Below are positions 1 to 64,000 of a stretch of DNA of 64,000 nucleotides, one piece after another. Source of the stretch: Escherichia coli (lineage in GTDB: Bacteria; Pseudomonadota; Gammaproteobacteria; Enterobacterales; Enterobacteriaceae). Within the stretch, counting starts at the first letter, position 1, and each line of letters starts with the position of its first letter. The stretch lies in the NCBI RefSeq assembly GCF_030384885.1, contig NZ_CP128613.1. One strand, written 5' to 3'. The position numbers and the translations under genes are program-made. Under the pieces are notes generated by a model. That model did no database searches. It was given only the letters and a program-made list of their open reading frames with translations, and was not told the origin of the DNA.

Positions 1-491
1 AAATGAGTTAAATGTTTGCGCAAGATTTAAGCGAAAGTGACCGCTGCTTTCTGGTCCTAATACCGTAACGAAAGGGTTTGCGGCAGTTTCCAGACAACCT
101 AATCCGGCTGCAATAATAAATAGGCCAATTAAAAATAAGGTGTAGTTCATTATTTCTGCGGCGGGCCAGAATAATGCAGCGCCGAAGGCATATAAAAACA
201 ATCCGGTAATAATCCCTGCTTTATAACTGAGTTTTTTCATCAATATCCCGGCAGGGATTGGGATAATGAAATAACCAAAGTAAAAGGCCGATTGGATCAG
301 ACCTGCCTGAAAGTTTGTCAGCGTAAAAGCCTGCTGAAATTGAGGCAATAAAATGTCGTTAAGGTTATTGGCTACCGCCCAAAGAAAAAACAGTGAGCAC
401 AGCAGCGCGAATGGAATAATGTAACTTCTGCTTTGCCCTGCATCTTTATCTACCGCACGGTAACTCTGCGTTTGTATTGATGTGTTTCCCA
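1..491 (-). CDS. fucP: L-fucose:H+ symporter, N-terminal part only (gene runs off the window start)
   Basis: Reverse complement of 480-491 reads ATGGGAAACACA (MGNT...); open minus-strand frame to position 1; divergent from fucAO as in the fuc regulon. Confidence 0.8.
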
Positions 492-1038
492 TAGCATCCT
501 CTTAGGTTCAGAAGCTTAAGCACGTAATCGGTTATGTTTTCAAAAGTGCAAAACCAGCGAGTTCGGGCTTCATATCAGTGAATATTTGCCTGTCTGAAAT
601 GAACTCATGGATTCATTTTCAAATAAAAAACGCTCTGTAATATGACGGCGGTCACACTTATTAGCTGGAAGGTGACTTTATGTGACTACCATCACTTTAA
701 TAATCGAAATTTCATGCCCGTTTCAGAAAATAAATCATAAAAAACACAAACCCGATGACCGTATTAATTGTTTGTGCCGAAAACGGGCATTTCTGGCGAG
801 GGGGAATGGAAAAATGACCGTTTTGATAAATATTTTTAAGAGCGGTCATTTTTAACGGGGTTATAAAAAGAGAACTTGCAGTTATTTACTGTGATTAGTT
901 GAGCCAGGTCACAAAATATAAGCTTGTGAATTTCTTTCCGGTTAATCAGGAAGAAGATGGTGGGTAATTAAACGGCTAATTCAATAGTGTGAAAGGAACA
1001 ACATTATTGTCCTGTTTTGAATCAGAGAGAGGTAGCTA
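492..1038. promoter_or_regulatory. Divergent fucP / fucAO intergenic control region
   Basis: About 550 bp AT-rich non-coding DNA between divergently oriented fucP and fucA starts; no individual sites mapped. Confidence 0.5.
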
Positions 1039-1686
1039 ATGGAACGAAATAAACTTGCTCGTCAGATTATTGACACTTGCCTGGAAATGACCCGCCTGGG
1101 ACTGAATCAGGGAACAGCGGGTAACGTCAGTGTACGTTATCAGGATGGGATGCTGATTACGCCTACGGGCATTCCGTATGAAAAACTGACGGAGTCGCAT
1201 ATTGTCTTTATTGATGGCAACGGTAAACATGAGGAAGGAAAGCTTCCCTCAAGCGAATGGCGTTTCCATATGGCGGCCTATCAAAGCAGACCGGATGCCA
1301 ACGCGGTTGTTCACAATCATGCCGTTCATTGCACGGCAGTTTCCATTCTTAACCGACCGATCCCTGCTATTCACTACATGATTGCGGCGGCTGGCGGTAA
1401 TTCTATTCCTTGCGCGCCTTATGCGACCTTTGGAACTCGCGAACTTTCTGAACATGTTGCGCTGGCTCTCAAAAACCGTAAGGCAACTTTGTTACAACAT
1501 CATGGGCTTATCGCTTGTGAGGTGAATCTGGAGAAAGCGTTATGGCTGGCGCATGAGGTTGAAGTGCTGTCGCAGCTTTACCTGACGACCCTGGCGATTA
1601 CGGACCCGGTGCCAGTGCTGAGCGATGAAGAGATTGCCGTAGTGCTGGAGAAATTCAAAACCTACGGGTTACGGATTGAAGAGTAA
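1039..1686 (+). CDS. fucA: L-fuculose-phosphate aldolase (class II aldolase)
   Basis: 215-aa ORF MERNKLARQIIDTCLEMTRLGL... recognised as FucA; followed 25 nt later by fucO. Confidence 0.92.
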   Translation: MERNKLARQIIDTCLEMTRLGLNQGTAGNVSVRYQDGMLITPTGIPYEKLTESHIVFIDGNGKHEEGKLPSSEWRFHMAAYQSRPDANAVVHNHAVHCTAVSILNRPIPAIHYMIAAAGGNSIPCAPYATFGTRELSEHVALALKNRKATLLQHHGLIACEVNLEKALWLAHEVEVLSQLYLTTLAITDPVPVLSDEEIAVVLEKFKTYGLRIEE

Positions 1687-1710
1687 TTTCGTAAAGCAAA
1701 AAGGAGCAGG

Positions 1711-2862
1711 ATGATGGCTAACAGAATGATACTGAACGAAACGGCATGGTTTGGTCGGGGAGCTGTTGGGGCCTTAACTGAGGAGGTGAAACGCCGTGGT
1801 TATCAGAAGGCACTGATCGTCACCGATAAAACGCTGGTGCAATGCGGCGTGGTGGCGAAAGTGACCGATAAGATGGATGCTGCAGGGCTGGCATGGGCGA
1901 TTTACGACGGCGTAGTGCCCAACCCGACAATTACTGTCGTCAAAGAAGGGCTTGGTGTATTCCAGAGTAGCGGTGCGGATTACCTGATCGCTATTGGTGG
2001 TGGTTCTCCACAGGACACGTGTAAAGCGATTGGCATTATCAACAACAACCCGGAATTCGCCGATGTGCGCAGTCTGGAAGGGCTTTCCCCGACCAATAAA
2101 CCCAGTGTACCGATTCTGGCAATCCCCACCACAGCAGGCACTGCGGCAGAAGTGACCATTAACTATGTGATCACTGACGAAGAAAAACGACGCAAGTTCG
2201 TTTGTGTTGATCCGCATGATATCCCGCAGGTGGCATTTATTGACGCTGACATGATGGATGGTATGCCGCCTGCGCTGAAAGCCGCGACGGGTGTCGATGC
2301 GCTCACTCATGCTATTGAGGGGTATATTACTCGTGGTGCGTGGGCGCTAACCGATGCGCTGCACATTAAAGCGATTGAAATTATTGCTGGGGCGCTACGA
2401 GGATCGGTTGCTGGTGATAAGGATGCCGGAGAAGAAATGGCGCTCGGGCAGTATGTTGCGGGTATGGGATTCTCGAATGTTGGGTTAGGGTTGGTGCATG
2501 GTATGGCGCATCCACTGGGCGCGTTTTACAACACGCCACACGGTGTTGCGAACGCCATCTTGTTACCGCATGTCATGCGTTATAACGCCGAATTTACTGG
2601 CGAGAAGTACCGCGATATTGCGCGTGTAATGGGCGTAAAAGTGGAAGGTTTGAGCCTGGAAGACGCGCGTAATGCCGCTGTTGAAGCGGTATTTGCTCTC
2701 AACCGTGATGTCGGTATTCCGCCACATTTGCGTGATGTTGGTGTACGCAAGGAAGACATTCCGGCACTGGCGCAGGCGGCTCTGGACGATGTTTGTACCG
2801 GTGGCAACCCGCGTGAAGCAACGCTTGAGGATATTGTAGCGCTTTACCATACCGCCTGGTAA
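1711..2862 (+). CDS. fucO: Lactaldehyde reductase / L-1,2-propanediol oxidoreductase (iron-containing alcohol dehydrogenase)
   Basis: 383-aa ORF (M)MANRMILNETAWFGRGAVGAL...; true start may be the second ATG at 1714; AGGAG upstream. Confidence 0.92.
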   Translation: MMANRMILNETAWFGRGAVGALTEEVKRRGYQKALIVTDKTLVQCGVVAKVTDKMDAAGLAWAIYDGVVPNPTITVVKEGLGVFQSSGADYLIAIGGGSPQDTCKAIGIINNNPEFADVRSLEGLSPTNKPSVPILAIPTTAGTAAEVTINYVITDEEKRRKFVCVDPHDIPQVAFIDADMMDGMPPALKAATGVDALTHAIEGYITRGAWALTDALHIKAIEIIAGALRGSVAGDKDAGEEMALGQYVAGMGFSNVGLGLVHGMAHPLGAFYNTPHGVANAILLPHVMRYNAEFTGEKYRDIARVMGVKVEGLSLEDARNAAVEAVFALNRDVGIPPHLRDVGVRKEDIPALAQAALDDVCTGGNPREATLEDIVALYHTAW

Positions 2863-2876
2863 TTGCGCTGATGTGA

Positions 2877-2911
2877 CGATGCCGGATGCGACGTTTGCGC
2901 CGTATCCGGCA
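2877..2911. repeat. REP-like palindromic unit
   Basis: gccggatgcgacg...cgtatccggc imperfect palindrome between convergent fucO and xni. Confidence 0.5.
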
Positions 2912-2916
2912 CGCCG

Positions 2917-3783
<867 letters not shown>

Positions 3784-5151
3784 TTAATCGCAGGCAACAA
3801 TCTTCATCGCCAGGCCACCACGAGAGGTTTCGCGGTACTTGGCATTCATATCTTTACCTGTTTCGTACATGGTTTCGATAACTTTATCGAGGCAGACACG
3901 TGGTTCGCTGGTACGGCGTAGCGCCATACGTGCAGCGTTCACCGCTTTTACTGCCGCAATGGCGTTACGCTCAATGCACGGTACCTGAACTTGTCCAGCA
4001 ACCGGGTCACAAGTCAGACCGAGGTTGTGTTCCATGGCGATTTCCGCCGCGATGCACACCTGCGCCGGGCTTGCGCCTAACAGTTCTGCCAGACCAGCTG
4101 CCGCCATAGAGCACGCCACGCCAACTTCACCCTGGCAACCCACTTCGGCACCAGAAATCGAGGCGTTCATCTTATAAAGAGAACCAATCGCGCTTGCTAC
4201 CAGCAGGTAACGAGCCAGTGAGTTAGCGTTCACTTCGCGGATAAACTTGTCGTAGTACGCCAGCACTGCCGGGATAATCCCGCACGCACCGTTAGTCGGC
4301 GCAGTCACCACGCGACCGCCCGCAGCGTTCTCTTCGTTCACTGCCAGCGCAAACATGTTGATCCAGTCAACAACGGCCATCGGATCAGTGGTGGTTTTAT
4401 CCTGGCTAACCAGCATCCGGCGCAGTGCCGCAGCGCGGCGTGGAACGCGCAGTTTGCCTGGCAAAACGCCTTCGGTGGCAATACCGCGCTCAATACCGCC
4501 ACGCATTACTTCCCAGACGTTCGCCAGGTGCTGTTCCAGTTCTTCTTTGCTGTGCAGCGCCAGTTCGTTTTTCATCATCAGACCAGAGAGTGACAGCCCG
4601 GTCTCCTGACAATGTTTTTGAAGATCGGCAGCGGAACTGTACGGATAAGGAACTTCAACCGGTGCGCTAACCTGCTGACCAAAATGTTCTTCATCAACGA
4701 TAAAGCCACCGCCGATAGAGTAGTAAGTCTGATTGTAAACGACTTTATCGCCCGCCAGTGCGGTAATGCGCATACCGTTTTCATGCAGAGAAAGGTTGTC
4801 GGCATGGAAGTTCATGCACTGATCAACCGGGAACTCCACTTCATGCTGACCATTTGCCAGCATCAGGCGACCATGAGTATTCACATCCTGAATAAAACCA
4901 GGGATGGAATCGATATCCACGGTATCCGGCAGGTTACCCGCCAGGCCCATAATAATGGCGATATCAGTGTGGTGGCCTTTACCAGTCAGAGAGAGCGAGC
5001 CGTACACGTCAACCACCACGCGGGTCACGTCTTTAAGCAGGTTACGGGCAATCAGATCGTCGGTAAATTGTTTACCCGCTTTCATTGGTCCAACGGTATG
5101 AGAACTGGAAGGGCCAATGCCGATTTTGAAAATATCGAATACGCTAATCAT
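3784..5151 (-). CDS. sdaB: L-serine dehydratase (Fe-S, single chain)
   Basis: 455-aa ORF MISVFDIFKIGIGPSSSHTVGPMKAGKQF...; immediately downstream of the serine transporter gene. Confidence 0.9.
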   Translation of the reverse strand: MISVFDIFKIGIGPSSSHTVGPMKAGKQFTDDLIARNLLKDVTRVVVDVYGSLSLTGKGHHTDIAIIMGLAGNLPDTVDIDSIPGFIQDVNTHGRLMLANGQHEVEFPVDQCMNFHADNLSLHENGMRITALAGDKVVYNQTYYSIGGGFIVDEEHFGQQVSAPVEVPYPYSSAADLQKHCQETGLSLSGLMMKNELALHSKEELEQHLANVWEVMRGGIERGIATEGVLPGKLRVPRRAAALRRMLVSQDKTTTDPMAVVDWINMFALAVNEENAAGGRVVTAPTNGACGIIPAVLAYYDKFIREVNANSLARYLLVASAIGSLYKMNASISGAEVGCQGEVGVACSMAAAGLAELLGASPAQVCIAAEIAMEHNLGLTCDPVAGQVQVPCIERNAIAAVKAVNAARMALRRTSEPRVCLDKVIETMYETGKDMNAKYRETSRGGLAMKIVACD

Positions 5152-5208
5152 AGGAAATACATCGCGTTAAAACGGAGGAAGCGCCGCCCGAAAGCGGCGC
5201 GAAAGAAC

Positions 5209-6498
5209 TTAGCTGAACAGGGAGTAGAAGATTGCGGAGATTGCAATCAGACCCATCACGACAACGAATACGTTGCTGATGTGACCGCTGTACTTACGCA
5301 TTGCCGGTACTTTCTGGATTGCGTACATCGGCATCAGGAACAGGATCATTGCGATGATTGGGCCGCCCAGGGTTTCAATCATACCCAGGATGCTCGGGTT
5401 CAGGGTGGCAACAATCCAGGTCGTTACCAGCATGAACAGCGCAGTGATACGGTTCAGCTTGTTGATTTCGATAGACTTACCTTTACCACGCAGAGATTTA
5501 ATCACCATACCGTTGAAGCCTTCACGTGCACCCAGGTAGTGGCCGAGGAAGGATTTGGTGATAGCGATAATCGCGATAATCGGAGCCATCCACGCGATAA
5601 CCGGTGCGTTAAAGTGGTTAGCCAGGTAAGACAGAATCGAGATGTTCTGCTCTTTAGCCGCAGCCAGGTCTGCCGGAGTCAGGCTCAGTACGCAGCTGAA
5701 TACGAAGAACATTACGGTCAGCACCATCATGATGTGTGCGAATGCCAGGATCTTCGAGCATTTCTGTTCTGCCATATCGCCGTACTCTTCACGCTTCGCA
5801 ACGGCGAAAGAAGAGATGATCGGAGAGTGGTTGAACGAGAACACCATGACCGGAATCGCCAGCCACAGGGTCATCCACAGACCGTTGCCGGTTGCCGATG
5901 CAGTGTCCAGAGACAGCGTTTCCAGTGCTGCGCCGTTCCACTGCGGGATCAGGTACAGAGCCAGCAGCATCAGTACACCAACAAACGGGAATACCAGAAT
6001 ACTCATCGCCTTCACGATCATCTGCTCACCGAAGCGAACAATGGTCATCATACCCACAATCAGGATCAGAGACAGAATCGCACGCGGCGGCGGCGTCATA
6101 CCCAGCTGGTGAGACATGAAGCTTTCAACCGTGTTGGTGATTGCCACACTGTAAACCAGCAGGATCGGGTAGATAGCAAAGAAGTAGAGCAGGGTAATCA
6201 GTTTACCTGCACCAATACCAAAGTGTTCTTCTACAACCTCGGTGATGTCTTCGCCTGGGTTTTTACCAGACAGTACGAAGCGAGTCAGGCCGCGGTGAGC
6301 AAAAAACGTCATCGGGAACGCAAGGATAGCCATGATGATCAGCGGGATCATACCGCCAACACCGGCGTTGATTGGCAGGAACAGCACGCCCGCGCCGATT
6401 GCCGTGCCGTAAAGGCCCAGCATCCACATGGTGTCTGTCTTGCGCCATGCACTACGTGAGTCTTTCGACACAATCGTGCTGGTTTGAGTCGTTTCCAT
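5209..6498 (-). CDS. sdaC: Serine:H+ symporter (HAAAP family)
   Basis: ORF (M)[31 protein letters not shown]...; polytopic membrane protein; start probably the second Met. Confidence 0.9.
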
Positions 6499-7054
6499 CA
6501 ATTTCTCCTGGAGGAATGCAAATAATTCAGCTTTTAGCCAGTTCAGCCCGGGAAGGTGCCTGACCGTAAAAATGAAATCTGTCTATCGGCGATGGCTTAA
6601 TCATTTTCCGCCGTAATAATTTGAGGGCGGAAAGATACACACAAGTTATGTATCTATCAGTGATCTTGATCTCAAATACAATAATCTACTTGGAAGATAG
6701 ATAATCTCAACGCTTTACTCTGTAAATCAAAAGTAAAAGAGAATTTAAGGGCAATATTTGCCCATTAAACGACATCTGACCTCTTCCGGGGCGCGCAATA
6801 TATGTAGGTTGAGCTGAAAAAATCAATACTTTTAGTGAATAATGGGGATAATTTATTTTTCATAGCGATAAAATGTGGTTTGTGAAAATAGGGAAACGTT
6901 TGCGTTGCAATATAAATTGTATGACATATTAACTGTGATGATATTTATCGCGTGAGGACGGTAAGAAACATTTATATAACAAATGAAATGAATTGATGAG
7001 TAAGTAACCAAAAACGAGAAAACCCGGCAACAAATGTCACCGGGGAAGGGGAGA

Positions 7055-8419
7055 TTACGTGCAGATTTCGTAGCAAGGGATGTACGCTGAGCCTGGCAAC
7101 TTCATACGATGCTGGGCAACAAAACCCTGTAGCAGGTCGTCCATACGACGCATAATCTCTTTATCGCCGTTGATTTTATAAGGACCAAACTCTTCAATGG
7201 CGCGAATACCGACTTCTTTTACGTTACCCGCCACAATACCGGAGAACGCACGACGTAGATCAGCGGCCAAAACTTCTACTGGCTGATCCGGGTACAGTTT
7301 CAGATTAGCCATGTTCTCGTGAGACGGCTCAAACGGCATTTGCAGATCGGGCGCAATGCGCATTGACCAGTTAAAGCTGTAGGCATCGCCCGTATCGCGA
7401 CGGTTTTCTTTCACCAGCGGCATCGATTTTTTCATCTGACGAGCGACTTCAGCGGCGTCATCAATGATGATGCGATAATGGCGTCGCGCGTTTTCTCCCA
7501 GCGTATGCACGACAAACTCGTCCAGTACGCGGAAGTAGTCTGCGCTCTCTTTCGGGCCGGTGAGGATCAATGGTAAAACCTGATCTTTGTTGGCCGGGTT
7601 CATTAAAATTCCCAGCAAATACAGCAACTCTTCTGCCGTACCCACACCGCCAGGGAAGATAATGATACCGTGAGCGATACGGACAAACGCTTCCAGACGT
7701 TTTTCGATATCTGGCATGATGATCAATTCGTTGACCAGCGGGTTAGGCGGTTCAGCGGCGATAATCGACGGCTCTGTCATACCAATAAAACGACTGTCTT
7801 TGTAACGCTGCTGTGCGTGTCCGACCGCAGCACCTTTCATCGGCGCTTCCATCGCTCCCGGACCACAGCCGGTGCAGATATTCAGCTCACGCAGGCCCAG
7901 CTGATTCCCGACGCGACGGGCATACAAATACTCGTTTTCGTTAATTGAGTGCCCGCCCCAGCAGACCACCATATTTGGCGCTTCACCGACATGCAGTGCG
8001 CGAGCGTTACGCAAGATGGAAAAGACCAGGTTAGTGATGTGGACGGAGTTGTCGAGATTCAGGTTGGGAAAACGAACGGTGTTATGGATTTGCCCGTAAA
8101 CGAAGAGAATGTCACGCAGAACCGCGAACAAGTTGGCCTGCAAAGCGCGGATAATACGCCCATCGACAAAAGCTTCTTCCGGGGGATTAATCAGTTCCAG
8201 CTTTACGCCGCGTTCACGGCGCAGGACGTTAATATCGAAATTTTCAAAACGAGACAGCAATTCTTTGCTGTTATCAGTCAAACTACCGGAGTTCAGTACG
8301 GCAAGTGAACAGTTGCGAAACAGTTGATAGAGGTCGCTGCTGGCGGTGCGTTTAAGCATATCCACTTCCAGCTGCGACAGCATATCCATGGAGCCAAGCG
8401 GGCTAATATGTGTAATCAA
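7055..8419 (-). CDS. ppnN: Nucleotide 5'-monophosphate nucleosidase PpnN (LOG family)
   Basis: 454-aa ORF with the PGGxGTxEE LOG-family motif ([11 protein letters not shown]); position between sdaC and queF. Confidence 0.85.
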
Positions 8420-8530
8420 GAAAAACTCCTTATGGGACGAATATCGTCATTCCCTTTGATTACAATAGCCCTGCCTGATGACCTTTCACAACCTTCTGCG
8501 TGAATCCAGCACGCAAAATTGAGAAAAAAT

Positions 8531-9379
8531 TTATTGCCGAACCAGTCTTGTGGTCGATGGGACAAAATCGCTGTTACTGCGCCACGGGTTAATGTCCAGA
8601 CCGCCACGACGGGTATAACGTGCGTAAACGCTCAATTTCTCTGGCTGGCAGAAGCGTAACAGGTCATTAAAGATGCGTTCCACGCACTGTTCATGGAACT
8701 CGTTGTGATGACGGAAAGAGACCAGGTAACGCAGCAGTTTTTCCCTGTCAATTTGGCGTCCGCGATACTGAATTTGGATCGAACCCCAATCTGGTTGATG
8801 GGTGATCAGGCAGTTTGATTTCAGCAGGTGGCTGACAAGCGTCTCTTCTACTACTTTTTCGCCACTGGTGGCATTCTCCAGATAGTCAGTAGTGAATTCA
8901 TAGTTATCGATAGTGATATCCTGGTTATCAATGCAAGTGCCATTGAAATGACCTATCGGTTGGCCTTCCAGTTCATCAAGACGATATAACGCCACGCTAA
9001 CATTACCCTGGGCGCAAGTGCTTAAGTCGCGCTCCAGCGTCTGACGCACCTCATCCCAGTTATTAAAACGCGTCTGGTTAAAACTGTTGAGATAGAGCTT
9101 AAAACTCTTCGACTCAATCAGATTTGCGCTGGTGTAATCAAGTTCAACATGACCGACGGCGACCTGCGGCAAACCTTTCGCATTCAGCCAGGAAAGTTCA
9201 TATAGCGTCCAGATATCCGTACCATGAAAAGGCAGGTTATCCGCTTTCAGACCCAGCGGATCGCGATTCAGACTACGCGGAACGCCTTGTAGCAGGCTGG
9301 CGTCATAGGTATCCCGGTAATCGGTTGATTTTCCAAGAGTCAGGCCCGCAAGTGCCTGATGGTTTGCATAAGAAGACAT
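8531..9379 (-). CDS. queF: NADPH-dependent 7-cyano-7-deazaguanine reductase
   Basis: 282-aa [38 protein letters not shown]... (two-domain QueF type). Confidence 0.9.
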
Positions 9380-9446
9380 GTTTCACCGTCATAAACCAGA
9401 TAAACTAAACGACAAGTGTATCTGGTTTAAGTGAAGAGAGAAATTA

Positions 9447-9992
9447 GTGGACGATTTGACCGCACAAGCCTTGAAAGATTTTACTGCACGCTACTGCGAT
9501 GCGTGGCATGAAGAGCATAAAAGCTGGCCGTTAAGTGAGGAACTGTACGGCGTTCCTTCACCGTGCATTATTTCAACCACCGAAGACGCTGTATACTGGC
9601 AACCCCAGCCGTTTACCGGTGAACAAAATGTAAACGCGGTTGAACGTGCTTTTGATATTGTGATACAACCCACGGTTCATACTTTTTACACGACCCAGTT
9701 TGCCGGGGATATGCACGCGCAGTTTGGCGATATCAAACTGACATTGCTGCAAACCTGGAGTGAAGACGACTTCCGTCGGGTGCAGGAAAATCTGATTGGT
9801 CATCTGGTGACTCAGAAAAGGCTAAAACTGCCGCCCACGCTATTTATCGCGACGCTGGAAGAAGAGTTAGAGGTCATCTCGGTGTGTAATCTCTCCGGTG
9901 AAGTGTGCAAAGAGACGCTGGGAACACGCAAACGGACGCATTTAGCCTCAAATCTTGCGGAATTCCTTAATCAACTTAAGCCTCTTCTGTAA
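9447..9992 (+). CDS. syd: SecY-interacting protein Syd
   Basis: 181-aa [38 protein letters not shown]...; GTG start at 9447. Confidence 0.88.
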
Positions 9993-10202
9993 TCCAAATA
10001 CCCCATCTTGTTGTGAGAGATCTCTTACAGACTCTGTAGGAGATCGCCAGGAAATAAGCGAATACTTAAAAAGATAAGAATCGTTATTTTCATTTAAAAT
10101 CAATATATTGCTTGTTAATTCTTAACTTTCATATGAAATTTTCCTTAAGGCATTGTCTGTAAGCGCCTTGTAAGACTTCGCGAAAAAGACGATTCTATCT
10201 TC

Positions 10203-10568
10203 GTCGACAGGGAGTCAGACAACGAAGTGAACATCAGGATGATGACACTTCTGAAGGACACACCAGGAGGGTGTTTCAGGGAAAGGCTTCTGGATGAAGC
10301 GAAGAGGATGACGCAGGACGCGTTAAAGGACACCTCCAGGATGGAGAATGAGAACCGGTCAGGATGATTCGGTGGGTCAGGAAGGCCAGGGACACTTCAG
10401 GATGAAGTATCACATCGGGGTGGTGTGAGCAGGAAGCAATAGTTCAGGATGAACGATTGGCCGCAAGGCCAGAGGAAAAGTTGTCAAGGATGAGCAGGGA
10501 GCAACAAAAGTAGCTGGAATGCTGCGAAACGAACCGGGAGCACTGTGAATACAGTGCTCCCTTTTTTT
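10203..10568 (+). ncRNA. csrB: CsrB small RNA (CsrA-sequestering)
   Basis: About 18 copies of CAGGA(U/A)G-type GGA motifs in roughly 360 nt, beginning GTCGACAGGGAGTCAGACAACG and ending in hairpin GGGAGCACTGTGAATACAGTGCTCCC plus T7; no credible ORF. Confidence 0.9.
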
Positions 10569-10613
10569 ATTCCTGCTATCCTTCGCGGCAGTTTTTCTTA
10601 TTGAGGTTGCTTT

Positions 10614-10943
10614 ATGACCACTCATGACCGCGTTCGTCTCCAGTTGCAGGCGCTTGAAGCGTTACTGCGTGAACATCAGCACTGGCGAAACGATGAACCC
10701 CAGCCGCATCAATTTAACAGTACCCAACCGTTCTTTATGGACACCATGGAACCACTGGAGTGGTTGCAGTGGGTGCTGATCCCGCGAATGCACGATTTGT
10801 TAGATAATAACCAGCCATTACCGGGCGCTTTTGCTGTTGCACCCTATTATGAAATGGCGCTGGCGACGGACCATCCGCAACGCGCGCTTATTCTGGCTGA
10901 GCTGGAAAAACTGGATGCTCTTTTTGCGGATGATGCGAGCTGA
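10614..10943 (+). CDS. yqcC: DUF446-family protein YqcC
   Basis: 109-aa ORF MTTHDRVRLQLQALEALLREHQHW...; stop overlaps truC start. Confidence 0.8.
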   Translation: MTTHDRVRLQLQALEALLREHQHWRNDEPQPHQFNSTQPFFMDTMEPLEWLQWVLIPRMHDLLDNNQPLPGAFAVAPYYEMALATDHPQRALILAELEKLDALFADDAS

Positions 10944-11725
10944 TGCTGGAAATAATCTACCAGGATGAATGGCTGGTTGCGGTAAATAAACCCTCCGGCT
11001 GGCTGGTTCACCGCAGCTGGCTGGATCGCGACGAGAAAGTGGTGGTTATGCAAACCGTGCGTGACCAGATTGGTCAGCATGTATTTACCGCGCATCGGCT
11101 GGATCGACCGACGTCCGGCGTATTGCTGATGGGACTATCCAGCGAGGCCGGACGGCTGCTGGCACAACAGTTTGAACAGCACCAAATCCAGAAACGTTAC
11201 CATGCGATTGTGCGCGGCTGGCTGATGGAAGAGGCTGTGCTGGATTATCCGCTGGTGGAAGAACTGGACAAAATCGCTGATAAATTCGCCCGCGAAGATA
11301 AAGGTCCACAGCCAGCGGTGACACATTATCGCGGTCTGGCGACCGTAGAAATGCCGGTAGCGACCGGACGTTACCCGACTACGCGCTACGGTCTGGTGGA
11401 ACTGGAGCCGAAAACAGGACGCAAGCATCAGCTCCGTCGCCATCTTGCCCACTTGCGCCATCCGATTATTGGCGACAGCAAACATGGTGATTTACGTCAG
11501 AATCGTAGCGGTGCTGAACATTTTGGCCTTCAGCGGTTAATGCTGCATGCCAGTCAGTTGTCATTGACACATCCATTTACTGGCGAGCCGCTGACTATTC
11601 ACGCGGGCCTGGACGACACCTGGATGCAGGCGTTATCACAATTTGGCTGGCGTGGTCTGCTTCCTGAAAATGAAAGGGTTGAGTTCAGCGCGCCATCGGG
11701 TCAGGATGGAGAGATAAGTTCCTAA
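10943..11725 (+). CDS. truC: tRNA pseudouridine(65) synthase
   Basis: 260-aa ORF with the RluA-family catalytic motif [12 protein letters not shown]. Confidence 0.88.
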
Positions 11726-11742
11726 TCCAGGGAGAAAACGGT

Positions 11743-12192
11743 ATGGCGGAAATTGGTATTTTTGTGGGCACCATGTACGGAAATTCACTGTTAGTGGCGG
11801 AAGAAGCGGAAGCAATTCTGACCGCGCAGGGCCACAAAGCAACGGTATTTGAAGATCCTGAATTAAGTGACTGGCTGCCCTATCAGGATAAGTTCGTTCT
11901 GGTGGTTACGTCCACGACCGGGCAGGGCGACCTTCCTGATAGCATTGTGCCACTTTTTCAGGGAATCAAAGATAGCCTGGGCTTCCAGCCTAATCTGCGT
12001 TATGGCGTAATTGCGCTCGGCGACAGTAGCTATGTGAATTTCTGCAACGGCGGCAAACAGTTCGATGCCTTGTTGCAGGAACAGAGTGCGCAGCGGATAG
12101 GGGAAATGCTGCTGATTGACGCCAGTGATAACCCGGAACCGGAAACGGAATCAAATCCGTGGGTCGAACAGTGGGGCACGCTGTTGTCCTGA
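11743..12192 (+). CDS. yqcA: Flavodoxin-like protein
   Basis: 149-aa [29 protein letters not shown]..., flavodoxin fold signature. Confidence 0.85.
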
Positions 12193-12245
12193 TACGTTCA
12201 GCGAGCGGTAAATGCCGTTTTAGCGGTGCTGAATCGAATCTTTTC

Positions 12246-12300
12246 AGGCAAATGCCAGTAAAAACTGCTTCATAGCGCGGATTTTTACTGGCGTTTGCCT
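12246..12300. other. Long near-perfect inverted repeat (19-bp arms, 17-nt spacer)
   Basis: aggcaaatgccagtaaaaa ...17 nt... tttttactggcgtttgcct; arms match at 18 of 19 positions; lies between yqcA and gudP. Confidence 0.6.
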
Positions 12301-12626
12301 GGAGTCAAGCGATCCATTTCATACTCTTCTTTATTTCTTCGTTTTAACCCTTCCTTTCTTGTTCTTGTTTTCATTTCCGTGAAGTGGATTCCACCGTCCA
12401 GGGCTAATGCCAAAATCGGGCCTCATTGAACGCATTAATGTTGTGTTGTTGCACGGTGAGCCGCTATGGCGCGCTTTTTATACTGTTATTGCCAGATATA
12501 AACACGCGCCGTATTCGGCGAACGACCTATAAAAACGGCAAAAAACACCCTACGTCACCTCTGATTTCCTGGCGATGTCGCAGTCCAGAGTGAGCGTGGC
12601 TAACGCGAATTTTCAGGAGTGCAACA

Positions 12627-13979
12627 ATGAGTTCTTTAAGTCAGGCTGCAAGCAGTGTGGAAAAACGCACGAATGCTCGTTACTGGATAGTGGTGATGTT
12701 GTTTATCGTCACATCCTTCAACTACGGCGACCGCGCTACGCTCTCTATCGCCGGTTCGGAAATGGCCAAAGATATCGGCCTTGATCCAGTGGGAATGGGT
12801 TATGTGTTCTCAGCTTTCTCATGGGCTTATGTTATCGGGCAGATCCCTGGTGGCTGGTTGCTGGACCGTTTTGGTTCAAAACGCGTCTACTTCTGGTCGA
12901 TCTTTATCTGGTCGATGTTTACCTTGCTGCAAGGCTTCGTCGATATTTTTAGTGGATTCGGCATTATCGTTGCCCTGTTTACGCTGCGCTTCCTAGTCGG
13001 GCTTGCTGAAGCGCCATCTTTCCCCGGTAACAGTCGCATTGTAGCGGCCTGGTTTCCGGCGCAGGAAAGGGGAACGGCGGTGTCTATTTTTAACTCCGCC
13101 CAATACTTCGCAACGGTGATCTTCGCGCCGATTATGGGCTGGCTGACTCATGAAGTGGGTTGGTCACATGTCTTCTTCTTCATGGGCGGTCTGGGCATTG
13201 TCATCAGCTTTATCTGGTTGAAAGTCATCCATGAGCCAAATCAACATCCGGGCGTAAATCAGAAAGAGCTGGAGTACATCGCCGCGGGTGGTGCGCTGAT
13301 CAATATGGATCAGCAAAACACCAAAGTTAAAGTACCGTTCAGCGTGAAGTGGGGGCAGATCAAACAGCTGCTCGGGTCACGGATGATGATCGGCGTTTAT
13401 ATCGGTCAGTACTGTATCAACGCCCTGACTTACTTCTTTATTACCTGGTTCCCGGTTTATCTGGTGCAGGCACGCGGGATGTCGATTCTGAAAGCGGGCT
13501 TTGTGGCTTCCGTTCCGGCGGTTTGCGGTTTTATCGGCGGTGTGCTGGGTGGGATTATTTCTGACTGGCTGATGCGCCGCACGGGATCGCTGAACATTGC
13601 GCGTAAAACACCGATCGTAATGGGCATGTTGCTGTCGATGGTGATGGTGTTCTGCAACTACGTCAACGTTGAGTGGATGATCATCGGCTTTATGGCGCTG
13701 GCCTTCTTCGGTAAGGGCATCGGGGCGCTGGGTTGGGCAGTAATGGCAGATACCGCCCCAAAAGAGATCAGCGGTCTTTCCGGTGGCCTGTTCAACATGT
13801 TCGGTAACATTTCTGGCATCGTCACGCCAATCGCAATTGGTTATATCGTTGGCACGACTGGCTCGTTTAATGGGGCGCTGATTTATGTTGGTGTTCATGC
13901 CTTAATCGCGGTACTGAGCTACCTGGTGCTGGTGGGCGATATCAAGCGTATCGAGTTGAAACCTGTTGCGGGGCAATAA
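12627..13979 (+). CDS. gudP: Glucarate/galactarate MFS transporter
   Basis: 450-aa polytopic [29 protein letters not shown]...; first gene of gudPXD. Confidence 0.88.
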
Positions 13980-13980
13980 G

Positions 13981-15321
13981 ATGGCGACACAATCCAGTCC
14001 TGTTATTACTGATATGAAAGTCATTCCGGTGGCCGGGCATGACAGCATGTTGCTTAATATTGGTGGTGCACATAACGCATATTTCACCCGCAATATTGTG
14101 GTACTCACCGATAACGCCGGGCATACCGGTATTGGTGAAGCGCCCGGCGGAGAGGTGATTTATCAGACACTGGTCGATGCTATTCCGATGGTGCTGGGCC
14201 AGGAGATCGCACGACTGAATAAAGTGGTTCAGCAGGTGCATAAAGGTAATCAGGCAGCCGATTTTGATACCTTCGGCAAAGGTGCCTGGACTTTTGAATT
14301 GCGCGTTAATGCCGTGGCGGCGCTGGAAGCCGCCTTGCTTGACCTGCTAGGTAAGGCGCTGAATGTTCCGGTCTGCGAACTGTTAGGGCCAGGCAAGCAA
14401 CGCGATGCTATTACTGTCCTCGGTTATCTGTTTTATATCGGTGATCGGACCAAAACCGATCTTCCTTATCTGGAAAATACGCCGGGCAACCATGAGTGGT
14501 ATCAATTGCGGCATCAGAAAGCGATGAACAGCGAAGCCGTTGTGCGTCTGGCGGAAGCCTCACAGGATCGCTACGGCTTTAAAGATTTCAAACTTAAGGG
14601 CGGAGTGTTACCTGGCGAGCAAGAAATCGACACTGTTCGTGCATTGAAGAAACGCTTCCCGGATGCGCGGATTACCGTTGATCCCAACGGTGCATGGCTG
14701 CTTGATGAAGCCATTTCTCTGTGCAAAGGGCTGAATGATGTTCTCACCTATGCGGAAGACCCGTGCGGCGCTGAGCAGGGTTTCTCCGGACGTGAAGTGA
14801 TGGCTGAGTTTCGGCGGGCGACCGGCTTGCCCGTCGCGACTAATATGATCGCCACCAACTGGCGCGAAATGGGCCATGCGGTGATGCTCAATGCGGTAGA
14901 TATTCCACTTGCCGATCCGCACTTCTGGACGCTTTCCGGTGCAGTCCGCGTGGCGCAGCTTTGCGACGACTGGGGGCTGACCTGGGGCTGCCATTCCAAT
15001 AACCACTTTGATATCTCTCTGGCGATGTTTACCCATGTGGGTGCGGCGGCACCGGGTAATCCTACCGCTATCGATACCCACTGGATTTGGCAGGAGGGAG
15101 ATTGTCGCCTGACCAAAAATCCGCTGGAGATTAAAAACGGAAAAATTGCCGTTCCTGATGCGCCCGGTCTGGGCGTGGAACTGGACTGGGAACAGGTACA
15201 AAAGGCACATGAGGCCTATAAACGTCTGCCTGGCGGTGCGCGTAACGACGCAGGCCCGATGCAGTACCTGATCCCCGGCTGGACTTTTGACCGTAAACGT
15301 CCCGTTTTCGGCCGTCATTGA
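13981..15321 (+). CDS. gudX: Glucarate dehydratase-related protein (enolase superfamily)
   Basis: ORF track starts 13966; ATG at 13981 gives [24 protein letters not shown]...; paralogous to the following gene. Confidence 0.88.
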
Positions 15322-15341
15322 TTTTGAAAAAGGACATAGAT

Positions 15342-16682
15342 ATGAGTTTTCAATTTACGACGCCTGTTGTTACTGAAATGCAGGTCATCCCGGTGGCGGG
15401 CCATGACAGTATGCTGATGAATCTGAGTGGTGCACACGCACCGTTCTTCACGCGTAATATTGTGATTATCAAAGATAATTCTGGTCACACTGGCGTAGGG
15501 GAAATTCCCGGCGGCGAGAAAATCCGTAAAACGCTGGAAGATGCAATTCCGCTGGTGGTGGGTAAAACGCTGGGTGAATACAAAAACGTTCTGACGCTGG
15601 TGCGTAATACATTTGCCGATCGTGATGCCGGCGGGCGCGGTTTGCAGACATTTGATTTGCGGACCACTATTCATGTGGTTACTGGGATAGAAGCGGCAAT
15701 GCTGGATCTGCTGGGGCAGCATCTGGGGGTTAACGTGGCATCGCTGCTGGGCGATGGTCAACAGCGTAGCGAAGTCGAAATGCTCGGTTATCTGTTCTTC
15801 GTCGGTAATCGCAAAGCCACACCGCTGCCGTATCAAAGCCAGCCGGATGACTCATGCGACTGGTATCGCCTGCGTCACGAAGAAGCGATGACGCCGGATG
15901 CGGTGGTGCGCCTGGCGGAAGCGGCATATGAAAAATATGGCTTCAACGATTTCAAACTGAAGGGCGGTGTACTGGCCGGAGAAGAAGAAGCCGAATCTAT
16001 TGTGGCACTGGCGCAACGCTTCCCGCAGGCGCGTATTACCCTCGATCCTAACGGTGCCTGGTCGCTGAACGAAGCGATTAAAATCGGTAAATACCTGAAA
16101 GGTTCGCTGGCTTATGCAGAAGATCCGTGTGGTGCGGAGCAAGGTTTCTCCGGGCGTGAAGTGATGGCAGAGTTCCGTCGCGCGACTGGCCTGCCGACCG
16201 CAACCAATATGATCGCCACTGACTGGCGGCAGATGGGCCATACGCTCTCGTTACAATCCGTTGATATCCCGCTGGCGGATCCGCATTTCTGGACGATGCA
16301 AGGTTCGGTACGTGTGGCGCAAATGTGCCATGAATTTGGCCTGACCTGGGGTTCACACTCTAACAACCACTTCGATATTTCCCTTGCGATGTTTACCCAT
16401 GTAGCCGCTGCTGCACCGGGTAAAATTACTGCTATTGATACGCACTGGATCTGGCAGGAAGGCAATCAGCGTCTGACCAAAGAACCGTTTGAGATCAAAG
16501 GCGGGCTGGTACAGGTGCCGCAAAAACCAGGATTGGGCGTAGAAATCGATATGGATCAGGTGATGAAAGCCCACGAGCTGTATCAGAAACACGGGCTTGG
16601 CGCGCGTGACGATGCAATGGGAATGCAGTATCTGATTCCTGGCTGGACGTTCGATAACAAGCGTCCGTGCATGGTGCGTTAA
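15342..16682 (+). CDS. gudD: Glucarate dehydratase
   Basis: ATG at 15342 gives [28 protein letters not shown]...; enolase-superfamily paralog of gudX. Confidence 0.9.
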
Positions 16683-16803
16683 GACAGAAAACCAAAACCG
16701 GCTCTGTCTGGAGCCGGGTTGAGTCTAATGCCAAACGCAAAATTGCCTGTTGCGCTACGTATCAGGCCTACATTATTTTTTTAATTCATTGAATTTAATT
16801 GGT

Positions 16804-16846
16804 GTTTATGCCGGATAAGGCGTTAACGCCGCATCCGGCATAAACA
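16804..16846. repeat. REP element (palindromic unit)
   Basis: gtttatgccggataaggcgttaacgccgcatccggcataaac, a near-perfect palindrome of the classic GCCGGATG...CATCCGGC type, between convergent gudD and barA. Confidence 0.7.
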
Positions 16847-16913
16847 CAGGCACCTTGTCACCAGTCTAAAACCAGCGTTATAAAAAGCCGATTGCTACTC
16901 GACAAGACGTCCA

Positions 16914-19670
16914 TTACCCGAGAATTTTGCTGGCTTCGCGCGCTACATTATCCATCTCGTCCAACAGTTCCAGCAGCTCCGGCTCCAAATCTTCTTCTTT
17001 AGTACCGCTACGTAGCTGTTGTTCGATCAGTTGGCAGAGATTCTTCATACGCGGCACACCGCTATAGCCGCAACTGCCATGCAGTTTATGAATCAAATCA
17101 ACCAGGCCTTCCGGGTTTTCTCCAACCAGTTGTTCCTCAACTTTGTTGCGAACTTCAGGCAGGAAATCGAGTAACATTTGCAGCATATCGCGCGCTAAAT
17201 CGGTTTTTCCTGCTGCCTGGCGTAGTGCCAGTTGCCAGTCGAGGGTCGCATTCGGGTTCACCACAATTTCATTGACTTCGGGGGTCACGACGCGAGAGGA
17301 AATACCGCTGCCAGGCTTGTAGCGCAACAGCAAATTATGCAATCGTTCTTCTTCAATCGGTTTCGCCAGATAATCGCTCATCCCTGCGCCAAGCAGCTTC
17401 TCTTTTTGCCCGGCCATTGCATGCGCCGTTACCGCGATAACCGGCGTTTGTTGCTGATGGGGGAGCTGGTGGATGAGTTCGCAGGCCCGAATACCGTCCA
17501 TGTCCGGCATTTGAATATCCATTAAGATCAAATCGAACGGCATCTGTTTCGCCCGTTCAACCGCCTGATGCCCGCTATCGCAAAGTTCCACATGTTGCAC
17601 CATATCTTCCAGTAACGCGCCGATAAGTTTCAGGTTAGCGGGGTTGTCATCAACCGCCATGACTGTCATTGCTAGCTTACTTTCATCGGTAACAGGCAAA
17701 AGCGTGTTTTGTTTGTGATGACAAAATTCCGTCAGGGCAGGGAACAGGCGCGTAGGTGTTAATGGTTTCAGCAGACACGCGCCGATACCATCTTGCTTGA
17801 GTTTTTCAGCGTTGACCTGTGCATGGCAAGGAAGTGCCAGCATCAGAAAATCGGTCATCGATACCGCTTTCGCTAATCGCTCATGTTGCATTGTTAGCGG
17901 CTCGCGGAAGGTCACCGCAATGCCTAATAACATCATGTCGTAATGCGCGGGAGGCAGCGCGGAGAACGTTGGGCTATAAACCACTTCCAGAGGCGTTTCA
18001 CTTAAAATATCCAGCGTGCATTGCGCTGCTGCGGAGTTTGGTTCGACATAGGCCAGGCGCTTGCCGGCGAGGCACTGGGTGGATGGCCCTTCGATAATAA
18101 TGTTCGGATTCAGATCGAGATTAATGTGGAACCAGAAAGTTGAACCGCGATTCGGCTGGCTATGGAACGAAATATCGCCGCCCATTTCATTAACCAGTTT
18201 CTGTGTGATCACCAGCCCCAGCCCGGTGCCACCATGACGGCGGGATATACTGGCATCAGCCTGTCGGAAGGCCTGGAATAAGCGCGATTGATCGCGTTCA
18301 GGAATACCAATGCCGGTATCCCGAATCTGCACTTCAATCTGCACTTTGGTATTACTCAGCGCACGTTTTTCTACCAGAATATCAATGTTGCCATTCTCGG
18401 TGAATTTAATTGCATTCCCCACCAGGTTAGTGATGATTTGCTGTAATCGCAGTGGGTCGCCAATTACGTTATCGGGCACGTCGCTCTTAATATTGAGCGT
18501 CAGTTCCAGCCCTTTATCGTGAGAAGAATGTGCCAGCAGGGTAACGACTTCATCCAGCGTGCTGCGTAGTGGGAATGGAATACTTTCCAGAATCAGCTTA
18601 CCTGCTTCCAGTTTCGAGAAGTCGAGAACATCATTAATAATTGCCAGCAAATTATTTGCCGAACGTTCAATCGTATTCAGGTGATCGCGCTGCGTTGGTG
18701 TTAATTCTGTTTTCAGCGTCAGGCGGGTAAAGCCAATAACGCCATTGAGCGGAGTTCGCAGCTCGTGGGACATATTTGCCAGAAACTCAGACTTAATCCG
18801 CGCCGCTTCCTGGGCACGTTTTTTCGCCAGATCCAACTCAACGTTCTGAATTTCCATCTGCTCCAGCGTTTCACGTAGATCGGACGTCGCCTGGTCGATA
18901 TTGTGCTGCATCTCTTCGTGATAAGCAGCCAGCGACATTGCCATCGAGTTGATACCGTTTTTCAGCATATCCAGCTCGCCGAGCATAAATCCTTCCACAC
19001 GGCTGTCGAGTTGCCCGCGACGGATGCGGTCGACGGTATTCACCATATTGCGAATCGGACCGGTTACATCGCGCATTAAGCGCCAGCCAAAAATAAGCGC
19101 AATACCGATACAAAACAGCATCATCACGCTGGAAATAAAGATCTCTTTATATTGCTGCAAGCGAACCGATTTAAGATCCAGCTCAAGCGCAATATATCCC
19201 AACATATTTTGACTATTTTTGGCATCGCTACTGGGCGATTCGTCGGGGGAATAACTCTCGGAAATAATTGGTGTGCGTAAGATCATAATATCACCGTCAC
19301 GTGTGACAGTGAGCTGGCGAGGAAACGGCACGTTGCTGCCGAGCTGCATTGATGAGGGATCAAGATGAAAATTGGAGGTGACAAAGAGTCGGTTATTTTC
19401 ATCATAAACCGAAATCGCGCGAACAATATCGGAATGGCGACGATGCAGTACGCTTATTAACTGACCGATAGATTCGCGATTTTGCAGGCTCATGCCATAT
19501 TCAGTAGAAACTGCAAGCGGCTCAATAATGCTGGCACCGGCATCTTCCAGTTGACGCTGCAAGTCGTTATAGCGATGCACGACGAAAAAGATACTCAGCA
19601 ATAAACCAATCAGGACGGTCGGTGCCAGGATCAGAATCATCATGCGTGCGCGCAGGCTGTAGTTGGTCAT
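16914..19670 (-). CDS. barA: Hybrid sensor histidine kinase BarA (partner of UvrY)
   Basis: 918-aa ORF with HAMP, HisKA (SHELRTPLN), HATPase, receiver and HPt regions. Confidence 0.92.
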
Positions 19671-19726
19671 GGAGTTCCGTTATGGGACAATTAAGGTCAC
19701 ACTGTTAAATTGAGAAAGTCTCGCCA

Positions 19727-21028
19727 ATGGCGCAATTCTACTCTGCAAAACGACGCACGACGACGCGTCAGATCATAACTGTTTCAGTCAACGACCTCGA
19801 CTCTTTTGGTCAGGGCGTGGCACGACATAACGGCAAAGCGTTATTTATTCCTGGATTATTGCCACAGGAAAACGCGGAAGTTACTGTTACTGAAGATAAA
19901 AAACAGTACGCCCGCGCTAAAGTCGTGCGCCGGTTAAGCGATAGCCCGGAACGCGAAACGCCACGCTGCCCTCATTTTGGCGTATGCGGTGGCTGTCAGC
20001 AACAACACGCCAGCGAGGATTTACAGCAGCGAAGCAAAAGTGCGGCACTCGCCCGATTAATGAAACACGAAGTCTCTGAAGTGATCGCCGATGTTCCCTG
20101 GGGCTATCGCCGTCGCGCGCGTTTAAGTTTGAACTACTTACCGAAAACACAGCAACTTCAGATGGGGTTTCGCAAAGCGGGCTCCAGTGACATTGTCGAC
20201 GTTAAACAATGCCCCATTTTAGTGCCCCAACTTGAAGCATTGCTGCCCAAAGTCAGGGCATGCCTGGGCAGCTTACAAGCTATGCGCCATCTTGGTCATG
20301 TTGAACTGGTACAGGCAACCAGCGGCACGCTGATGATTTTGCGCCATACCGCACCGCTAAGTTCGGCAGATCGCGAAAAACTGGAACGCTTTTCGCATTC
20401 TGAAGGCCTGGATCTGTATCTCGCCCCCGATAGTGAGATACTCGAAACCGTCTCTGGTGAGATGCCCTGGTATGACTCAAACGGGTTGCGCTTAACTTTT
20501 AGCCCGCGCGATTTTATTCAGGTCAATGCGGGTGTGAACCAAAAAATGGTAGCGCGTGCGTTGGAATGGCTGGATGTACAACCTGAAGATCGCGTACTGG
20601 ATCTGTTCTGCGGTATGGGCAACTTTACACTGCCATTGGCGACACAAGCTGCCAGTGTGGTGGGTGTAGAAGGCGTTCCGGCGCTGGTTGAAAAAGGCCA
20701 GCAGAATGCGCGTCTTAATAGCTTACACAATGTGACGTTTTATCACGAAAATCTTGAAGAAGATGTCACAAAGCAGCCGTGGGCGAAAAACGGCTTCGAT
20801 AAAGTGTTGCTGGACCCGGCGCGAGCAGGTGCCGCAGGTGTTATGCAGCAAATTATAAAACTGGAACCTATTCGTATAGTTTATGTATCCTGTAATCCTG
20901 CAACGCTGGCTCGGGATAGCGAAGCGTTATTAAAAGCAGGATATACCATTGCGCGACTGGCGATGCTGGATATGTTCCCACACACGGGACATCTGGAATC
21001 GATGGTACTTTTCTCGCGCGTTAAATAG
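19727..21028 (+). CDS. rlmD: 23S rRNA (uracil1939-C5)-methyltransferase
   Basis: 433-aa ORF with a Cys cluster ([11 protein letters not shown]) and SAM-dependent methyltransferase C-terminus. Confidence 0.9.
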
Positions 21029-21075
21029 TTACGATTTGCCGATTTCGGCAGGTCTGGTCCCTAAAGGAGAGGACG

Positions 21076-23310
21076 ATGGTTGCGGTAAGAAGTGCACATA
21101 TAAATAAGGCTGGTGAATTTGATCCGGAAAAATGGATCGCAAGTCTGGGAATTACCAGCCAGAAGTCGTGTGAGTGCTTAGCCGAAACCTGGGCGTATTG
21201 TCTGCAGCAGACGCAGGGGCATCCGGATGCCAGTCTGTTATTGTGGCGTGGTGTTGAGATGGTGGAGATCCTCTCGACATTAAGTATGGACATTGACACG
21301 CTGCGGGCGGCGCTGCTGTTCCCTCTGGCGGATGCCAACGTAGTTAGCGAAGATGTGCTGCGTGAGAGCGTCGGTAAGTCGGTCGTTAACCTTATTCACG
21401 GCGTGCGTGATATGGCGGCGATCCGCCAGCTGAAAGCGACGCATACCGATTCTGTTTCCTCCGAACAGGTCGATAACGTTCGCCGGATGTTATTGGCGAT
21501 GGTCGATGATTTCCGCTGCGTGGTCATCAAACTGGCAGAGCGTATTGCTCATCTGCGCGAAGTAAAAGACGCGCCGGAAGATGAACGCGTACTGGCGGCA
21601 AAAGAGTGCACCAATATCTACGCGCCGTTGGCGAACCGTCTTGGGATTGGGCAACTGAAATGGGAGCTGGAAGATTACTGCTTCCGTTATCTCCACCCGA
21701 CCGAATACAAACGCATCGCAAAACTGCTGCATGAACGCCGTCTCGACCGCGAACACTATATCGAAGAGTTTGTCGGTCATCTGCGCGCTGAGATGAAAGC
21801 TGAAGGCGTTAAAGCTGAAGTGTATGGTCGTCCGAAACACATCTACAGTATCTGGCGCAAAATGCAGAAAAAGAACCTCGCCTTCGATGAGCTGTTTGAT
21901 GTGCGTGCGGTACGTATTGTCGCCGAGCGTTTACAGGATTGTTATGCCGCACTGGGGATAGTGCACACTCACTATCGCCACCTGCCGGATGAGTTTGACG
22001 ATTACGTTGCTAACCCGAAACCAAACGGTTATCAGTCTATTCATACCGTGGTTCTGGGGCCGGGTGGCAAAACCGTTGAGATCCAAATCCGCACCAAACA
22101 GATGCATGAAGATGCAGAGTTGGGTGTTGCTGCGCACTGGAAATATAAAGAAGGCGCGGCAGCTGGCGGCGCACGTTCGGGACATGAAGACCGAATTGCC
22201 TGGCTGCGTAAACTGATTGCGTGGCAGGAAGAGATGGCTGATTCCGGCGAAATGCTCGACGAAGTACGCAGCCAGGTCTTTGACGACCGGGTGTATGTCT
22301 TTACGCCGAAAGGTGATGTCGTTGATTTGCCTGCGGGATCAACGCCGCTGGACTTCGCTTACCACATCCACAGTGATGTCGGACACCGCTGCATCGGGGC
22401 AAAAATAGGCGGGCGCATTGTGCCGTTCACCTACCAGTTGCAGATGGGCGACCAGATTGAAATTATCACCCAGAAACAGCCGAACCCCAGCCGTGACTGG
22501 TTAAACCCAAACCTCGGTTACGTCACAACCAGCCGTGGGCGTTCGAAAATTCACGCCTGGTTCCGTAAACAGGATCGTGACAAAAATATTCTGGCAGGGC
22601 GGCAAATCCTTGACGACGAGCTGGAACATCTGGGGATCAGCCTGAAAGAAGCAGAAAAACATCTGCTGCCGCGTTACAACTTCAATGATGTCGACGAGTT
22701 GTTAGCAGCGATTGGTGGCGGGGATATCCGTCTCAATCAGATGGTGAACTTCCTGCAATCGCAATTTAATAAGCCGAGTGCCGAAGAGCAGGATGCCGCC
22801 GCGCTGAAGCAACTTCAGCAAAAAAGCTATACGCCGCAAAACCGCAGTAAAGATAACGGTCGTGTGGTGGTAGAAGGTGTCGGCAACCTGATGCACCACA
22901 TCGCGCGTTGCTGCCAGCCGATTCCTGGAGATGAGATTGTCGGCTTCATTACCCAGGGGCGCGGTATTTCAGTACACCGCGCCGATTGCGAACAACTGGC
23001 GGAACTGCGCTCCCATGCGCCGGAACGCATTGTTGACGCTGTATGGGGCGAGAGTTACTCCGCCGGATATTCGCTGGTGGTTCGTGTTCTGGCTAATGAT
23101 CGTAGTGGGTTGTTACGTGATATCACGACCATTCTCGCCAACGAGAAGGTGAACGTGCTTGGCGTTGCCAGCCGTAGCGACACCAAACAGCAACTGGCAA
23201 CCATCGACATGACTATTGAGATTTACAACCTGCAAGTGCTGGGCCGCGTGCTGGGTAAACTCAACCAGGTGCCGGATGTTATCGACGCACGTCGGTTGCA
23301 TGGGAATTAA
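21076..23310 (+). CDS. relA: GTP pyrophosphokinase ((p)ppGpp synthetase I)
   Basis: 744-aa ORF MVAVRSAHINKAGEFDPEKWIASLG... ending ...DVIDARRLHGN. Confidence 0.95.
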   Translation: MVAVRSAHINKAGEFDPEKWIASLGITSQKSCECLAETWAYCLQQTQGHPDASLLLWRGVEMVEILSTLSMDIDTLRAALLFPLADANVVSEDVLRESVGKSVVNLIHGVRDMAAIRQLKATHTDSVSSEQVDNVRRMLLAMVDDFRCVVIKLAERIAHLREVKDAPEDERVLAAKECTNIYAPLANRLGIGQLKWELEDYCFRYLHPTEYKRIAKLLHERRLDREHYIEEFVGHLRAEMKAEGVKAEVYGRPKHIYSIWRKMQKKNLAFDELFDVRAVRIVAERLQDCYAALGIVHTHYRHLPDEFDDYVANPKPNGYQSIHTVVLGPGGKTVEIQIRTKQMHEDAELGVAAHWKYKEGAAAGGARSGHEDRIAWLRKLIAWQEEMADSGEMLDEVRSQVFDDRVYVFTPKGDVVDLPAGSTPLDFAYHIHSDVGHRCIGAKIGGRIVPFTYQLQMGDQIEIITQKQPNPSRDWLNPNLGYVTTSRGRSKIHAWFRKQDRDKNILAGRQILDDELEHLGISLKEAEKHLLPRYNFNDVDELLAAIGGGDIRLNQMVNFLQSQFNKPSAEEQDAAALKQLQQKSYTPQNRSKDNGRVVVEGVGNLMHHIARCCQPIPGDEIVGFITQGRGISVHRADCEQLAELRSHAPERIVDAVWGESYSAGYSLVVRVLANDRSGLLRDITTILANEKVNVLGVASRSDTKQQLATIDMTIEIYNLQVLGRVLGKLNQVPDVIDARRLHGN

Positions 23311-23404
23311 TCTGCATAGCTGGATATGGCATCAGCTGTATCCAGCGGTATCTTTTACTCGAAGGTATTACACCTGACAGACCCGCAATTTTCAGGACAT
23401 TCTA

Positions 23405-24196
23405 ATGAATCAAATCGATCGTTTGCTCACTATTATGCAGCGTCTTCGCGACCCGGAAAATGGCTGCCCGTGGGATAAAGAGCAGACATTCGCCACCATT
23501 GCACCTTACACTCTTGAAGAAACCTACGAAGTGCTGGACGCCATCGCCCGTGAAGACTTTGACGATCTGCGCGGTGAACTCGGCGATCTGTTGTTCCAGG
23601 TGGTGTTTTACGCGCAAATGGCTCAGGAAGAGGGGCGCTTTGATTTTAATGATATCTGCGCCGCGATTAGCGATAAGCTAGAACGTCGCCATCCACATGT
23701 TTTTGCAGGCAGTTCTGCCGAAAACAGTAATGAAGTGCTTGCCCGTTGGGAGCAAATCAAAACCGAAGAGCGCGCGCAGAAAGCGCAGCATTCGGCGCTG
23801 GACGATATTCCTCGTAGTTTACCGGCTTTAATGCGTGCGCAAAAAATCCAGAAACGTTGCGCCAACGTTGGCTTTGACTGGACGACACTCGGCCCGGTAG
23901 TCGATAAGGTCTACGAAGAGATCGACGAGGTGATGTACGAGGCGCGGCAGGCTGTTGTCGACCAGGCTAAACTGGAGGAGGAAATGGGTGACCTGCTGTT
24001 TGCCACGGTCAATCTGGCTCGCCATTTAGGGACAAAAGCGGAAATCGCATTGCAAAAAGCGAACGAAAAATTCGAGCGTCGTTTTCGCGAAGTGGAGCGT
24101 ATTGTTGCCGCGCGTGGACTGGAAATGACAGGTGTTGACCTCGAAACAATGGAAGAAGTCTGGCAACAGGTAAAACGGCAGGAAATTGATCTCTAA
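23405..24196 (+). CDS. mazG: Nucleoside triphosphate pyrophosphohydrolase MazG
   Basis: 263-aa ORF MNQIDRLLTIMQRLRDPENGCPWDKEQTF...; starts only 94 nt after the relA stop. Confidence 0.93.
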   Translation: MNQIDRLLTIMQRLRDPENGCPWDKEQTFATIAPYTLEETYEVLDAIAREDFDDLRGELGDLLFQVVFYAQMAQEEGRFDFNDICAAISDKLERRHPHVFAGSSAENSNEVLARWEQIKTEERAQKAQHSALDDIPRSLPALMRAQKIQKRCANVGFDWTTLGPVVDKVYEEIDEVMYEARQAVVDQAKLEEEMGDLLFATVNLARHLGTKAEIALQKANEKFERRFREVERIVAARGLEMTGVDLETMEEVWQQVKRQEIDL

Positions 24197-24408
24197 GGGA
24201 ATTACGCGGTCAAGCGCGATTTGTGTCATTTTTTAAATGACAAGCGCTTGATTTGCGTCAAAAACATTTACCCCAAAGGGGCTATTTTCTCACTCCTGAT
24301 TTCAATGGTGCGCTGGCGAAGAGGAGGGATAATGAAAGTTTGTGGCACAGGTCATGTTCGGGTATACTGCTTTCCCGTCCTGGTTATTCCATCGTCTTTT
24401 CAACCTAA

Positions 24409-26061
<1,653 letters not shown>

Positions 26062-26133
26062 GTAAAAAAGTTAGAACGGCAACGCGTACCCAGGGTACGC
26101 GTTGTTTGTCTGGAGTTTCAGTTTAACTAGTGA

Positions 26134-27447
<1,314 letters not shown>

Positions 27448-27465
27448 GTCTGACTTTATCTTATT

Positions 27466-27498
27466 TAAAAATGCCAGCCTTCGGGCTGGCATTTTTTA
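27466..27498 (+). terminator. Rho-independent terminator after eno (possibly bidirectional)
   Basis: aaaaatGCCAGCCttcgGGCTGGCattttttat: 7-bp GC-rich stem, 4-nt loop, T-run; the minus-strand TPM gene ends 9 nt downstream. Confidence 0.8.
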
Positions 27499-27506
27499 TG
27501 GTTGAG

Positions 27507-28412
27507 TTACCAGCGACCAGAAGCACCGCCACCGCCAGAAGAACCGCCACCTCCGCTAAATCCGCCGCCACTTGAGCCGCCACCGGAAGAGGATGAAGAA
27601 GAACCTTTTCTTGAAGCTCTTTCTTTACCGAGCGTCTTGTATTTGGCCCGTAGCTTTTTATTAACGATAAGCCAAAAGATAACCAGTGGTACGATCGCAA
27701 AAGGCGTTAACATACCGCAGGCAACGATTAAATTCGTCCATGGTCCTGGCTCGGCAACATAGAGGAATACCATCCCGTAAATTGCGGCAGTGAGAGTTAT
27801 CCAGGGTAAATTCGACGGATCGGTAAAAACAATAAAATATGAAAGCACTGCCAGCAATATAATTACAGCAAGCGAAAATGGGATAGGGGGATTGATACTG
27901 TAATAATTCCCCCTGCCTTCCGGTAATTCACCATTCATCAGAAGTGCGCCGATATTTTCGCTTGCCAGTGTTAACCCCCCCATCAGGTCATCACTTTTGA
28001 AAGCAGGGATTAATATATCACGGATAATCTTTGCCGCTTGCAGGTCGGTAACCACCCCTTCCAGCCCATAGCCGACTTCTATACGAACAGCATGATCTTC
28101 CCAGGCAACCAGAAGTAAAATGCCATCGTTTCGCTGCTTATCTCCCAGTTTCCAGCTATCAAAAACGCGTGTTGCATATTGTTCAATGGTATCGTCTCCG
28201 GTGGATGGCACTATTAATACGGCAACCTGTGCCCGTGTTTTTTGTGTAATATCCTGCAGCTGTTGTGTCAGTGATTGTTGTTCAGACATGCTTAAGGTAC
28301 CAGTAATATCGGTCACCTGTTGGCGCAGCTCCGGCACAGCAATTTGCTGGGCAAGCACAGGAAGGCACCATAAAGTGAGTAGAAAAAGGATTATACGCAT
28401 AACGATCACCAA
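27507..28412 (-). CDS. TPM-domain membrane protein (YgcG-like), paralog 3
   Basis: 301-aa ORF with signal peptide, TPM/DUF477-like region (DITGTLS...VAVLIVPSTGDDTIEQYATRVFDSWKLGDK), transmembrane segments and a Gly/Ser-rich tail ending GGGGASGRW; start overlaps the stop of the upstream paralog. Confidence 0.8.
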   Translation of the reverse strand: MVIVMRIILFLLTLWCLPVLAQQIAVPELRQQVTDITGTLSMSEQQSLTQQLQDITQKTRAQVAVLIVPSTGDDTIEQYATRVFDSWKLGDKQRNDGILLLVAWEDHAVRIEVGYGLEGVVTDLQAAKIIRDILIPAFKSDDLMGGLTLASENIGALLMNGELPEGRGNYYSINPPIPFSLAVIILLAVLSYFIVFTDPSNLPWITLTAAIYGMVFLYVAEPGPWTNLIVACGMLTPFAIVPLVIFWLIVNKKLRAKYKTLGKERASRKGSSSSSSGGGSSGGGFSGGGGSSGGGGASGRW

Positions 28413-29554
28413 CGGTCGGATGAACCGCCACCGCCAGAAGAACCGCCGCCACCGCGGAAAGAGTTTTTCGACGAAGAACGAGAATGAGCATTACGATTCC
28501 CCGTTTTCTTGTTGCTTTTATGCCCTGATCCCAGTTTAAGATTGCCAGTAAATTTGGCCACAATGATCAGCAGAACGATGCCAGCAATGGTTATTGGGCC
28601 GATAAAATGATCAATTAGCCCAATAATTGTTGAGATGAACGCAATATCTTTATTACTGGCGAATACCAGGCACCATCCCACAACAATTATCAGCAGCACG
28701 ACAAACAATGAATTTCGTCCTGATTCACGAACCTGCGGAGCCTTCTTTTGTTTTTTCACTTTAGCGTTTTTATTTTGGGGGGCCAGCATCATAGGAAATG
28801 CGCGGCATATATTAAAAACTACCGCGAGACGCTGCCAGCAGATTGCTGCGAAAAATAAACTAAAACAAACGACCGATACCCGTCGAATGATGACATCGTT
28901 CTGAAAGCAGAAAAACCAGACCATAGGGGTAATCATCGATATCATCCATATGCCAGGCCCTGGATGGGTGGTAAATCGCCAGAGGACAACGATGGCAACG
29001 ATCATCAGCAGTGTCCAGGCAAGACATGGCAGAGAGCGTTGCGGATTAGCAAACAGATGATTGGCTAAAGCATCCAAAGGGCTAAGATTCGCTTTTATAT
29101 AGGTAAACTGTGCGATGCCTTCAATTCCCTGCGTTAACCCGGAGAAGAGATTATTTTTTTTGAATTCCGGTTGCATATGGTAATGAACAATTTGCGCAGC
29201 TTGTTCCGGTGGCAGCATCTCTTCCAGTCCATGCCCAATCTTCATTGACGCCAGCCCTTCCGGCCAAACGACGAGAATTAAGATACCTTCGCCGTACCGC
29301 TTCTCTCCAACAGGTTTCCAGTGATATAACCCGTAGCTTTGCGAGGCTGCAAGTTTAATGTCTTTACCCCCAGTGGTCGGCGTTACCAACACGGCAACCT
29401 GAAAGTGGTTTTGCTGCTCGAGAGTCTGTAATTGTTGAGTTAAAGCAGTTTGTTCTTCTGTCGTTAATGTCCCGGTTAAGTCAGTTACTGAAGGCAATTG
29501 TTCAGCGAATGCCTGGAAACCACATAGCATCAGAAGTAAGAGAAAAATACGCAT
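28406..29554 (-). CDS. TPM-domain membrane protein, paralog 2 (polytopic, most divergent)
   Basis: 382-aa ORF with signal peptide MRIFLLLLMLCGFQAFA, TPM-like region, several hydrophobic segments, tail ...GGGGSSGGGGSSDRW. Confidence 0.75.
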   Translation of the reverse strand: MRIFLLLLMLCGFQAFAEQLPSVTDLTGTLTTEEQTALTQQLQTLEQQNHFQVAVLVTPTTGGKDIKLAASQSYGLYHWKPVGEKRYGEGILILVVWPEGLASMKIGHGLEEMLPPEQAAQIVHYHMQPEFKKNNLFSGLTQGIEGIAQFTYIKANLSPLDALANHLFANPQRSLPCLAWTLLMIVAIVVLWRFTTHPGPGIWMISMITPMVWFFCFQNDVIIRRVSVVCFSLFFAAICWQRLAVVFNICRAFPMMLAPQNKNAKVKKQKKAPQVRESGRNSLFVVLLIIVVGWCLVFASNKDIAFISTIIGLIDHFIGPITIAGIVLLIIVAKFTGNLKLGSGHKSNKKTGNRNAHSRSSSKNSFRGGGGSSGGGGSSDRW

Positions 29555-29568
29555 TTCAATTCCTTTTG

Positions 29569-30507
29569 TTACCAGCGCCCGGAGGCGCCACCGCCGCCAG
29601 ATGAACCGCCGCCGCCGCTGAAATTATCATTGTCAAAAGAGGATGAAGAGGAAGATGACGACGATGATGAAGAACGCCTGGAGGCCGAGTTACTTCTTTC
29701 GTAATGTGACGGTCGGTTGGCACTGCGCATCGAATCCCGAACCTTTTTGCCGAAGGGGGTAAAAGCGATGGCGACAGCCAGGAACGGTGTGGCGAAGCAG
29801 AGTAATGTTGCGAGTACTCCCCAGCTTCCGCCGAAACCTGCTATAGGTAAAACAAAGGCCAGTACAATAGCTGTGAAGCAAATTAGTCCCAGCGTTTTGA
29901 AATATCCTCTGGCGGAAATAAAGGTCAGTACTATTGCCCAGACTAACAAAGCCCACCAACCGTTAAAGGGCAAAGGGTGATCGGTCGGTGTTATCGTTGC
30001 TAAATTATTCCCCGTCAGACGATTATCAATATCGCTTATTCCCTTTTGCAAGCCGCCAGCCAGGTCGCCATTTTTAAATGCCGGAATAATACTGTTGCGA
30101 ATAATTTTCCCGGACTGCGCATCCGTAATAACGCCTTCCAGTCCGTAACCGATTTCAATACGCACGGCCTGATCCTGCCAGGCGACTAACAGTAGAATGC
30201 CATCATCGCGGTCTTTATCACCTGGTTTCCAGCTATCGAATACCCGCGTAGCGTACTGCTCGATGGTTTCATCGCCCGTTGTTTCAACCACTAACACGAC
30301 CAGTTGTGCGTGGCTTTTTTGCGTCAGCTCTTTAATCTGATTGGTCAACGTATTTACTTCATCGTTCGTCAATTTGCCGGTTAAGTCATTCACATACCTG
30401 GGTGATTCAGGCACTGGAATTTGTATGGCAAACACAGATGAACAAAAGAAAGCCATAAGGAAGATAAAATTTCGCACAGGACTTCCTCGCTTAATGAGCA
30501 TTAGCAT
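29569..30507 (-). CDS. TPM-domain membrane protein, paralog 1
   Basis: 312-aa ORF with TPM-like region (DLTGKLT...VVLVVETTGDETIEQYATRVFDSWKPGDK), Ser-rich tract, tail ...GGGGSSGGGGASGRW; start overlaps the lemA stop by 17 nt. Confidence 0.8.
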   Translation of the reverse strand: MLMLIKRGSPVRNFIFLMAFFCSSVFAIQIPVPESPRYVNDLTGKLTNDEVNTLTNQIKELTQKSHAQLVVLVVETTGDETIEQYATRVFDSWKPGDKDRDDGILLLVAWQDQAVRIEIGYGLEGVITDAQSGKIIRNSIIPAFKNGDLAGGLQKGISDIDNRLTGNNLATITPTDHPLPFNGWWALLVWAIVLTFISARGYFKTLGLICFTAIVLAFVLPIAGFGGSWGVLATLLCFATPFLAVAIAFTPFGKKVRDSMRSANRPSHYERSNSASRRSSSSSSSSSSSSFDNDNFSGGGGSSGGGGASGRW

Positions 30508-31093
30508 TCTGGCTAAAATCTATTGTTGGGGCTTTACTCACAGCGGCGACATCATCCGGCAAATAATTTTTCTTCGGTGTGTAATCCATGACTTTTGCGG
30601 TTAACACTGCGGGGAATTTGCGGATAGTGACATTATATTGTTCGATGGCTTTAATATATCTTCCTCGCGCAACGGCAATTCGATTTTCACTTCCTTCGAG
30701 CTGTACCATCAAATTTTGATAGAGTTCCTGGGCCTTTAACTCAGGGTAACGTTCACTAATTATCGTTAACTGACCGAGAGTGCGAGACACCTGCGCCTGA
30801 GCTTGTTGCCAGGTTTGTAATTTTTGTTCATCTCCCGGAGTTTGCTGAAGAGCGCTACTGGCGCGATTAGCCTGACTACGTGCCAATGTTACGGCTTCCA
30901 GTACCTCTTGTTCATGGCTGGAATAACCTTTAATACTGGCGACAAGATTAGGAATAAGATCGGCGCGACGTTGATATTGATTTAATACCTCAGACCAGGA
31001 AGCGTTAACCTGCTCATCATAGGTTTGAATATCGTTATATCCACAGCCTGATAAATTGAAAATAAATATAATTACGATGAATATTCTGAGCAT
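30491..31093 (-). CDS. lemA: LemA-family lipoprotein
   Basis: 200-aa ORF with lipoprotein signal/lipobox (IFNLSGCG) and LemA-like coiled region; first gene of a four-gene minus-strand operon. Confidence 0.8.
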   Translation of the reverse strand: MLRIFIVIIFIFNLSGCGYNDIQTYDEQVNASWSEVLNQYQRRADLIPNLVASIKGYSSHEQEVLEAVTLARSQANRASSALQQTPGDEQKLQTWQQAQAQVSRTLGQLTIISERYPELKAQELYQNLMVQLEGSENRIAVARGRYIKAIEQYNVTIRKFPAVLTAKVMDYTPKKNYLPDDVAAVSKAPTIDFSQNANAH

Positions 31094-31265
31094 GGTTAAA
31101 TCCCTTTTAATTAATTCCTTAAAACATAATACGCCACTTCATTTTATTCTTTATGATCTAATCCACTTTTTGCCTTAAACCTGCCTGTAACAGAATGTTA
31201 ATAAGACATGATTGTTGTGGCAGGATCTGCAATAATTAACAATTATCCACTTCACAGAGAATGCT

Positions 31266-31937
31266 ATGCAGTACCCGATTAACGAGATGTTCCAGACCCT
31301 GCAAGGTGAGGGTTACTTTACCGGCGTCCCCGCCATTTTTATTCGTTTACAGGGATGCCCGGTCGGCTGTGCCTGGTGCGACACCAAACACACCTGGGAA
31401 AAGCTTGAGGATCGGGAAGTCTCCCTTTTCAGCATTCTGGCGAAGACCAAAGAGAGTGATAAGTGGGGGGCGGCGAGCAGTGAAGATTTGCTGGCTGTCA
31501 TTGGTCGTCAGGGATACACCGCGCGGCATGTGGTGATTACGGGTGGTGAGCCTTGCATTCATGATTTGCTGCCACTGACTGACCTGCTCGAAAAGAACGG
31601 TTTTAGCTGCCAGATCGAAACCAGCGGTACTCATGAAGTACGCTGCACGCCGAATACCTGGGTTACCGTATCGCCAAAGCTGAACATGCGCGGCGGCTAT
31701 GAAGTGTTGTCACAGGCACTGGAACGAGCCAACGAAATCAAGCATCCAGTGGGACGCGTACGTGATATTGAAGCACTGGATGAACTACTGGCAACGCTGA
31801 CCGATGATAAACCACGAGTCATTGCACTGCAGCCAATTAGCCAGAAGGACGATGCCACACGTTTGTGCATTGAAACCTGTATTGCGCGTAACTGGCGTTT
31901 ATCGATGCAAACACATAAATATTTAAATATTGCCTGA
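31266..31937 (+). CDS. queE: 7-carboxy-7-deazaguanine synthase (radical SAM)
   Basis: 223-aa ORF MQYPINEMFQTLQGEGYFTGVPAIFIRLQGCPVGCAWCDTKHTW with radical-SAM Cys cluster. Confidence 0.9.
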   Translation: MQYPINEMFQTLQGEGYFTGVPAIFIRLQGCPVGCAWCDTKHTWEKLEDREVSLFSILAKTKESDKWGAASSEDLLAVIGRQGYTARHVVITGGEPCIHDLLPLTDLLEKNGFSCQIETSGTHEVRCTPNTWVTVSPKLNMRGGYEVLSQALERANEIKHPVGRVRDIEALDELLATLTDDKPRVIALQPISQKDDATRLCIETCIARNWRLSMQTHKYLNIA

Positions 31938-32275
31938 TTAAACATTTATAAGCGTTATAAATGGGTGGAACCTGTAAAGACTTCCACTCATTTATATTCT
32001 TTGTCGCCTCTGAAAAACCTCCATTTTGCTCATCCTGGACTAATCATTATCATTCTCTACAAATTCTATGGCGTTAATTTTTCGTTGGAGTGAAAATTAT
32101 TGCGGTAAAGTTTGGTAGATTTTAGTGGGTATAGAGTTATCTAAAATATTTACTTTTTTAATCAATGGATTAAGTGTTCTTTAACATAATGGATGTGTTG
32201 TTTGTGTGATCCTGTAAAGTTGGTAGATTGTGACTGGCTTAAAAAATCATTAATTAATAATAGGTTATGTTTAGA

Positions 32276-33219
32276 GAGTTCCCCGCGCCAGCGGGGATAA
32301 ACCGCAAAAACATGCCTCTAATCGCCTCATATCGCCGAGTTCCCCGCGCCAGCGGGGATAAACCGTGAATTCGCGGTCGTCGGTAGTTATTGTCACAGAG
32401 TTCCCCGCGCCAGCGGGGATAAACCGTTTATATCCCCGATACGCACGACGCGGACCGGGAGTTCCCCGCGCCAGCGGGGATAAACCGCCCCGCCCTCCTG
32501 CACCACGATCGCGCCCTCAGAGTTCCCCGCGCCAGCGGGGATAAACCGCCTTACGCCTGCAACCTCGTGCCACAGTTCATGAGTTCCCCGCGCCAGCGGG
32601 GATAAACCGGTTTTCAGTCCAGCGGCAGCTACGAGGAATCGGAGTTCCCCGCGCCAGCGGGGATAAACCGGATGGTTGAGGGTTATATGATGCCAGTTTA
32701 CGGAGTTCCCCGCGCCAGCGGGGATAAACCGGCAAAAACCGGGCAATCGCAAAAAGGCGTAATGAGTTCCCCGCGCCAGCGGGGATAAACCGACGCTGAT
32801 TATTCCGTACCAGTATTGTGAGGCGAGTTCCCCGCGCCAGCGGGGATAAACCGGATGACTCTGTGGCCTGGGTGGTTACCTGTCTGAGTTCCCCGCGCCA
32901 GCGGGGATAAACCGCCCTGCCCGTTTTGCGGGAGTTCCAATGTTGAGAGTTCCCCGCGCCAGCGGGGATAAACCGCATTATTTTTAGACGGTTGCGGGAT
33001 TGGATTAGAGTTCCCCGCGCCAGCGGGGATAAACCGCGGCCTGGTCGATATCTCGCTGCTAGCGTCAAGAGTTCCCCGCGCCAGCGGGGATAAACCGTAA
33101 GATGATCTCACGGAATTGAACGAACTACGGAGTTCCCCGCGCCAGCGGGGATAAACCGGACACAGAGCGCTGCTATAGCGCCTATGCCAAGAGTTCCCCG
33201 CACCAGCGGGAATAAACCA
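32276..33219 (+). CRISPR. Type I-E CRISPR array: 16 repeats, 15 spacers of 32 nt
   Basis: 29-bp repeat GAGTTCCCCGCGCCAGCGGGGATAAACCG at a strict 61-bp period, starting 32276, 32337, 32398 ... 33191; the last repeat is degenerate (gagttccccgcaccagcgggaataaacca); AT-rich leader upstream at about 31940-32275. Confidence 0.97.
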
Positions 33220-33690
33220 CCATATAACCCGTTATCTCTTTCTCAAGTTTTTATATTAGCAGTACTCGTATTAAGCAACATATCCACGTAACACCTCATG
33301 TTCAAAATAGCTCTCCATATATGAGAAGTTCACAATTATCGATACAAAAAATCAAATTTAATTAAAGTGTTAGTTGTATGATACTTAAATCATTAAGAAA
33401 TTATCATATATTATTTTTTTAATATTGAATTGATGTTTGTTAATTTTTTCTTTAGGATAATGGTTTGTTTTTTAAGCTTATTATTCATTGATTAAGTAAT
33501 AAATCTGGAAGTTTGTCTTTGTTTTGAGGCTAATGAGTGATTTTACATAATCGCCTCTATACGCTGTTGATGAATAGTTCTTATGAATAAAGATATCCAG
33601 TTCATACTTTAAGTGAAAATTGATAAAGTACGATTCGCATAGTCTTTTATTCTAAGGACATCGATTGTAGTTAATATTCCTTGTAAAAAC

Positions 33691-33763
33691 AGGGATAAAC
33701 CGGACTTGTTATAATTCTTGATGTTGTCGAACTTATGTTCCCCGCGCCAGCGGGGATAACCAT
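33691..33763 (+). CRISPR. Degenerate orphan mini-array (partial repeat, one spacer, degenerate repeat)
   Basis: cagggataaaccg + roughly 33-nt spacer + gttccccgcgccagcggggataacc; lies about 470 bp beyond the main array, after an AT-rich leader-like stretch. Confidence 0.7.
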
Positions 33764-33808
33764 TCAGGTATGTTCAGGCCGGGCATTTTCCCGCCCGGCC
33801 TTCCTCAC

Positions 33809-35287
33809 TTACGCATTCGACCAGCTCTGGATCGAATCTGCATTCCCCAACTCACCATGCATCACTTCATACGATTTTTTCAGGATCACATCAGTGTGTT
33901 TGGTTAGGTCTTTGAAAATGCCTTTATTCATCGCGTCGTAGCGTTTGGCATTGCTCTCAATCGGCATAAAGATATCTTTCACGCGAACCATTTTGTCGAC
34001 AGCCGTTGCGTAATCCGGGTATAGCCCCAGACCTACCGCCGTATTAATCGCTGCCCCCAGGCTTGCACAACCGTTAATGGCGTTACGTCGTGCCGGAAGG
34101 TTGAACACGTCGGCAAAAATTTGCATAAACAGATCGCTGTTCGAACCGCCGCCAGTAATGATCACATGTTTCGCAAAGTGATTCATTTCATGACACATAT
34201 TGTCGTAATTGTTCTTCAGCGTCAGCGCCACGCTTTCCAGTATCGAACGATATATCCATGCGTAATCCATGCTGGAATCAAAGCCGATCATAATCCCGCG
34301 TTTGTACGGTTCCCACGGATTGGTCAGCCAGTCCAGCACCGTCATCAGACCATTACAGCCAGGCGGCACACAAGAAGCTTTTTTGTTGAGCAAATCTTCC
34401 GGTGAAAGATCCTGTGCCCTGGCATCCTGAATTAACGACTCGCCTAACATGTCGCGAAGCCAGCTCACCGTCCACATGCCTTTGCGAATACCGTAACCTT
34501 CATACAGCAAGGTTTGCGGAATAGAAGACATAATCGGCCAGTACGCTACCGGATCTTTCGGCAGTACTTTGCCGTTCATCATCAACGCGATGTAAGTGCC
34601 AAGAGAAATTACCGCCGTTTCATCATCCAGTAACCCGGCTCCCAGTGCTTCTACCGGTTTATCACTGGTGGTACAAACAACTGGCAGCCCAGCCGGGAAA
34701 TGTGTCGCCAGCGCGGCTTGTGGTGTGATATGCCCAAGAACAGTGCCCGGCATTTGCACATCAAAAAGCATCTGTCGGGGAATATTAAACTTCTCCATTA
34801 CCGCGGTATCTTCGCTCCATGCCCAGGTCTTATAATCCACCGGCCACTGACCAAAATAGTTGGCGATATTGTCTTTAAACTCGCCGGTTAAACGGTGTGT
34901 CAGATAACCTGAAAAAGAGGTGGCATATGCCACATCAGGATTGGTGTGCTCGTAGGGACGTGTTACGCGTGCATCCTGCCAGCTAATCAACGGCGCAGCT
35001 GGCGTGCCATCGGCTTTCAATAACGCACGGCAGCAACGGATAGATCCCAGACCAATGCCGACAATATCTTCTTTATTCCCGGCAAACTGGCTCATCAAAT
35101 CGTGACCAGCAAAACATAATGATGCCCATAAATCATCGTCAGGATGTTCTGCGGTATCGGCATCTGGAGTGTGCATCGGTTGTAATAAGCCTTTGCCTTC
35201 GCAAACCACGTTACCTTCCAGATCGTACATCACCACTTTTGTGCTCTGACTTCCGCCATCAATCCCTATGATGTATTTTTTCGACAT
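33809..35287 (-). CDS. ygcE: FGGY-family carbohydrate kinase
   Basis: 492-aa ORF MSKKYIIGIDGGSQSTKVVMYDLEG... with FGGY N- and C-terminal signatures. Confidence 0.82.
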   Translation of the reverse strand: MSKKYIIGIDGGSQSTKVVMYDLEGNVVCEGKGLLQPMHTPDADTAEHPDDDLWASLCFAGHDLMSQFAGNKEDIVGIGLGSIRCCRALLKADGTPAAPLISWQDARVTRPYEHTNPDVAYATSFSGYLTHRLTGEFKDNIANYFGQWPVDYKTWAWSEDTAVMEKFNIPRQMLFDVQMPGTVLGHITPQAALATHFPAGLPVVCTTSDKPVEALGAGLLDDETAVISLGTYIALMMNGKVLPKDPVAYWPIMSSIPQTLLYEGYGIRKGMWTVSWLRDMLGESLIQDARAQDLSPEDLLNKKASCVPPGCNGLMTVLDWLTNPWEPYKRGIMIGFDSSMDYAWIYRSILESVALTLKNNYDNMCHEMNHFAKHVIITGGGSNSDLFMQIFADVFNLPARRNAINGCASLGAAINTAVGLGLYPDYATAVDKMVRVKDIFMPIESNAKRYDAMNKGIFKDLTKHTDVILKKSYEVMHGELGNADSIQSWSNA

Positions 35288-35313
35288 GATTTTTCTCCTG
35301 TAATTTTCCTGGC

Positions 35314-36591
35314 TTACTTGCTGCTAGCCATTGCGGGGGTGCTATCAGCAGTACGAATTTTTTGGAACAGCAAAAAGGTAAAGACGATCACCATGCCAAG
35401 CGCCGCCATGCCCATCAGCCACATATTGCGGTAGGCTTCTGCAGCGGGCAGGGTGTCTTGCCAGTAGCCGATAATTGGGTAAACGAAGACATCCGGCAGA
35501 AATCCAATCACCGAACAAATACCTACCGTGGTGCCCATAATGTAAGACGGTGTTCTCGCTTCGCCAGGGCAGGCCCAGTACAGCCCGCGTGAGGCGTAAC
35601 AGGTGAATCCCAGAAGTAAAATCAGACCAATCCCCATCGCGACCGATTGCGGGTTAGAGTTCGTGATGAGCAGGGCAGTTAACGCCAGCAGGCCGAGTAC
35701 GGAAAGTATTTGAATCACGCGGGTAGGGGATTTCACTTTGCTGTAGGTGGTGATAATGCCACCAAGTGGGCCGCACAGTGCGCGGAAGATTTTGTTGATC
35801 ACAATCCCCATGTAGCTCGCCGCCACCAGCGACATGCCGTACATTTCGGTCAGATAGTTGGTGGAGTAACTCAGAATGGCGTAGATGGTGAAGACGCCAA
35901 AAATCACCATGCTGCAGTACCATGTGGTGCTGATGCGCAAAACGGCCAGGATGTCGCTAAGCTGGAATGACTGTTTTTCTTCGTTATTGGCATTGCGCAG
36001 GTTGTTGTTATCGCTAACAAAAAACCAGCACAGAATCCCCAATAAAATGTAGACCACACTATAGATGATAATGACCGTTTTCAGGCTGGCGCTGTCATCC
36101 GGTGCAAAGCGAGAAAAGACCCACATGGTAAACACCGCCAGCGACATTACACCGACGCCGCGCAGCCCTTCCATCCAGCCCATAATTTTCCCCTGCTCGC
36201 TATGATCGCCAAGCAACGATGCGGCTTTAATCGACACCGACCACAGCATTAAAATCGTCGTTATCGCAAAGGCGACCTGAATACAGAGCATTACCCACAG
36301 CGGTGGATACGTTGCCATTAACAGACCCAGCAATCCGGTAATGATCATCGCGGAAGTAATCATTTTGCGATGCGAAAATTTATCGGCAATAACGCCGCTG
36401 GGGGCATAAAGAATAATAGCCGCAATACCAAAGGTACTCATTATTAAACCTATCTCGGTATTGCTGAATCCCATAAATTTAGCCATGGGAATTTGATAAA
36501 TATAACGTAAATAAGCCAGATCAAAACTAACGCCGCCACTAAAACTAATTATCGCGAGGGTTATCCAACGGCGATATGAGTTGTGTTGCAT
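35314..36591 (-). CDS. yqcE: MFS transporter
   Basis: 425-aa polytopic ORF; co-directional and 26 nt upstream of ygcE. Confidence 0.75.
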   Translation of the reverse strand: MQHNSYRRWITLAIISFSGGVSFDLAYLRYIYQIPMAKFMGFSNTEIGLIMSTFGIAAIILYAPSGVIADKFSHRKMITSAMIITGLLGLLMATYPPLWVMLCIQVAFAITTILMLWSVSIKAASLLGDHSEQGKIMGWMEGLRGVGVMSLAVFTMWVFSRFAPDDSASLKTVIIIYSVVYILLGILCWFFVSDNNNLRNANNEEKQSFQLSDILAVLRISTTWYCSMVIFGVFTIYAILSYSTNYLTEMYGMSLVAASYMGIVINKIFRALCGPLGGIITTYSKVKSPTRVIQILSVLGLLALTALLITNSNPQSVAMGIGLILLLGFTCYASRGLYWACPGEARTPSYIMGTTVGICSVIGFLPDVFVYPIIGYWQDTLPAAEAYRNMWLMGMAALGMVIVFTFLLFQKIRTADSTPAMASSK

Positions 36592-36615
36592 ATCGTATTC
36601 CCATTTGTAATAGAC

Positions 36616-36663
36616 AAAAAAAAGAGAAAAGTAAGCCGCCCTTTCAGGTGGATTACTTTTCTC
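36616..36663 (-). terminator. Intrinsic-terminator-like hairpin in the yqcE 5' leader (attenuator candidate)
   Basis: Minus strand reads GAGAAAAGTAA-18 nt loop-TTACTTTTCTC followed by TTTTTTTT; perfect 11-bp stem; ends about 25 nt before the yqcE start codon. Confidence 0.6.
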
Positions 36664-36769
36664 AGGTCTCTAGTAATTGCAATAAGAAATAACATGGAAA
36701 GCAGGGGTGTTGTGTGAGAGTAGTCACGCTTCTGCTTTTTAAAATTATTTGACAATTCGAATATCACAC

Positions 36770-36785
36770 TGTGATTACGATCACA
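36770..36785. promoter_or_regulatory. CRP-binding site (perfect TGTGA-N6-TCACA core)
   Basis: TGTGATTACGATCACA read directly from the sequence; sits in the divergent yqcE / ygcW control region. Confidence 0.75.
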
Positions 36786-36836
36786 TTAGCGCTTATGCCC
36801 TTATGCTAAAAATTATCTCCAGTTACCAGAGATAAT

Positions 36837-36885
36837 GAGAAAGGTAACTTCCCTCTCGCGGGGGAAGTTACCTTTCTTTTTTTTT
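36837..36885 (+). terminator. Intrinsic-terminator-like hairpin in the ygcW 5' leader (attenuator candidate)
   Basis: GAGAAAGGTAACTTCCC-loop-GGGAAGTTACCTTTC followed by T9; ends about 25 nt before the ygcW ATG. Confidence 0.65.
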
Positions 36886-36909
36886 GCCTTACGGAAATTG
36901 GAGCTAACT

Positions 36910-37695
36910 ATGTCAATCGAATCTCTCAATGCGTTCTCAATGGATTTTTTCTCCCTGAAAGGTAAAACCGCAATTGTTACTGGTGGGAATAGCGGTTTAG
37001 GCCAGGCATTTGCCATGGCACTGGCAAAAGCAGGCGCAAATATCTTTATTCCTAGTTTCGTTAAAGATAATGGCGAAACAAAGGAAATGATTGAAAAACA
37101 GGGGGTTGAGGTGGGCTTCATGCAGGTGGATATCACCGCAGAAGGCGCGCCGCAGAAGATAATTGCCGCCTGTTGTGAACGTTTCGGCACCGTCGATATT
37201 CTGGTTAACAATGCCGGTATATGTAAGCTGAATAAGGTGCTGGATTTCGGTCGTGCCGACTGGGACCCGATGATTGACGTGAACCTGACCGCCGCATTCG
37301 AGTTAAGCTACGAAGCGGCAAAAATTATGATCCCGCAGAAAAGCGGTAAAATCATTAATATCTGTTCACTGTTTTCTTACTTAGGTGGTCAATGGTCTCC
37401 TGCTTATTCTGCCACTAAACACGCCCTTGCCGGATTTACCAAAGCCTATTGCGATGAATTAGGTCAATATAATATTCAGGTAAATGGTATTGCCCCAGGA
37501 TATTACGCTACCGATATCACCCTGGCGACACGCAGTAATCCAGAAACCAATCAGCGCGTTCTTGATCATATTCCAGCAAACCGTTGGGGCGATACTCAGG
37601 ATTTAATGGGCGCAGCCATATTTCTCGCAAGTCCGGCATCGAATTATGTCAACGGGCATTTATTAGTGGTTGATGGCGGTTATTTAGTGCGCTAA
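36910..37695 (+). CDS. ygcW: Short-chain dehydrogenase/reductase
   Basis: ORF track starts 36835; ATG at 36910 gives MSIESLNAFSMDFFSLKGKTAIVTGGNSGLGQAFA (TGxxxGxG Rossmann motif). Confidence 0.82.
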   Translation: MSIESLNAFSMDFFSLKGKTAIVTGGNSGLGQAFAMALAKAGANIFIPSFVKDNGETKEMIEKQGVEVGFMQVDITAEGAPQKIIAACCERFGTVDILVNNAGICKLNKVLDFGRADWDPMIDVNLTAAFELSYEAAKIMIPQKSGKIINICSLFSYLGGQWSPAYSATKHALAGFTKAYCDELGQYNIQVNGIAPGYYATDITLATRSNPETNQRVLDHIPANRWGDTQDLMGAAIFLASPASNYVNGHLLVVDGGYLVR

Positions 37696-37764
37696 TCCAT
37701 AACGGTGGTTTCTGATTTCTTTTATTAATGACTATTCCATTTTTATTATCAGGAAGGAATTACT

Positions 37765-39219
37765 ATGTCTTTATCTCGCGCAGCGATTGTCGACCAGCTA
37801 AAGGAAATTGTTGGTGCAGATCGCGTAATTACCGATGAAACGGTATTGAAGAAAAACAGTATTGATCGTTTTCGTAAATTTCCGGATATTCATGGTATTT
37901 ATACTTTGCCTATTCCGGCAGCGGTCGTAAAACTCGGTTCCACTGAGCAAGTGTCCCGTGTGCTGAATTTTATGAATGCACACAAAATTAACGGCGTACC
38001 ACGTACCGGTGCTTCCGCTACCGAAGGCGGGCTGGAAACCGTTGTGGAAAACTCGGTGGTGCTTGATGGCTCTGCAATGAATCAAATCATTAATATTGAT
38101 ATAGAGAATATGCAGGCGACGGCGCAATGTGGCGTTCCGCTGGAAGTGCTGGAAAACGCGTTGCGTGAAAAAGGTTACACCACGGGGCACTCTCCGCAGT
38201 CAAAACCGTTGGCGCAGATGGGTGGACTGGTGGCGACCCGTAGTATTGGGCAGTTCTCCACACTCTACGGCGCAATCGAGGATATGGTCGTTGGCCTGGA
38301 AGCAGTACTGGCTGATGGCACCGTGACACGCATTAAAAACGTGCCACGACGCGCGGCGGGTCCGGACATTCGTCACATCATCATCGGCAACGAAGGCGCA
38401 TTGTGCTATATCACTGAAGTCACTGTGAAAATCTTTAAATTCACCCCGGAAAACAACCTCTTCTACGGCTATATCCTGGAAGACATGAAAACCGGCTTCA
38501 ACATCCTGCGTGAAATCATGGTGGAAGGATATCGTCCGTCGATCGCTCGTTTGTATGACGCTGAAGATGGCACCCAACACTTCACCCATTTTGCCGACGG
38601 AAAATGCGTGCTGATCTTTATGGCTGAAGGTAACCCTCGCATTGCGAAGGCGACGGGCGAAGGGATTGCTGAAATCGTGGCACGTTACCCGCAATGCCAG
38701 CGCGTGGACAGCAAGCTGATCGAAACCTGGTTTAACAACCTGAACTGGGGACCGGATAAAGTGGCTGCCGAACGTGTGCAGATCCTCAAAACCGGCAACA
38801 TGGGCTTTACCACCGAAGTGTCCGGCTGCTGGAGTTGCATACACGAAATCTACGAAAGCGTTATTAACCGTATTCGTACCGAGTTCGCGCACGCCGACGA
38901 CATCACCATGCTGGGCGGTCACTCCTCTCATAGCTATCAGAACGGCACCAACATGTACTTCGTCTACGACTACAACGTCGTTGACTGTAAGCCGGAAGAG
39001 GAAATCGACAAATACCACAATCCGCTCAACAAAATCATCTGCGAAGAAACCATTCGCCTCGGCGGTTCGATGGTACACCATCACGGTATCGGTAAACATC
39101 GTGTTCACTGGAGCAAACTGGAACACGGCAGCGCGTGGACATTGCTGGAAGGGCTGAAAAAACAGTTCGATCCTAACGGTATTATGAATACGGGTACTAT
39201 CTATCCGATTGAAAAATAA
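37765..39219 (+). CDS. ygcU: FAD-linked oxidase (FAD-binding PCMH type, GlcD / alkyl-DHAP-synthase-like)
   Basis: 484-aa ORF with an N-terminal FAD-binding domain pattern. Confidence 0.8.
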   Translation: MSLSRAAIVDQLKEIVGADRVITDETVLKKNSIDRFRKFPDIHGIYTLPIPAAVVKLGSTEQVSRVLNFMNAHKINGVPRTGASATEGGLETVVENSVVLDGSAMNQIINIDIENMQATAQCGVPLEVLENALREKGYTTGHSPQSKPLAQMGGLVATRSIGQFSTLYGAIEDMVVGLEAVLADGTVTRIKNVPRRAAGPDIRHIIIGNEGALCYITEVTVKIFKFTPENNLFYGYILEDMKTGFNILREIMVEGYRPSIARLYDAEDGTQHFTHFADGKCVLIFMAEGNPRIAKATGEGIAEIVARYPQCQRVDSKLIETWFNNLNWGPDKVAAERVQILKTGNMGFTTEVSGCWSCIHEIYESVINRIRTEFAHADDITMLGGHSSHSYQNGTNMYFVYDYNVVDCKPEEEIDKYHNPLNKIICEETIRLGGSMVHHHGIGKHRVHWSKLEHGSAWTLLEGLKKQFDPNGIMNTGTIYPIEK

Positions 39220-39312
39220 TGTGTCAGGCAGCGTTTCGCGATGACGGGGCGTTGTCTTTTCGGCTTCTCAACCGGGAAGCCGTTCTTATTACCGGACAAT
39301 GAAGGGGTAAAG

Positions 39313-40650
39313 ATGAACACTTCACCGGTGCGAATGGATGATTTACCGCTTAACCGTTTTCACTGTCGAATTGCTGCGCTGACTTTCGGCGCACACCTGA
39401 CCGACGGTTATGTTCTCGGCGTCATTGGTTACGCCATAATTCAGCTTACTCCAGCCATGCAACTGACGCCGTTTATGGCGGGAATGATCGGCGGCTCGGC
39501 GCTACTTGGCCTGTTTATCGGCAGCCTGGTTTTGGGCTGGATCTCCGACCATATCGGGCGGCAAAAAATCTTCACCTTCAGCTTTATGCTGATTACGCTC
39601 GCCTCGTTCCTGCAATTTTTTGCCACCACGCCAGAGCATCTTATTGGACTACGCATTTTGATCGGCATTGGTCTGGGAGGCGACTATTCAGTAGGTCACA
39701 CCTTGCTGGCTGAATTTTCCCCGCGCCGCCATCGCGGTATTTTGCTAGGCGCTTTCAGCGTGGTGTGGACCGTAGGTTATGTGTTGGCAAGTCTTGCCGG
39801 ACATCACTTTATTAGCGAAAGCCCCGAAGCCTGGCGATGGTTACTTGCATCGGCGGCATTTCCTGCCCTGTTGATTACGTTGTTACGTTGGGGAACGCCA
39901 GAATCGCCACGCTGGCTACTGCGCCAGGGGCGTTTTGCAGAAGCTCACGCTATCGTGCATCGCTATTTTGGTCCCCATGTTTTACTGGGCGATGAAGTGG
40001 CAACGGCGACCCATAAACACATCAAAACCTTGTTCTCTTCGCGCTACTGGCGGCGCACGGCGTTTAACAGCGTCTTCTTTGTCTGCCTCGTAATCCCATG
40101 GTTTGTGATTTATACCTGGCTGCCAACTATCGCCCAAACTATTGGACTGGAAGATGCGCTGACTGCCAGCCTGATGCTTAATGCGTTGTTAATTGTGGGC
40201 GCGCTGCTGGGATTATTTCTGACGCACCTGCTGGCACATCGCAAATTTTTGCTGGGAAGTTTTTTGCTGCTGGCGGCAACGCTGGTAGTGATGGCCTGTT
40301 TGCCTTCTGGCAGTTCATTAACGCTGCTGCTTTTTGTTCTCTTCAGCACCACCATTTCGGCAGTCAGTAATCTGGTGGGCATTTTGCCTGCGGAAAGTTT
40401 TCCTACTGACATTCGCTCGCTGGGTGTCGGTTTTGCCACTGCCATGAGTCGGTTGGGGGCGGCGGTAAGTACTGGCCTGCTGCCGTGGGTGCTGGCGCAG
40501 TGGGGAATGCAAGTCACCTTATTGCTCCTGGCGGCAGTGTTGTTGGTTGGTTTTGTTGTGACCTGGCTATGGGCACCAGAAACCAAAGCACTCCCGCTGG
40601 TGGCGGCGGGAAATGTAGGAGGTACTAATGAACATTCTGTTAGCATTTAA
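39313..40650 (+). CDS. ygcS: MFS sugar-type transporter
   Basis: ORF track starts 39241; ATG at 39313 preceded by GAAGGGG gives MNTSPVRMDDLPLNRFH...; polytopic. Confidence 0.78.
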   Translation: MNTSPVRMDDLPLNRFHCRIAALTFGAHLTDGYVLGVIGYAIIQLTPAMQLTPFMAGMIGGSALLGLFIGSLVLGWISDHIGRQKIFTFSFMLITLASFLQFFATTPEHLIGLRILIGIGLGGDYSVGHTLLAEFSPRRHRGILLGAFSVVWTVGYVLASLAGHHFISESPEAWRWLLASAAFPALLITLLRWGTPESPRWLLRQGRFAEAHAIVHRYFGPHVLLGDEVATATHKHIKTLFSSRYWRRTAFNSVFFVCLVIPWFVIYTWLPTIAQTIGLEDALTASLMLNALLIVGALLGLFLTHLLAHRKFLLGSFLLLAATLVVMACLPSGSSLTLLLFVLFSTTISAVSNLVGILPAESFPTDIRSLGVGFATAMSRLGAAVSTGLLPWVLAQWGMQVTLLLLAAVLLVGFVVTWLWAPETKALPLVAAGNVGGTNEHSVSI

Positions 40651-41407
40651 AGCCGAACCGGATGCCGGAATGCTGGCGGAAAAAGAGTGGCAGGCAGCGG
40701 CTCAGGGTAATAGCGGACCGGATGTTTCGCTTCTGCGAAGTTTACTCGGTGCTGATGAACAGGCTGCCGCCGCGCTGCTGTTGGCGCAGAGAAAAAACGG
40801 TACGTCGATGTCTTTAACCGCGTTGAGCATGGGGGATGAACGGGCGTTGCACTGGCTGCGCTATCTCATGGCTCTTGGGTTTGAGGAAGCTGTATTGCTG
40901 GAGACGGCGGCAGATCTGCGCTTTGCGCCGGAATTTGTCGCTCGCCATATTGCCGAATGGCAGCGCCAGAATCCGCTGGATCTGATCATTACTGGCTGCC
41001 AGAGCAGCGAAGGGCAGAACGGGCAAACGCCATTTTTGCTGGCGGAAATGCTGACCTGGCCCTGTTTTACCCAGGTGGAGCGTTTTACTCTCGACGCACC
41101 GTTTATCTCGCTCGAACAGCGTACTGAACATGGATTACGCTGTTGTCGGGTTCGCTTGCCTGCGGTGATTGCCGTGCGCCAGTGTGGCGAGGTGGCCTTG
41201 CCAGTACCGGGAATGCGCCAGCGAATGGCTGCGGGGAAAGCTGAAATTATCCGCAAAACTGTTACTGCTGAATCGTCAGCGATGCAGTGCCGGCAACTGG
41301 AAAGGCCAGAGCAACGACGCGGTGCAACGCTTCTTGATGGGCAAACGGTAGCAGAAAAAGCGCAAAAGCTATGGCAGGACTATTTACGCCAAAGGATGCA
41401 GCCATGA
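40628..41407 (+). CDS. ygcR: Electron-transfer flavoprotein beta-subunit-like (FixA-like)
   Basis: 259-aa ORF; paired with the following ETF-alpha-like gene; overlaps the end of ygcS. Confidence 0.75.
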   Translation: MNILLAFKAEPDAGMLAEKEWQAAAQGNSGPDVSLLRSLLGADEQAAAALLLAQRKNGTSMSLTALSMGDERALHWLRYLMALGFEEAVLLETAADLRFAPEFVARHIAEWQRQNPLDLIITGCQSSEGQNGQTPFLLAEMLTWPCFTQVERFTLDAPFISLEQRTEHGLRCCRVRLPAVIAVRQCGEVALPVPGMRQRMAAGKAEIIRKTVTAESSAMQCRQLERPEQRRGATLLDGQTVAEKAQKLWQDYLRQRMQP

Positions 41408-42264
41408 ATATCGCCATTGTGACAATAAATCAGGAACATGCCGCAATAGCGGGCTGGCTGGCGGAGCAGGATTTCAGCGGCAGCACATTAACGCACTGGC
41501 AAATCGAGCCGCAGCCGATGGTCGCGGAACAGGTGCTGGATGCGCTGGTAGAACAGTGGCAGCGAACGCCTGCGGACGTTGTTCTCTTTCCGCCGGGAAC
41601 GTTTGGCGATGAACTGGCTACCCGCCTGTCCTGGCGTTTACATGGTGCCAGTATATGCCAGGTGACTTCATTAAATATTCCAACCGGAAGCGTACGCAAA
41701 TCCCACTGGGGAAATGCGCTAACGGCGACGCTGCAAACAGAAAAACGCCCGCTATGCCTTTCCCTTGCCCGCCAGGCGGGAGCAGTGAAAAATGCCACGT
41801 TGCCCTCTGGTATGCAGCAACTGAACATTGTCCCCGGCGCGCTTCCCGACTGGCTGGTTAGCACAGAGGATCTGAAAAATGTTACCCACGACCCATTAGC
41901 TGAGGCCAGACGGGTGCTGGTGGTGGGGCAGGGCGGAGAGGCAGATAACCAGGAAATCGCTATGCTGGCAGAAAAGCTGGGAGCCGAAGCGGGCTACAGT
42001 CGGGCGCGAGTAATGAACGGTGGCGTTGATGCCGAAAAAGTGATTGGTATTTCCGGACATCTGCTGGCACCTGAGGTGTGTATTGTTGTTGGCGCTTCCG
42101 GCGCAGCAGCGTTAATGGCGGGCGTCCGCAATAGCAAGTTTGTGGTGGCGATTAATCATGACGCCAGCGCGGCGGTATTTTCACAGGCAGATGTTGGCGT
42201 GGTTGATGACTGGAAAGCGGTGCTGGAGGCACTGGTGACAACCATTCACGCAGATTGCCAATAA
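41404..42264 (+). CDS. ygcQ: Electron-transfer flavoprotein alpha-subunit-like (FixB-like)
   Basis: ATG at 41404 gives MNIAIVTINQEHAAIAGW...; C-terminal FAD-binding ETF-alpha pattern. Confidence 0.75.
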   Translation: MNIAIVTINQEHAAIAGWLAEQDFSGSTLTHWQIEPQPMVAEQVLDALVEQWQRTPADVVLFPPGTFGDELATRLSWRLHGASICQVTSLNIPTGSVRKSHWGNALTATLQTEKRPLCLSLARQAGAVKNATLPSGMQQLNIVPGALPDWLVSTEDLKNVTHDPLAEARRVLVVGQGGEADNQEIAMLAEKLGAEAGYSRARVMNGGVDAEKVIGISGHLLAPEVCIVVGASGAAALMAGVRNSKFVVAINHDASAAVFSQADVGVVDDWKAVLEALVTTIHADCQ

Positions 42265-42269
42265 CGTGC

Positions 42270-42380
42270 TGCCGGATGATCCTGTCTACGGTTCTGGGCT
42301 GGGGACTGTAGGCCTGATAAGACGCGTCAAGCGTCGTATCAGGCGCTGAATGCCGGATTAGGCATGTGGCCTACAAATCA
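42270..42380. repeat. BIME / REP cluster
   Basis: ctgtaggcctgataagacgcgtcaagcgtcgtatcaggcgctgaatgccggattaggcatgtggcctacaa; several palindromic units between convergent ygcQ and ygcP. Confidence 0.75.
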
Positions 42381-42409
42381 CACAAATTCAATTCGTTACG
42401 ATTATCTCG

Positions 42410-42985
42410 TCAAAGCAATTTTTTCGCTAACGTCCAGACCCCGGTATTCGTGGTAGAAAGCGCCACTACACCGGCGTTAATCGCATTACGCGCATCTTCT
42501 TCATCGCACACCAGCCCGCCAGCAATCAGCGGCTGGTGGATTTTCTCCGTTACCCAGCCCAGCACTTTAGGCATACAGCCTGGCAGAATTTCAATACAAT
42601 CAGGATTCGATTGCGCAACCTGCTTATCAATGTTGTGAAAAGAAATCGAGTCGACAATAAACAAGCGATGAATACAGAAAAAGCCTTCCGCTCTCGCCGC
42701 TTTTAGCATTGACGCTTTGGTACTGATAATGCCGTCCGCCTCGGTCACCAGTTTCAGAAACTGAATTACTACTTCTTTATTTGACGCGCCTTCCAGCAAA
42801 TCGACATGAATAAAAGCATATTTTCCGGCGTTCTTAATCTTTTTGACGATATGACTGATGGTGCAAATATTGCCGTATAACACGGAAATAAACTGGCATT
42901 CAGAATCGATTGCCAACTGCAGGCTGGCATTATCTTTAACGGCAGCAATCACCGGATTCTGGCGGAGCAGGTGTAAGAGGGGCAT
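42410..42985 (-). CDS. ygcP: GlpP-family (glycerol-3-phosphate-responsive) antiterminator-like protein
   Basis: 191-aa ORF MPLLHLLRQNPVIAAVKDNASLQLAIDSECQFISVLYGNI... matches the GlpP / G3P_antiterm family. Confidence 0.72.
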   Translation of the reverse strand: MPLLHLLRQNPVIAAVKDNASLQLAIDSECQFISVLYGNICTISHIVKKIKNAGKYAFIHVDLLEGASNKEVVIQFLKLVTEADGIISTKASMLKAARAEGFFCIHRLFIVDSISFHNIDKQVAQSNPDCIEILPGCMPKVLGWVTEKIHQPLIAGGLVCDEEDARNAINAGVVALSTTNTGVWTLAKKLL

Positions 42986-43001
42986 AAATTATCCTTATTA
43001 T

Positions 43002-43262
43002 TTATCCAAAGCGGTAGGTGATGCCGAATCCGGAAGGCGGATAGCGCCACTGTTGTAGGTTTTTTTCATCACACAGTAAACGGCAGGTGCCACACTCCAG
43101 GCAGCCGCGATAATCAACGCGTAAGTCGCCTTCCGGCGTGAGCGAAAAAAGACCAGCCGGACAAGCGTTAATCAACCGTTCTGCCGTCTGGCGCTCAACG
43201 GAGTCTGCCGGAACAATATGTGGCGCATCAGCAGCGCGCCAGAGATTACGGGCTACAGACAT
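43002..43262 (-). CDS. ygcO: Ferredoxin-like protein (FixX-like)
   Basis: ORF track gives a 98-aa frame; probable start is the internal Met (MSVARNLWR...); Cys motif CLECGTCRLLC. Confidence 0.7.
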   Translation of the reverse strand: MSVARNLWRAADAPHIVPADSVERQTAERLINACPAGLFSLTPEGDLRVDYRGCLECGTCRLLCDEKNLQQWRYPPSGFGITYRFG

Positions 43263-44524
43263 CGAATACTCCTGACAACATCGCCCGCCAGATGCCACAG
43301 GCCATGACGACGTAAATGACGCCAGAGCAACTGGCGCAGCGGCGGAACAGGTTTATCACCTTGATCCCATAAATCACGGGAAATATCCTGCATTAACGCA
43401 GGCCACTTACGGTACCAGCCCGGGCGTTGCAAAAGCGCCGGAACATGCTGATAACGCTGTAGAACATCCCACAACATGCTGTGCTCTACATTGTGATGAT
43501 AAAGCGGAAACAGATTTTGCGGCTCGCGGTGCTGACAGGCGCTTATCAGCGTGTGTGCCGCCGCCTGCGCGCCAGTCAGCGCCATATCCATGCCGCGCAC
43601 GGAAATTCCGGTATTGACGCAACTGCGCAACGTATCGCCCACCAGCAGCCAGCCGTTACCGCCATATTGCACCGGCATACTGTGCAGCCCACCTTCCGGC
43701 ACCAGATGCGCGCCATACTCCAGTGATTCCGTGTTTTTGATAAGCGGGCGCACTGCCGGATGCGTTTTAAAGCGAGCCAGCAGCTCGCTTGCCGGAACAC
43801 GACTTTGCGTAAGTGAAGAGAGCGGGCAAACAATCCCTAACGAGAGCGTTTGTTGATTAGTATAAAGAAATGCGCCGCCGGGTAAGTCATCACAGATTTC
43901 GCCGCTGAATAACAACGCTGCGCCTTCGTTATTCTCCAGATGAAAACGTTCTTCAATAGCGGATGTTTCCAGTGACAGAACTTCTTTAATCCCCAACGCC
44001 ATCACTTCGCCAGCAGGACGAGTCACTAACCCGTGACGCTCAGACAGGACGCTGTTGGCACCTTCTGCCAGCACCACATAACGGGCGCGGAGAATATCGT
44101 CACCACAAATAACGCCGCAAACTCTGCCTTTTTCTTCATACAGTGCATCCACCGTCGTACCGGGGATGCATTCGACACCTTCTTTTTCGGCTTCGGCAAC
44201 CAGCCACGGATCGAATCGCGCACGTAATACACTCCAGGATTCACCGTCGGGCTGTAAGCTGGAAAACGTCGTTGCGCCATCGGGCGTTAACAGAGAAAGG
44301 CTTTCGTGAGTGATGCGTCGTTCAAGGGGCGCGGTCAGGTGAAATTGAGGGAGGAGTTCCGCAAGTGCATGGGTATATAACCGCCCGCCGGAAAGATTTT
44401 TGCTGCCGGGAATTTCAGCGCGTTCCAGTAACAAAACGGATAAACCCGCTCGCGCGCAGCGTAACGCGCAAGCAGTGCCTGCAATACCGGCACCAATAAT
44501 AATAATGTCGCAGTCGTCTTCCAT
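43253..44524 (-). CDS. ygcN: FAD-dependent oxidoreductase (FixC-like, ETF-quinone oxidoreductase type)
   Basis: ORF track gives 433 aa; probable start MEDDCDIIIIGAGIAGTACA (dinucleotide-binding GxGxxG). Confidence 0.78.
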   Translation of the reverse strand: MEDDCDIIIIGAGIAGTACALRCARAGLSVLLLERAEIPGSKNLSGGRLYTHALAELLPQFHLTAPLERRITHESLSLLTPDGATTFSSLQPDGESWSVLRARFDPWLVAEAEKEGVECIPGTTVDALYEEKGRVCGVICGDDILRARYVVLAEGANSVLSERHGLVTRPAGEVMALGIKEVLSLETSAIEERFHLENNEGAALLFSGEICDDLPGGAFLYTNQQTLSLGIVCPLSSLTQSRVPASELLARFKTHPAVRPLIKNTESLEYGAHLVPEGGLHSMPVQYGGNGWLLVGDTLRSCVNTGISVRGMDMALTGAQAAAHTLISACQHREPQNLFPLYHHNVEHSMLWDVLQRYQHVPALLQRPGWYRKWPALMQDISRDLWDQGDKPVPPLRQLLWRHLRRHGLWHLAGDVVRSIRCL

Positions 44525-44601
44525 GTCATGCCCCAGATATCCAGAACACAACACCCTAACATAGCGTTACTTAAGGGAAATTGACCGCCGACACACTCTT
44601 A

Positions 44602-44967
44602 TCATTCGCCGCGATAGATACAACCTGCGGTGCAGGTTTCTTTTACCATCACCGCACTTAACAGCGGCACAACGGGTTTAACCTGATCCCAAATCCATTT
44701 TGCTAAAACTTCGCTGGTTGGGTTTTCCAGACCTGGAATATCATTGAGATAATGGTGATCGAGGCGCTCATAAGTTGGCTTAAACGCTGCTTTCAGTTCA
44801 GCGAAATCGATAATCCAGCCCGTATGCGGATCGACTTCCCCGGTAATTTCCAGTCGCACCATAAAGGAATGCCCGTGCAGGCGACCACATTTATGCCCTT
44901 CCGGGACGTGTGGTAAGCGGTGAGCGGCTTCGAAGGTGAAATCTTTAAATAACGTGGTGGACATCAT
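44602..44967 (-). CDS. queD: 6-carboxy-5,6,7,8-tetrahydropterin synthase
   Basis: ORF track gives a 149-aa frame; product begins at the internal [34 protein letters not shown] (121 aa). Confidence 0.88.
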
Positions 44968-45282
44968 AATTTCTCTACAGGACGATAAAACCGCCGTAGA
45001 GTACCGGAAAGGCTGTTTTTTCGCATTATCTAAAACGACTTTGTTGCGCAAAATCGCTGATTTATCTTAATGATTGGATAAATTCATTTGTTTTTCATTG
45101 GGTTGAGTAATCTATTTTGTTGTTAAAGACTATTGCTAAAACAGGTTAGTCGATTTGGTTATTAGTTATCGCTATCCCGTCTTTAATCCACACCGTTCAT
45201 CCCGTTAACCTTACCTTCTCTTCTGTTTTATGGGCGCTGACAGGGCGCAGAAACAGCTTTGCTTACTGGAACATAACGACGC

Positions 45283-47082
45283 ATGACGACACAGGTCCCA
45301 CCTTCCGCGTTGCTTCCGTTGAACCCGGAGCAACTGGCACGCCTTCAGGCGGCCACGACCGATTTAACTCCCACCCAGCTTGCCTGGGTTTCTGGCTATT
45401 TCTGGGGCGTGCTCAACCAGCAGCCTGCTGCGCTTACAGCGACGCCAGCGCCCGCCGCAGAAATGCCGGGTATAACTATTATCTCCGCTTCGCAAACCGG
45501 CAATGCGCGCCGGGTTGCTGAAACATTACGCGATGATTTATTAGCGGCAAAACTGAACGTTAAGCTGGTGAACGCGGGCGACTATAAATTCAAACAAATC
45601 GCCAGCGAAAAACTGCTCATCGTGGTGACGTCAACGCAAGGTGAAGGGGAACCGCCGGAAGAGGCCGTCGCGCTGCATAAGTTCCTGTTCTCCAAAAAAG
45701 CGCCGAAGCTGGAAAACACCGCGTTTGCCGTGTTTAGTCTCGGCGATAGCTCTTATGAATTTTTCTGCCAGTCCGGGAAAGATTTCGATAGCAAGCTGGC
45801 GGAACTGGGCGGTGAACGCCTGCTCGACCGTGTCGATGCCGACGTTGAATACCAGGCTGCTGCCAGCGAGTGGCGCGCCCGCGTGGTCGATGTTCTTAAA
45901 TCGCGCGCGCCTGTCGCAGCACCTTCACAATCCGTCGCTACTGGCGCGGTAAATGAAATCCACACCAGCCCGTACAGCAAAGACGCGCCGCTGGTGGCGA
46001 GCCTTTCGGTTAACCAGAAAATTACCGGGCGTAACTCTGAAAAAGACGTTCGCCATATCGAAATTGACTTAGGTGACTCTGGCCTGCGTTATCAGCCGGG
46101 TGACGCGCTGGGCGTCTGGTATCAGAACGATCCGGCACTGGTGAAAGAACTTGTCGAACTGCTGTGGCTGAAAGGTGATGAACCTGTCACCGTTGAGGGC
46201 AAAACCCTGCCGCTGAATGAGGCGCTACAGTGGCATTTTGAACTCACCGTCAACACCGCCAACATCGTTGAGAACTACGCCACGCTAACCCGCAGTGAAA
46301 CGCTGCTGCCGCTGGTGGGCGATAAATCGAAGTTACAGCATTACGCCGCGACGACGCCGATTGTCGACATGGTGCGTTTTTCTCCGGCACAGCTTGACGC
46401 TGAAGCCCTGATTAACTTGCTGCGCCCGCTGACGCCGCGCCTGTACTCCATCGCCTCCTCGCAGGCGGAAGTCGAGAACGAAGTACACGTCACCGTTGGC
46501 GTGGTGCGTTATGACGTGGAAGGCCGCGCCCGTGCTGGCGGTGCCTCCAGCTTCCTTGCGGACCGTGTGGAAGAAGAGGGCGAAGTCCGCGTATTTATCG
46601 AACATAACGACAACTTCCGCCTACCAGCCAACCCGGAAACGCCGGTGATTATGATTGGCCCGGGCACCGGCATCGCACCGTTCCGCGCCTTTATGCAGCA
46701 ACGTGCTGCTGACGAAGCGCCGGGTAAAAACTGGCTGTTCTTCGGCAACCCACACTTTACGGAAGATTTCCTCTACCAGGTGGAGTGGCAGCGCTACGTC
46801 AAAGAGGGCGTGCTGACACGTATCGATCTCGCCTGGTCGCGCGATCAAAAAGAAAAAATTTACGTACAAGACAAACTGCGCGAACAGGGCGCAGAGCTGT
46901 GGCGCTGGATCAATGACGGTGCCCACATTTATGTCTGCGGCGACGCTAATCGCATGGCGAAAGACGTTGAACAGGCACTTCTGGAAGTGATTGCCGAATT
47001 TGGTGGCATGGACACCGAAGCGGCGGATGAATTTTTAAGTGAGCTGCGCGTAGAGCGCCGTTATCAGCGAGATGTCTACTAA
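45283..47082 (+). CDS. cysJ: Sulfite reductase [NADPH] flavoprotein alpha subunit
   Basis: 599-aa ORF with flavodoxin-like N-terminus and FAD/NADPH reductase C-terminus. Confidence 0.95.
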
Positions 47083-48794
47083 TGAACGAAAAACATCCAG
47101 GGCCTTTAGTGGTCGAAGGAAAACTGACAGACGCCGAGCGCATGAAGCTTGAGAGCAACTACCTGCGCGGGACCATTGCGGAAGATTTAAACGACGGTCT
47201 GACCGGCGGCTTTAAGGGCGACAACTTCCTGCTGATCCGTTTCCACGGTATGTATCAGCAGGATGACCGCGATATCCGCGCCGAACGTGCTGAACAGAAG
47301 CTGGAACCGCGTCATGCGATGCTGCTGCGCTGCCGTCTGCCGGGTGGGGTGATCACCACTAAACAGTGGCAGGCAATTGATAAATTCGCCGGTGAAAACA
47401 CCATTTATGGCAGCATTCGCCTGACCAACCGCCAGACGTTCCAGTTCCACGGCATTCTGAAAAAGAACGTCAAACCGGTGCACCAGATGCTGCATTCGGT
47501 CGGTCTTGATGCGCTGGCGACCGCCAACGACATGAACCGTAATGTACTCTGCACCTCGAACCCATTTGAATCTCAGTTGCACGCGGAAGCGTATGAGTGG
47601 GCGAAGAAAATCTCTGAACATCTGCTGCCGCGTACCCGCGCCTACGCGGAGATCTGGCTCGATCAGGAGAAAGTCGCCACCACCGATGAAGAACCCATCC
47701 TCGGTCAGACCTACCTGCCGCGTAAATTCAAAACCACGGTAGTGATCCCGCCGCAGAACGATATCGATCTGCACGCCAACGACATGAACTTTGTGGCGAT
47801 CGCGGAAAACGGCAAGCTGGTGGGCTTCAACCTGCTGGTGGGCGGTGGGCTTTCTATCGAACACGGCAACAAGAAAACCTACGCCCGCACGGCGAGCGAG
47901 TTTGGCTATCTGCCACTGGAGCATACGCTGGCGGTGGCGGAAGCGGTCGTTACCACTCAGCGTGACTGGGGTAATCGTACTGACCGTAAAAACGCCAAAA
48001 CCAAATACACGCTGGAGCGCGTGGGTGTTGAGACGTTTAAAGCAGAAGTGGAACGTCGCGCGGGGATCAAATTTGAGCCGATCCGTCCTTATGAATTTAC
48101 CGGACGCGGCGATCGTATCGGCTGGGTAAAAGGGATCGATGACAAATGGCACCTGACGCTGTTTATCGAAAATGGCCGAATTCTTGATTATCCGGGGCGT
48201 CCGCTGAAAACCGGCCTGCTGGAGATCGCGAAGATCCACAAAGGTGATTTCCGCATTACGGCGAACCAGAATCTGATCATCGCCGGTGTACCGGAAAGCG
48301 AGAAAGCGAAGATTGAGAAGATCGCCAAAGAGAGCGGATTGATGAATGCCGTCACGCCGCAGCGCGAAAACTCAATGGCCTGCGTGTCATTCCCGACTTG
48401 CCCGTTGGCGATGGCGGAAGCGGAGCGTTTCCTGCCGTCGTTTATCGATAACATCGATAATTTAATGGCGAAACATGGTGTCAGCGATGAGCACATCGTG
48501 ATGCGTGTAACAGGCTGCCCGAACGGTTGTGGTCGCGCGATGCTGGCGGAAGTGGGCCTGGTGGGTAAAGCGCCGGGTCGCTACAACCTGCATCTTGGCG
48601 GCAACCGCATGGGAACGCGTATCCCACGGATGTATAAAGAAAACATCACCGAGCCGGAAATCCTGGCGACGCTTGATGAACTGATAGGGCGCTGGGCGAA
48701 AGAGCGTGAAGCGGGTGAAGGCTTCGGTGACTTTACGGTGCGTGCGGGCATCATTCGCCCGGTGCTCGATCCGGCGCGTGATTTGTGGGATTAA
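47082..48794 (+). CDS. cysI: Sulfite reductase [NADPH] hemoprotein beta subunit
   Basis: 570-aa [33 protein letters not shown]...; start overlaps the cysJ stop. Confidence 0.95.
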
Positions 48795-48795
48795 C

Positions 48796-48850
48796 CATCA
48801 GTCCAGTCTTGTAGGCCTGATAAGACGCGTAAGCGTCGCATCAGGCAAGG
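48796..48850. repeat. REP element
   Basis: tgtaggcctgataagacgcgtaagcgtcgcatcaggcaaggc between cysI and cysH. Confidence 0.7.
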
Positions 48851-48867
48851 CAAACAGTGAGGAATCT

Positions 48868-49602
48868 ATGTCCAAACTCGATCTAAATGCCCTGAACGAA
48901 CTGCCGAAGGTAGATCGCATTCTGGCGCTGGCGGAAACTAACGCCGAGCTTGAAAAACTGGATGCTGAAGGCCGCGTTGCCTGGGCGCTGGAAAATCTGC
49001 CCGGTGAATATGTGCTTTCTTCCAGTTTCGGCATTCAGGCGGCGGTGAGCCTGCATCTGGTTAATCAGATTCGCCCGGATATCCCGGTGATCCTGACCGA
49101 TACGGGTTATCTGTTCCCGGAAACCTACCGCTTTATTGACGAGTTAACGGACAAACTCAAGCTCAACCTGAAAGTGTACCGCGCTACCGAAAGCGCCGCC
49201 TGGCAGGAAGCACGCTACGGCAAACTGTGGGAGCAGGGCGTTGAAGGCATTGAAAAGTACAACGATATCAACAAAGTCGAACCGATGAACCGGGCGCTGA
49301 AAGAACTGAACGCACAAACGTGGTTTGCTGGCCTGCGCCGTGAACAATCCGGCAGCCGCGCTAATTTACCGGTGTTGGCAATTCAACGTGGTGTATTTAA
49401 AGTGCTGCCGATTATCGACTGGGATAACCGAACTATTTATCAGTATCTGCAAAAACATGGCCTGAAATATCACCCATTATGGGACGAAGGATATTTATCG
49501 GTTGGTGATACACATACAACCCGTAAATGGGAACCCGGTATGGCGGAAGAAGAAACGCGTTTCTTTGGCTTAAAAAGGGAATGTGGGCTGCACGAAGGGT
49601 AA
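48868..49602 (+). CDS. cysH: Phosphoadenosine phosphosulfate (PAPS) reductase
   Basis: ORF track starts 48706; ATG at 48868 gives [25 protein letters not shown]... (244 aa). Confidence 0.93.
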
Positions 49603-49865
49603 ATATTGTCGGATAAAATAAACGCCTCTGTCAGAAATGATGGGGGTGTTTTTATTTTGCGAGCAGCATTCCGGCATTTAAACGTGAATATAGCAGGGGA
49701 AATCAACAGTTATAGAATGGCGTCGGGTGCTTGAGGCTGTCTGGCGTTAAGCATTCGCGAGGTTCCAGATGGACAAAAGCCCCAGGCGATATATCTATCA
49801 ACCTGAGGCTCGCGTTCGAACGTAGCAATTCGGATGTTAGTCTCTTCTTTGCAGGGAGGCAAGAC

Positions 49866-50018
49866 ATGCTGACAAAATATGCCCTTGTGGCAATCATCGT
49901 ACTGTGTTGTACAGTACTGGGATTCACGCTGATGGTAGGCGACTCGTTGTGTGAGTTGAGTATCAGAGAACGTGGTATGGAGTTTAAGGCAGTTCTCGCT
50001 TACGAATCGAAGAAGTAG
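49866..50018 (+). CDS. hokX: Hok/Gef-family type I toxin (small membrane peptide)
   Basis: ATG at 49866 after GGGAGG gives [50 protein letters not shown] (50 aa); Hok-type TM helix plus the LCE...AYE motif; symbol by position only. Confidence 0.75.
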
Positions 50019-50256
50019 CCACCACGCGGGGGTAAAACCCCGCGTATTGAATTGTGATGGTTTGGTCTCCTGCACCCTTTTTTTCATTTATATTGTTTTT
50101 GTGAATATTATGCCTGTGTTTATTATTTATATATATCACAGATGAAAATCATTGAATTATTCATAATGTGAATATTTTATTGAACGATATATATCACAGA
50201 TAATTTTTAATATATGCGTAAATATCCTTTAAGTTTTACTGAAGGATAAAAACATT

Positions 50257-51690
50257 GTGACTTTCTTTGATTTCTGGGGAAAAACCCGACGTGGCGAGAA
50301 AGAGGGTGGCGACGATTATCACCTTCTTTGCTGGCATTCGCTGGATGTAGCCGCGATAGGCTATTTAATGGTCAAAAACAACTGTTTCGGGCTGGCTGAC
50401 TATTTTCGTCAATTAGGTTTCGCTGACACGGATCAGGCAGCACAATTTTTCGCCTGGTTGTTGTGCTGGCACGATACTGGAAAATTTGCCCGCTCATTTC
50501 AGCAACTTTACCTGCACCCACAACTCAAGGTTCCGGAAGGCGCAAGAAAGAATTACGAAAAGATCTCTCATTCAACGCTGGGTTACTGGTTGTGGCATCA
50601 TTATTTAATTGAATGTGAAGAGTTGCTTCCTTCATCTTCACTCTCTTTGCGCAAACTTAAACGAGTAATAGATATGTGGATGCCCGTGACGACCGGGCAT
50701 CATGGTCGGCCTCCTGACCGTATCGATGAACTGGACAACTTTCTGCCTGAAGACAAAGCTGCCGCACGGGATTTTCTCCTTGAAATCAAGGTACTGTTTC
50801 CGCTCATCGAGATCCCTACATTCTGGGATGATGACGAGGGCGTTGAACTTATAAAACATTTTTCCTGGTATATCTCTGCAACCGTCGTACTCGCAGACTG
50901 GACGGGATCGTCAACGCGGTTTTTTCCACGCGTTGCACAGGCAATGGATATTAAAGATTACTGGCAGAAGGCTTTAGTTCAGGCTCAAAACGCATTAACC
51001 GTCTTTCCCCCAAAAGCAGAAAGCGCGCCTTTCACTGGAATTAATACGCTGTTTCCTTTTATTGAGAACCCAACACCGTTACAGCAAAAGGTGTTGGATC
51101 TGGATATCAGCCAGCCAGGACCACAGTTGTTTATTCTGGAAGATGTGACTGGCGCAGGTAAAACAGAAGCGGCGCTTATCCTGGCGCACAGGTTGATGTC
51201 TGCGGGGAAAGCACAGGGTTTGTTTTTTGGTTTGCCAACAATGGCAACGGCCAATGCCATGTACGATAGGCTGGTAAAAACCTGGCTTGCTTTCTATTCG
51301 CCACAATCCCGCCCCAGCCTGGTGCTGGCACACAGCGCTCGTTCGCTAATGGATCGCTTTAACGCATCGCTGTGGTCTGGTGATTTTGTGGGGTCAGAAG
51401 AACCGGATGAACAAGCGTTCAGTCAGGGATGTGCGGCCTGGTTTGCTGACAGTAACAAGAAGGCGTTGCTGGCTGAAATTGGCGTCGGCACGCTGGATCA
51501 GGCGATGATGGCGGTGATGCCGTTCAAACATAATAATCTGCGGCTTCTGGGGCTGAGTAACAAAATCCTGCTAGCCGATGAGATCCACGCCTGTGACGCT
51601 TATATGTCGTGCATTCTTGAAGGGCTGATCGAGCGGCAGGCGCGTGGCGGAAACAGCGTTATTTTGCTTTCTGCTACGTTGCCGGGGTAG
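50257..51690 (+). pseudogene. cas3: cas3 (type I-E), 5' fragment: HD nuclease plus helicase motifs I-III, premature stop
   Basis: 477-aa ORF with Walker A (VTGAGKTEAA), DExH (LLADEIHACD) and SAT motifs, stopping right after SATLPG; full Cas3 is roughly 890 aa. The start codon is non-ATG (likely GTG); my own count places it at 50258, one nucleotide off the track. Confidence 0.85.
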
Positions 51691-51746
51691 GGATACGGCG
51701 TGATGACACCGAATGCTTAAACGCGTTTAATCGCCACTATTCACTG

Positions 51747-52304
51747 GTGGTTTGCGCCAGCCGTAACCCGCGCTGGGCACGGGATTATCACACGGTCCAG
51801 ATGCCAAAAGAGGTGCGTAAAGCGCGTTATTTCAGCCGTCGCGAAGAGTTGAGCGCCCCTGATCTTCTAAGCGCGATTATCTCCCGGCGCGACTACTACA
51901 CCGATGCCTGGTGGATGGTGGCCGTGGCAACAACAGCTGATGCGCCTTACAGCCTCGAACAGTTGCAGGAAGGTTTACGCCATCCGGTTTTTCCGCTTTA
52001 TCTGGGGCGAAAAAGCCATCCGCTGGCATTACCCCTTGCGCCGTTACTGCTTGAAGGTAACGCGTCTGATGCCTTACGTAACGCATACCAACAGTATCAG
52101 GATCGTTTCCACGAACTGAAAGTCTCACTCCCGAAACTTCAGGATGAATGCTGGTGGGAAGGGGAGCACGATGGCCTGGTCTCGAGCAAAATATTACGCC
52201 GCCGGGATGTTCCTTTAAATCGTCAGCAGTGGCTGTTTGGGGAACGCACCGTCAATCAGGGGCCGTGGCTCAGCAAGGAGGAACCATGTACCTCTCAAGA
52301 ATAA
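51747..52304 (+). pseudogene. casD: casD (cas5e) 3' remnant
   Basis: Frame contains RDYHTV ... PLYLGRKSHPLALPL, matching the C-terminal two-thirds of Cas5e as I recall it; no N-terminal region; its 3' end overlaps the casE start as in intact operons. Confidence 0.65.
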
Positions 52305-52932
52305 CCTTACATACCGGCCAGCTTTCGCCTGCGCAGTTACTGCATCTGGTGGATCGCGGTGAATATGTGATGCATCAGTGGCTGTGGGATCTTTTTCCTG
52401 GCGGCAAAGAAAGGCAATTTCTTTATCGTCGGGAAGAACTCCAGGGCGCGTTTCGCTTTTTTGTCCTGTCGCAGGAACGCCCGGCGGAAAGTGAAATGTT
52501 CACCATCGAATGCCGGTCATTTGCGCCGGAGCTGCGTACCGGACAATCCCTTTGTTTCAACCTGCGGGCGAATCCAACAGTCTGTAAAGCGGGTAAGCGC
52601 CACGATCTGCTGATGGAGGCGAAACGGCAGGTGAGGGGGCAGGCGGAAGGAAGTGATGTCTGGTTGCATCAACAACAGGCGGCGCTGGGCTGGCTGGCTG
52701 CGCAGGGAGAGAGAAGTGGTTTTACACTGCTGGATACCTCGGTCGATGCCTACCGACAACAGCAACTGCGGCGGGAAAATGCCCGGCAACTGATCCAGTT
52801 CAGTAGCGTGGATTATACGGGGATGCTGACGGTCACCGAGCCAGGGTTATTTCTGCAACGTCTCTGCCTGGGGTATGGCAAAAGCCGGGCGTTCGGCTGT
52901 GGTCTGATGTTAATCAAACCCGGAGCAGAGGC

Positions 52933-52936
<4 letters not shown>
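52286..52936 (+). CDS. casE: CRISPR pre-crRNA endoribonuclease Cas6e (CasE)
   Basis: ATG at about 52286 after AAGGAGG gives MYLSRITLHTGQLSPAQLLHLVDRG...GCGLMLIKP. Confidence 0.85.
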
Positions 52937-54146
<1,210 letters not shown>

Positions 54147-54240
54147 GTTACCCGTTCTTTAAAAATAAGGAAATGTTTGAATTTAGTTGGTAGATTGTTG
54201 ATGTGGAATAAAATTGTTTAAAAACAGATACGTATGCTTA

Positions 54241-54574
54241 GTGTGTTCCCCGCGCCAGCGGGGATAAACCGAATACCCAGCGCTATTTCGAGCGCGAGAG
54301 AGTGTGTTCCCCGCGCCAGCGGGGATAAACCGGAAATTTCGGAAATTAAATCCGCTCGCGATCGGTGTTCCCCGCGCCAGCGGGGATAAACCCCATGGCA
54401 GGAAGAGCGGATGATTTAGGGGTAAGTGTTCCCCGCGCCAGCGGGGATAAACCGAAGCCGGATCACATTTTCTTAGCGGAGCTGACGTGTTCCCCGCGCC
54501 AGCGGGGATAAACCGCTCTCGGTTCTGGGGTACTGTTACCCATAACTGAGCTCCCCCGCGTCAGCGGGGGAACT
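54241..54574 (+). CRISPR. Type I-E CRISPR array beside cas2: 6 repeats, 5 spacers of 32 nt
   Basis: GTGTTCCCCGCGCCAGCGGGGATAAACCG at a 61-bp period, starting 54241, 54302, 54363, 54424, 54485; terminal degenerate repeat at 54546 (gagctcccccgcgtcagcgggggaactcc); AT-rich leader 54147-54240. Confidence 0.95.
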
Positions 54575-54597
54575 CCCAACTCCCATTTTCAAACGCC

Positions 54598-55635
54598 TCA
54601 TGACGCCTTCGCCAGTTCCTTCACCAGCGGTAGCATTATCCGCATAACGTCACGGCAGCGACGTTCTATTCTTCCAGGAAGCGCCTTATCAATATGCTGT
54701 TGATTATCAAGCCTTACATCATGCCAGCTATTTCCCGCCGGGAAGGCCGGTGTTTTTGCGCGTTGCTGATAACCATCCTTATTTCCAAGATTCCAGTTGG
54801 TCGCCTCCACCGAAAGTACCGCAATACCGGCTTTGTCGAAAACTTCTGCATCGTTACAACACCCAGTGCCTTTCGGATAGTTTTTATTCAAACCTGGATT
54901 TGTTGTCGCTGCAATCCCATGATTACGCGCAATTGCCAGCGCTCGATCACGGGTTAATTTCCTGACAGCCTCTGGTGTATTTACACCACTATTAAAATAC
55001 AATTTATCGCCAACAATTAAGTTATCGAGATTAATCACCAGCAGCGTATTTTTCTTTTCAGTATCGCTCATGCGCTTGAGTAAATTCTCAGCGCCTAATT
55101 TCCCTTCTTCTTCTCCACTGGTTGCCACAAAACGAATACCATACTCGGTAGGCGTATTTTTCAGACGTTCAGCCAGTTCCAGCATGACACCTAAACCTGC
55201 GGCGTTATCATCCATTCCTTGTAACGTCAGCCCGCCGAGATTGGCATCGGCGTCGGCATCGCTCAGTGGAGCGTACGTATCAAGATGCGCCATAATGATG
55301 ATCTGCTGCGGCGCTTTGCCTTCATGAGCGGCAATCACCGTACTTCCCGTCACGTTGTGCCAGTTTTTGCGGTTATCGCGGGCGGTGTAAATATATCGGC
55401 TATTAAATGTCCGAATATCACTGCGATAACCCATCTGTTGAAACTGTTGGCGAATATAATCGGCAGATAACATTTCTGCAGGAGTTCCGGTCATGCGTCC
55501 CGGAAAGAAAGTAGCAATATGTCGTGCCTGTGTATTAGCAAAATCACCAGGTTTAGGTGACGAGGCGTGTACGGGGAGAATAAAGCATACGCCGAGCGCC
55601 AGGGCAGCGGTACGGTGGCGCAATGCGGAAAACAT
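54598..55635 (-). CDS. iap: Alkaline phosphatase isozyme conversion aminopeptidase (M28 family)
   Basis: 345-aa ORF MFSALRHRTAALALGVCFILPVHASSPKPGDF... with signal peptide. Confidence 0.88.
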   Translation of the reverse strand: MFSALRHRTAALALGVCFILPVHASSPKPGDFANTQARHIATFFPGRMTGTPAEMLSADYIRQQFQQMGYRSDIRTFNSRYIYTARDNRKNWHNVTGSTVIAAHEGKAPQQIIIMAHLDTYAPLSDADADANLGGLTLQGMDDNAAGLGVMLELAERLKNTPTEYGIRFVATSGEEEGKLGAENLLKRMSDTEKKNTLLVINLDNLIVGDKLYFNSGVNTPEAVRKLTRDRALAIARNHGIAATTNPGLNKNYPKGTGCCNDAEVFDKAGIAVLSVEATNWNLGNKDGYQQRAKTPAFPAGNSWHDVRLDNQQHIDKALPGRIERRCRDVMRIMLPLVKELAKAS

Positions 55636-55887
55636 AGTGAGTCCTTAAATACCATGCAAATTTTTTTACCGCCATAGTATGAAACTGCCGCTGCGCTAAA
55701 ACAATTTCAAATCTTCCTAAACGCCCGAAATCCGGTGCCTTAAGCACTTTTTGATATTAGCTTTGCCAAATCGTTATTCCGTTAAGGAACTACTCATTCT
55801 AATTGGTAATTTCATTCGTTCTCTTACGCTCCCTATAGTCGAAACATCTGATGGCAAGAAAAATAGCGGTATTGCAAAGGAACGGTT

Positions 55888-56796
55888 ATGGATCAAAAAC
55901 GACTTACTCACCTGCGGCAACTGGAGGCGGAAAGCATCCACATTATTCGCGAGGTGGCGGCAGAATTCTCAAATCCGGTGATGCTCTACTCTATCGGTAA
56001 AGATTCCAGCGTCATGCTGCATCTGGCGCGCAAGGCGTTTTATCCGGGTACGCTGCCTTTCCCTCTGCTGCATGTTGATACTGGCTGGAAATTCCGCGAG
56101 ATGTATGAGTTTCGTGATCGTACGGCTAAAGCCTATGGCTGCGAGTTGCTGGTGCATAAAAACCCGGAAGGCGTGGCGATGGGGATTAATCCATTCGTAC
56201 ACGGCAGCGCAAAACATACCGATATTATGAAAACCGAAGGTTTGAAGCAGGCGTTGAACAAGTACGGTTTTGATGCCGCCTTCGGTGGCGCACGTCGTGA
56301 CGAAGAGAAATCCCGCGCTAAGGAGCGAATCTACTCTTTCCGTGACCGCTTCCATCGCTGGGACCCGAAAAATCAGCGCCCGGAGCTGTGGCACAACTAC
56401 AACGGGCAAATTAACAAAGGCGAAAGTATCCGCGTTTTCCCGCTCTCTAACTGGACCGAGCAGGATATCTGGCAATACATCTGGCTGGAAAATATCGACA
56501 TTGTCCCGCTGTATCTCGCTGCTGAACGTCCGGTTCTGGAACGCGACGGTATGTTGATGATGATTGATGACAACCGTATCGACCTGCAACCGGGCGAAGT
56601 GATTAAAAAACGGATGGTGCGTTTCCGTACGCTGGGCTGCTGGCCGCTGACCGGCGCGGTGGAGTCAAATGCGCAAACACTGCCGGAAATCATCGAAGAG
56701 ATGCTGGTTTCCACCACCAGTGAACGTCAGGGGCGCGTGATTGACCGCGACCAGGCAGGTTCTATGGAGCTGAAAAAACGTCAGGGGTATTTTTAA
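55888..56796 (+). CDS. cysD: Sulfate adenylyltransferase subunit 2
   Basis: 302-aa [30 protein letters not shown]... (PAPS-reductase-like fold). Confidence 0.95.
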
Positions 56797-56797
56797 G

Positions 56798-58225
56798 ATG
56801 AACACTGCACTTGCACAACAAATTGCCAATGAAGGCGGCGTTGAAGCCTGGATGATTGCGCAACAACATAAAAGTCTGCTGCGTTTTCTGACCTGTGGTA
56901 GCGTCGATGACGGCAAAAGTACCCTGATTGGTCGCCTGCTGCACGATACCCGCCAAATCTACGAAGATCAGCTCTCATCGCTGCATAACGACAGTAAGCG
57001 TCACGGCACCCAGGGCGAAAAGCTGGATCTGGCACTGCTGGTGGACGGCCTGCAAGCTGAGCGTGAACAGGGCATCACCATTGATGTGGCTTACCGCTAT
57101 TTCTCCACTGAGAAGCGTAAATTTATAATCGCCGATACCCCTGGGCACGAGCAGTACACCCGCAATATGGCGACTGGCGCATCGACATGCGAACTGGCGA
57201 TCTTACTGATCGATGCCCGTAAAGGCGTGCTCGATCAAACGCGTCGTCACAGTTTTATCTCCACACTGTTGGGGATCAAACATCTGATCGTGGCGATCAA
57301 CAAAATGGATCTGGTGGATTACAGCGAAGAGACGTTCACCCGCATTCGTGAAGATTATCTGACCTTTGCCGAGCAGCTGCCGGGTAATCTGGATATTCGC
57401 TTTGTGCCGCTCTCCGCGCTGGAAGGCGACAACGTGGCTTCGCAAAGTGAAAGCATGTCGTGGTACAGCGGTCCGACACTGCTCGAAGTGCTGGAAACCG
57501 TGGAAATCCAGCGAGTGGTGGATGCTCAGCCAATGCGCTTTCCGGTGCAGTACGTTAACCGCCCGAATCTCGATTTTCGTGGCTACGCCGGAACGCTGGC
57601 ATCCGGTCGCGTGGAAGTCGGGCAACGTGTCAAAGTGCTGCCCTCTGGTGTGGAATCAAACGTCGCGCGGATCGTGACCTTTGATGGCGATCGCGAAGAA
57701 GCCTTTGCCGGAGAAGCGATCACCCTGGTGCTGACGGATGAGATCGACATCAGCCGTGGCGATCTGCTGCTGGCGGCAGACGAAGCGTTACCGGCTGTGC
57801 AGAGCGCGTCGGTGGATGTGGTATGGATGGCGGAACAGCCGCTTTCCCCAGGCCAGAGTTACGACATCAAAATTGCCGGTAAGAAGACGCGTGCTCGTGT
57901 TGATGGCATTCGTTATCAGGTTGATATTAATAACCTTACTCAACGCGAAGTTGAAAATCTGCCGCTGAACGGCATCGGCCTGGTGGATCTCACTTTTGAC
58001 GAGCCACTGGTGTTAGATCGTTATCAGCAAAACCCGGTTACTGGTGGTCTGATTTTTATCGATCGCCTGAGCAATGTGACCGTGGGTGCCGGTATGGTGC
58101 ACGAGCCAGTTAGCCAGGCTACTGCTGCGCCATCTGAATTCAGTGCATTCGAACTGGAATTGAATGCCCTGGTTCGCCGCCATTTCCCGCACTGGGGTGC
58201 GCGCGATTTACTGGGAGATAAATAA
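56798..58225 (+). CDS. cysN: Sulfate adenylyltransferase subunit 1 (GTPase)
   Basis: 475-aa ORF with GTP-binding motifs ([18 protein letters not shown]). Confidence 0.95.
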
Positions 58226-58830
58226 TGGCGCTGCATGACGAAAACGTCGTCTGGCATAGCCACCCAGTAACTCCGCAACAACGCGAACAGCACCACGGTC
58301 ATCGTGGTGTTGTGCTGTGGTTTACCGGCCTCTCTGGTTCCGGTAAATCAACCGTCGCGGGGGCGCTGGAGGAGGCGTTACATAACCTTGGTGTCAGTAC
58401 GTATTTGCTGGATGGCGACAACGTCCGCCACGGCTTATGCAGCGATCTCGGTTTTAGCGATGCCGATCGTAAAGAGAATATCCGTCGCGTCGGTGAAGTG
58501 GCGAATTTAATGGTTGAAGCTGGACTGGTGGTGCTGACCGCTTTTATCTCGCCACACCGCGCCGAACGCCAGATGGTTCGCGAACGCGTAGGAGAAGGGC
58601 GTTTTATCGAAGTGTTTGTCGATACGCCGCTGGCGATTTGCGAGGCCCGCGATCCAAAAGGCTTATATAAGAAAGCACGTGCCGGTGAACTGCGTAACTT
58701 TACGGGAATAGATTCCGTTTACGAAGCACCTGAATCGGCAGAAATTCATCTCAATGGTGAACAATTAGTAACAAATTTGGTACAGCAATTATTAGATCTG
58801 TTGAGACAGAACGATATTATCAGATCCTGA
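58225..58830 (+). CDS. cysC: Adenylyl-sulfate (APS) kinase
   Basis: 201-aa ORF with P-loop GLSGSGKST; start overlaps the cysN stop. Confidence 0.95.
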
Positions 58831-58879
58831 GACACCACCGGGTTTCCATGCCCGGTCCGTCAAAGTTACAGGATCAAAT

Positions 58880-59203
58880 ATGCGTAATAGCCATAACATT
58901 ACACTAACAAATAACGACAGCCTTACTGAGGATGAAGAAACCACATGGTCACTGCCAGGTGCTGTGGTTGGTTTTGTCTCCTGGTTATTTGCGCTGGCGA
59001 TGCCGATGTTGATTTATGGCTCTAACACGCTGTTCTTCTTTATCTACACCTGGCCTTTCTTTCTGGCACTGATGCCTGTCGCGGTGGTGGTGGGGATTGC
59101 GCTGCATTCATTGATGGACGGAAAGCTACGCTACAGTATTGTTTTCACCCTGGTGACAGTCGGCATTATGTTTGGCGCACTGTTTATGTGGCTACTGGGC
59201 TAA
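58880..59203 (+). CDS. ygbE: Small inner-membrane protein YgbE
   Basis: 107-aa hydrophobic ORF MRNSHNITLTNNDSLTEDEETTWSLPGAVVGF... Confidence 0.75.
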   Translation: MRNSHNITLTNNDSLTEDEETTWSLPGAVVGFVSWLFALAMPMLIYGSNTLFFFIYTWPFFLALMPVAVVVGIALHSLMDGKLRYSIVFTLVTVGIMFGALFMWLLG

Positions 59204-59396
59204 TTTGTACTTTCCCGTCTCCTCTGTTCATAATTCAAACCGTAACGAATAATGAGATTATGTTCTGCACGCCCTGGGTATACGTAACAATGGACAAATG
59301 TGGTACATTTGCCCGCGTTGTCGCGGTATCCCCAACAGAGGATGTAGAGTCGTCTTCGGATGCATGGGATGAAGATGCCGTTTTTCAGGGGGCAGG

Positions 59397-59708
59397 ATGG
59401 GTAAACTAACGCTGCTGTTGCTGGCTATTCTGGTCTGGCTACAGTATTCGCTGTGGTTCGGTAAGAACGGTATACATGACTATACCCGCGTCAATGATGA
59501 TGTGGCGGCACAGCAAGCTACAAACGCGAAACTTAAAGCGCGAAACGATCAACTTTTTGCCGAAATTGACGATCTCAATGGCGGCCAGGAGGCGCTCGAA
59601 GAGCGTGCGCGTAATGAACTTAGCATGACCAGGCCGGGCGAAACTTTTTATCGTCTGGTGCCTGACGCGTCGAAGCGCGCACAGTCTGCGGGGCAAAACA
59701 CTCGATAA
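59397..59708 (+). CDS. ftsB: Cell division protein FtsB
   Basis: 103-aa [32 protein letters not shown]..., TM segment plus coiled coil. Confidence 0.9.
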
Positions 59709-59726
59709 ATCAGCCCGGGAATTAAC

Positions 59727-60437
59727 ATGGCAACCACTCATTTGGATGTTTGCGCCGTGGTTCCGGCGGCCGGATTTGGCCGTCGAATGCAAACGGAATG
59801 TCCTAAGCAATATCTTTCAATCGGTAATCAAACCATTCTTGAACACTCGGTGCATGCGCTGCTGGCGCATCCCCGGGTGAAGCATGTCGTCATTGCCATA
59901 AGTCCTGGCGATAGCCGTTTTGCACAACTTCCTCTGGCGAATCATCCGCAAATCACCGTTGTAGATGGCGGTGATGAGCGTGCCGATTCGGTACTGGCAG
60001 GTCTGAAAGCCGCTGGCGATGCGCAGTGGGTATTGGTGCATGACGCCGCTCGTCCTTGTCTGCATCAGGATGACCTCGCGCGATTGTTGGCGTTGAGCGA
60101 AACCAGCCGCACGGGGGGGATCCTCGCCGCACCAGTGCGCGATACGATGAAACGTGCCGAACCGGGCAAAAATGCCATTGCTCATACCGTTGATCGCAAC
60201 GGCTTATGGCACGCGCTGACGCCGCAATTTTTCCCTCGTGAGCTGTTACATGACTGCCTGACGCGCGCTTTAAATGAAGGTGCGACTATTACCGACGAAG
60301 CCTCGGCGCTGGAATATTGCGGATTTCATCCGCAGTTGGTCGAAGGCCGCGCGGATAACATTAAAGTCACGCGCCCGGAAGATTTGGCACTGGCCGAGTT
60401 TTACCTCACCCGAACCATCCATCAGGAGAATACATAA
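59727..60437 (+). CDS. ispD: 2-C-methyl-D-erythritol 4-phosphate cytidylyltransferase
   Basis: 236-aa [33 protein letters not shown]... Confidence 0.93.
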
Positions 60438-60916
60438 TGCGAATTGGACACGGTTTTGACGTACACGCCTTTGGCGGTGAAGGCCCAATTATCATTGGTG
60501 GCGTACGCATTCCTTACGAAAAAGGATTGCTGGCGCATTCTGATGGCGACGTGGCGCTCCATGCGTTGACCGATGCATTGCTTGGCGCGGCGGCGCTGGG
60601 GGATATCGGCAAACTGTTCCCGGATACCGATCCGGCATTTAAAGGTGCCGATAGCCGCGAGCTGCTACGCGAAGCCTGGCGTCGTATTCAGGCGAAGGGT
60701 TATACCCTTGGCAACGTCGATGTCACTATCATCGCTCAGGCACCGAAGATGTTGCCGCACATTCCACAAATGCGCGTGTTTATTGCCGAAGATCTCGGCT
60801 GCCATATGGATGATGTTAACGTGAAAGCCACTACTACGGAAAAACTGGGATTTACCGGACGTGGGGAAGGGATTGCCTGTGAAGCGGTGGCGCTACTCAT
60901 TAAGGCAACAAAATGA
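60437..60916 (+). CDS. ispF: 2-C-methyl-D-erythritol 2,4-cyclodiphosphate synthase
   Basis: 159-aa [42 protein letters not shown]... Confidence 0.95.
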
Positions 60917-61942
60917 TTGAGTTTGATAATCTCACTTACCTCCACGGTAAACCGCAAGGTACCGGGCTGCTGAAAGCCAATCCGGAAGACTTTGTGGTGG
61001 TGGAAGATTTGGGCTTTGAGCCTGATGGTGAAGGTGAGCATATTCTGGTTAGAATCCTCAAAAACGGCTGTAATACCCGTTTTGTGGCGGATGCACTGGC
61101 GAAATTCCTGAAAATTCATGCCCGTGAAGTCAGCTTCGCTGGGCAAAAAGATAAACATGCTGTTACGGAACAGTGGTTTTGTGCACGAGTGCCAGGTAAA
61201 GAGATGCCGGATCTCAGTGCTTTTCAACTGGAAGGTTGTCAGGTGCTGGAGTATGCGCGACACAAGCGTAAGTTACGTTTAGGCGCGCTGAAAGGTAACG
61301 CCTTTACCCTGGTTCTGCGCGAAGTGAGCAATCGCGATGACGTTGAACAACGTCTGATCGATATTTGCGTAAAAGGTGTACCGAACTACTTCGGTGCCCA
61401 ACGTTTTGGGATTGGCGGTAGCAACTTGCAGGGCGCGCTGCGCTGGGCGCAAACCAATACTTCGGTGCGCGATCGCAATAAACGGAGTTTTTGGTTGTCG
61501 GCAGCCCGCAGTGCGTTGTTTAATCAGATTGTTGCTGAGCGCCTCAAAAAAGCAGACGTTAATCAAGTTGTTGACGGCGATGCGCTACAATTAGCCGGAC
61601 GTGGTAGCTGGTTTGTTGCAACCACCGAAGAACTGGCGGAATTACAGCGTCGCGTCAACGATAAAGAGCTAATGATAACCGCCGCATTGCCGGGCAGTGG
61701 CGAATGGGGAACTCAGCGTGAAGCGCTGGCATTCGAACAAGCAGCTGTCGCCGCAGAAACTGAATTACAAGCCTTACTGGTGCGCGAAAAAGTTGAAGCC
61801 GCGCGCAGAGCGATGCTGCTGTATCCGCAACAATTAAGCTGGAACTGGTGGGATGACGTCACCGTAGAAATCCGTTTCTGGCTTCCGGCGGGAAGTTTTG
61901 CAACCAGCGTTGTCAGGGAACTTATCAACACAACAGGTGATT

Positions 61943-61962
<20 letters not shown>
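60913..61962 (+). CDS. truD: tRNA pseudouridine(13) synthase
   Basis: 349-aa [48 protein letters not shown]... Confidence 0.92.
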
Positions 61963-63324
<1,362 letters not shown>

Positions 63325-63463
63325 AACGTGAGGAAATACCTGGATTTTTCCTGGTTATTTTGCCGCAGGTCAGCGTATCGTGAACATCTTTTCCAGTGTT
63401 CAGTATGGTGCCTTGCACGGTAATTATGTCACTGGTTATTAACCAATTTTTCCTGGGGGATAA

Positions 63464-64000
63464 ATGAGCGCGGGAAGCCCAAAATTCACCGTTCGCCGCA
63501 TTGCGGCTTTGTCACTGGTTTCGCTATGGCTGGCAGGCTGTTCTGACACTTCAAATCCACCGGCACCGGTCAGCTCCGTTAATGGCAATGCGTCTGCAAA
63601 CACCAATTCTGGTATGTTGATTACGCCGCCGCCGAAAATGGGTACGACGTCTACAACGCAGCAACCGCAAATTCAGCCGGTACAGCAGCCACAAATTCAA
63701 TCTGCACAACAACCGCAAATCCAGCCGGTGCAGCCAGTTGCTCAGCCGCCGGTACAGATGGAAAACGGACGCATCGTCTACAACCGTCAGTATGGGAACA
63801 TTCCGAAAGGCAGTTATAGCGGCAGTACATACACCGTGAAAAAAGGCGACACACTTTTCTATATCGCCTGGATTACTGGCAATGATTTCCGTGACCTTGC
63901 TCAGCGCAACAATATTCAGGCGCCATACGCGCTGAATGTAGGTCAGACCTTACAGGTGGGTAATGCTTCCGGTACGCCAATCACTGGCGGAAATGCCATT
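63464..64000 (+). CDS. nlpD: Murein hydrolase activator lipoprotein NlpD, N-terminal part (gene runs off the window end)
   Basis: ATG at 63464 gives [35 protein letters not shown]... with a Q/P-rich repeat region; frame open to the window end. Confidence 0.85.

Follow-up and report, generated by a model that had tools for sequence, protein, structure and literature searches.

The CRISPR-II Locus between queE and ygcE

The feature analysed here lies between two convergent genes in a stretch of 64,000 nucleotides from an Escherichia coli contig (NZ_CP128613.1), to which we refer as the window. The order of elements is queE (ygcF), leader2.3, CRISPR2.3, an AT-rich tract, CRISPR2.2, a GC hairpin, and ygcE, and the elements that frame the tract and CRISPR2.2 are the following:

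31266-31937, plus strand: queE (ygcF), flanking gene; the RefSeq annotation of an identical strain agrees
31938-32275, plus strand: leader2.3, the functional leader of CRISPR2.3, 338 bp, AT-rich, running from the queE stop to the first repeat; the standard of comparison for leaders
32276-33219, plus strand: CRISPR2.3, 16 repeats and 15 spacers with a 61-nt period; the same span is a CRISPR in RefSeq for strain 2013C-4282
33776-33801: GC hairpin, 10-pair stem, 7 nt from the ygcE stop codon
33809-35287, minus strand: ygcE (FGGY-family carbohydrate kinase), stop codon at 33809-33811; the flanking gene that defines the locus

From 33160 to 33830, the window is 100% identical to E. coli strain 2013C-4282. 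The RefSeq CRISPR annotation covers the 16-repeat array only, and PGAP gives the mini-array downstream of it no annotation. The main array of 15 spacers was correctly described in the original prediction; its last repeat occupies 33191-33219 and has 3 mismatches. Upstream of it, the leader2.3 segment is 94% identical to the leaders of K-12 and of E69, a divergent lineage labelled E. coli, and it carries a boxA-like motif (GTTCTTTAACA) at -100 and a block (AGTTGGTAGATTGT) at -58 that it has in common with leader2.1. A boxA-like element in a type I-E leader has been shown for Salmonella (PMC7665894).

According to the literature, the ygcE-ygcF interval of E. coli, CRISPR-II, holds either one array (CRISPR2.2-3) or CRISPR2.2 and CRISPR2.3, 0.5 kb apart, and leaders have been named for CRISPR2.1 and CRISPR2.3 only (PMC3903273, PMC3737337). 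The window, whose G+C content is 50.6%, also contains a second type I-E array with its own leader, CRISPR2.1 (54243-54577), consisting of five GTG-type (“T”) repeats and a degenerate terminal repeat near 54548. The repeats of CRISPR2.3 are of the GAG type (“A”), while the second and third CRISPR2.2 repeats have T at position 2, as CRISPR2.1 does. Elsewhere, between 27509 and 29618, a GC-rich segment, ACCAGCG..GCCACCGCCAGAAGAACCGCC, recurs in four copies, which are probably repetitive coding sequence.

A Vestigial Array Orthologous to CRISPR2.2

Beyond the AT-rich tract, three elements form the mini-array:

33674-33702, plus strand: R1, degenerate first CRISPR2.2 repeat, ATATTCCTTGTAAAAACAGGGATAAACCG, 29 nt; 18/29 consensus matches
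33703-33734, plus strand: S2, the sole spacer remaining in the window allele, 32 nt; 4 substitutions relative to the species-wide form
33735-33763, plus strand: R3, terminal CRISPR2.2 repeat, ATGTTCCCCGCGCCAGCGGGGATAACCAT, hairpin intact and 3′ end degenerate; 24/29 consensus matches

The original prediction had recognised here a partial repeat (cagggataaaccg), a spacer of roughly 33 nt, and a degenerate second repeat. The first of these does derive from a repeat, but it belongs to a full slot of 29 nt, whose 3′ end it forms, and is not a partial copy; the spacer is real and measures exactly 32 nt, the canonical length in type I-E systems; and the degenerate second repeat is R3, just as described. 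R1 and R3 stand in the 61-nt register. R1 folds in the canonical register with a 7-bp stem and a 4-nt loop, at -7.9 kcal/mol as against -15.1 for the consensus, its loop and stem sequence being altered, while R3 folds at -15.1 kcal/mol, like the consensus repeat. R1 is unchanged in 7 E. coli strains and E69 (29/29), whereas position 13 of R3 varies, with the consensus C in the window, O157, RIVM, and 2017-02-2CC and T in K-12, C2, LP26, and E69.

These repeats are not chance matches, given that a search with the 27-nt repeat core (up to 3 mismatches) returned 22 matches in the window, one of them at 33737-33763, against 0 expected in shuffles, and that over 4,000 E. coli genomes retain the structure in the same position. 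Some part of the region is matched by 4,539 of 5,426 complete E. coli genomes. S2 is carried by 4,062 of them, and in 4,047 of these its identity to the K-12 form reaches 99% or more, with two genomes falling in the 80-90% band. In fact, the region can be followed base by base in K-12, C2, O157, LP26, and RIVM, with an identity to K-12 of 92.7% for the tract and 90.4% for the CRISPR2.2 segment. The comparison with K-12 and other strains that had been called for in the original prediction therefore speaks for conserved repeats, and the “fossil second array” that it had suspected turns out to bear a name already.

CRISPR2.2 is located at the ygcE end of the interval that separates ygcE from ygcF/queE (PMC3903273), and has been described with three repeats and two invariable spacers (PMC3903273, PMC4489801, PMC3737337). 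The counts for S2 given above bear out this invariability. The mini-array lies at that place, has type 2 (I-E) repeats, and is orthologous to the K-12 copy; the 454 bp from the last CRISPR2.3 repeat to R1 agree with the distance of about 0.5 kb given for CRISPR2.2. We are thus highly confident that the feature is the vestigial type I-E CRISPR2.2 array of E. coli CRISPR-II, in a rare allele that is most likely inert. CRISPR2.2 itself is already known, and the window allele is a minor variant of it. Its nomenclature reportedly goes back to the original description by Diez-Villasenor et al. in 2010, and our literature search found no alternative CRISPR2a/2b nomenclature. To our knowledge, the only use of CRISPR2.2 in E. 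coli CRISPR typing is that of an invariant landmark. Genome annotation would nevertheless benefit from its recognition, since PGAP leaves the mini-array unannotated.

A Rare Two-Repeat Allele

The usual form of CRISPR2.2 is R1-S1-R2-S2-R3, with spacers of 20 nt (S1) and 32 nt (S2), while the window has R1-S2-R3 only. In K-12, R1 is followed by S1 (AACTAGTTAAAGTTTTTATT, 20 nt), R2 (ATGTTCCCTGCATCAGCGGGGATAAACCG), S2, and R3, and the window is without exactly the 49 nt of S1 and R2. The other full-length matches to 33600-33800 are all 250 nt long, compared with 201 in the window, the same 49-nt difference. Although the window does not show the three repeats and two spacers of the published description, it holds a variant allele of CRISPR2.2 and not a different element, because the orthology of the remaining parts is unambiguous.

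How rare this allele is can be judged from a 35-mer that spans the R1-S2 junction and whose halves were chosen to be unable to seed a match on their own: it occurs in 2 of the 5,426 complete E. coli genomes, those of the window's strain and of 2017-02-2CC. A scan of one genome per species showed that E69 is also without the 49 nt of S1 and R2. At the four-fold sites of ygcE, the divergence of E69 from five E. coli strains is 25-30%, a value equal to that of E. whittamii. Moreover, four E69-like bases just upstream of R1 are common to the window and 2017-02-2CC and absent in five other E. coli strains, while the four changes in S2 are private to the window allele. The simplest reading is that of one old two-repeat allele, common to the window and the E69 lineage by descent or recombination. 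The existence of such a rare and old allele, common to a divergent Escherichia lineage, is new. In the locus extracted from 2017-02-2CC (about 1740-1830), there is almost no CRISPR2.3, and one truncated repeat precedes the tract.

Because R1 and R2 share the ending GGGATAAACCG, the 49-nt gap is what one would expect from a crossover or slippage. Most likely, a single recombination or slippage event between these 11-nt ends would have removed S1 and R2. With three alleles and an unrooted tree, we regard a deletion as the probable direction of the change, because a gain would require that a 20-nt spacer and a well-preserved repeat be placed downstream of an already decayed R1. In type I-E adaptation, spacers are acquired at the leader end, with copying of the first repeat, a process that does not yield such an arrangement. 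We also considered S1-R2 as a diverged duplicate of S2-R3 and rejected it: S1 and S2 agree at 12/20 positions when anchored (p = 0.023), but p rises to 0.24 over all offsets and is 0.11 with gaps.

Composition of the AT-Rich Tract

The tract between the two arrays (33220-33673) is 454 bp long, has 26.9% G+C, and contains no open reading frame of at least 30 amino acids wholly within it. The original prediction was right that AT-rich DNA without an open reading frame follows the terminal repeat; its length of about 470 bp comes down to 454 bp because R1 is a full 29-nt slot. Four parts can be told apart within the tract:

33253-33281, plus strand: F1, fossil repeat one period past the terminal CRISPR2.3 repeat, placed by the aligned E69 sequence
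33308-33336, plus strand: F2, second decayed unit of the CRISPR2.3 trailer, at +117; K-12 orthologue TAGTTCTCCATGCCAGAGAGGTTCACAAT
33337-33673: AT-rich core, 337 bp
33566-33630: most conserved block of the tract, found in 4,149 of 5,426 genomes

F1 is beyond recognition in E. coli, but in E69 it reads TCGTTCCCTGTATCAGCAATAAATAACAT, lies exactly 61 nt past that genome's terminal repeat, and matches the consensus at 15/29 positions. F2 matches the consensus at 17/29 positions in K-12, 16/29 in C2, and 11/29 in the window. For comparison, the background per position in the rest of the window is 2.6e-3 for at least 15 matches and 2.4e-4 for at least 17, and chance is an unlikely explanation for such matches at these fixed positions. 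In the first 145 nt or so of the tract, then, the CRISPR2.3 trailer continues with two more repeat-spacer units, both decayed. That the 0.45-kb tract begins with two additional fossil repeat units has, as far as this analysis goes, the character of a new observation.

The core is of another kind. Its repeat matches have no phase preference (phase 56 ranks 15-27 of 61), and it has no autocorrelation at a lag of 61. Among 80 ygcE loci from other species, only that of E69 shares the core with E. coli. A mobile origin was considered and rejected, as no homologues were found in phages and the matches in plasmids were three mislabelled E. coli chromosomes. A search of Rfam with 31900-33900 gave two sub-threshold chance matches only, both inside CRISPR2.3, and none for the core. 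The conserved block at 33566-33630 is at least 99% identical to the window in 3,763 of its 4,149 carriers, or 91% of them, and E69 has 2 differences in it.

An Ancestral Hairpin and the Single CRISPR2.2-3 Arrays

The GC hairpin that the original prediction had placed before the ygcE stop is present. A simple terminator scan does not call it, because it has no T-run. In Citrobacter, Klebsiella, Cedecea, Enterobacter, and others, the convergent queE and ygcE lie within about 40-100 nt of each other, with a GC hairpin between the stops and no CRISPR there. For instance, the hairpin of Citrobacter Cu233 (GCCGGGTGGACATTTTCCGCCCGGC) has the same position as that of the window and resembles it. In our extracted loci, the hairpins of other genera (L009, L010, L018, L021, and L035) lie around 7477-7520. 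Because the hairpin is present in these genera, which have no CRISPR at this place, the whole of CRISPR-II must have been inserted, in Escherichia, between the queE stop and an ancestral hairpin. This identification of the flanking hairpin as the pre-CRISPR queE/ygcE hairpin is new and fixes the insertion point of CRISPR-II.

Other occupants of this interval have also been observed. Unrelated DNA replaces CRISPR-II between queE and the ygcE hairpin in E. coli RMDEC465 (locus L005, 1805-2530), where it includes an annotated hypothetical open reading frame of 87 amino acids, and in SCPM-O-B-8794 (L034, 7477-7617). In Klebsiella spallanzanii (L035, 10734-12038), there is a type I-E array of 22 repeats on the far side of queE, at a distance of about 3.2 kb from ygcE, and not between both genes as in Escherichia.

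Single CRISPR2.2-3 arrays occur in E. coli B2-type strains such as LF82 and MS1685 (PMC2941450). In E. albertii, E. whittamii, and E. coli MS1685, we found leader2.3 followed by zero to four ordinary repeats and a terminal repeat of the R3 type that immediately precedes the hairpin; the tract is missing. The MS1685 and E. whittamii arrays end in the same terminal repeat as the window, and in E. albertii the copy at the end of the array has diverged further. That of MS1685 combines the 5′ GAG of the CRISPR2.3 type with the T13 and 3′ end of the R3 type, which is the outcome to be expected if a CRISPR2.3 repeat had recombined with R3. In Escherichia sp. MOD1-EC7003, all that is left of the terminal repeat before the hairpin is its 3′ end, and the repeats of this genome are preceded by sequence other than leader2.3.

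Alternative Readings of the Tract and of Its Conservation

Leader function resides in the repeat-proximal 60 nt. Anchored alignments of this segment were scored against dinucleotide shuffles, with the true leaders as positive controls, and gave the following values:

leader2.3 and the window's leader2.1: z 5.35, score reached by 0/500 shuffles
leader2.3 and the K-12-type leader2.1: z 3.93, 0/500 shuffles
tract and leader2.3: z 1.31, 64/500 shuffles
tract and the window's leader2.1: z 0.47, 171/500 shuffles
tract and the K-12-type leader2.1: z -0.80, 400/500 shuffles

Over 60 nt as well as over 100 nt, the tract cannot be aligned to any of the three true leaders (z from -1.2 to 1.3), while leader2.3 aligns with the window's leader2.1 at z 3.3-5.4 and with the K-12 leader2.1 at 3.9 over 60 nt and 1.9 over 100 nt. 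The original prediction had proposed that the array has its own leader or belongs to a duplicated leader-repeat unit. This part of it finds no support, as the z values of the tract over 60 nt (-0.8 to 1.3) are to be set against those of the leaders among themselves (3.9-5.4). Such a comparison of the tract with leaders, backed by positive controls, is another small addition of this analysis. Of the two observations on which it was to be judged, similarity to the leaders could not be demonstrated, yet the repeats are conserved in related genomes.

One rival reading takes the tract for a leader that has decayed past recognition, a paralogue of leader2.3 and leader2.1 that perhaps arose with a duplicated leader-repeat unit. 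The tract is AT-rich, lies directly upstream of R1 in the orientation of the repeats, and is best conserved in the 110 nt or so next to R1. Its best local alignment with leader2.3 covers the region of the boxA-like motif, but is marginal (11/300 shuffles reach it), and an anchored alignment over 150 nt gives z = 2.4, reached by 6/500 shuffles. There are also weak matches in the tract at -97 (GTTCTTATGAA) and -56 (AATTGATAAAGTAC), collinear with the boxA at -100 and the leader block at -58; however, a joint collinear match to both is found in 6.9% of shuffles, and when the 337-bp core is aligned globally to leader2.3, z is 0.63. Given also that the literature knows leaders for CRISPR2.1 and CRISPR2.3 only (PMC3903273, PMC3737337) and that our survey of S2 shows no spacer ever added to CRISPR2.2, we find it improbable that the tract is or was a leader, and it should not be read as a second one. 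The same low standing has the proposal that the whole tract is the decayed part of one formerly continuous array, CRISPR2.2-3, whose old trailer end would be CRISPR2.2. The two fossil repeats, which keep phase with the terminal CRISPR2.3 repeat at +61 and +117, point in this direction, as do the position of R1 exactly 6 x 61 nt past F2 in E. coli and the single CRISPR2.2-3 arrays that end in the same R3-type repeat. Nevertheless, the F2-R1 register is not kept in E69, and the core (33337-33673) has neither an excess of repeat matches at the expected phase nor the lag-61 autocorrelation that such an origin calls for. It is implausible that G+C should have decayed from about 60% to about 22% with no indels; the best preserved repeat is R3, although in a continuous array it would be the oldest; and the chimeric terminal repeat of MS1685 shows that CRISPR2.2-3 came from a deletion between two arrays. 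We therefore doubt this proposal and keep to a tract of which only the first part derives from CRISPR2.3.

The conservation of the mini-array raises the question of whether it has been kept, together with some 110 nt upstream (33566-33763 in all), by selection for a non-immune role, be it as an invariant crRNA carrying S2 or as an RNA or DNA element that insulates CRISPR2.3 transcriptionally from the convergent ygcE, with the two-repeat allele as the older form. Of 4,062 genomes, 4,047 have an identical S2, as 91% of its carriers do for the block 33566-33630, R1 is identical at 29/29 positions between E69 and E. coli against a gene-wide four-fold divergence of 26-29% at ygcE, and the hairpins of R1 and R3 are retained. 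From 33566 to R3, the divergence from E69 is about 7.5%, compared with about 34% in the distal tract. However, the local neutral yardstick is low as well. The last 50 codons of ygcE have 3-9 third-position differences from E69, where other stretches have 10-17 per 50 codons. Along the whole gene (33809-35287, against 6001-7479 of the E69 locus, L007), stretches of low and high third-position divergence alternate, with the window closest to E69 beside CRISPR2.2, and this alternation suggests a recombination mosaic across the locus. Selection is thus not required to account for the low divergence between 33566 and R3, because the adjacent 3′ end of ygcE is equally little diverged and a patch of more recent shared ancestry suffices. 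In line with this, the conservation of the block 33566-33630, R1, and S2 looks highly significant in a binomial test against the gene-wide four-fold divergence of ygcE, but selection was rejected when judged on the low-divergence 3′ end of that gene. Selection on the R1 hairpin was rejected too: its pairing is kept, but our own combinatorial count, which is not the output of a tool, predicts as much by chance in about 16-20% of cases when C decays to T and G to A, and the pairing is therefore not evidence of selection. Furthermore, the tract is absent from about 24% of E. coli genomes, the window allele has shed S1 and R2 and has 4 altered bases in S2, and no chromosomal target of S2 was found in E. 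coli genomes. In our judgement, a selected non-immune role is very unlikely, more so than either of the two origins discussed for the tract.

Immune Function

An active type I-E array has a leader with conserved repeat-proximal motifs upstream of its first repeat, turnover of spacers, and complete cognate cas genes. The tract offers no such leader upstream of R1, and S2, at least 99% identical in 4,047 of 4,062 genomes, does not turn over. Searches of phages, plasmids, and the rest of the E. coli genomes found no protospacer of S2. Promoter-like and terminator-like sites are not more numerous than in shuffles; the only promoter-like site near CRISPR2.2, at 33524-33551, is a 9/12 match. The cas genes are incomplete. 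The cas operon of the window (50257-52304, with the junction near 51680) has a 4.6-kb internal deletion relative to O157:H7. Its cas3 is truncated after about 1,466 nt, so that the 3′ half is gone, and cse1/casA, cse2/casB, cas7e, and the first 122 nt or so of cas5e are missing, while cas6e, cas1e, cas2e, the leader, and CRISPR2.1 are kept. Because these 4.6 kb of the operon have been lost, interference is impossible in the window strain, which, judging by the genes it keeps, could still adapt and process crRNA.

As regards CRISPR2.2, it most likely does nothing in immunity, given that it has no recognisable leader, no spacer turnover, and no target for S2, that its R1 is badly decayed, and that Cascade has been lost. 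A counterpoint to inertness is that the R1 hairpin is in the canonical register and that R3 is intact. At most, transcripts reading through from CRISPR2.3 might be cut by Cas6e at the intact R3 hairpin.

Comparison with Known Systems

The closest known system is the CRISPR2.2 of K-12 and of most strains, which lies at the same locus, about 0.5 kb from CRISPR2.3, and whose R1, S2, and R3 are orthologous to those of the window. In contrast to its 3 repeats and 2 spacers, the window allele has 2 repeats, 1 spacer, and 4 substitutions in S2. The tract, for its part, is like leader2.1 and leader2.3 of E. coli in being AT-rich and 5′ of a repeat in the transcribed orientation, but unlike them it has no significant similarity to a leader and neither the -58 block nor the boxA-like motif above chance. 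The CRISPR2.2-3 arrays of LF82, MS1685, E. albertii, and E. whittamii share with the window leader2.3 and an R3-type terminal repeat beside the ygcE hairpin; they are without the AT-rich tract, R1, and S2, whereas the window keeps two separate arrays. Finally, the mini-array resembles the degenerate terminal repeats and orphan arrays of type I-E systems in its repeat decay, its loss of G+C, the absence of an adjacent leader or cas genes, and its lack of spacer turnover, although it departs from them in that its most decayed repeat (R1) stands upstream and its best preserved one (R3) is terminal.

Follow-up and report, generated by a model that had tools for sequence, protein, structure and literature searches.

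The ygc genes of Escherichia coli may constitute a CRP-activated, attenuation-controlled catabolic regulon in which a 1-substituted glycerol, its substituent most likely a quaternary-ammonium group, would be converted to a substituted dihydroxyacetone phosphate (DHAP) and handed to the flavoenzyme YgcU. We offer this model, built on sequence comparison, as a tentative one that falls somewhat short of probable. The locus is a known orphan cluster, long annotated, and what is new is the mechanistic lead. The leader RNA switch predicted to control the ygc operons is absent from existing annotation: the ygcW leader matches no Rfam family, and no annotated feature lies under the leader match among the eight genome records listed.

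Organization of the ygc locus

The locus spans positions 33809 to 44524 (10,716 bases) of the window, that is, the whole stretch of 64,000 nucleotides that was analysed. It matches E. coli 2013C-4282 (NZ_CP027579) at 100%, and the annotation of that genome, which supplied the gene names, gives the order ygcE, yqcE, ygcW, ygcU, ygcS, ygcR, ygcQ, ygcP, ygcO, ygcN. The gene content claimed in an earlier note on this DNA was fully recovered, with open reading frames in place and each named domain returned by HMM scans of the ten proteins: FGGY_N/C, two MFS, SDR, FAD_binding_4 with FAD-oxidase_C, ETF beta and alpha, G3P_antiterm, a FixX-like ferredoxin and a FixC-like protein with an ETF-QO ubiquinone-binding domain. 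The features are as follows.

33809..35287, −, ygcE, FGGY-family kinase, 492 aa; second gene of the yqcE-ygcE operon (ORF, annotation, FGGY_N and FGGY_C)
35314..36591, −, yqcE, MFS_1 transporter, 425 aa (ORF, annotation, HMM)
36610..36684, −, yqcE leader attenuator RNA, second copy of the antiterminator/terminator element (covariance model, fold)
36770..36785, no strand, CRP site TGTGATTACGATCACA between the two divergent leaders (read from sequence)
36815..36890, +, ygcW leader attenuator RNA (terminator scan, covariance model, covariation, fold)
36910..37695, +, ygcW, SDR dehydrogenase, 261 aa; first gene of the ygcWUSRQ operon (annotation, HMM)
37765..39219, +, ygcU, AGPS-like FAD enzyme, 484 aa (PDB sequence search, Foldseek, residue alignment)
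39241..40650, +, ygcS, sugar-porter-type MFS transporter, 469 aa (annotation, HMM)
40628..41407, +, ygcR, ETF beta subunit; 23-nt overlap with the ygcS end (annotation, HMM)
41404..42264, +, ygcQ, short ETF alpha subunit, 286 aa; 4-nt overlap with the ygcR end (annotation, HMM)
42410..42985, −, ygcP, GlpP-family (PF04309) antiterminator protein; last gene of ygcN-ygcO-ygcP (PF04309, 2e-62)
43002..43262, −, ygcO, FixX-like ferredoxin, 86 aa (FixX model NF011993, 2.4e-23, under cut-off)
43253..44524, −, ygcN, FixC-like FAD oxidoreductase with ETF-QO ubiquinone-binding domain, 423 aa (PRK10015, FixC, PF21162)

The note had also correctly placed ygcRQ and ygcNO on opposite strands, which are + and −, respectively, and its borders agree with the annotation, in which a CRISPR array (window positions 32276-33219) and queE flank one end of the locus and queD with cysJIH the other. 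The term island is not borne out, as the base composition of the cluster is not island-like and the cluster occupies the same queE-queD slot in many Enterobacteriaceae. Of 5426 complete E. coli genomes, 5060 carry at least 80% of the region. The genome-context comparison further revealed the gene order in dozens of other species, so that the arrangement is not due to chance. The lack of an assigned substrate, also claimed, still stands: full-text literature searches by gene name returned neither a biochemical assignment nor a substrate for the ygc genes, none of the ten proteins reaches an NCBIfam equivalog cut-off, and a 2026 paper terms ygcU merely 'an FAD-binding oxidoreductase'.

Leader RNAs, YgcP and CRP

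Directly 5' of ygcW, a terminator scan located a 19-bp terminator (36837-36878) and, after it, a U9 tract ending at 36885; this terminator is mutually exclusive with an antiterminator helix in which 36821-36827 (AGUUACC) pairs with 36843-36849 (GGUAACU). The leader is conserved, and both alternative helices show covariation. In the alignment, the antiterminator is 96.9% paired, both sides being changed in four of its seven pairs, and the lower stem of the terminator is 96.4% paired, with both sides changed in five of 11 pairs. The covariance model scores the ygcW leader at 80.6 bits (fold −34.2 kcal/mol, z −6.2) and the yqcE leader at 66.8 bits (E 2.9e-10; fold −22.3 kcal/mol, z −4.2). According to this model, these are the only two copies in the window, and a divergent second copy occupies the yqcE position in every Enterobacterales locus to which it was applied. 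Among E. coli genomes, 4185 share the leader at 99% identity or more; outside the enterobacteria, it is found in all eight loci carrying a YgcP homologue and in none of the 11 lacking one. YgcP homologues are 51-59% identical in Firmicute clusters, and identity within the YgcP subfamily across phyla is 54% or higher.

That YgcP is a regulator, as the earlier note had it, is upheld, but not a generic one: it is predicted to be an RNA-binding antiterminator with an identifiable leader RNA target. The leaders of yqcE-ygcE and ygcW-ygcU-ygcS-ygcR-ygcQ would form either a strong intrinsic terminator or the short upstream antiterminator helix, and YgcP, encoded in the separate ygcN-ygcO-ygcP operon, would stabilise the latter upon binding a phosphorylated pathway intermediate. 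This layout resembles that of Bacillus subtilis GlpP and the glpD and glpFK leaders, which likewise combine a PF04309 protein with an intrinsic terminator in a catabolic operon leader, whereas the ygc type occurs in Proteobacteria as well as Firmicutes and its targets are not glp genes. The characterised GlpP member responds to glycerol-3-phosphate (G3P); the effector of YgcP, on the other hand, is probably a pathway-specific phosphate ester.

The CRP site between the leaders (TGTGA..TC) is kept across 16 Enterobacterales. It is bound in vivo in ETEC (PMC4287617) and in vitro with a Kd of about 1.7 nM, among the tightest listed for the genome (PMC12871828).

Conserved core and accessory electron-transfer genes

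The core conserved across phyla comprises three enzymes, the dehydrogenase YgcW, the FGGY kinase YgcE and the flavoenzyme YgcU. Among 67 genome loci, the three genes are found together in Enterobacterales, Bacillaceae, Sporomusa, Syntrophomonadaceae, Desulfobacterales and Spirochaeta, as well as in Vibrio and Clostridium, often accompanied by a GlpP-type regulator. YgcU is more than 70% identical across phyla, YgcW is 61-79% identical in Firmicutes loci, and YgcE is 44-57% identical beside ygcU in Firmicutes. The ETF/FixCX module is not the centre of the system: it is missing from many loci, all of which retain ygcW, ygcU and ygcE, namely those of Erwinia, Pantoea, Izhakiella, Ewingella, some Serratia and all Bacillaceae. 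ETF is optional across the 67 loci, FixCX (ygcN) is confined to those of Enterobacterales, and ygcRQ and ygcNO evolve faster than the core genes. Nevertheless, purifying selection acts on all ten genes, with dN/dS values of 0.01-0.23 (dS 0.2-0.5): 0.01-0.05 for the core and at most 0.23 for the ETF/Fix genes (ygcR 0.09-0.20; ygcQ 0.13-0.23). Strict anaerobes retain ETF beside YgcU. In anaerobes, the cluster also encodes another GlcD-like oxidase, and one such version has an EtfA with a ferredoxin domain.

With an ETF beta, an ETF alpha, a FixC-like protein with ETF-QO domain (YgcN: PRK10015 379 bits, FixC 359 bits, PF21162) and a FixX-like ferredoxin, the module resembles E. coli FixABCX (cai/fix) and YdiQRST. 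It differs from these in that all scores lie under the FixA/B/C/X cut-offs, the genes are divided between two operons on opposite strands, the partner is a VAO-family flavoenzyme rather than an acyl-CoA dehydrogenase, and many species dispense with it.

The earlier note listed YgcU as an FAD oxidase. It is not a hydroxy-acid oxidase of the GlcD type: by sequence, alkyl-DHAP synthase (AGPS) is closer to it than either glycolate dehydrogenase or D-lactate dehydrogenase, and is its closest relative. A PDB sequence search returned AGPS at 4.9e-40, and a family-profile search at 1.7e-62 versus 7.6e-38 for the best D-LDH-type enzyme. The YgcU motif VHHHGIG corresponds to SHHHGVG in AGPS, where the D-LDH-type enzyme has TGEHGVG, and R262, Y398 and H438-H440, invariant in 24 family members, align to AGPS R419, Y578 and H615-617. 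AGPS also fills ranks 1-26 of a Foldseek search, in which plain dehydrogenases of the VAO/GlcD fold score only slightly lower. YgcU thus has its best sequence and structure match in the two-domain FAD fold of AGPS/ADPS (PDB 4bby, 2uuu), but lacks the N-terminal extension, being about 170 residues shorter there, and is encoded in a CRP-controlled catabolic operon with transporters, kinase and ETF. AGPS itself is redox-neutral and biosynthetic. The LctBCD lactate dehydrogenase-ETF complex of Acetobacterium woodii (PDB 7qh2), among the PDB matches to both YgcU and YgcQ, likewise joins a VAO/GlcD-fold flavoenzyme to an EtfAB pair; YgcU, however, carries the AGPS motif and not that of hydroxy-acid dehydrogenases.

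YgcW resembles KduD and gluconate 5-dehydrogenase, with 348 bits against a cut-off of 369 (NF005390). A GldA-type glycerol dehydrogenase (444 bits, cut-off 336) replaces it in Enterococcus canis and a GlpD homologue in locus L074, where a GlpD/AGPS-like/kinase-type trio adjoins a ygc-type cluster. These swaps, together with the GlpD homologue of the Pseudomonas operon described below, suggest, by analogy, a glycerol-type C2 hydroxyl as the target of the dehydrogenase. Among solved structures, YgcE is nearest to the AI-2 kinase LsrK and to glycerol kinases. A comparable set, which may be analogous, is the Pseudomonas aeruginosa PA3026-PA3025-PA3024 operon (GliR regulon), in which genes for an AGPS-like FAD oxidoreductase, a dehydrogenase of the glycerol-phosphate type and a kinase of the FGGY family are inducible together; it was assigned to 'glycerolipid metabolism' without a known substrate, and differs in having an activator of the AraC type where ygc has the GlpP-type attenuator, a GlpD homologue where ygc has the SDR, and no ETF (PMC8151288).

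YqcE shows weak similarity to the D-galactonate (ACS) subfamily and to that of PgtP/GlpT (organophosphate), and a homologue occurs in a leader-controlled operon of Vibrio hannami. For YgcS, 26.5% identity to NiaP and a higher NMN yield from nicotinamide upon ygcS overexpression count as indirect evidence only (PMC8601175). The same leader precedes BCCT genes in Sporomusa, a Firmicutes MAG, Vibrio and Clostridium, and OpuA-type ABC operons in Salsuginibacillus and Alkalicoccus; BCCT genes adjoin the core in loci L002 and L075, and in L073 and L074, genes of the MttB family lie inside the operon or adjoin it. The conserved parts thus suggest breakdown of a glycerol-linked, probably betaine-type compound and not of an ordinary sugar alcohol.

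Proposed pathway and alternative readings

In the model that we tentatively favour, the three core enzymes would act on a glycerol-type C3 unit with a substituent at C1. YgcW would oxidise the C2 hydroxyl to a ketone and YgcE would phosphorylate the free primary hydroxyl, in an order that is uncertain, giving a dihydroxyacetone phosphate substituted at C1, the kind of compound on which alkyl-DHAP synthase acts. At its flavin, YgcU would then remove or oxidise the C1 substituent, yielding a triose-phosphate-level compound and a free head group. In anaerobes and facultative anaerobes, YgcRQ may move electrons between this flavin and the quinone pool via the ETF-QO-like YgcNO, whereas aerobes would need neither. 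The substituent would most likely be a quaternary-ammonium head group, candidates being a deacylated betaine-lipid head group (a glyceryl ether) or a glycerophosphocholine-like compound, and YgcS and YqcE could fill in E. coli the transport role of BCCT and OpuA elsewhere. In ketone-activated ether cleavage, as by LigD with LigE/F on lignin or by the MurQ etherase, a dehydrogenase or ring opening places a carbonyl beside a C-O bond that can then be cleaved; the likeness is in chemical logic only, as the enzyme families are unrelated and no membership is implied.

Several points count against this model. A dedicated ETF beside an enzyme whose relative is redox-neutral suggests net oxidation by YgcU, which is not known for AGPS; the VAO/GlcD fold is common to plain dehydrogenases, and the AGPS N-terminal region is missing. 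Neither a BCCT nor an OpuA transporter is encoded in the E. coli cluster, and a KduD-like SDR together with the sugar-acid/anion likeness of YqcE would fit a sugar acid. Glycerophosphocholine is already hydrolysed in E. coli by GlpQ and UgpQ, making a costly second route odd. Finally, deletion of the analogous Pseudomonas operon gave no Biolog phenotype (PMC8151288).

The uptake-oxidation-phosphorylation pathway of the earlier note keeps its catabolic nature, but its sugar alcohol or sugar acid substrate is not favoured. A conventional route of this kind, with MFS import, oxidation by YgcW, phosphorylation by YgcE and a GlcD-type YgcU feeding ETF and quinone, with no substituent being removed, is unlikely, though it deserves serious weight. 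It would agree with the near-cut-off KduD score and gluconate 5-dehydrogenase likeness of YgcW, the D-galactonate and sugar-porter affinities of YqcE and YgcS, the ETF partners of LctD-type lactate dehydrogenases and CRP control, which is typical of sugar catabolism. The cluster, however, holds no aldolase, isomerase, dehydratase or decarboxylase gene, by annotation and loci comparison, to bring a C4-C6 skeleton into central metabolism; the D-LDH-type GEHG is replaced by HHHG, the regulator belongs to a family with a G3P-responsive member, and betaine-type BCCT, OpuA and MttB appear among co-regulated transporters and neighbours elsewhere. Rather less probable is that YgcU with ETF acts as a dehydrogenase of G3P or substituted G3P, comparable to GlpD/GlpABC, oxidising C2 and passing electrons through YgcRQ and YgcNO to quinone, its AGPS-like residues only binding glycerone phosphate and YgcW acting elsewhere on the molecule. 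Such oxidation is normally flavin/quinone-coupled and energetically sound, ETF is co-transcribed with ygcU by annotation and retained in strict anaerobes, and a GlpP-type sensor is at hand. Yet the Pseudomonas and L074 versions each have both a GlpD homologue and an AGPS-like enzyme, which are therefore not redundant; moreover, ETF is missing from many loci and the full Arg, Tyr and HHH set exceeds the needs of phosphate binding.

The retained catalytic residues might also make YgcU a true alkyl-DHAP synthase of ether-lipid synthesis, but we consider this highly improbable given the absent N-terminal region and a catabolic context of CRP control, importers, kinase and attenuator as in inducible catabolic operons; E. 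coli is not known to produce ether lipids. There is equally little to be said for decaying or silent relics without current function in E. coli, which the earlier note had named as a refutation. Reports of a phenotype or substrate were absent from the literature searched, ygcW-ygcU is missing from about 6% of complete E. coli genomes and the ETF and Fix genes diverge quickly. Against this stand the low dN/dS values, intact reading frames, the near-invariant leader, a very tight CRP site occupied in vivo and a 1.69-fold induction of ygcU by D-serine in EHEC.

Gene content, position and conservation of the ygc cluster

The ten ygc genes span window positions 33809-44524. Open reading frames are found precisely where the earlier note put them. 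The E. coli 2013C-4282 chromosome, 100% identical across the 10,716 bases, supplies the annotation below, and each domain named in the note was recovered with Pfam or NCBIfam.

Genes of the ygc cluster (open reading frames plus annotation of the 100%-identical record) and flanking features
33809-35287, minus strand: ygcE
35314-36591, minus strand: yqcE
36910-37695, plus strand: ygcW
37765-39219, plus strand: ygcU
39241-40650, plus strand: ygcS
40628-41407, plus strand: ygcR
41404-42264, plus strand: ygcQ
42410-42985, minus strand: ygcP
43002-43262, minus strand: ygcO
43253-44524, minus strand: ygcN
32276-33219: CRISPR array, on the same flank as queE
44602-44964: queD, on the opposite flank with cysJIH

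None of the ten proteins reached a curated NCBIfam equivalog cut-off. YgcE carries FGGY_N and FGGY_C domains (Pfam) and reached no specific FGGY kinase equivalog in NCBIfam. A set of ETF beta, ETF alpha, FixC-like and FixX-like proteins is present (PF01012, PF00766, PF21162), with YgcO matching the FixX model at 2.4e-23. Since YgcR, YgcQ, YgcN and YgcO all score under the FixABCX orthologue cut-offs, they are FixABCX paralogues. A PDB sequence search placed YgcQ and YgcR at equal distance from solved bifurcating ETFs, which are marked by a second FAD, and from non-bifurcating ones.

Searches of the full-text literature by gene name and by concept returned no biochemical assignment of the ygc genes, so the cluster is an already known orphan, rightly treated as unassigned in the earlier note, and the locus itself is not new. 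The only functional hints are CRP binding, an effect of YgcS on NMN and a small induction by D-serine. A 2026 PNAS paper terms ygcU 'an additional FAD-binding oxidoreductase' and reports its 1.69-fold induction by D-serine in EHEC (PMC13012123). Overexpression of ygcS improved NMN production from nicotinamide, YgcS being 26.5% identical to NiaP (PMC8601175); this bears only indirectly on YgcS function.

Of the 5426 complete E. coli genomes, 5060 (∼93%) contain 80% or more of the region and 5099 contain the ygcW-ygcU stretch. Genome-context comparison of loci retrieved by tblastn places the Enterobacteriaceae cluster always between queE and queD-cysJ, a slot common to Citrobacter, Klebsiella spallanzanii, Raoultella, Pluralibacter, Yokenella, Cedecea, Buttiauxella and Mixta. 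GC content per kb (0.40-0.57) lies around the genome mean without a step at the borders, which lends no support to a compositional island, and no mobility genes are annotated at the region in the matching 2013C-4282 record. Given the conserved position and ordinary composition, the cluster is neither E. coli-specific nor a compositional island.

A scan of one genome per species returned 67 loci, which were compared by tblastn with all ten proteins. YgcU is more than 70% identical in Sporomusa, Alkalihalobacillus, Desulfobacula and Photobacterium; in Firmicutes loci ygcW and ygcE reach 61-79% and 44-57% identity, respectively. The SDR gene ygcW, the FAD enzyme gene ygcU and the FGGY kinase gene ygcE occur together in Enterobacterales, Bacillaceae, Sporomusa, Syntrophomonadaceae, Desulfobacterales and Spirochaeta, as well as in Vibrio and Clostridium. 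In the tblastn comparison ygcRQ was missing from Erwinia, Pantoea, Izhakiella, Ewingella, Serratia proteamaculans, S. quinivorans and all Bacillaceae loci, and ygcNO was restricted to Enterobacterales. Pluralibacter retains YgcU at 91% identity, versus ∼45% for YgcR and YgcQ. Compared with other Escherichia and Citrobacter alleles (dS 0.2-0.5 or higher), dN/dS is 0.01-0.05 for ygcW, ygcU, ygcP, ygcE and yqcE, and 0.07-0.23 for ygcR, ygcQ, ygcO and ygcN. These values rule out relic genes, which the earlier note had named as counting against its reading. Gene absences and faster divergence together indicate that the ETF/FixCX half is an accessory of a three-enzyme core. The view of the locus as an island encoding a complete pathway with a dedicated ETF system thus stands as regards a real, orphan cluster, and has to be revised as regards the island and the place of the redox module. 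Because the cluster is found in ∼93% of complete E. coli genomes and its core is conserved across phyla, a pathway encoded by y-genes of the best-studied bacterium is apparently used by many bacteria.

Alleles of this strain are unusually divergent across 33809-47082, including queD and cysJ: ygcW-ygcU is at most 95.2% identical to every other complete E. coli genome having the stretch, and dS to other E. coli (0.2-0.5) approximates the distance to E. albertii. Either deep allelic lineages or import from another Escherichia lineage would account for this. Two loci probably represent contaminating Enterobacteriaceae contigs in their assemblies: one in a MAG labelled 'Planctomycetota' (L005; ygcU 99% identical to E. 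coli) and one labelled 'Chryseobacterium sp.' (L028; ygcU 88%, its gene order that of Enterobacteriaceae throughout, queD and cysJ included). Upstream of queE, a LemA gene and three TPM-domain genes lie at 27507-31093, one of the latter being a truncated pseudogene (29806-30477). Two further features annotated in the matching record lie downstream of cysH: a toxin gene of the Hok/Gef family (49866-50018) and a frameshifted cas3 pseudogene (from 50214).

A leader attenuator associated with YgcP

The ygcW start codon is preceded, 25 nt upstream, by an intrinsic terminator consisting of a 19-bp stem followed by U9 (36837-36885). The leader folds with -34.2 kcal/mol (z -6.2). An alternative helix can form between AGUUACC, upstream of the terminator (36821-36827), and GGUAACU (36843-36849), which is part of the terminator's 5' arm. 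In 16 Enterobacterales the pattern AGTTACYNGAG...GAGAAARGTRRCTTC is kept (Y = C/T, R = A/G, N = any base); variation falls in the loop and the 3' arm. Both helices show covariation in a 28-sequence alignment that includes Firmicutes: 96.9% of cells are paired in the antiterminator, with 4 of 7 pairs changed on both sides (slid controls 18-56%), and 96.4% in the lower terminator stem, with 5 of 11 pairs so changed (slid controls 53-65%).

Across the 64-kb window a covariance model detected two true copies and no more, before ygcW (80.6 bits) and before yqcE (36610-36684, minus strand; 66.8 bits); there is none before ygcN, ygcP or ygcS. Outside the Enterobacterales, the leader accompanies all eight loci encoding a YgcP homologue, two of them by weak matches, and none of the 11 loci with RpiR-type, sigma-54-type or other regulators. 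YgcP matches PF04309 over its full length (2e-62), and its best 120 matches all belong to the ygc subfamily. The system thus combines GlpP-type features, namely a PF04309 protein and a leader with an intrinsic terminator and an alternative structure. Architecture, covariation and co-occurrence are direct findings; binding of YgcP to the antiterminator, and the ligand it would sense, are inferred. The cross-phylum leader attenuator tied to YgcP is a new point.

An Rfam scan of 33000-45400 assigned no family to either leader, returning just a spurious snoRNA match and a weak REP-like naRNA4 match (42311-42371; 31.1 bits versus a gathering score of 59.5, hence sub-threshold). At this last position, between the convergent ygcQ and ygcP, lies a REP/BIME-like palindromic element (minus strand). 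No annotated feature underlies the ygcW leader match among the eight genome records listed. Identity of the leader reaches 99% or more in 4185 E. coli genomes. In the coding genes, identity between this strain and other strains is only ∼95%.

Between the two leaders lies the CRP site TGTGATTACGATCACA (36770-36785), which is bound in vivo in ETEC (PMC4287617) and in vitro with a Kd of ∼1.7 nM (PMC12871828). A further CRP-like candidate, TGTGAGAGTAGTCACG, was read from the sequence at 36713-36728, at an atypical distance from the yqcE leader.

The YgcU active site and clues to the substrate

YgcU has the FAD_binding_4 plus FAD-oxidase_C fold (Pfam), and the solved proteins closest to it in a PDB sequence search are alkyl-DHAP synthases from mammals and Dictyostelium (AGPS; 4.9e-40). 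With a YgcU family profile, AGPS scored 1.7e-62 and the best D-lactate/glycolate-type enzyme 7.6e-38. R262, Y398 and H438-H440 of YgcU, invariant in 24 diverse family members, align opposite AGPS R419, Y578 and H615-H617; the PDB holds AGPS mutant entries Arg419His and Tyr578Phe, reflecting the functional importance of these two residues. The C-terminal motif is 'VHHHGIG' in YgcU, 'SHHHGVG' in AGPS and 'TGEHGVG' in the D-LDH-type enzyme 9qgz. YgcU lacks the 'GEHG[IV]G' motif of GlcD/D-lactate-type enzymes, whose Glu and His bind metal or substrate, and scores 145 bits against the GlcD equivalog (cut-off 568). A Foldseek search with the AlphaFold model (pLDDT 82.9) returned AGPS at ranks 1-26 (E ∼3e-30, TM ∼0.78). 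As D-LDHs follow close behind, the fold alone is not decisive and it is the motif that decides for AGPS. YgcU is AGPS-like, and its AGPS-type active site is also a new point. YgcU (484 aa) differs from AGPS in having no counterpart of the N-terminal domain, which contributes to a long hydrophobic substrate tunnel; ∼160 residues are missing, the alignment starting at about AGPS residue 163.

The neighbourhood of the core outside the Enterobacterales, where hosts are mostly marine, saline or from sediment, points to a quaternary amine. BCCT genes lie behind the leader in Sporomusa (L003), a Firmicutes MAG (L068), Vibrio hannami (L071) and Clostridium sediminicola (L072), and OpuA-type ABC operons with an OpuAC binding protein do so in Salsuginibacillus and Alkalicoccus. 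Such an operon also adjoins the core in a Syntrophomonadaceae MAG, and BCCT genes flank it in loci L002 and L075. Coincidental BCCT neighbours are ruled out, as the shared leader RNA precedes BCCT or OpuA genes in six lineages. MttB-family genes, whose non-pyrrolysine members demethylate quaternary amines, lie within or next to the operon in L073 and L074, and L002 additionally encodes an aspartase-like lyase, a betaine-aldehyde-dehydrogenase-like enzyme, a Zn-dependent alcohol dehydrogenase and an APH/choline-kinase-fold protein. Together these genes point to a non-enterobacterial substrate with a phosphorylatable glycerol-like part and a trimethylammonium-type group. For E. coli, where MFS transporters take the place of these systems, use of the same compound can only be inferred. 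The link to quaternary amines and the conserved three-enzyme core are likewise new.

The dehydrogenase position is also informative. The Enterococcus canis locus has, in place of the SDR, a protein above the NCBIfam glycerol dehydrogenase cut-off (444 versus 336). An inducible P. aeruginosa operon encodes an AGPS-like oxidoreductase (PA3026), a GlpD homologue (PA3025) and an FGGY kinase (PA3024) (PMC8151288). Three unrelated glycerol- or glycerol-phosphate-type dehydrogenases thus occupy one slot, which points to a dehydrogenase step aimed at the glycerol C2 hydroxyl. One genome carries, at L074 349-5317 (minus strand), a second paralogous trio, divergent from the adjoining SDR/YgcU/ETF/FGGY cluster and arranged like PA3026-PA3024: a 561-aa FAD oxidase, an FGGY kinase and a GlpD-like DAO/DAO_C protein.

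Proposed pathway and alternatives

We tentatively propose, at somewhat less than an even chance for the scheme as a whole, that a 1-substituted glycerol is taken up, that YgcW would oxidize its C2 hydroxyl and that YgcE would phosphorylate the free primary hydroxyl. The product would be a 1-substituted DHAP, the class of molecule bound by AGPS, from which YgcU, with its AGPS-type Tyr, His-His-His and flavin, would remove or oxidize the C1 substituent to yield a triose-phosphate-level product. YgcP would sense the phosphorylated intermediate and prevent termination in both leaders, CRP adding control by carbon starvation. YgcRQ and the ETF-QO-like YgcNO may join the YgcU flavin and quinone in settings where oxygen cannot fill that role; the presence of ETF in strict and facultative anaerobes and its absence from aerobic bacilli fit such a link. 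Ether activation usually relies on a carbonyl next to the C-O bond, as in LigD plus LigE/F and in MurQ, and such carbonyl-activated cleavage would explain a costly route for an ether-linked head group. Deacylated betaine-lipid head groups occur naturally, as with GCC in giant clams (PMC10362313).

Several observations speak against this scheme. AGPS catalysis involves no net redox change, whereas net electron flow is what a dedicated ETF implies, and YgcU is without the AGPS N-terminal region. A rather improbable alternative would make YgcU a dehydrogenase dedicated to glycerol-3-phosphate or to a substituted derivative. YgcW is KduD-like and YqcE resembles sugar-acid transporters, in keeping with the plain polyol or sugar-acid pathway of the earlier note; set beside the AGPS-type motif of YgcU and the BCCT and OpuA genes behind the leader, we regard it as unlikely, yet the likeliest of the alternatives. 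A further point against the substituted-glycerol scheme is that glycerophosphocholine has other E. coli routes.

A more specific form of the substituted-glycerol scheme, which we consider improbable, would make YgcU the first catabolic 'alkyl-DHAP etherase', running AGPS chemistry in the cleavage direction; AGPS itself replaces the acyl group of acyl-DHAP with a fatty alcohol. YgcW, YgcE and YgcU would then degrade glyceryl ethers beyond ordinary hydrolases. Ether activation usually relies on a carbonyl next to the C-O bond, as in LigD plus LigE/F and in MurQ, and such carbonyl-activated cleavage would explain a costly route for an ether-linked head group. Candidate substrates would be a deacylated betaine-lipid head group, for example glyceryl-N,N,N-trimethylhomoserine from DGTS, or the related DGCC and DGTA head groups. 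The products would be triose phosphate and a free betaine alcohol, the betaine then being demethylated by MttB in anaerobes or oxidized and deaminated in bacilli, and the system would be switched by the previously undescribed cross-phylum YgcP-binding leader RNA.

If the substituted-glycerol scheme is true, candidates narrow from polyols and sugar acids to substituted glycerols, especially quaternary-ammonium ethers or esters, and an AGPS-type flavoenzyme acquires a catabolic role. The pathway may then be an unrecognized step in betaine-lipid or phosphatidylcholine head-group turnover in gut, plant, insect and marine settings. The leader terminator offers a ready read-through reporter for identifying the inducer.

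Anaerobe clusters carry, after the ETF genes, a second GlcD-like FAD oxidase of 490-542 aa.

Second GlcD-like FAD oxidase (coordinates within each ygcU-type locus)
L003, 13241-14782
L068, 13233-14735
L072, 2437-3909
L073, 13283-14845
L074, 9789-11417

In Clostridium sediminicola a second ETF pair follows, whose alpha subunit, like LctC and CarE, has a ferredoxin domain at its N-terminus. These genes suggest that the anaerobe clusters include a further ETF-coupled oxidation step, missing from E. coli. In Enterococcus canis a very hydrophobic 290-aa protein with no Pfam match (L069 11486-12358), encoded after the YgcU homologue, may be a permease for the pathway substrate.

Follow-up and report, generated by a model that had tools for sequence, protein, structure and literature searches.

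The stretch of Escherichia coli DNA analysed here (the window, 64 kb) carries a catabolic island in which two operons, yqcE-ygcE and ygcW-ygcU-ygcS-ygcR-ygcQ, diverge from a common control region, with the gene order and strands already given in a preliminary description of this DNA. The genes that matter for its control are the following:

33809-35287: ygcE, FGGY kinase, in the yqcE-ygcE operon
35314..36591, minus strand: yqcE, MFS transporter, which leads yqcE-ygcE (ATG at 36591)
36910..37695, plus strand: ygcW, KduD-like SDR, which leads ygcW-ygcU-ygcS-ygcR-ygcQ
42410..42985, minus strand: ygcP, GlpP-family protein, a putative trans-acting antiterminator by analogy with GlpP

The ygcP gene lies within another operon (ygcNOP), about 5.5 kb off in E. 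coli. The island occurs in ~93% of complete E. coli genomes and its genes are intact across more than 5,000 of them. Assignment of a substrate through NCBIfam was dropped, since every match (GlpK, GlcD, KduD and others) fell under the curated cut-offs, and the expression papers that mention this annotation concern canonical glycerol clusters, not the ygc island.

Terminated leaders and proposed CRP-dependent promoters

Each operon is preceded by a hairpin and U-tract in its own sense orientation:

36616..36663, minus strand: yqcE leader terminator, with stem GAGAAAAGUAA...UUACUUUUCUC from 36663 to 36624 and U8 from 36623 to 36616
36837..36885, plus strand: ygcW leader terminator, with a 19-bp stem at 36837-36878 and U9 at 36877-36885

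Both U-tracts end 24 nt 5' of the respective start codon, in agreement with the distance of about 25 nt originally reported. Folding of the leaders with alternative structures, which had been proposed as a check, gave stable terminators and a competing hairpin in both. The ygcW leader folds with −42.4 kcal/mol (z = −7.0) and that of yqcE with −23.3 kcal/mol (z = −3.5), and in a terminator scan the ygcW hairpin ranked first in 13 kb. Moreover, published Term-seq data from E. coli K-12 MG1655 place a dominant 3' end within each hairpin, at K-12 position 2900311(−) for ygcW (window 36872; 40,640 reads) and at 2900556(+) for yqcE (window 36627; 1,557 reads). Neither end is classed as a Rho termination region (Rho scores of 0.50 and 0.61, respectively), with intrinsic scores of 15.8 for ygcW and 11.4 for yqcE. 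These dominant ends lie in the AU-rich base of the 3' arms, outside the U-tracts, and we assume them to be exonuclease-trimmed products. Both are listed for LB at OD 0.4 only; they are absent from the LB OD 2.0 data, although CRP should be active then. The existence of Rho-independent 3' ends at both hairpins means that transcription begins upstream and halts there, so that start sites downstream of the hairpins, a possibility raised in the preliminary description, are contradicted. Transcription thus terminates at both leader hairpins in vivo, and a working intrinsic terminator stands between promoter and first gene. In this regard, attenuation of ygcW cannot be presented as undescribed, as its hairpin was already listed as a candidate 'ygcW attenuator' in a survey of premature terminators (Naville & Gautheret 2010, PMC2965389). 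That listing came without a mechanism, an antiterminator, the yqcE twin or a conserved motif, and with neither a link to YgcP nor other phyla.

The promoter elements between the two leaders are:

36770..36785: CRP site A, TGTGATTACGATCACA, centre 36777.5, placed at about −41.5 of the ygcW promoter
36713..36728, minus strand: predicted CRP site B, CGTGACTACTCTCACA, K-12 2900455-2900470, centre 36720.5, placed at about −41.5 of the yqcE promoter
36804..36812, plus strand: ygcW extended −10, TG-C-TAAAAA, with a predicted start site at ~36819, about K-12 2900364(−)
36686..36694, minus strand: yqcE extended −10, TG-T-TATTTC, with a predicted start site at ~36679, about K-12 2900504(+)

The perfect CRP core noted originally is present at site A, but it appears to serve ygcW alone, yqcE having a predicted site of its own. 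Site B is absent from the preliminary description. CRP binding itself was not new either: at site A it has been published from ChIP in ETEC (PMC4287617) and from Footprint-seq, with a Kd of 1.7 nM (PMC12871828), and the yqcE-ygcE operon is listed as Crp-activated in a published source. Class II geometry and the distance to the −10 box led to the predicted ygcW start site; both −41.5 positions were deduced from the constant distances that separate the CRP sites from the −10 box and from the RNA element described below. Site A lies 50.5-52.5 nt from the ygcW GAG box in nearly all Enterobacterales loci; for site B the distance to the GAG box of yqcE is 50.5 nt (49.5-54.5 nt across Enterobacterales). 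These spacings hold although the two elements lie anywhere from 139 to 350 nt apart in Enterobacterales. The ygcW −10 box reads [AG]TGnTA... at a constant distance in Enterobacterales, and that of yqcE is kept as CATG[TC]TATTT in Enterobacteriaceae. Cappable-seq supplements contain no rows near the ygcW or yqcE leader coordinates. Hexamers proposed in a SELEX paper, TTGACA-16-TGTGAT for ygcW and TTCTCA-18-GATAAT for yqcE, were rejected as main promoters because their distance to the element varies; those of yqcE fall, in addition, inside the ygcW leader, and the conserved pairs of CRP site and extended −10 fit better.

A GAGA-loop hairpin competing with the terminator

The conserved element proved larger than initially seen, comprising in ~65 nt a box 1 (AGUUAC), two GAGA boxes, the terminator and the U-tract. 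Its predicted antiterminator parts in the window are:

36821..36827, plus strand: ygcW box 1, AGUUACC, antiterminator 5' strand, which covaries with the arm
36828..36840, plus strand: ygcW GAGA boxes, AGAGA-UAAU-GAGA, antiterminator loop, in which box 2 opens the terminator 5' arm
36843..36849, plus strand: ygcW GGUAACU, antiterminator 3' strand, within the terminator 5' arm
36672..36678, minus strand: yqcE box 1, AAUUACU, antiterminator 5' strand
36660..36671, minus strand: yqcE GAGA boxes, AGAGA-CCU-GAGA
36652..36657, minus strand: yqcE AGUAAU, antiterminator 3' strand, within the terminator 5' arm

The alternative pairing suggested earlier for ygcW, AGUUACC (36821-36827) with GGUAACU (36843-36849), is complementary and undergoes compensatory changes across homologues. 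In the nascent leader it would give a hairpin of 7 bp and −6.7 kcal/mol, and its yqcE counterpart, AUUACU:AGUAAU, one of 6 bp and −1.4 kcal/mol, compared with terminator energies of −34 (ygcW) and −22 kcal/mol (yqcE). The G-to-A change in the yqcE box is offset by a C-to-U change in the arm. Both leaders thus present a GAGA-N3-5-GAGA loop hairpin whose 3' strand lies in the terminator 5' arm. Boxes I and II both keep their GAG without exception in sets of 36 and 121 sequences drawn from several phyla. As previously pointed out, the 5' arms of the two terminators are alike; the likeness of the 3' arms, also remarked upon, follows directly from their complementarity to this conserved sequence.

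Covariation was measured for each helix. In the terminator, 91.9% of cells were paired and 12 of 17 pairs were altered on both sides, with no equal among 500 shuffles. The antiterminator helix was tested on an alignment not fitted to it and was paired in 83.3% of cells, the key pair being GC 63 / AU 34, whereas slid controls reached 18-54%. Double-change cells numbered 40 against 18.7 ± 2.9 in shuffled alignments, again with none of 500 shuffles equal, and box 1 and arm were concordant in 124 of 125 unique elements. Comparison of homologues therefore shows two mutually exclusive predicted helices, with covariation for both conformations. In Firmicutes, 6-8 nt separate the end of the −10 box from box 1, which therefore belongs to the RNA. 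No ORF was found 5' of the terminator in either leader.

Distribution of the element and relation to known antiterminators

A covariance model built from the ygc leader hairpins (R1) found in the window the two leaders, at 61.9 and 63.7 bits, and elsewhere nothing but the same hairpins on the opposite strand; a search of the window for GAGAAARGTAA with at most one mismatch returned both hairpins and a single unrelated site with one mismatch. Across 1.55 Mb of ygcP loci, R1 gave ~136 strong matches, all of them sense-oriented and immediately 5' of an ORF (ygcW in 61 cases, yqcE in 52, ygcU in 15 and other genes in 12). At least one element was present at 75 of the 81 ygcP loci, and four of the six loci lacking it were truncated contigs. 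The set spans Enterobacterales, Vibrio, Clostridia, Listeria, Spirochaetes, Anaerolineae and Actinomycetes, and the element was also found at ygc-type loci of Streptomyces clavuligerus and Enterococcus raffinosus. This covariance search bears out the shared recognition element suspected from the two hairpins, as the same sequence is kept across phyla beside ygcP. In Limnobaculum eriocheiris, the pair of elements has apparently recombined to a single hairpin.

Searching from the element, a metagenome scan used an 18-base gapped pattern that was too short for the size of the collection, and of 80 matches retrieved 77 were chance occurrences of the pattern, with no terminator; the three genuine elements all lay beside a glpP-like gene. 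No element was seen upstream of ygcP itself in Enterobacterales. Among other loci of GlpP homologues, those by ABC transporters (B. thuringiensis, C. butyricum, Planococcus) had no clear element, and the wider set beside ABC transporters or pflB, which adds L. monocytogenes and Bacillus sp. F19, had no convincing one. Rfam 15 had no match with E ≤ 1 at the window hairpins or at the Geosporobacter and Streptomyces ygc loci, and for the glp leaders of S. aureus and Cytobacillus only a chance match to a microRNA model, well below its gathering score.

The protein that accompanies the element is GlpP-like, as had been stated: YgcP matches Pfam PF04309 (G3P_antiterm) end to end, over positions 1-173 of 173 (E = 2.2e-62), and its homologues carry precomputed PF04309 assignments. 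It also matches PDB entries 3KTS (Listeria GlpP, E = 9e-29) and 1VKF (E = 4.5e-15), and the PDB sequence search returned no RNA-bound structure. A glycine-rich phosphate-loop motif, IAGGL, is invariant in 17 diverse homologues and present in 3KTS. YgcP is ~60% identical to clostridial ygc-type proteins and ~27-33% to the GlpP homologues of S. aureus, B. thuringiensis, C. butyricum and L. monocytogenes. When E. coli is compared with Citrobacter, YgcP is 96-97% identical whereas ygcN, ygcQ and ygcR reach 62-75%, a conservation far above that of its neighbours which fits co-evolution with a nearly invariant RNA.

In B. subtilis, antitermination of glpD needs GlpP, deletion of which abolishes induction (PMC9604022). 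The proposed analogy with GlpP is strengthened by the leaders of canonical glp operons, which have the same architecture: six of them, those of B. subtilis glpD (an established GlpP target), S. aureus glpF and glpD, Cytobacillus glpF and glpD, and B. licheniformis glpF, contain GAGA-N3-5-GAGA within a variable stem of 4-7 bp overlapping the terminator arm. For the five canonical leaders tested, the shared architecture gave a Fisher P of 0.002, a statistically modest figure. This link was drawn from architecture because the canonical S. aureus leaders reach just ~14 bits with R1 (E about 1), too low for R1 to serve as a single model of ygc and canonical leaders.

The Bacillus GlpP system (glpD, glpFK and glpTQ) and the ygc island have in common a regulator from PF04309, a 5'-UTR intrinsic terminator straight after the promoter, and a weak competing hairpin with a GAGA-N3-5-GAGA loop and its 3' strand in the terminator 5' arm. 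They also share, presumably in the case of ygc, an AGUUA motif at the RNA 5' end, catabolite control and a kinase product as inducer. Several features set the ygc element apart, as its 5' AGUUAC is itself box 1, its entire lower terminator stem is conserved in sequence and its loop is ~3 nt longer. Catabolite control would be exerted by CRP (class II, predicted) instead of CcpA, and the effector is probably other than G3P. The genes downstream also differ: the ygc targets comprise an FGGY kinase, a GlcD-like FAD oxidase, an SDR, ETF and MFS transporters, in place of glpF, glpK, glpD and glpT. Since the element precedes ygcW, yqcE, ygcU, ygcE and transporters, not glpFK, glpD or glpTQ, that is, none of the glycerol/G3P genes, this is a sister regulon and not the glp regulon. 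Moreover, the ygc host is Gram-negative, where a GlpP-type mechanism had not been described before.

Other antiterminators resemble the system less. Those of the BglG/SacY/LicT type (E. coli bgl, B. subtilis sac/lic), one of which E. coli K-12 possesses, likewise provide protein-dependent antitermination of a catabolic operon, as proposed for ygc, through a short RAT hairpin that overlaps the terminator 5' arm and is stabilised by the protein. However, a Pfam scan of YgcP finds PF04309 alone and neither CAT nor PRD domains, so no control by PTS phosphorylation is expected; the presumed ygc signal is instead a small phosphorylated ligand, and the ygc RNA bears no similarity to RAT. HutP at the B. 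subtilis hut leader is a ligand-activated protein that binds short purine-rich repeats (UAG triplets), lying both 5' of a terminator and inside it, and so blocks its formation, recalling the repeated short purine boxes of ygc, which include UAGAG. Its fold is nevertheless unrelated to that of YgcP, and it needs two clusters of three NAG repeats, unlike the two GAGA boxes of ygc, which lie within a covarying hairpin.

Proposed antitermination by YgcP and its alternatives

The reading we favour, with a probability of about 0.7, is that the ygc island is under GlpP-type antitermination, with CRP-dependent promoters and a GAGA-loop hairpin held by YgcP. Each of the ygcW and yqcE operons would have its own class II CRP-dependent promoter, and the ~65-nt terminator/antiterminator switch would begin 1-2 nt from the 5' end of each transcript. 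By default, the strong terminator folds and ends transcription ~25 nt short of the start codon, yielding short leader RNAs, as seen in vivo. Alternatively, as covariation shows, box 1 (AGUUAC or AUUAC) pairs with GUAAC or GUAAU of the 5' arm in a weak hairpin whose loop exposes the GAGA boxes. YgcP, once bound to a phosphorylated effector, might then grip this hairpin and keep the 5' arm from the 3' arm, letting RNA polymerase read through; the effector would probably be the product of the FGGY kinase YgcE, as G3P is of GlpK. Synteny and analogy suggest these roles for YgcP in binding leader RNA, sensing a ligand and controlling read-through. Expression would then depend on two signals at once, cAMP-CRP for the lack of a better carbon source and a pathway intermediate for the presence of the substrate.

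An alternative in which the GAGA-loop hairpin is a riboswitch that binds a small metabolite itself, YgcP being a co-travelling enzyme or an unrelated regulator, appears improbable. Transcriptional riboswitches, too, are marked by covarying helices that exclude one another and by invariant nucleotides in the loop, and NCBIfam gave the cluster no substrate above the curated cut-offs. Yet the candidate aptamer would consist of only a 5-7 bp stem and a mostly purine loop of 14-18 nt with no more conserved pairing, and it matches no Rfam family. A PF04309 gene lies with the element at 75 of the 81 loci and in all three finds of the element-first search, and the glpD leader of B. subtilis, with the same GAGA-loop architecture, requires GlpP (PMC9604022). 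It is just as hard to credit that the hairpins are constitutive terminators or insulators, or sources of trans-acting leader small RNAs, with no read-through conditional on YgcP. A permanent block would leave both operons unexpressible, but more than 5,000 E. coli genomes have kept their genes intact, and ordinary terminators keep neither their sequence nor a covarying competing helix across phyla. This possibility draws on the abundance of the ygcW leader RNA (40,640 reads), which recalls known 5'-UTR-derived RNAs in the same table, and on a literature search that found no condition with expression of the downstream genes; a role in trans, however, fits alongside the switch and does not displace it.

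A genuine switch operated by something other than YgcP (another RNA-binding protein, a translating ribosome or a small RNA) is marginally less probable still. Although YgcP binding to RNA is deduced and ygcP sits ~5.5 kb away in its separate ygcNOP operon, no other regulator-like gene of those mapped accompanies the element from phylum to phylum, and the 96-97% identity of YgcP between E. coli and Citrobacter exceeds the 62-75% of its neighbours. Moreover, there is no leader ORF 5' of the terminator, and the 3' ends are not Rho-dependent. As for an origin from REP/MITE-like repeated or mobile palindromes with no regulatory role, the hairpins are indeed inverted near-copies of one another and seem to have recombined in Limnobaculum eriocheiris. 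They occupy, however, two places per E. coli genome, at this locus only and never on plasmids, always in sense orientation a few nt 5' of ygc-type ORFs and with no Rfam repeat match. Copy number and fixed position effectively refute such an origin, to which we attach a very small probability.

Antitermination by YgcP would provide a concrete and testable regulatory mechanism for an uncharacterised catabolic island of E. coli K-12, and would carry a mode of control whose study has so far been in Firmicutes over to enterobacteria and another pathway. A broader proposal, for which we would give somewhat less than even odds, is that the GAGA-loop hairpin is the RNA target common to the whole PF04309 family, with canonical GlpP among its members, YgcP being a paralogue that senses the product of YgcE and not G3P. 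If so, the hairpin would define an RNA family, not in Rfam, in at least five phyla, E. coli K-12 would possess, next to Bgl, a second catabolic antitermination system that depends on a protein, and the terminated ygcW leader, which is abundant, might also work as a small RNA. The compact motif (box 1, two GAGA boxes and terminator) is usable for RNA family databases and for annotating, in several phyla, the regulons that PF04309 proteins control. A leader-reporter readout of antitermination offers a route to the ygc substrate via screens of carbon sources and phosphosugars, and the YgcP/leader pair could become an orthogonal inducible switch, as GlpP/PglpD already is in B. subtilis.

The ygcW-yqcE control region

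The locus, which is 100% identical to E. coli strain 2013C-4282 and ~97% identical to K-12 derivatives, carries yqcE-ygcE on the minus strand and ygcW-ygcU-ygcS-ygcR-ygcQ on the plus strand, divergent across a 318-nt spacer, with ygcN-ygcO-ygcP downstream on the minus strand. All the sequence features reported in a preliminary description of the spacer, namely both hairpins with their U-tracts, the CRP core and AGUUACC, were located and are listed here together with further promoter elements.

Features of the ygcW-yqcE control region
36663->36624, minus: yqcE leader hairpin, then U8
36694->36686, minus: yqcE extended -10, TG-T-TATTTC, conserved, after site B
36713-36728, minus: candidate CRP site B, CGTGACTACTCTCACA, centre 36720.5, 50.5 nt from the yqcE GAG box
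36770-36785: CRP site A, perfect core, centre 36777.5, 51.5 nt from the ygcW GAG box
36804-36812, plus: ygcW extended -10, TG-C-TAAAAA, conserved, after site A
36821-36827, plus: AGUUACC (ygcW box 1)
36837-36878, plus: ygcW leader hairpin of 19 bp, then U9
36910, plus: ygcW start codon ATG

Both U-tracts have their 3' limit 24 nt ahead of the respective start codon, and folding confirmed that the two leaders are far more stable than shuffled controls (z = -7.0 and -3.5). The word common to the hairpin arms recurs in the 64-kb window only at one unrelated site with one mismatch, and the copy number and position of the hairpins rule out that they arose from repeat elements. Elsewhere in the region, a weak match to Rfam naRNA4 in the ygcQ-ygcP spacer (42311-42371, minus; 31.1 bits versus a gathering score of 59.5) is probably a REP-type repeat, and a CRISPR repeat array annotated in the identical RefSeq genome lies just past ygcE (32276-33219).

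Termination at both hairpins is documented by the Term-seq data of Adams et al. 2021 (PMC7815308), where two 3' ends of MG1655 in LB at OD 0.4 (K-12 2900311(-) for ygcW and 2900556(+) for yqcE) are tabulated, neither annotated with a regulatory element. The ygcW end has 40,640 reads, a Rho score of 0.50 and an intrinsic-terminator score of 15.8, the yqcE end 1,557 reads and scores of 0.61 and 11.4, which places both outside Rho termination regions. Placed with the table's sequence column, which runs 10 nt beyond the 3' end, they map to window positions 36872 and 36627, within the AU-rich base of each 3' arm, and we infer that they represent terminated leaders trimmed to the stable upper stem. 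Whichever reading of the trimming is taken, transcripts must begin upstream of the hairpins at which they end, which removes the possibility, raised at the outset, that the starts lie downstream. The leader ends are listed for LB at OD 0.4 only, being absent from the M63-glucose and LB OD 2.0 listings; the former absence fits catabolite repression, and the latter is not explained by CRP. A further 3' end in the same data set (K-12 2892741(+)) falls 84 nt inside ygcN (window 43253-44524), in a region of significant Rho termination (Rho score 3.7), so the operon encoding YgcP may itself be prematurely terminated in LB.

The single CRP site originally proposed has become two: the perfect core stands as site A, and is joined by candidate site B, where CRP presumably also binds. 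Binding at site A was already in the literature (PhyloScan prediction, ETEC ChIP and Footprint-seq with a Kd of 1.7 nM), as was the listing of yqcE-ygcE as Crp-activated. Both spacings from CRP site to GAG box are kept across Enterobacterales, where the two elements lie anywhere from 139 to 350 nt apart. Placing CRP at -41.5 and counting 7 nt from the -10 hexamer give the same predicted starts, 36819 for ygcW and 36679 for yqcE, 1-2 nt ahead of box 1; together with the Firmicutes leaders, in which a TATAAT box ends 6-8 nt ahead of box 1, this points to an element that makes up the very 5' end of the mRNA. For yqcE, a SELEX study proposed the sigma-70-like hexamers TTCTCA-18-GATAAT, which sit in the ygcW leader (36804-36841, minus), and also flagged H-NS binding in the spacer.

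Two competing helices in a conserved element

In the alignments the element comprises, from 5' to 3', box 1 ((A)GUUAC), one nucleotide, GAGA box I (AGAG, with GAG invariant), 3-5 nt, GAGA box II as the start of the terminator 5' arm (GAGAAAAGUAACUUCC), a loop, the 3' arm and U7-9. The pairing of box 1 with GUAAC of the 5' arm, suggested beforehand for ygcW, is present as complementarity and supported by covariation: GUUAC:GUAAC is replaced by AUUAC:GUAAU in E. coli yqcE and in several Clostridia, Sporomusa and Spirochaetes, by GUUGC:GCGAC in Listeria and Bacillus as well as, independently, in one enterobacterial MAG, and by GGUUAC:GUAACC in Saccharopolyspora, box and arm agreeing in 124 of 125 unique elements. 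Even in a MAFFT alignment not fitted to the helix and with ~20 rows out of register, 83.3% of the antiterminator cells are paired (slid controls, 18-54%), with 40 double-change cells versus 18.7 +/- 2.9 after shuffling; the terminator helix is 91.9% paired, with 12 of its 17 pairs changed on both sides, and for neither helix were the observed values attained in any of 500 shuffles. The nascent 5' part folds as an antiterminator hairpin of -6.7 kcal/mol in ygcW (7 bp) and -1.4 kcal/mol in yqcE (6 bp), weak against terminators of -34 and -22 kcal/mol, so that read-through would require a stabiliser of the weak hairpin.

YgcP, a full-length PF04309 (GlpP-family) protein, has orthologues across Enterobacterales and is ~60% identical to clostridial proteins. 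Among 80 loci fetched around its relatives, ygcP remains linked to ygcE (FGGY kinase), ygcU (FAD oxidase), ygcW and ETF genes in taxa that include Escherichia, Citrobacter, Serratia, Pantoea, Vibrio, Clostridia, Listeria, Bacillus, Sporomusa, Spirochaetes, an Anaerolineaceae MAG and Saccharopolyspora, and sense-oriented hairpins of near-identical sequence, with U-tracts, precede the operons. A covariance model (R1) derived from 36 spread copies and searched over 1.55 Mb gave ~136 strong matches, every one sense-oriented just upstream of an ORF (ygcW 61, yqcE 52, ygcU 15, other genes 12), and exactly two in the 64-kb window. The search, initially advised for Enterobacteriaceae, reached other phyla. 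At least one element occurs in 75 of 81 sources, four of the remaining six being contigs that end too early, and R1 also matches ygc-type clusters in Enterococcus raffinosus and, at 52.6 bits, on a megaplasmid of Streptomyces clavuligerus. Within E. coli, 5,063 of the 5,426 complete genomes carry the element, with a median of two places per genome and none on plasmids; both leaders are invariant and the spacer between them is variable.

Between E. coli and Citrobacter, YgcP is 96-97% identical and YgcN, YgcQ and YgcR 62-75%; towards clostridial homologues the values are ~60% for YgcP and ~27-36% for the ETF subunits. Conservation so far above its neighbours suggests that YgcP is under strong constraint, or else that the cluster has a mosaic or horizontally transferred past. 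In Limnobaculum eriocheiris (L040:13875-13955) the ygcW-yqcE spacer is only ~130 nt, with a single palindromic hairpin between A9 and T9; it lacks a promoter, a CRP site, box 1 and the first GAGA box, and looks as if the control region was deleted through recombination of two inverted elements; in a sister species (L042) both hairpins are identical in sequence. In E. coli strain 510016 (L005:2440-2520) an IS1 end adjoins ygcW 17 nt ahead of the ATG, and the strain has lost the terminator and both promoters together with yqcE-ygcE and the CRISPR array, so the ygcW operon there is free of CRP and terminator control.

Relation to canonical GlpP leaders

The B. subtilis glpD 5' UTR suffices to give other promoters GlpP- and glycerol-dependent control (PMC9604022). 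This leader reads AGUUAAUAAGAAC-GGUC-C-UGAGA-UGAG-GAGA-GACC-ACAGC..., then the terminator, and its nascent RNA folds as a GGUC:GACC hairpin enclosing GAGA boxes. The same plan with differing stems is found in S. aureus glpF and glpD, Cytobacillus spongiae glpF and glpD, and B. licheniformis glpF (sequence from PMC2965389), five leaders from canonical glpP-glpF-glpK-glpD operons whose GlpP dependence is assumed from that context; the six stems are GGUC:GACC, GGUU:GACC, UUUGAAU:GUUCGAA, UAGAA:UUCUA, UGUGA:UCACG and UGUG:CACA. With the rules of the search fixed, shuffled flanks pair as well as the real ones at P = 0.014-0.23 per canonical leader (combined Fisher P = 0.002 over the five tested) and at P <= 0.002 for each E. 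coli leader. The analogy with GlpP drawn in the preliminary description has held, given the full-length PF04309 protein and the common GAGA-hairpin plan. All six canonical leaders start with AAGUUAAUA, the ygc element with AGUUAC, and the S. aureus leaders score only ~14 bits under R1, though in correct place and strand. We therefore regard the ygc element and the GlpP target as sisters that do not form one sequence family at the model level.

A protein-independent riboswitch would also account for a terminator with a competing helix, but is unlikely: the 'aptamer' is tiny, the element is strictly linked to PF04309 genes, and the homologous leader in B. subtilis depends on GlpP. Hairpins that were constitutive terminators, or that yielded a leader RNA acting in trans, would agree with the mapped 3' ends, but leave the conserved competing helix unaccounted for; a side role of the abundant ygcW leader RNA as a small RNA is possible. 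We classify the ygc switch as probable GlpP-type leader antitermination with an uncatalogued RNA motif. Rfam 15 contains neither the ygc element nor the canonical glp leader type, and a PDB sequence search with YgcP returned two structures only, both free of RNA. The control had been called undescribed, which holds, as far as the open-access papers searched go, for the antitermination link and not for CRP binding at site A or the attenuator: the supplement of Naville & Gautheret 2010 (PMC2965389) names a 'ygcW attenuator' among E. coli attenuators 'found in the literature', and their prediction table gives its terminator sequence with no mechanism. Among the open-access papers searched, none was found to tie the ygcW and yqcE leaders to YgcP, or to describe the yqcE twin, the box 1/GAGA motif and its cross-phylum distribution, or GlpP-type antitermination in enterobacteria; earlier GlpP work outside open access may delimit the binding site of that protein further.

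In the mechanism that we propose, cAMP-CRP would activate both promoters, the leaders would terminate by default, and YgcP with a phosphorylated effector would bind the GAGA-loop hairpin and block terminator formation, making read-through conditional. By analogy with the G3P made by GlpK, the effector is probably the product of the YgcE kinase, which fits both the conserved IAGGL phosphate-loop motif of YgcP and the glycerol-like logic of the cluster, with a transporter, an FGGY kinase, and then an FAD dehydrogenase with ETF.

Follow-up and report, generated by a model that had tools for sequence, protein, structure and literature searches.

Is the small Hok-like reading frame between cysH and the cas3 remnant of this Escherichia coli chromosome a toxin gene with its own RNA control, the end of a longer coding frame, or part of the control region of the cas genes? 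The question arose from an original prediction on the window (the whole stretch of 64,000 nt from contig NZ_CP128613.1, to which all coordinates refer). The features described there are present, which confirms the observation itself, and the interpretation built on them was, as a whole, partly supported. We are highly confident that the stretch 3′ of cysH is a chromosomal hokX/sokX type I toxin-antitoxin module, lying upstream of a cas-E1 type I-E cas operon.

The predicted 50-codon Hok/Gef-type frame was found as described, together with its Shine–Dalgarno (SD) motif:

49866..50018, plus strand: hok (hokX) coding sequence, 50 aa, Pfam HOK_GEF match
49854..49859, plus strand: hok Shine–Dalgarno sequence GGGAGG, 6 nt 5′ of the ATG

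Its product belongs to the Hok family, matching Pfam HOK_GEF (PF01848) over profile positions 1–42 of 42 with 39.1 bits against a cut-off of 22 (E 5.7e-10). The NCBIfam Hok models matched with scores below their equivalog/subfamily cut-offs (53 versus 89 and 39.5 versus 73), which fits a paralogue distinct from HokA. Residues 6–24 form a hydrophobic 19-mer with a mean Kyte–Doolittle value of 2.76, a strong transmembrane segment. Residues shared by >80% of Hok peptides are, in logo numbering, M1, C16, T18, L30, C31, E32 and E41; with an offset of 2, C14, T16, L28-C29-E30 and E39 of the window's peptide correspond to this published set. The gene is under purifying selection (pN/pS 0.11), with 0 nonsynonymous versus 3–4 synonymous differences among the Escherichia hokX alleles, and the GGAGG core of the SD is retained in 50 of 51 relatives. 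A comparison with functional Hok proteins, proposed as a way of refuting the assignment, revealed no inactivating change in the window's Hok. By analogy, the 50-aa peptide is probably toxic: 42 of 45 tested homologues, HokE among them, were toxic on overexpression (bioRxiv 10.1101/2025.08.07.668861).

The hokX/sokX locus between cysH and cas3/iap is already published, and the window's copy is intact and differs from it in nothing essential. PMC7232551 places hokX in the cysH–iap region, and the locus is also described in PMC12736100. Only carriers of cas-E2 lack the hok sok system of the cysH–cas3 region, and earlier work has used whether it is there or not to trace the exchange of cas-E modules in E. 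coli (both PMC3903273). Routine annotation labels the hokX coding sequence "Hok/Gef family protein", as it does for DNA identical to the window in NZ_CP027579.1 (WP_000956458.1). We detected the coding sequence in 4220 of 5426 complete E. coli genomes (about 78%), as a single copy per chromosome and intact at ≥95% identity in 4218 of them; the hok/sok leader was present in 5417 of the 5426, again once in each. Beyond correct annotation, for which both the 50-codon gene and Sok on the minus strand should be called, but not the 95-codon ORF, the locus is of little importance: it is a type I toxin-antitoxin module of the textbook kind and is already mapped.

The closest known system is hokX/sokX of other E. 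coli strains, which have the same protein, WP_000956458.1, at the same position adjoining cysH. K-12 shares the locus, with a leader ∼91% identical up to the hok ATG. Its homology ends there, leaving sokX (b4701) orphaned: like other cas-E2 strains, K-12 has no hok coding sequence, whereas the window holds the complete module. A plasmid or phage origin was rejected, as the hokX type is chromosomal and plasmid-borne Hok peptides are only ∼40–43% identical to that of the window; the 'plasmid' matches at ≥95% identity are megabase records.

On its cysH side, the module is preceded by a terminator:

49620..49651, plus strand: cysH intrinsic terminator, a stem-loop followed by a T run, found by terminator scan

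This terminator shields the hok module against transcription from cysJIH and lies outside the toxin-antitoxin module. An Rfam match to ctRNA_p42d at 49618–49660 (24.8 bits against a gathering score of 50) was dismissed as a chance match to the same hairpin.

The original prediction had also considered an antisense Sok RNA across the leader and had suggested looking for its minus-strand promoter and terminator. All three were recovered in the sequence:

49768..49826, minus strand: Sok-type antisense RNA of ∼59 nt, the SokX equivalent, mapped from K-12 sokX through alignment A1
49834..49862, minus strand: Sok promoter TTGCCT-17-TAACAT, with the −35 box at 49862–49857 and the −10 box at 49839–49834

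The annotated K-12 sokX (b4701, ncRNA 2887353..2887411) is orthologous and corresponds to minus-strand positions 49826→49768, so that its 5′ end falls 7 nt from the −10 box. The RNA contains a hairpin (49809–49779) followed by a U run and folds with −23.7 kcal/mol (z −3.2). The promoter was conserved in 51 of 51 relatives, with TTGCCT as the −35 box and TAnnAT at 17-nt spacing. A generic promoter scan found no minus-strand promoter in the hok leader, because TTGCCT/TAACAT scores 8 of 12 and the threshold was 9; it was homology and conservation that revealed it. SokX or the sok leader has been seen by RNA-seq in K-12 and EDL933, which are strains other than that of the window.

The predicted sense transcript carries every RNA sequence element of a hok mRNA, with conservation and covariation among relatives:

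49713..49718, plus strand: putative hok promoter −10 box TAGAAT, 6 nt 5′ of the predicted mRNA start
49725..50084, plus strand: predicted full-length hok mRNA, ∼360 nt, starting with tac and ending in the T run behind fbi
49725..49737, plus strand: tac element GGGUGCUUGAGGC, start of the RF01794 match and predicted mRNA 5′ end
49777..49809, plus strand: ucb/SD hairpin, in which the ucb anti-SD GCCCCAGG pairs with CCUGAGGC (full-length fold, Rfam structure alignment)
49805..49844, plus strand: SD/dcb stem, GAGGCU (49805–49810) with AGUCUC (49839–49844), in the fold of the 3′-truncated RNA
50024..50045, plus strand: GC-rich hairpin ACGCGGGG-GTAAAA-CCCCGCGT, 8 bp with the loop GTAAAA, in predicted folds
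50064..50084, plus strand: fbi element GGUCUCCUGCACCC (50064–50077) and T7 (50078–50084), complementary to tac, 3′ end of the module

Rfam RF01794 matched the leader over its full model (1–157) with 104.5 bits (gathering score 59, E 1.8e-24); it also matched K-12 hokC, hokE and the sokX region, all in the hok-sense orientation. Homology among the relatives begins at GGGTGCTTGAGGC and ends at GCACCC and the T run, in keeping with the predicted transcript ends. Upstream of the predicted start, TAGAAT aligns with the TATAAT upstream of K-12 hokC (alignment A1) and may serve as the hok −10 box. The tac element was nearly invariant across 51 relatives, and the tac/fbi duplex had an energy of −21.8 kcal/mol. 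In the minimum free energy fold of 49725–50086, GGGUGC..GAGGCU pairs with GGUCUC..GCACCC (each written 5′–3′ by its ends). Over 42 distinct tac/fbi combinations the mean was −19.5, as opposed to −10.1 with fbi shuffled; in 34 of the 42, the cognate pair was better than the mean non-cognate one. The RNAalifold consensus contained the tac/fbi pairing, with UGC/GCA pairs, and showed compensatory changes in 20 of its 64 pairs.

Within the leader, a mok-type SD (GAGG, 49805–49808) sits in CCUGAGGC and pairs with GCCCC (49779–49783) in the predicted full-length fold; on the opposite strand, the DNA of this ucb/SD hairpin is the Sok terminator hairpin. The SD/dcb stem in turn encloses a hairpin, CGAA...UUCG (49817–49832). 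RNAalifold recorded double changes from A-U to G-C in the SD/dcb pair in 7 sequences; for the inner hairpin the numbers of double changes were 22, 8 and 8. The two folds predict that GAGG switches partner, from ucb in the full-length RNA to dcb in the 3′-truncated one.

The GC-rich hairpin behind the hok stop had been predicted with 9 bp at 50025–50048; it is present, with 8 bp and at 50024–50045. Its outer pairs showed 15 and 4 compensatory changes. By homology with plasmid R1, in which a 3′ stem-loop protects the processed hok mRNA (PMC9841398), it probably corresponds to that stem-loop, and its conserved placement between the hok stop and fbi is a structural prerequisite for 3′ processing. 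We rejected a role as transcription terminator, as no T run follows the hairpin itself; the run comes after fbi. Both hairpin and T run are parts of the hok mRNA and have no place in cas3 control. In other strains the hairpin site is an insertion hot spot for IS186/IS421. CP070026 carries IS421 just downstream, with homology to the window ending at ∼50040, inside the hairpin; in K-12, IS186 lies 19 nt after hokC, just past the GC hairpin region, and likewise 19 nt past the hokE stop.

Alignment to known chromosomal hok loci, another of the proposed checks, identified K-12 hokE/sokE (b4415/b4835) as the closest K-12 paralogue, with 78% amino-acid identity to the window's Hok. This locus also matches RF01794 and has the same order of elements (SD GGAGG, GC hairpin past the stop, fbi GCACC) and the same layout, with the Sok 5′ end 8 nt upstream of a conserved GGATG ATG. 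It lies elsewhere on the chromosome, beside ybdK, and differs in this ATG, which is 36 nt upstream and in frame in hokE but 32 nt upstream and out of frame in the window. K-12 hokC(gef)/mokC/sokC has the same leader structure (Rfam 118 bits) but a peptide only 39% identical to the window's. The tac/fbi, ucb, dcb and 3′ stem-loop elements of plasmid R1 hok/mok/sok (parB) all have counterparts in the window, as has, at the sequence level, the overlap of the R1 Sok promoter with the hok SD; sequestration of the R1 mok SD by ucb follows the same pattern as the window's ucb/SD hairpin (all PMC9841398). R1 serves plasmid post-segregational killing, whereas the window's copy is chromosomal and single.

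The main departure from these systems concerns mok. R1 has a defined mok, whose SD GAGG and nearby AUG are needed for hok translation, and the mokC ATG lies 8 nt after GAGG, inside the SokC-complementary region; no start codon stands there in the window. At the canonical mok start site, 7–8 nt after the GAGG position, we found TCG (GTTCGAAC in place of GTATGAAC), whereas an ATG stands there in 8 relatives and in K-12 hokC. The absence of a canonical mok is a point that we counted against hokX/sokX as the best explanation. Two other upstream frames are present:

49834..49872, plus strand: 12-codon uORF, whose UGA overlaps hok codons 2–3 (AUGCUGA)
49731..50018, plus strand: 95-codon in-frame ORF with a TTG start, from the ORF list, judged fortuitous upstream of 49866

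The best candidate for a mok-like coupling frame, judging by its conservation, is the 12-codon uORF. Its ATG at −32 and its end at +7 were found in 13 of 13 syntenic orthologs, with the stop over hok codons 2–3 retained as TGA or TAA in all of them. Other relatives have this ATG in the hok frame, at −33 or −36. No SD adjoins the ATG at 49834, which falls 8 nt past the mapped 5′ end of Sok. On the opposite strand its nucleotides belong to the −10 box of Sok, so the promoter alone may account for its conservation. TAnnAT was kept but the ATG lost in six relatives. An 18-codon ORF at 49769–49825, with a good SD (GAGG, 6 nt, ATG), was rejected as mok: the orthologues from Kluyvera, RIT691 and Lelliottia have AAA, ATA or TTA instead of its ATG, which is part of a stem showing compensatory changes.

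A possible, still tentative reading is that in Escherichia/Pseudocitrobacter hokX the SD-driven mok has been replaced by the 12-codon frame, with its AUG in the Sok −10 box, and that the framing of this AUG varies across the HokE/HokX clade, with ribosome transit as the only coupling requirement. As part of the same tentative reading, an in-frame AUG in the HokE/HokX clade would give an N-extended Hok and an out-of-frame one would act through termination and reinitiation. If so, coupling would need the passage of ribosomes and neither a Mok peptide nor a particular frame. Such a finding would refine the model slightly and would not make a new system; the mok-equivalent frame is a minor point for type I toxin-antitoxin specialists, and a recent Hok catalogue explicitly left Mok without assignment.

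Transferring the mechanism by homology from R1 hok/sok and from K-12 hokC and hokE, we propose that a weak promoter would give the ∼360-nt hok mRNA (49725–50084) in a locked form, with tac at the 5′ end paired to fbi at the 3′ end and the ucb box hiding the upstream SD GAGG (49805–49808). Slow 3′ trimming to the GC hairpin (50024–50045) would remove fbi and allow the leader to refold. The 59-nt Sok RNA (49826→49768, minus strand), abundant but unstable, would pair with the leader, block the upstream reading frame and trigger decay. Once Sok is depleted, the short upstream frame (49834–49872) would be translated, and ribosomes halting at the UGA over hok codons 2–3 would open the hok start for re-initiation. 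The 50-aa Hok would then insert into the inner membrane and depolarise the cell.

Could the hok frame instead be part of something else? The original prediction had noted that it is open back to the TTG at 49731, and had left the choice between a mok-like coupling frame and a fortuitous extension. The open frame is there; coupling through it did not hold up, and we judge the extension fortuitous because the in-frame open stretch upstream of hok, compared among 54 relatives, spans anything from just 4 to 123 codons. A real product, either an N-extended Hok or a long in-frame Mok, would have a precedent in K-12 mokC, which extends hokC in frame by 19 codons and shares its stop, and in-frame ATGs occur in some relatives, at −33, −36 or −51. 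Yet the TTG, at nt 7 of the predicted mRNA, falls in the tac stem and lacks an SD, no in-frame ATG or GTG was found from 49731 to 49866, and a 1-nt indel and a TAA cut the upstream frame to 20 codons in the E. coli alleles L007, L011 and L015; taken together, we give such a product next to no chance. Very improbable, too, is a primary role of the stretch in regulating cas3, with hok/sok-like sequences controlling cas through nucleoid-protein silencing or transcriptional interference. The stretch does adjoin cas3, and the sequence that comes next is rich in AT over 170 bp:

50087..50256, no strand assigned: AT-rich cas3 upstream tract, GC 0.20, with direct repeats

In K-12, H-NS binds AT-rich cas promoters, but Δhns raised the cas3 promoter only slightly (both PMC7019758). 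The tract had been predicted to begin at 50060, and hok to lie inside the AT-rich cas3 promoter region; the tract is real but begins after the T run (50078–50084), and hok lies upstream of it, in a module (49725–50084) with a GC content of 0.494, against 0.506 for the whole window. The right boundary of the module (∼50084; query position 481–482) is unchanged in strains in which iap comes next and cas genes are lacking, and the module also adjoins cysH in Kluyvera, Lelliottia and other genera without the window's cas3. The tract, conversely, is conserved only in loci carrying the window's cas3 allele, is absent where iap comes after hok and is unrelated in sequence to the K-12 (cas-E2) cas3 upstream region. 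It is thus part of the cas-E1 module and co-varies with that allele, not with hok (cf. PMC3903273). Nor are hok loci enriched near defence systems (12% versus 9.4% expected), and the window's cas operon has itself lost the part between mid-cas3 and mid-cas5e: the 'cas3 remnant' proved to be just that, a 477-aa N-terminal piece with the HD domain and the start of the helicase, directly followed by a C-terminal Cas5e fragment and Cas6e.

It is also rather unlikely, though worth weighing, that the module is a relic whose structure is preserved but whose translation is silent, so that Hok is never made, because the canonical mok start codon was lost in the Escherichia/Pseudocitrobacter hokX lineage, and the locus persists as a Sok-producing or neutral element. 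The substitution of GTTCGAAC for GTATGAAC and the leftover upstream ATG without an adjacent SD are in line with this, and K-12 tolerates loss of the hok coding sequence while keeping sokX. Chromosomal hok loci can be relics, since the five hok loci of K-12 are reported as inactive (PMC7232551, citing Pedersen and Gerdes 1999); the physiological role of such loci is debated, a T4-defence role, for example, being under re-evaluation (PMC13047441). Against a relic stand the strong purifying selection on Hok, the coding sequences intact at ≥95% identity in over four thousand genomes, the retention of every RNA element with compensatory changes, and the uORF stop kept over hok codons 2–3 in all syntenic orthologs.

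Some minor observations concern the surroundings of these elements. By eye, the AT-rich tract contains only isolated TGTGA and TCACA half-sites, with a spacing that is non-canonical for CRP. Two minus-strand ORFs were judged non-coding: one of 125 aa (49710–50087), open over just 34–124 codons in orthologues, and one of 74 aa (49703–49927), whose upstream extent differs among relatives and which stays open mainly because Hok is nearly devoid of Tyr, His and Gln codons. Near the end of the hok coding sequence lies one more structured element:

49993..50014, plus strand: small conserved hairpin UUCUCG / CGA-AGAA presenting CUUACGAAU, its stem invariant in 51 sequences

From its sequence, the TAC(Tyr46)-GAA motif at 50001–50006 is a possible site of A-to-I recoding by TadA. 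The motif around Hok codon 48 is discussed in bioRxiv 10.1101/2025.08.07.668861, and two relatives (L038 and L056) encode Cys (TGC) at the position of the Tyr46 codon.

The segment between cysH and cas3 (49603-50256, 654 nt) begins directly after the cysH stop at 49602 and carries a hok module upstream of the cas3 start. It matches E. coli 2013C-4282 with 100% identity; in that strain the ORF carries the annotation 'Hok/Gef family protein' (WP_000956458.1). Parts of the segment were present in 5417 of 5426 complete E. coli genomes and the hok coding sequence in 4220, as a single copy per chromosome and with ≥95% identity in all except two; no copy was found on plasmids among these 5426 genomes. 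In K-12, the ncRNA sokX (b4701) is annotated in the cysH-cas3 interval, on the other strand from these two genes, and the alignment of K-12 to the window runs from cysH through the leader as far as the hok ATG, ending exactly there and giving way to the K-12-type cas3 region. Projected onto the window, sokX is a minus-strand RNA at 49826->49768. A hok sok system has been described between cysH and cas3 in every strain apart from cas-E2 carriers (PMC3903273). The cysH-iap hok has been named hokX (PMC7232551), and in urological E. coli 90% have hok together with sokX adjoining cysH, the remainder having sokX only, as in K-12 (PMC12736100). Given this match to the literature and the mapping of sokX, the locus is hokX/sokX, a type I toxin-antitoxin system that was already known. 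The module is complete in the window and under purifying selection; its mechanism, including transcript ends, processing, coupling and toxicity of this allele, is predicted from homology. Its features are:

49769-49825: 18-codon ORF (SD GAGG, 6 nt, ATG) inside the hok leader, within the Sok-complementary region
49862-49834, minus strand: Sok promoter, -35 TTGCCT (49862-57), 17 nt, -10 TAACAT (49839-34), 7 nt to the mapped 5′ end
49854-49859, plus strand: hok SD GGGAGG, 5′ of the hok ATG
49866-50018, plus strand: hok coding sequence, 50 codons
49993-50014: small invariant hairpin UUCUCG/CGA-AGAA, TACGAA (Tyr46-Glu47) in the loop, TAC at 50001-50003
50024-50045: GC hairpin of 8 bp, ACGCGGGG-GTAAAA-CCCCGCGT, 3′ of hok

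The original prediction of a 50-codon Hok-family toxin behind a strong SD was borne out by the peptide's match to Pfam HOK_GEF (39.1 bits, cut-off 22, E 5.7e-10) and by the leader RNA described below. The hydrophobic 19-mer has a mean Kyte-Doolittle value of 2.76. Comparison with known chromosomal loci, as had been proposed, gave 78% identity to K-12 HokE and 39% to HokC; plasmid Hoks are ∼40-43% identical. Conserved residues, pN/pS and Hok comparisons revealed no inactivating signs in the coding frame, a possibility raised beforehand: all residues conserved in >80% of 1264 Hok peptides are found in the window Hok, pN/pS is 0.11 across 13 syntenic orthologues, and Escherichia alleles show 3-4 synonymous and 0 nonsynonymous differences. 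TACGAA at Tyr46-Glu47 is the TadA-type motif proposed to let many Hok mRNAs be recoded from Tyr to Cys. At this position a Cys codon (TGC) is already present in the DNA of two relatives, Lelliottia (L038) and a Pseudocitrobacter faecalis paralogue (L056).

The leader (49725-49881) matched Rfam RF01794 ('sok antitoxin') over its full length (104.5 bits, gathering score 59, E 1.8e-24). Because RF01794 matches fall on the hok-sense strand at four loci (window leader, K-12 hokC, hokE and the sokX region), opposite to the annotated SokC, SokE and SokX RNAs, the match marks the hok leader rather than the antisense RNA itself, and its strand should not be taken as that of Sok. An antisense Sok across the leader had been anticipated, with a minus-strand promoter and terminator to be sought. 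Indeed, besides the sokX projection, TTGCCT and, at 17-nt spacing, TAnnAT were each conserved in 51/51 relatives, and the predicted Sok RNA folds into a hairpin with CUUUUGU behind it. Plasmid R1 hok/sok is defined by tac/fbi end pairing, a ucb box that sequesters the mok SD, a dcb box, a stem-loop at the 3′ side of the processed mRNA, and Sok (PMC9841398); the window has counterparts of all but a canonical mok. The MFE fold of 49725-50086 pairs 5′ GGGUGC..GAGGCU with 3′ GGUCUC..GCACCC, and the tac/fbi duplex of the two mRNA ends has −21.8 kcal/mol. Across 42 distinct combinations, the mean was −19.5 versus −10.1 with shuffled fbi, the cognate pair being better than the mean non-cognate in 34. 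In predicted folds, GAGG (49805-08) switches its pairing partner, from the ucb box at full length to AGUCUC (49839-44) after fbi removal. RNAalifold (51 sequences) returned 64 pairs, 20 with compensatory changes, including in the 5′ hairpin, SD/dcb stem, inner hairpin and GC hairpin.

As predicted, the hok frame is open back to TTG 49731 (95 codons). The suggested mok-like coupling role was not supported, as the in-frame open stretch ranges from 4 to 123 codons among 54 relatives, and the alternative of a fortuitous frame fits. In other E. coli alleles, a 1-nt indel and a TAA interrupt this stretch 20 codons upstream of hok. We rejected conservation of the 95-codon ORF; its TTG lies inside tac, as nt 7 of the predicted mRNA. 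K-12 mokC provides an in-frame precedent, sharing the hokC stop and adding 19 codons, whereas the window has TCG at the equivalent start position, 8 nt past GAGG. In eight relatives an ATG is retained at this position, either in frame (67 aa) or opening an 18-codon frame that ends at +7. Of the upstream ATGs, only the one at 49834 is shared by all 13 syntenic orthologues. It starts a frame of 12 codons with a stop (TGA, or TAA in some) that overlaps hok codons 2-3; in other relatives this ATG lies 33 or 36 nt upstream, in frame with hok. Judged from sequence, this 12-codon frame is the best candidate coupling frame, though its case is confounded: the ATG and the Sok -10 box are reverse complements, and TAnnAT survives without the ATG in six relatives. 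The 18-codon ORF at 49769-49825 is kept in Escherichia and Pseudocitrobacter only; orthologues from Kluyvera, RIT691 and Lelliottia have lost the ATG. This ORF is probably a by-product of stem sequence.

Natural variants delimit the module to 49725-50084 and show that it moves with cysH rather than cas3. In strain R12 (cysH-hok-iap, without cas genes), homology stops at query position 481-482 (∼50084), directly after fbi and the T run; in FDAARGOS_1337, homology ends at ∼50040, within the GC hairpin, and hok is closely followed by an IS421/IS186-family element; and an IS1-associated deletion removed all sequence from ∼49721 on. Among 56 related loci from species-representative genomes, cysH is immediately 5′ of hok in Escherichia species, Pseudocitrobacter, Kluyvera, Lelliottia and one further enterobacterium, and the window's cas3 allele follows in just three of these cysH-linked loci. 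The cysH-hokX order extends beyond Escherichia (Pseudocitrobacter L008-L010, Kluyvera L018 and L021, Lelliottia L038, and L019). The Pseudocitrobacter loci are close to E. coli (Hok 98% identical, final 99 CysH residues 99-100%, L009 Cas3 N-terminus 93.5%), which could reflect recent transfer or doubtful taxonomic assignment of the assemblies.

Contrary to the expectation that the module lies inside an AT-rich cas3 promoter region, it has a GC content of 0.494 and sits upstream of the AT-rich tract. The tract itself is real (50087-50256, GC 0.20 versus 0.506 for the window), starting after the T run at 50078-50084 and not at 50060. It co-varies with the cas-E1 allele of the type I-E cas operon and contains two direct repeats:

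50129-43 and 50187-201: ATATATATCACAGAT, 100% identical, 58 bp apart
50091 and 50158: TATTGTTTTTGTGAATATT / TATTCATAATGTGAATATT, 79% identical, 67 bp apart

Of the two ATATATATCACAGAT copies, the second shows the better conservation in related cas-E1 loci. In K-12 delta-hns, cas3 promoter activity rises only slightly (PMC7019758); the K-12 cas3 upstream region is unrelated in sequence to the window's. Hok loci in general showed no enrichment near defence systems.

The 'cas3 remnant' was correctly recognized, as the operon (50257-52936) has an internal deletion from mid-cas3 to mid-cas5e, with a junction near 51680; cas regulation is therefore moot in the source strain. What is left comprises, in order:

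Cas3 N-terminal ORF, 477 aa: HD domain and beginning of the DEAD helicase, directly followed by the Cas5e fragment
51747-52304: Cas5e C-terminal fragment
52148-52936: Cas6e

The lost ∼4.9 kb held the cas3 3′ half, casA, casB, cas7e and the cas5e 5′ part. Strain 2013C-4282 has the full cas set and is identical to the window on both sides of the deletion. Megablast of 51400-52000 placed both halves apart in all except one of 2744 matching genomes, the exception (H50) having the two pieces joined but spread over ∼1.1 kb. In strain 5283 (L065), cas3 is annotated from the ATG equivalent to 50214 (MRKYPLSLLKDKNIV-TFFDFWGK); an extra T at 50234 in the window ends this frame at TAA 50247-49. GTG 50257 is preceded by GAAGGA at a distance of 10 nt and shared by all four aligned loci; it is the likelier true cas3 start.

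The GC hairpin behind hok was present, slightly to the left of the predicted 50025-50048, and a terminator-like reading was unsupported. A GGGG-N6-CCCC hairpin after hok is a repeated IS186/IS421 target, in agreement with the GC-rich hot spots noted for IS186 (PMC3903273): CP070026 (L061) has an IS421-family transposase gene after hok, with window homology stopping at ∼50040, and K-12 carries IS186 19 nt past the stop in both hokC and hokE (L004, L064).

Follow-up and report, generated by a model that had tools for sequence, protein, structure and literature searches.

The window analyzed here is a stretch of 64,000 nucleotides from an Escherichia coli chromosome. The window shares 99.98% identity with strain 2013C-4282 (NZ_CP027579.1), and its positions 44257 to 57690 show 100% identity with contig JAJLMA010000012.1 of assembly GCA_036346665.1. 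The interval between cas2e and iap carries a RefSeq CRISPR annotation on the matching sequence of 2013C-4282; by NCBIfam and RefSeq annotation, it is flanked by cas6e, cas1e, and cas2e upstream and by iap downstream. All three cas genes are intact and on the plus strand: cas6e (52286 to 52936, 216 amino acids [aa], with no differences from 2013C-4282 in this segment), cas1e (52933 to 53856, 307 aa), and cas2e (53853 to 54146, 97 aa). Their products are identical to the proteins that RefSeq annotates in 2013C-4282. Cas1 has 84% identity to K-12 Cas1, gapless over 303 aligned residues, and keeps E141, H208, and D221.

Farther upstream, the operon is broken. Relative to 2013C-4282, 4,628 bp are lost at a junction at 51680 to 51681, with 2 bp (TG) of microhomology. 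Gone with this segment are casA, casB, and cas7e in their entirety, along with the 3′ half of cas3 and the 5′ end of cas5e. The truncated cas3 (50257 to 51690, plus strand) encodes 477 aa, comprising the HD domain and part of the helicase; its stop lies 3 codons past the junction, and the product is far below full length (about 885 to 899 aa). The cas5e remnant (51681 to 52304, plus strand) is missing about 41 N-terminal codons. An assembly artifact was considered as the source of the deletion and rejected, since independent assemblies and runs share the junction: it was found in NCBI assembly GCA_036346665.1 and in the Logan runs ERR12948940 and SRR34489103, and the exact truncated Cas3 protein and junction occur on 8 contigs from several samples. 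This deletion and the interference genes lost with it are a feature that the original prediction, which dealt with the repeats and spacers downstream of cas2, missed.

The array lies entirely on the plus strand. Its leader (54147 to 54242) is AT rich and 96 nt long, position 54147 being the first base past the cas2 stop codon. Perfect copies of the 29-nt repeat GTGTTCCCCGCGCCAGCGGGGATAAACCG start at 54243, 54304, 54426, and 54487 (repeat 1, 54243 to 54271; repeat 2, 54304 to 54332; repeat 4, 54426 to 54454; repeat 5, 54487 to 54515), and repeat 3 (54365 to 54393) is the same sequence save for C as its last base. All five are of the GTGTT type and share the start GTGTTCCCCGCGCCAGCGGGGATAAACC. 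Repeat 1, being leader proximal, is the template for copying when a spacer is added. The repeats are spaced by exactly 61 nt, leaving five 32-nt spacers: spacer 1, the newest (54272 to 54303); spacer 2 (54333 to 54364); spacer 3 (54394 to 54425, CATGGCAGGAAGAGCGGATGATTTAGGGGTAA); spacer 4 (54455 to 54486); and spacer 5, the oldest or "anchor" spacer (54516 to 54547). At the iap end, the array closes with a degenerate terminal, or "anchor," repeat (54548 to 54576), GAGCTCCCCCGCGTCAGCGGGGGAACTCC, which matches the consensus at 13 of 29 positions without gaps and at 21 of 30 with gaps. The interval first given for the array stopped at 54574, 2 nt before the end of this terminal repeat.

For comparison, the window also holds a remote array (32276 to 33219, plus strand), flanked by queE and ygcE in the RefSeq annotation; it has 15 spacers and 15 GAGTT repeats, all perfect copies of GAGTTCCCCGCGCCAGCGGGGATAAACCG, and it closes with a degenerate terminal repeat. 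In the E. coli type I-E system, the CRISPR-I locus holds array CRISPR2.1 and the CRISPR-II locus array CRISPR2.3 (PMC3903273); the queE-ygcE array is CRISPR2.3. What the original prediction had read from the letters holds at this level: the 61-nt register confirms five spacers, the third repeat does end in C and the other four in G, the terminal repeat is heavily degenerate, and position 2 is T in 5 of 5 cas2-side repeats and A in 15 of 15 remote repeats. The worry that the two repeats might be identical and the difference a transcription error was checked as well; the repeats differ. Reading error or chance as a source of the array itself can likewise be rejected, given five 28-nt identities at a fixed spacing, far past what chance would yield.

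The consensus of both arrays was reported by Swarts et al. as GWGTTCCCCGCGCCAGCGGGGATAAACCG, with a GWGTT start (PMC3338789). The repeats here fit that consensus, as well as the 61-nt periodicity and the 32/33-nt spacers. In an Rfam scan, the CRISPR-DR families all fell below the gathering score, and only CsrB and sok were above it. The repeat RNA is predicted to form a 7-bp hairpin of the kind recognized by Cas6e, at −15 kcal/mol and a z score of about −3.2 to −3.6.

The leader meets the first repeat at ...GCTTAGT|GTGTT and shares conserved blocks with the leaders of other E1 arrays, of K-12, and of the remote array. A sigma-70-like sequence, TTGGTA-16-TAAAAT, is found at 54187 to 54214 within it; in the promoter scan of the leader, such a site was no more frequent than in shuffled sequence, giving no evidence of a promoter. 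The repeat forms were named type A and type T by Diez-Villasenor et al. (2013, PMC3737337), who write them as the other strand; converted to the orientation used here, type A is GTGTT and type T is GAGTT. In CRISPR2.1, repeats of type A are paired with leader-A and O157-type cas genes, those of type T with leader-T and K-12-type cas genes (PMC3737337). The leader-A junction, given as "ACT" in the orientation of those authors (PMC3737337), equals ...AGT here. Almendros et al. (2014) named the variants E1/L1 and E2/L2 (PMC3903273) and found hok/sok in all strains but the E2 strains (PMC3903273). The window has a sok RNA at 49725 to 49881 (Rfam match), and a Hok/Gef coding sequence is annotated in a near-identical record, placing a hok/sok module between cysH and cas3, upstream of cas3. 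Because hok/sok is present together with the leader-A junction and GTGTT repeats, the window carries a standard I-E1 locus. We are highly confident that the region is the CRISPR2.1 array of E. coli type I-E, in its I-E1/cas-EO variant, with leader-A and type-A repeats.

Compared with the I-E1/cas-EO (O157:H7-type) CRISPR2.1, the window has the same position between cas2 and iap, the same hok/sok upstream of cas3, the same leader and ...AGT|G junction, the same GTGTT repeats in a 61-nt unit, the same AWG protospacer-adjacent motifs (PAMs) at the sites matched by spacers 1 and 5, and the same degenerate anchor repeat at the iap end; it differs by its spacer content, by a rarer version of the anchor, and by the internal cas3-cas5e deletion. 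K-12 CRISPR I (I-E2/cas-EK) has the locus, GWGTT consensus, hairpin, and acquisition mechanism in common with the window. Unlike the window, however, K-12 lacks hok, its cas operon is complete, and it has leader L2, GAGTT in the 12 younger CRISPR2.1 repeats, and a GTGTT remote array. CRISPR-typing papers also quote the identical 29-mer GTGTTCCCCGCGCCAGCGGGGATAAACCG for the type I-E systems of Salmonella, Klebsiella, and Cronobacter, whose arrays occupy other chromosomal loci and hold other spacer sets. The array, its repeat variants, and its terminal repeat are already known biology of the E. coli CRISPR2.1 locus; each flagged feature has a published explanation, and the importance of the finding goes little beyond correct annotation.

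By homology with the systems of K-12 and O157, a pre-crRNA would be transcribed from the leader, and Cas6e would cut it at the base of each repeat hairpin. Cas1 and Cas2 would insert new spacers at the junction of the leader and repeat 1, duplicating positions 1 to 28 of repeat 1, and base 29 would be brought in by the 33-nt prespacer, as the final PAM base. The terminal degenerate repeat and the oldest spacer together form the ancient "anchor" unit at the iap end. We infer, rather than observe, the present-day adaptation capacity of this strain.

Such a copying scheme bears directly on the position 2 difference, which had been taken as fixed between the two arrays and as a sign of independent leader-repeat lineages. 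New repeats copy the leader-proximal repeat and younger repeats inherit its changes, so single-switch runs of a variant are expected; likewise, as the first repeat of each array is the source of position 2 in that array, an array can be internally uniform while two arrays differ. Our survey covered 12 further strains picked from BLAST hits, neither a random nor a complete sample, with both arrays taken from 10 strains and CRISPR2.1 alone from A29 and TUM1881; TCM3e1 contributed only a cas2-side remnant. In the surveyed arrays with an E1 leader, all younger repeats were GTGTT, with GAGTT confined to the oldest full repeat in A29 and TUM1881. CRISPR2.1 of K-12 (E2) has 12 young GAGTT repeats above 1 old GTGTT repeat. 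The remote-array leader ended in ...GTTTAGA in all strains with a remote array except QML220601 (...GTTTACA). Position 2 nevertheless varied: the remote array was all GAGTT in six (the window, 2013C-4282, E200086, 24A16CRGN010, strain 104, and QML220601) and GTGTT in K-12, M9, and TUM14771; in 00_3230 it switches midway, with 6 young GTGTT repeats above 4 old GAGTT repeats. A further variant, C14T, was restricted to leader-proximal CRISPR2.1 repeats, 5 in E200086 and 8 in 24A16CRGN010.

Thus, across strains, position 2 varies at the remote locus and is linked to the leader in CRISPR2.1. The notion of independent lineages stands to the extent that type-A repeats are tied to leader-A, cas-EO, and E1 in CRISPR2.1 (PMC3737337, PMC3903273). 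The notion of a fixed difference between arrays does not survive the comparison, since the same CRISPR2.3 leader bears either variant and K-12 is the inverse of the window. The A/T difference at position 2 is not fixed, either between the loci or species-wide; position 2 is a neutral single-base state that spreads as the first repeat is copied, and it does not mark deep lineages.

One could argue instead that GTGTT and GAGTT are functionally specialized, with Cas6e or Cas1-Cas2 telling them apart, the two arrays being regulated or loaded separately, and selection maintaining the difference. Repeat type, leader type, and cas variant do co-occur in CRISPR2.1 (PMC3737337), and a CRISPR-A/leader-A substrate combined with K-12 Cas proteins gave aberrant insertions (PMC3737337); those insertions, however, were ascribed to the leader junction rather than to repeat position 2. 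In our predictions, neither position 2 nor position 29 affects the hairpin; position 2 lies outside it, and the GTGTT and GAGTT folds are identical. The occurrence of either variant behind one CRISPR2.3 leader, and the midway switch within one array, also speak against specialization, as does the inverse arrangement of K-12, in which both arrays nevertheless acquire spacers (PMC3338789). We consider specialization very improbable and retain the neutral, copy-spread reading of position 2.

The C at the end of repeat 3 had been noted alongside the degenerate terminal repeat as a departure from the consensus. Rather than decay of the repeat, it more plausibly represents base 1 of the spacer, derived from the PAM (PMC3338789): type I-E systems do not copy the final base of a repeat from the old one but take it from the prespacer, where it closes the PAM (PMC3338789). 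A CCT end is known for repeat 2 of the K-12 CRISPR2.3 array (PMC3338789), and we saw it in our survey, too. Among 162 distinct internal repeat units sampled, 7 had a final base other than G (A, C, or T), all of them isolated singletons; variants at positions 10, 13, and 14 in the sampled repeats occurred mostly in runs, with few isolated. The likeliest reading is that the C belongs to spacer 3, as the first of 33 nt; it would have been captured from a site with a non-AWG PAM or through a 1-nt slip, and the younger repeats would not inherit it. A later G-to-C point mutation is a possible alternative.

The protospacer search that had been proposed for these spacers succeeded for spacers 1 and 5 and yielded nothing for spacers 2 to 4. 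Spacer 1 matches recE (exodeoxyribonuclease VIII) of a Rac/lambdoid-type prophage at 31 of 32 positions, with an ATG PAM; the protospacer context is CATG|AATACCC...GAGAGT|TAAAA, and the G of the PAM is the last base of the repeat. Spacer 5 matches SSU5/pHCM2-like phage-plasmids at 28 of 32 positions, with an AAG PAM, the matches comprising 12 phage records and 675 plasmids. For spacers 2 to 4, no protospacer was found among INPHARED phages or PLSDB plasmids at E values of ≤1 or among 5,426 E. coli genomes at E values of ≤10. Spacer 3 had no match in IMG/VR, either as an exact 32-mer or with every third base left free in each of three phases. The spacers of this array appear to have been acquired from mobile elements, as the sequence matches demonstrate for spacers 1 and 5.

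Nine other genomes carry, within an annotated CRISPR, a spacer that matches spacer 1 at 31 of 32 positions. In the two of these nine that we opened, A29 and TUM1881, the first CRISPR2.1 spacer corresponds to the same recE protospacer shifted by +1 nt: the first repeat ends in A, as the protospacer predicts, and the spacer gains the next protospacer base, T. Judged from these sequences, the shift probably reflects an independent, slipped acquisition, two compensating indels being far less likely. This natural +1 slip in related strains illustrates that the final repeat base comes in with the spacer, and it is a field confirmation of a laboratory result, with no new principle involved.

At the other end of the array, the oldest spacer and the terminal repeat have been proposed to act together as an anchor that resists recombinational loss, with versions that differ slightly between lineages (PMC3903273). 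Spacer 5 was present in 27 of 5,426 complete genomes (26 besides that of the window) and was always paired with the GAGCTCCCCCGCGTCAGCGGGG(G)AACTCC terminal repeat, TCM3e1 included. The window carries one of the rarer anchor versions. The degenerate terminal repeat is old, being conserved in strains whose systems are intact.

The original prediction saw in the short length of the array a sign of little recent acquisition. The data do not support this. Five spacers sit inside the range of 3 to 17 found in 11 sampled E1-type CRISPR2.1 arrays, and the newest spacer is the 31-of-32 prophage match described above. Among the 5,426 complete genomes, spacers 2 to 4 were absent from other lineages, and spacer 1 occurred outside this lineage only as the independently acquired, slipped version. 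No rate of acquisition can be read from the array, because both arrays are the same in the window and in the undeleted 2013C-4282, its only very close relative. Relatives that share the anchor have wholly different spacers above it (7 in E200086, 10 in 24A16CRGN010, and 2 in TCM3e1), and their remote arrays have only the two oldest spacers in common. Counted as new spacers in CRISPR2.1 and CRISPR2.3, the window has 4 and 13, E200086 has 7 and 4, and 24A16CRGN010 has 10 and 7. The differing spacers above a shared anchor imply that each lineage either added its own at the leader end or lost others.

The second of these possibilities would have the array shortened by recombination between repeats, removing older spacers, instead of growing slowly. 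It could account for the 2 to 10 other spacers of the anchor-sharing relatives, none in common with the window, and there are two cases of the kind of event it needs: a hybrid terminal repeat in TUM14771 resembles such a product, and in TCM3e1 a deletion extends from cas3 into the array and leaves three spacers. A different anchor-adjacent spacer in each lineage, however, fits independent growth from an anchor-only ancestor equally well, and the 5,426 complete genomes yielded no intermediate array holding part of the window's spacer set. We consider such shortening rather unlikely. Neither array length nor a one-base repeat variant should be taken as evidence of activity or inactivity.

A further reading traces the short array to a long-inactive system in this lineage and sees mutational decay in the C of repeat 3 and the degenerate terminal repeat. 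E. coli I-E systems are silenced by H-NS, and natural arrays change slowly; moreover, the cas operon here is broken and the arrays are the same as in the nearest relative. Set against this, the other four repeats are perfect, the array length falls within the sampled 3 to 17, and spacers 1 to 4 are specific to the lineage among the 5,426 complete genomes (spacer 1 being found elsewhere only in slipped form), the newest with its 31-of-32 match to a prophage. The terminal degenerate repeat is conserved in strains with intact systems (PMC3903273), and the deletion postdates every spacer, as the undeleted 2013C-4282 has identical arrays. We therefore find long-standing inactivity quite unlikely; the cas operon of this strain decayed recently.

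What the deletion has cost the strain can be judged from gene content. The arrays would no longer be able to direct interference or primed adaptation, as a strain without a complete Cascade or a working Cas3 is not expected to interfere. It should be scored as interference dead despite its two clean arrays and the presence of cas1, cas2, and cas6e. In K-12, the regulated cas promoter lies in the segment upstream of casA. With that segment deleted here, expression of cas6e-cas1-cas2 would come only from the cas3 promoter or from internal promoters.

One can envision, as an unlikely reading to which we give some small weight, a natural "adaptation-only" locus, in which the deletion would have put the cas5e remnant, cas6e, cas1, and cas2 behind the truncated cas3 and the cas3 promoter, with the regulated promoter upstream of casA gone. 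If this reading were true, the intact leader and first repeat might let the strain record spacers, yet it would be unable to use them. Separately, the recE protospacer found at the leader end of CRISPR2.1 here and, shifted by 1 nt, in nine other genomes hints at recurrent natural acquisition from lambdoid prophages, although the E. coli CRISPR system is usually regarded as silent.

Other E. coli lineages have deletions or insertion sequence (IS) insertions between cas3 and cas7e/cas5e. In TCM3e1 and the IS-mediated arrangements described by Almendros et al. (2014), as in the window, interference genes are lost and the array and anchor are retained. The extent differs, in that TCM3e1 has a cas3 fragment joined to a 3-spacer remnant, whereas the window keeps the whole array. 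Also unlike those cases, the deletion in the window is IS free, has 2 bp of microhomology, and spares cas6e, cas1, cas2, the leader, and the array.

A "frameshifted" cas3 is annotated in 2013C-4282 and in other strains, and we considered it as an older loss of interference but did not make use of it. The frameshift consists of one inserted T at nt 21 of the annotated model, and just past it a GTG opens an 885-aa cas3 open reading frame, whose residue 6 aligns with residue 10 of K-12 Cas3; because almost none of the homologous Cas3 N terminus is lost, the frameshift is probably harmless.

A deletion of 4,628 bp in the window's cas operon begins midway through cas3 and extends to the cas5e 5′ end; its junction lies at 51680-51681 (context 50257-52304). 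The deletion is IS-free and has 2-bp microhomology. The identical 51680/51681 junction was found in GCA_036346665.1 and in the Logan runs ERR12948940 and SRR34489103; 2013C-4282, a relative 99.98% identical elsewhere, does not have the deletion. Across E. coli lineages, the interference half appears to have been eroded repeatedly.

The start region of cas3 (window 50214-50257; 21212-21255 in L002, the sequence of 2013C-4282) bears on how the gene has been annotated. In 2013C-4282, 24A16CRGN010, strain 104, and TUM14771, cas3 is labeled as frameshifted. In 2013C-4282 this results from a single extra T at nucleotide 21 of the gene model; pseudogenes of that same length (2,701 bp) are found in the three other strains. 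The pseudogene label may be an artefact of the chosen start codon, because an 885-aa ORF that begins at a GTG shortly downstream can be aligned to K-12 Cas3 starting near residue 5 (residue 6 of the ORF is placed against residue 10 of K-12 Cas3). In other E. coli lineages, the stretch between cas3 and cas7e/cas5e is interrupted by IS421/IS150 or has deletions that differ from this one (for example, NZ_CP128642.1, NZ_CP060873.1, and NZ_CP033401.1).

In CRISPR2.1, the cas2-adjacent array, strains A29 and TUM1881 have an identical first spacer (positions 2473-2533 of both L015 and L016, their respective sequences), which is the recE spacer slipped by +1, and in both the first repeat ends in A. 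The three oldest spacers are also common to the two strains, whereas the intervening ones differ. This pattern suggests either recombination that shifted the cas-leader-first-spacer end between arrays or repetition of the same acquisition.

The concatenated spacers of the remote array, CRISPR2.3, gave 880 genome matches, K-12 included, and mid-array spacer 8 (window 32732-32763), which accounted for 38 of 40 among the matches listed, appears to be behind most of them. Spacer 5 had a 29-nt match in one genome among the matches listed, while spacers 14 and 15, the latter with one mismatch, are also present in E200086 and 24A16CRGN010. This points to internal deletions or recombination in the past of CRISPR2.3. 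The leader-proximal remote-array repeat of E200086 and 24A16CRGN010 (L005 5606-5634 and L006 5078-5106, respectively) has four changes (GAGTTCCCCACGTCAGCGGGGATAAACCT), two of them within the hairpin stem, and might block new acquisition or processing there. About 0.5 kb downstream of the window's remote array, a lone degenerate type-2 repeat (ATGTTCCCCGCGCCAGCGGGGATAACCAT, 33735-33763) fits the CRISPR2.2 remnant described in Almendros 2014 (PMC3903273); in E200086 and 24A16CRGN010 the site holds a pair of repeats of this kind.

Between cysH and cas3 lies a hok/sok-type toxin-antitoxin module (window 49725-50018), identified by an Rfam sok match of 104 bits and a Hok/Gef CDS annotated in a near-identical record; this module marks CRISPR-I arrangements other than E2, the K-12-type variant. 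The CsrB sRNA gene is at 10212-10571 (full-length Rfam match, 381 bits). A 24-nt unit (CAGCAACCGCAAATTCAGCCGGTACAGC-like) occurs three times in tandem at 63659-63734. Coordinates transferred from 2013C-4282 place these copies within nlpD, where they presumably encode the Gln/Pro-rich repeat region of its product.
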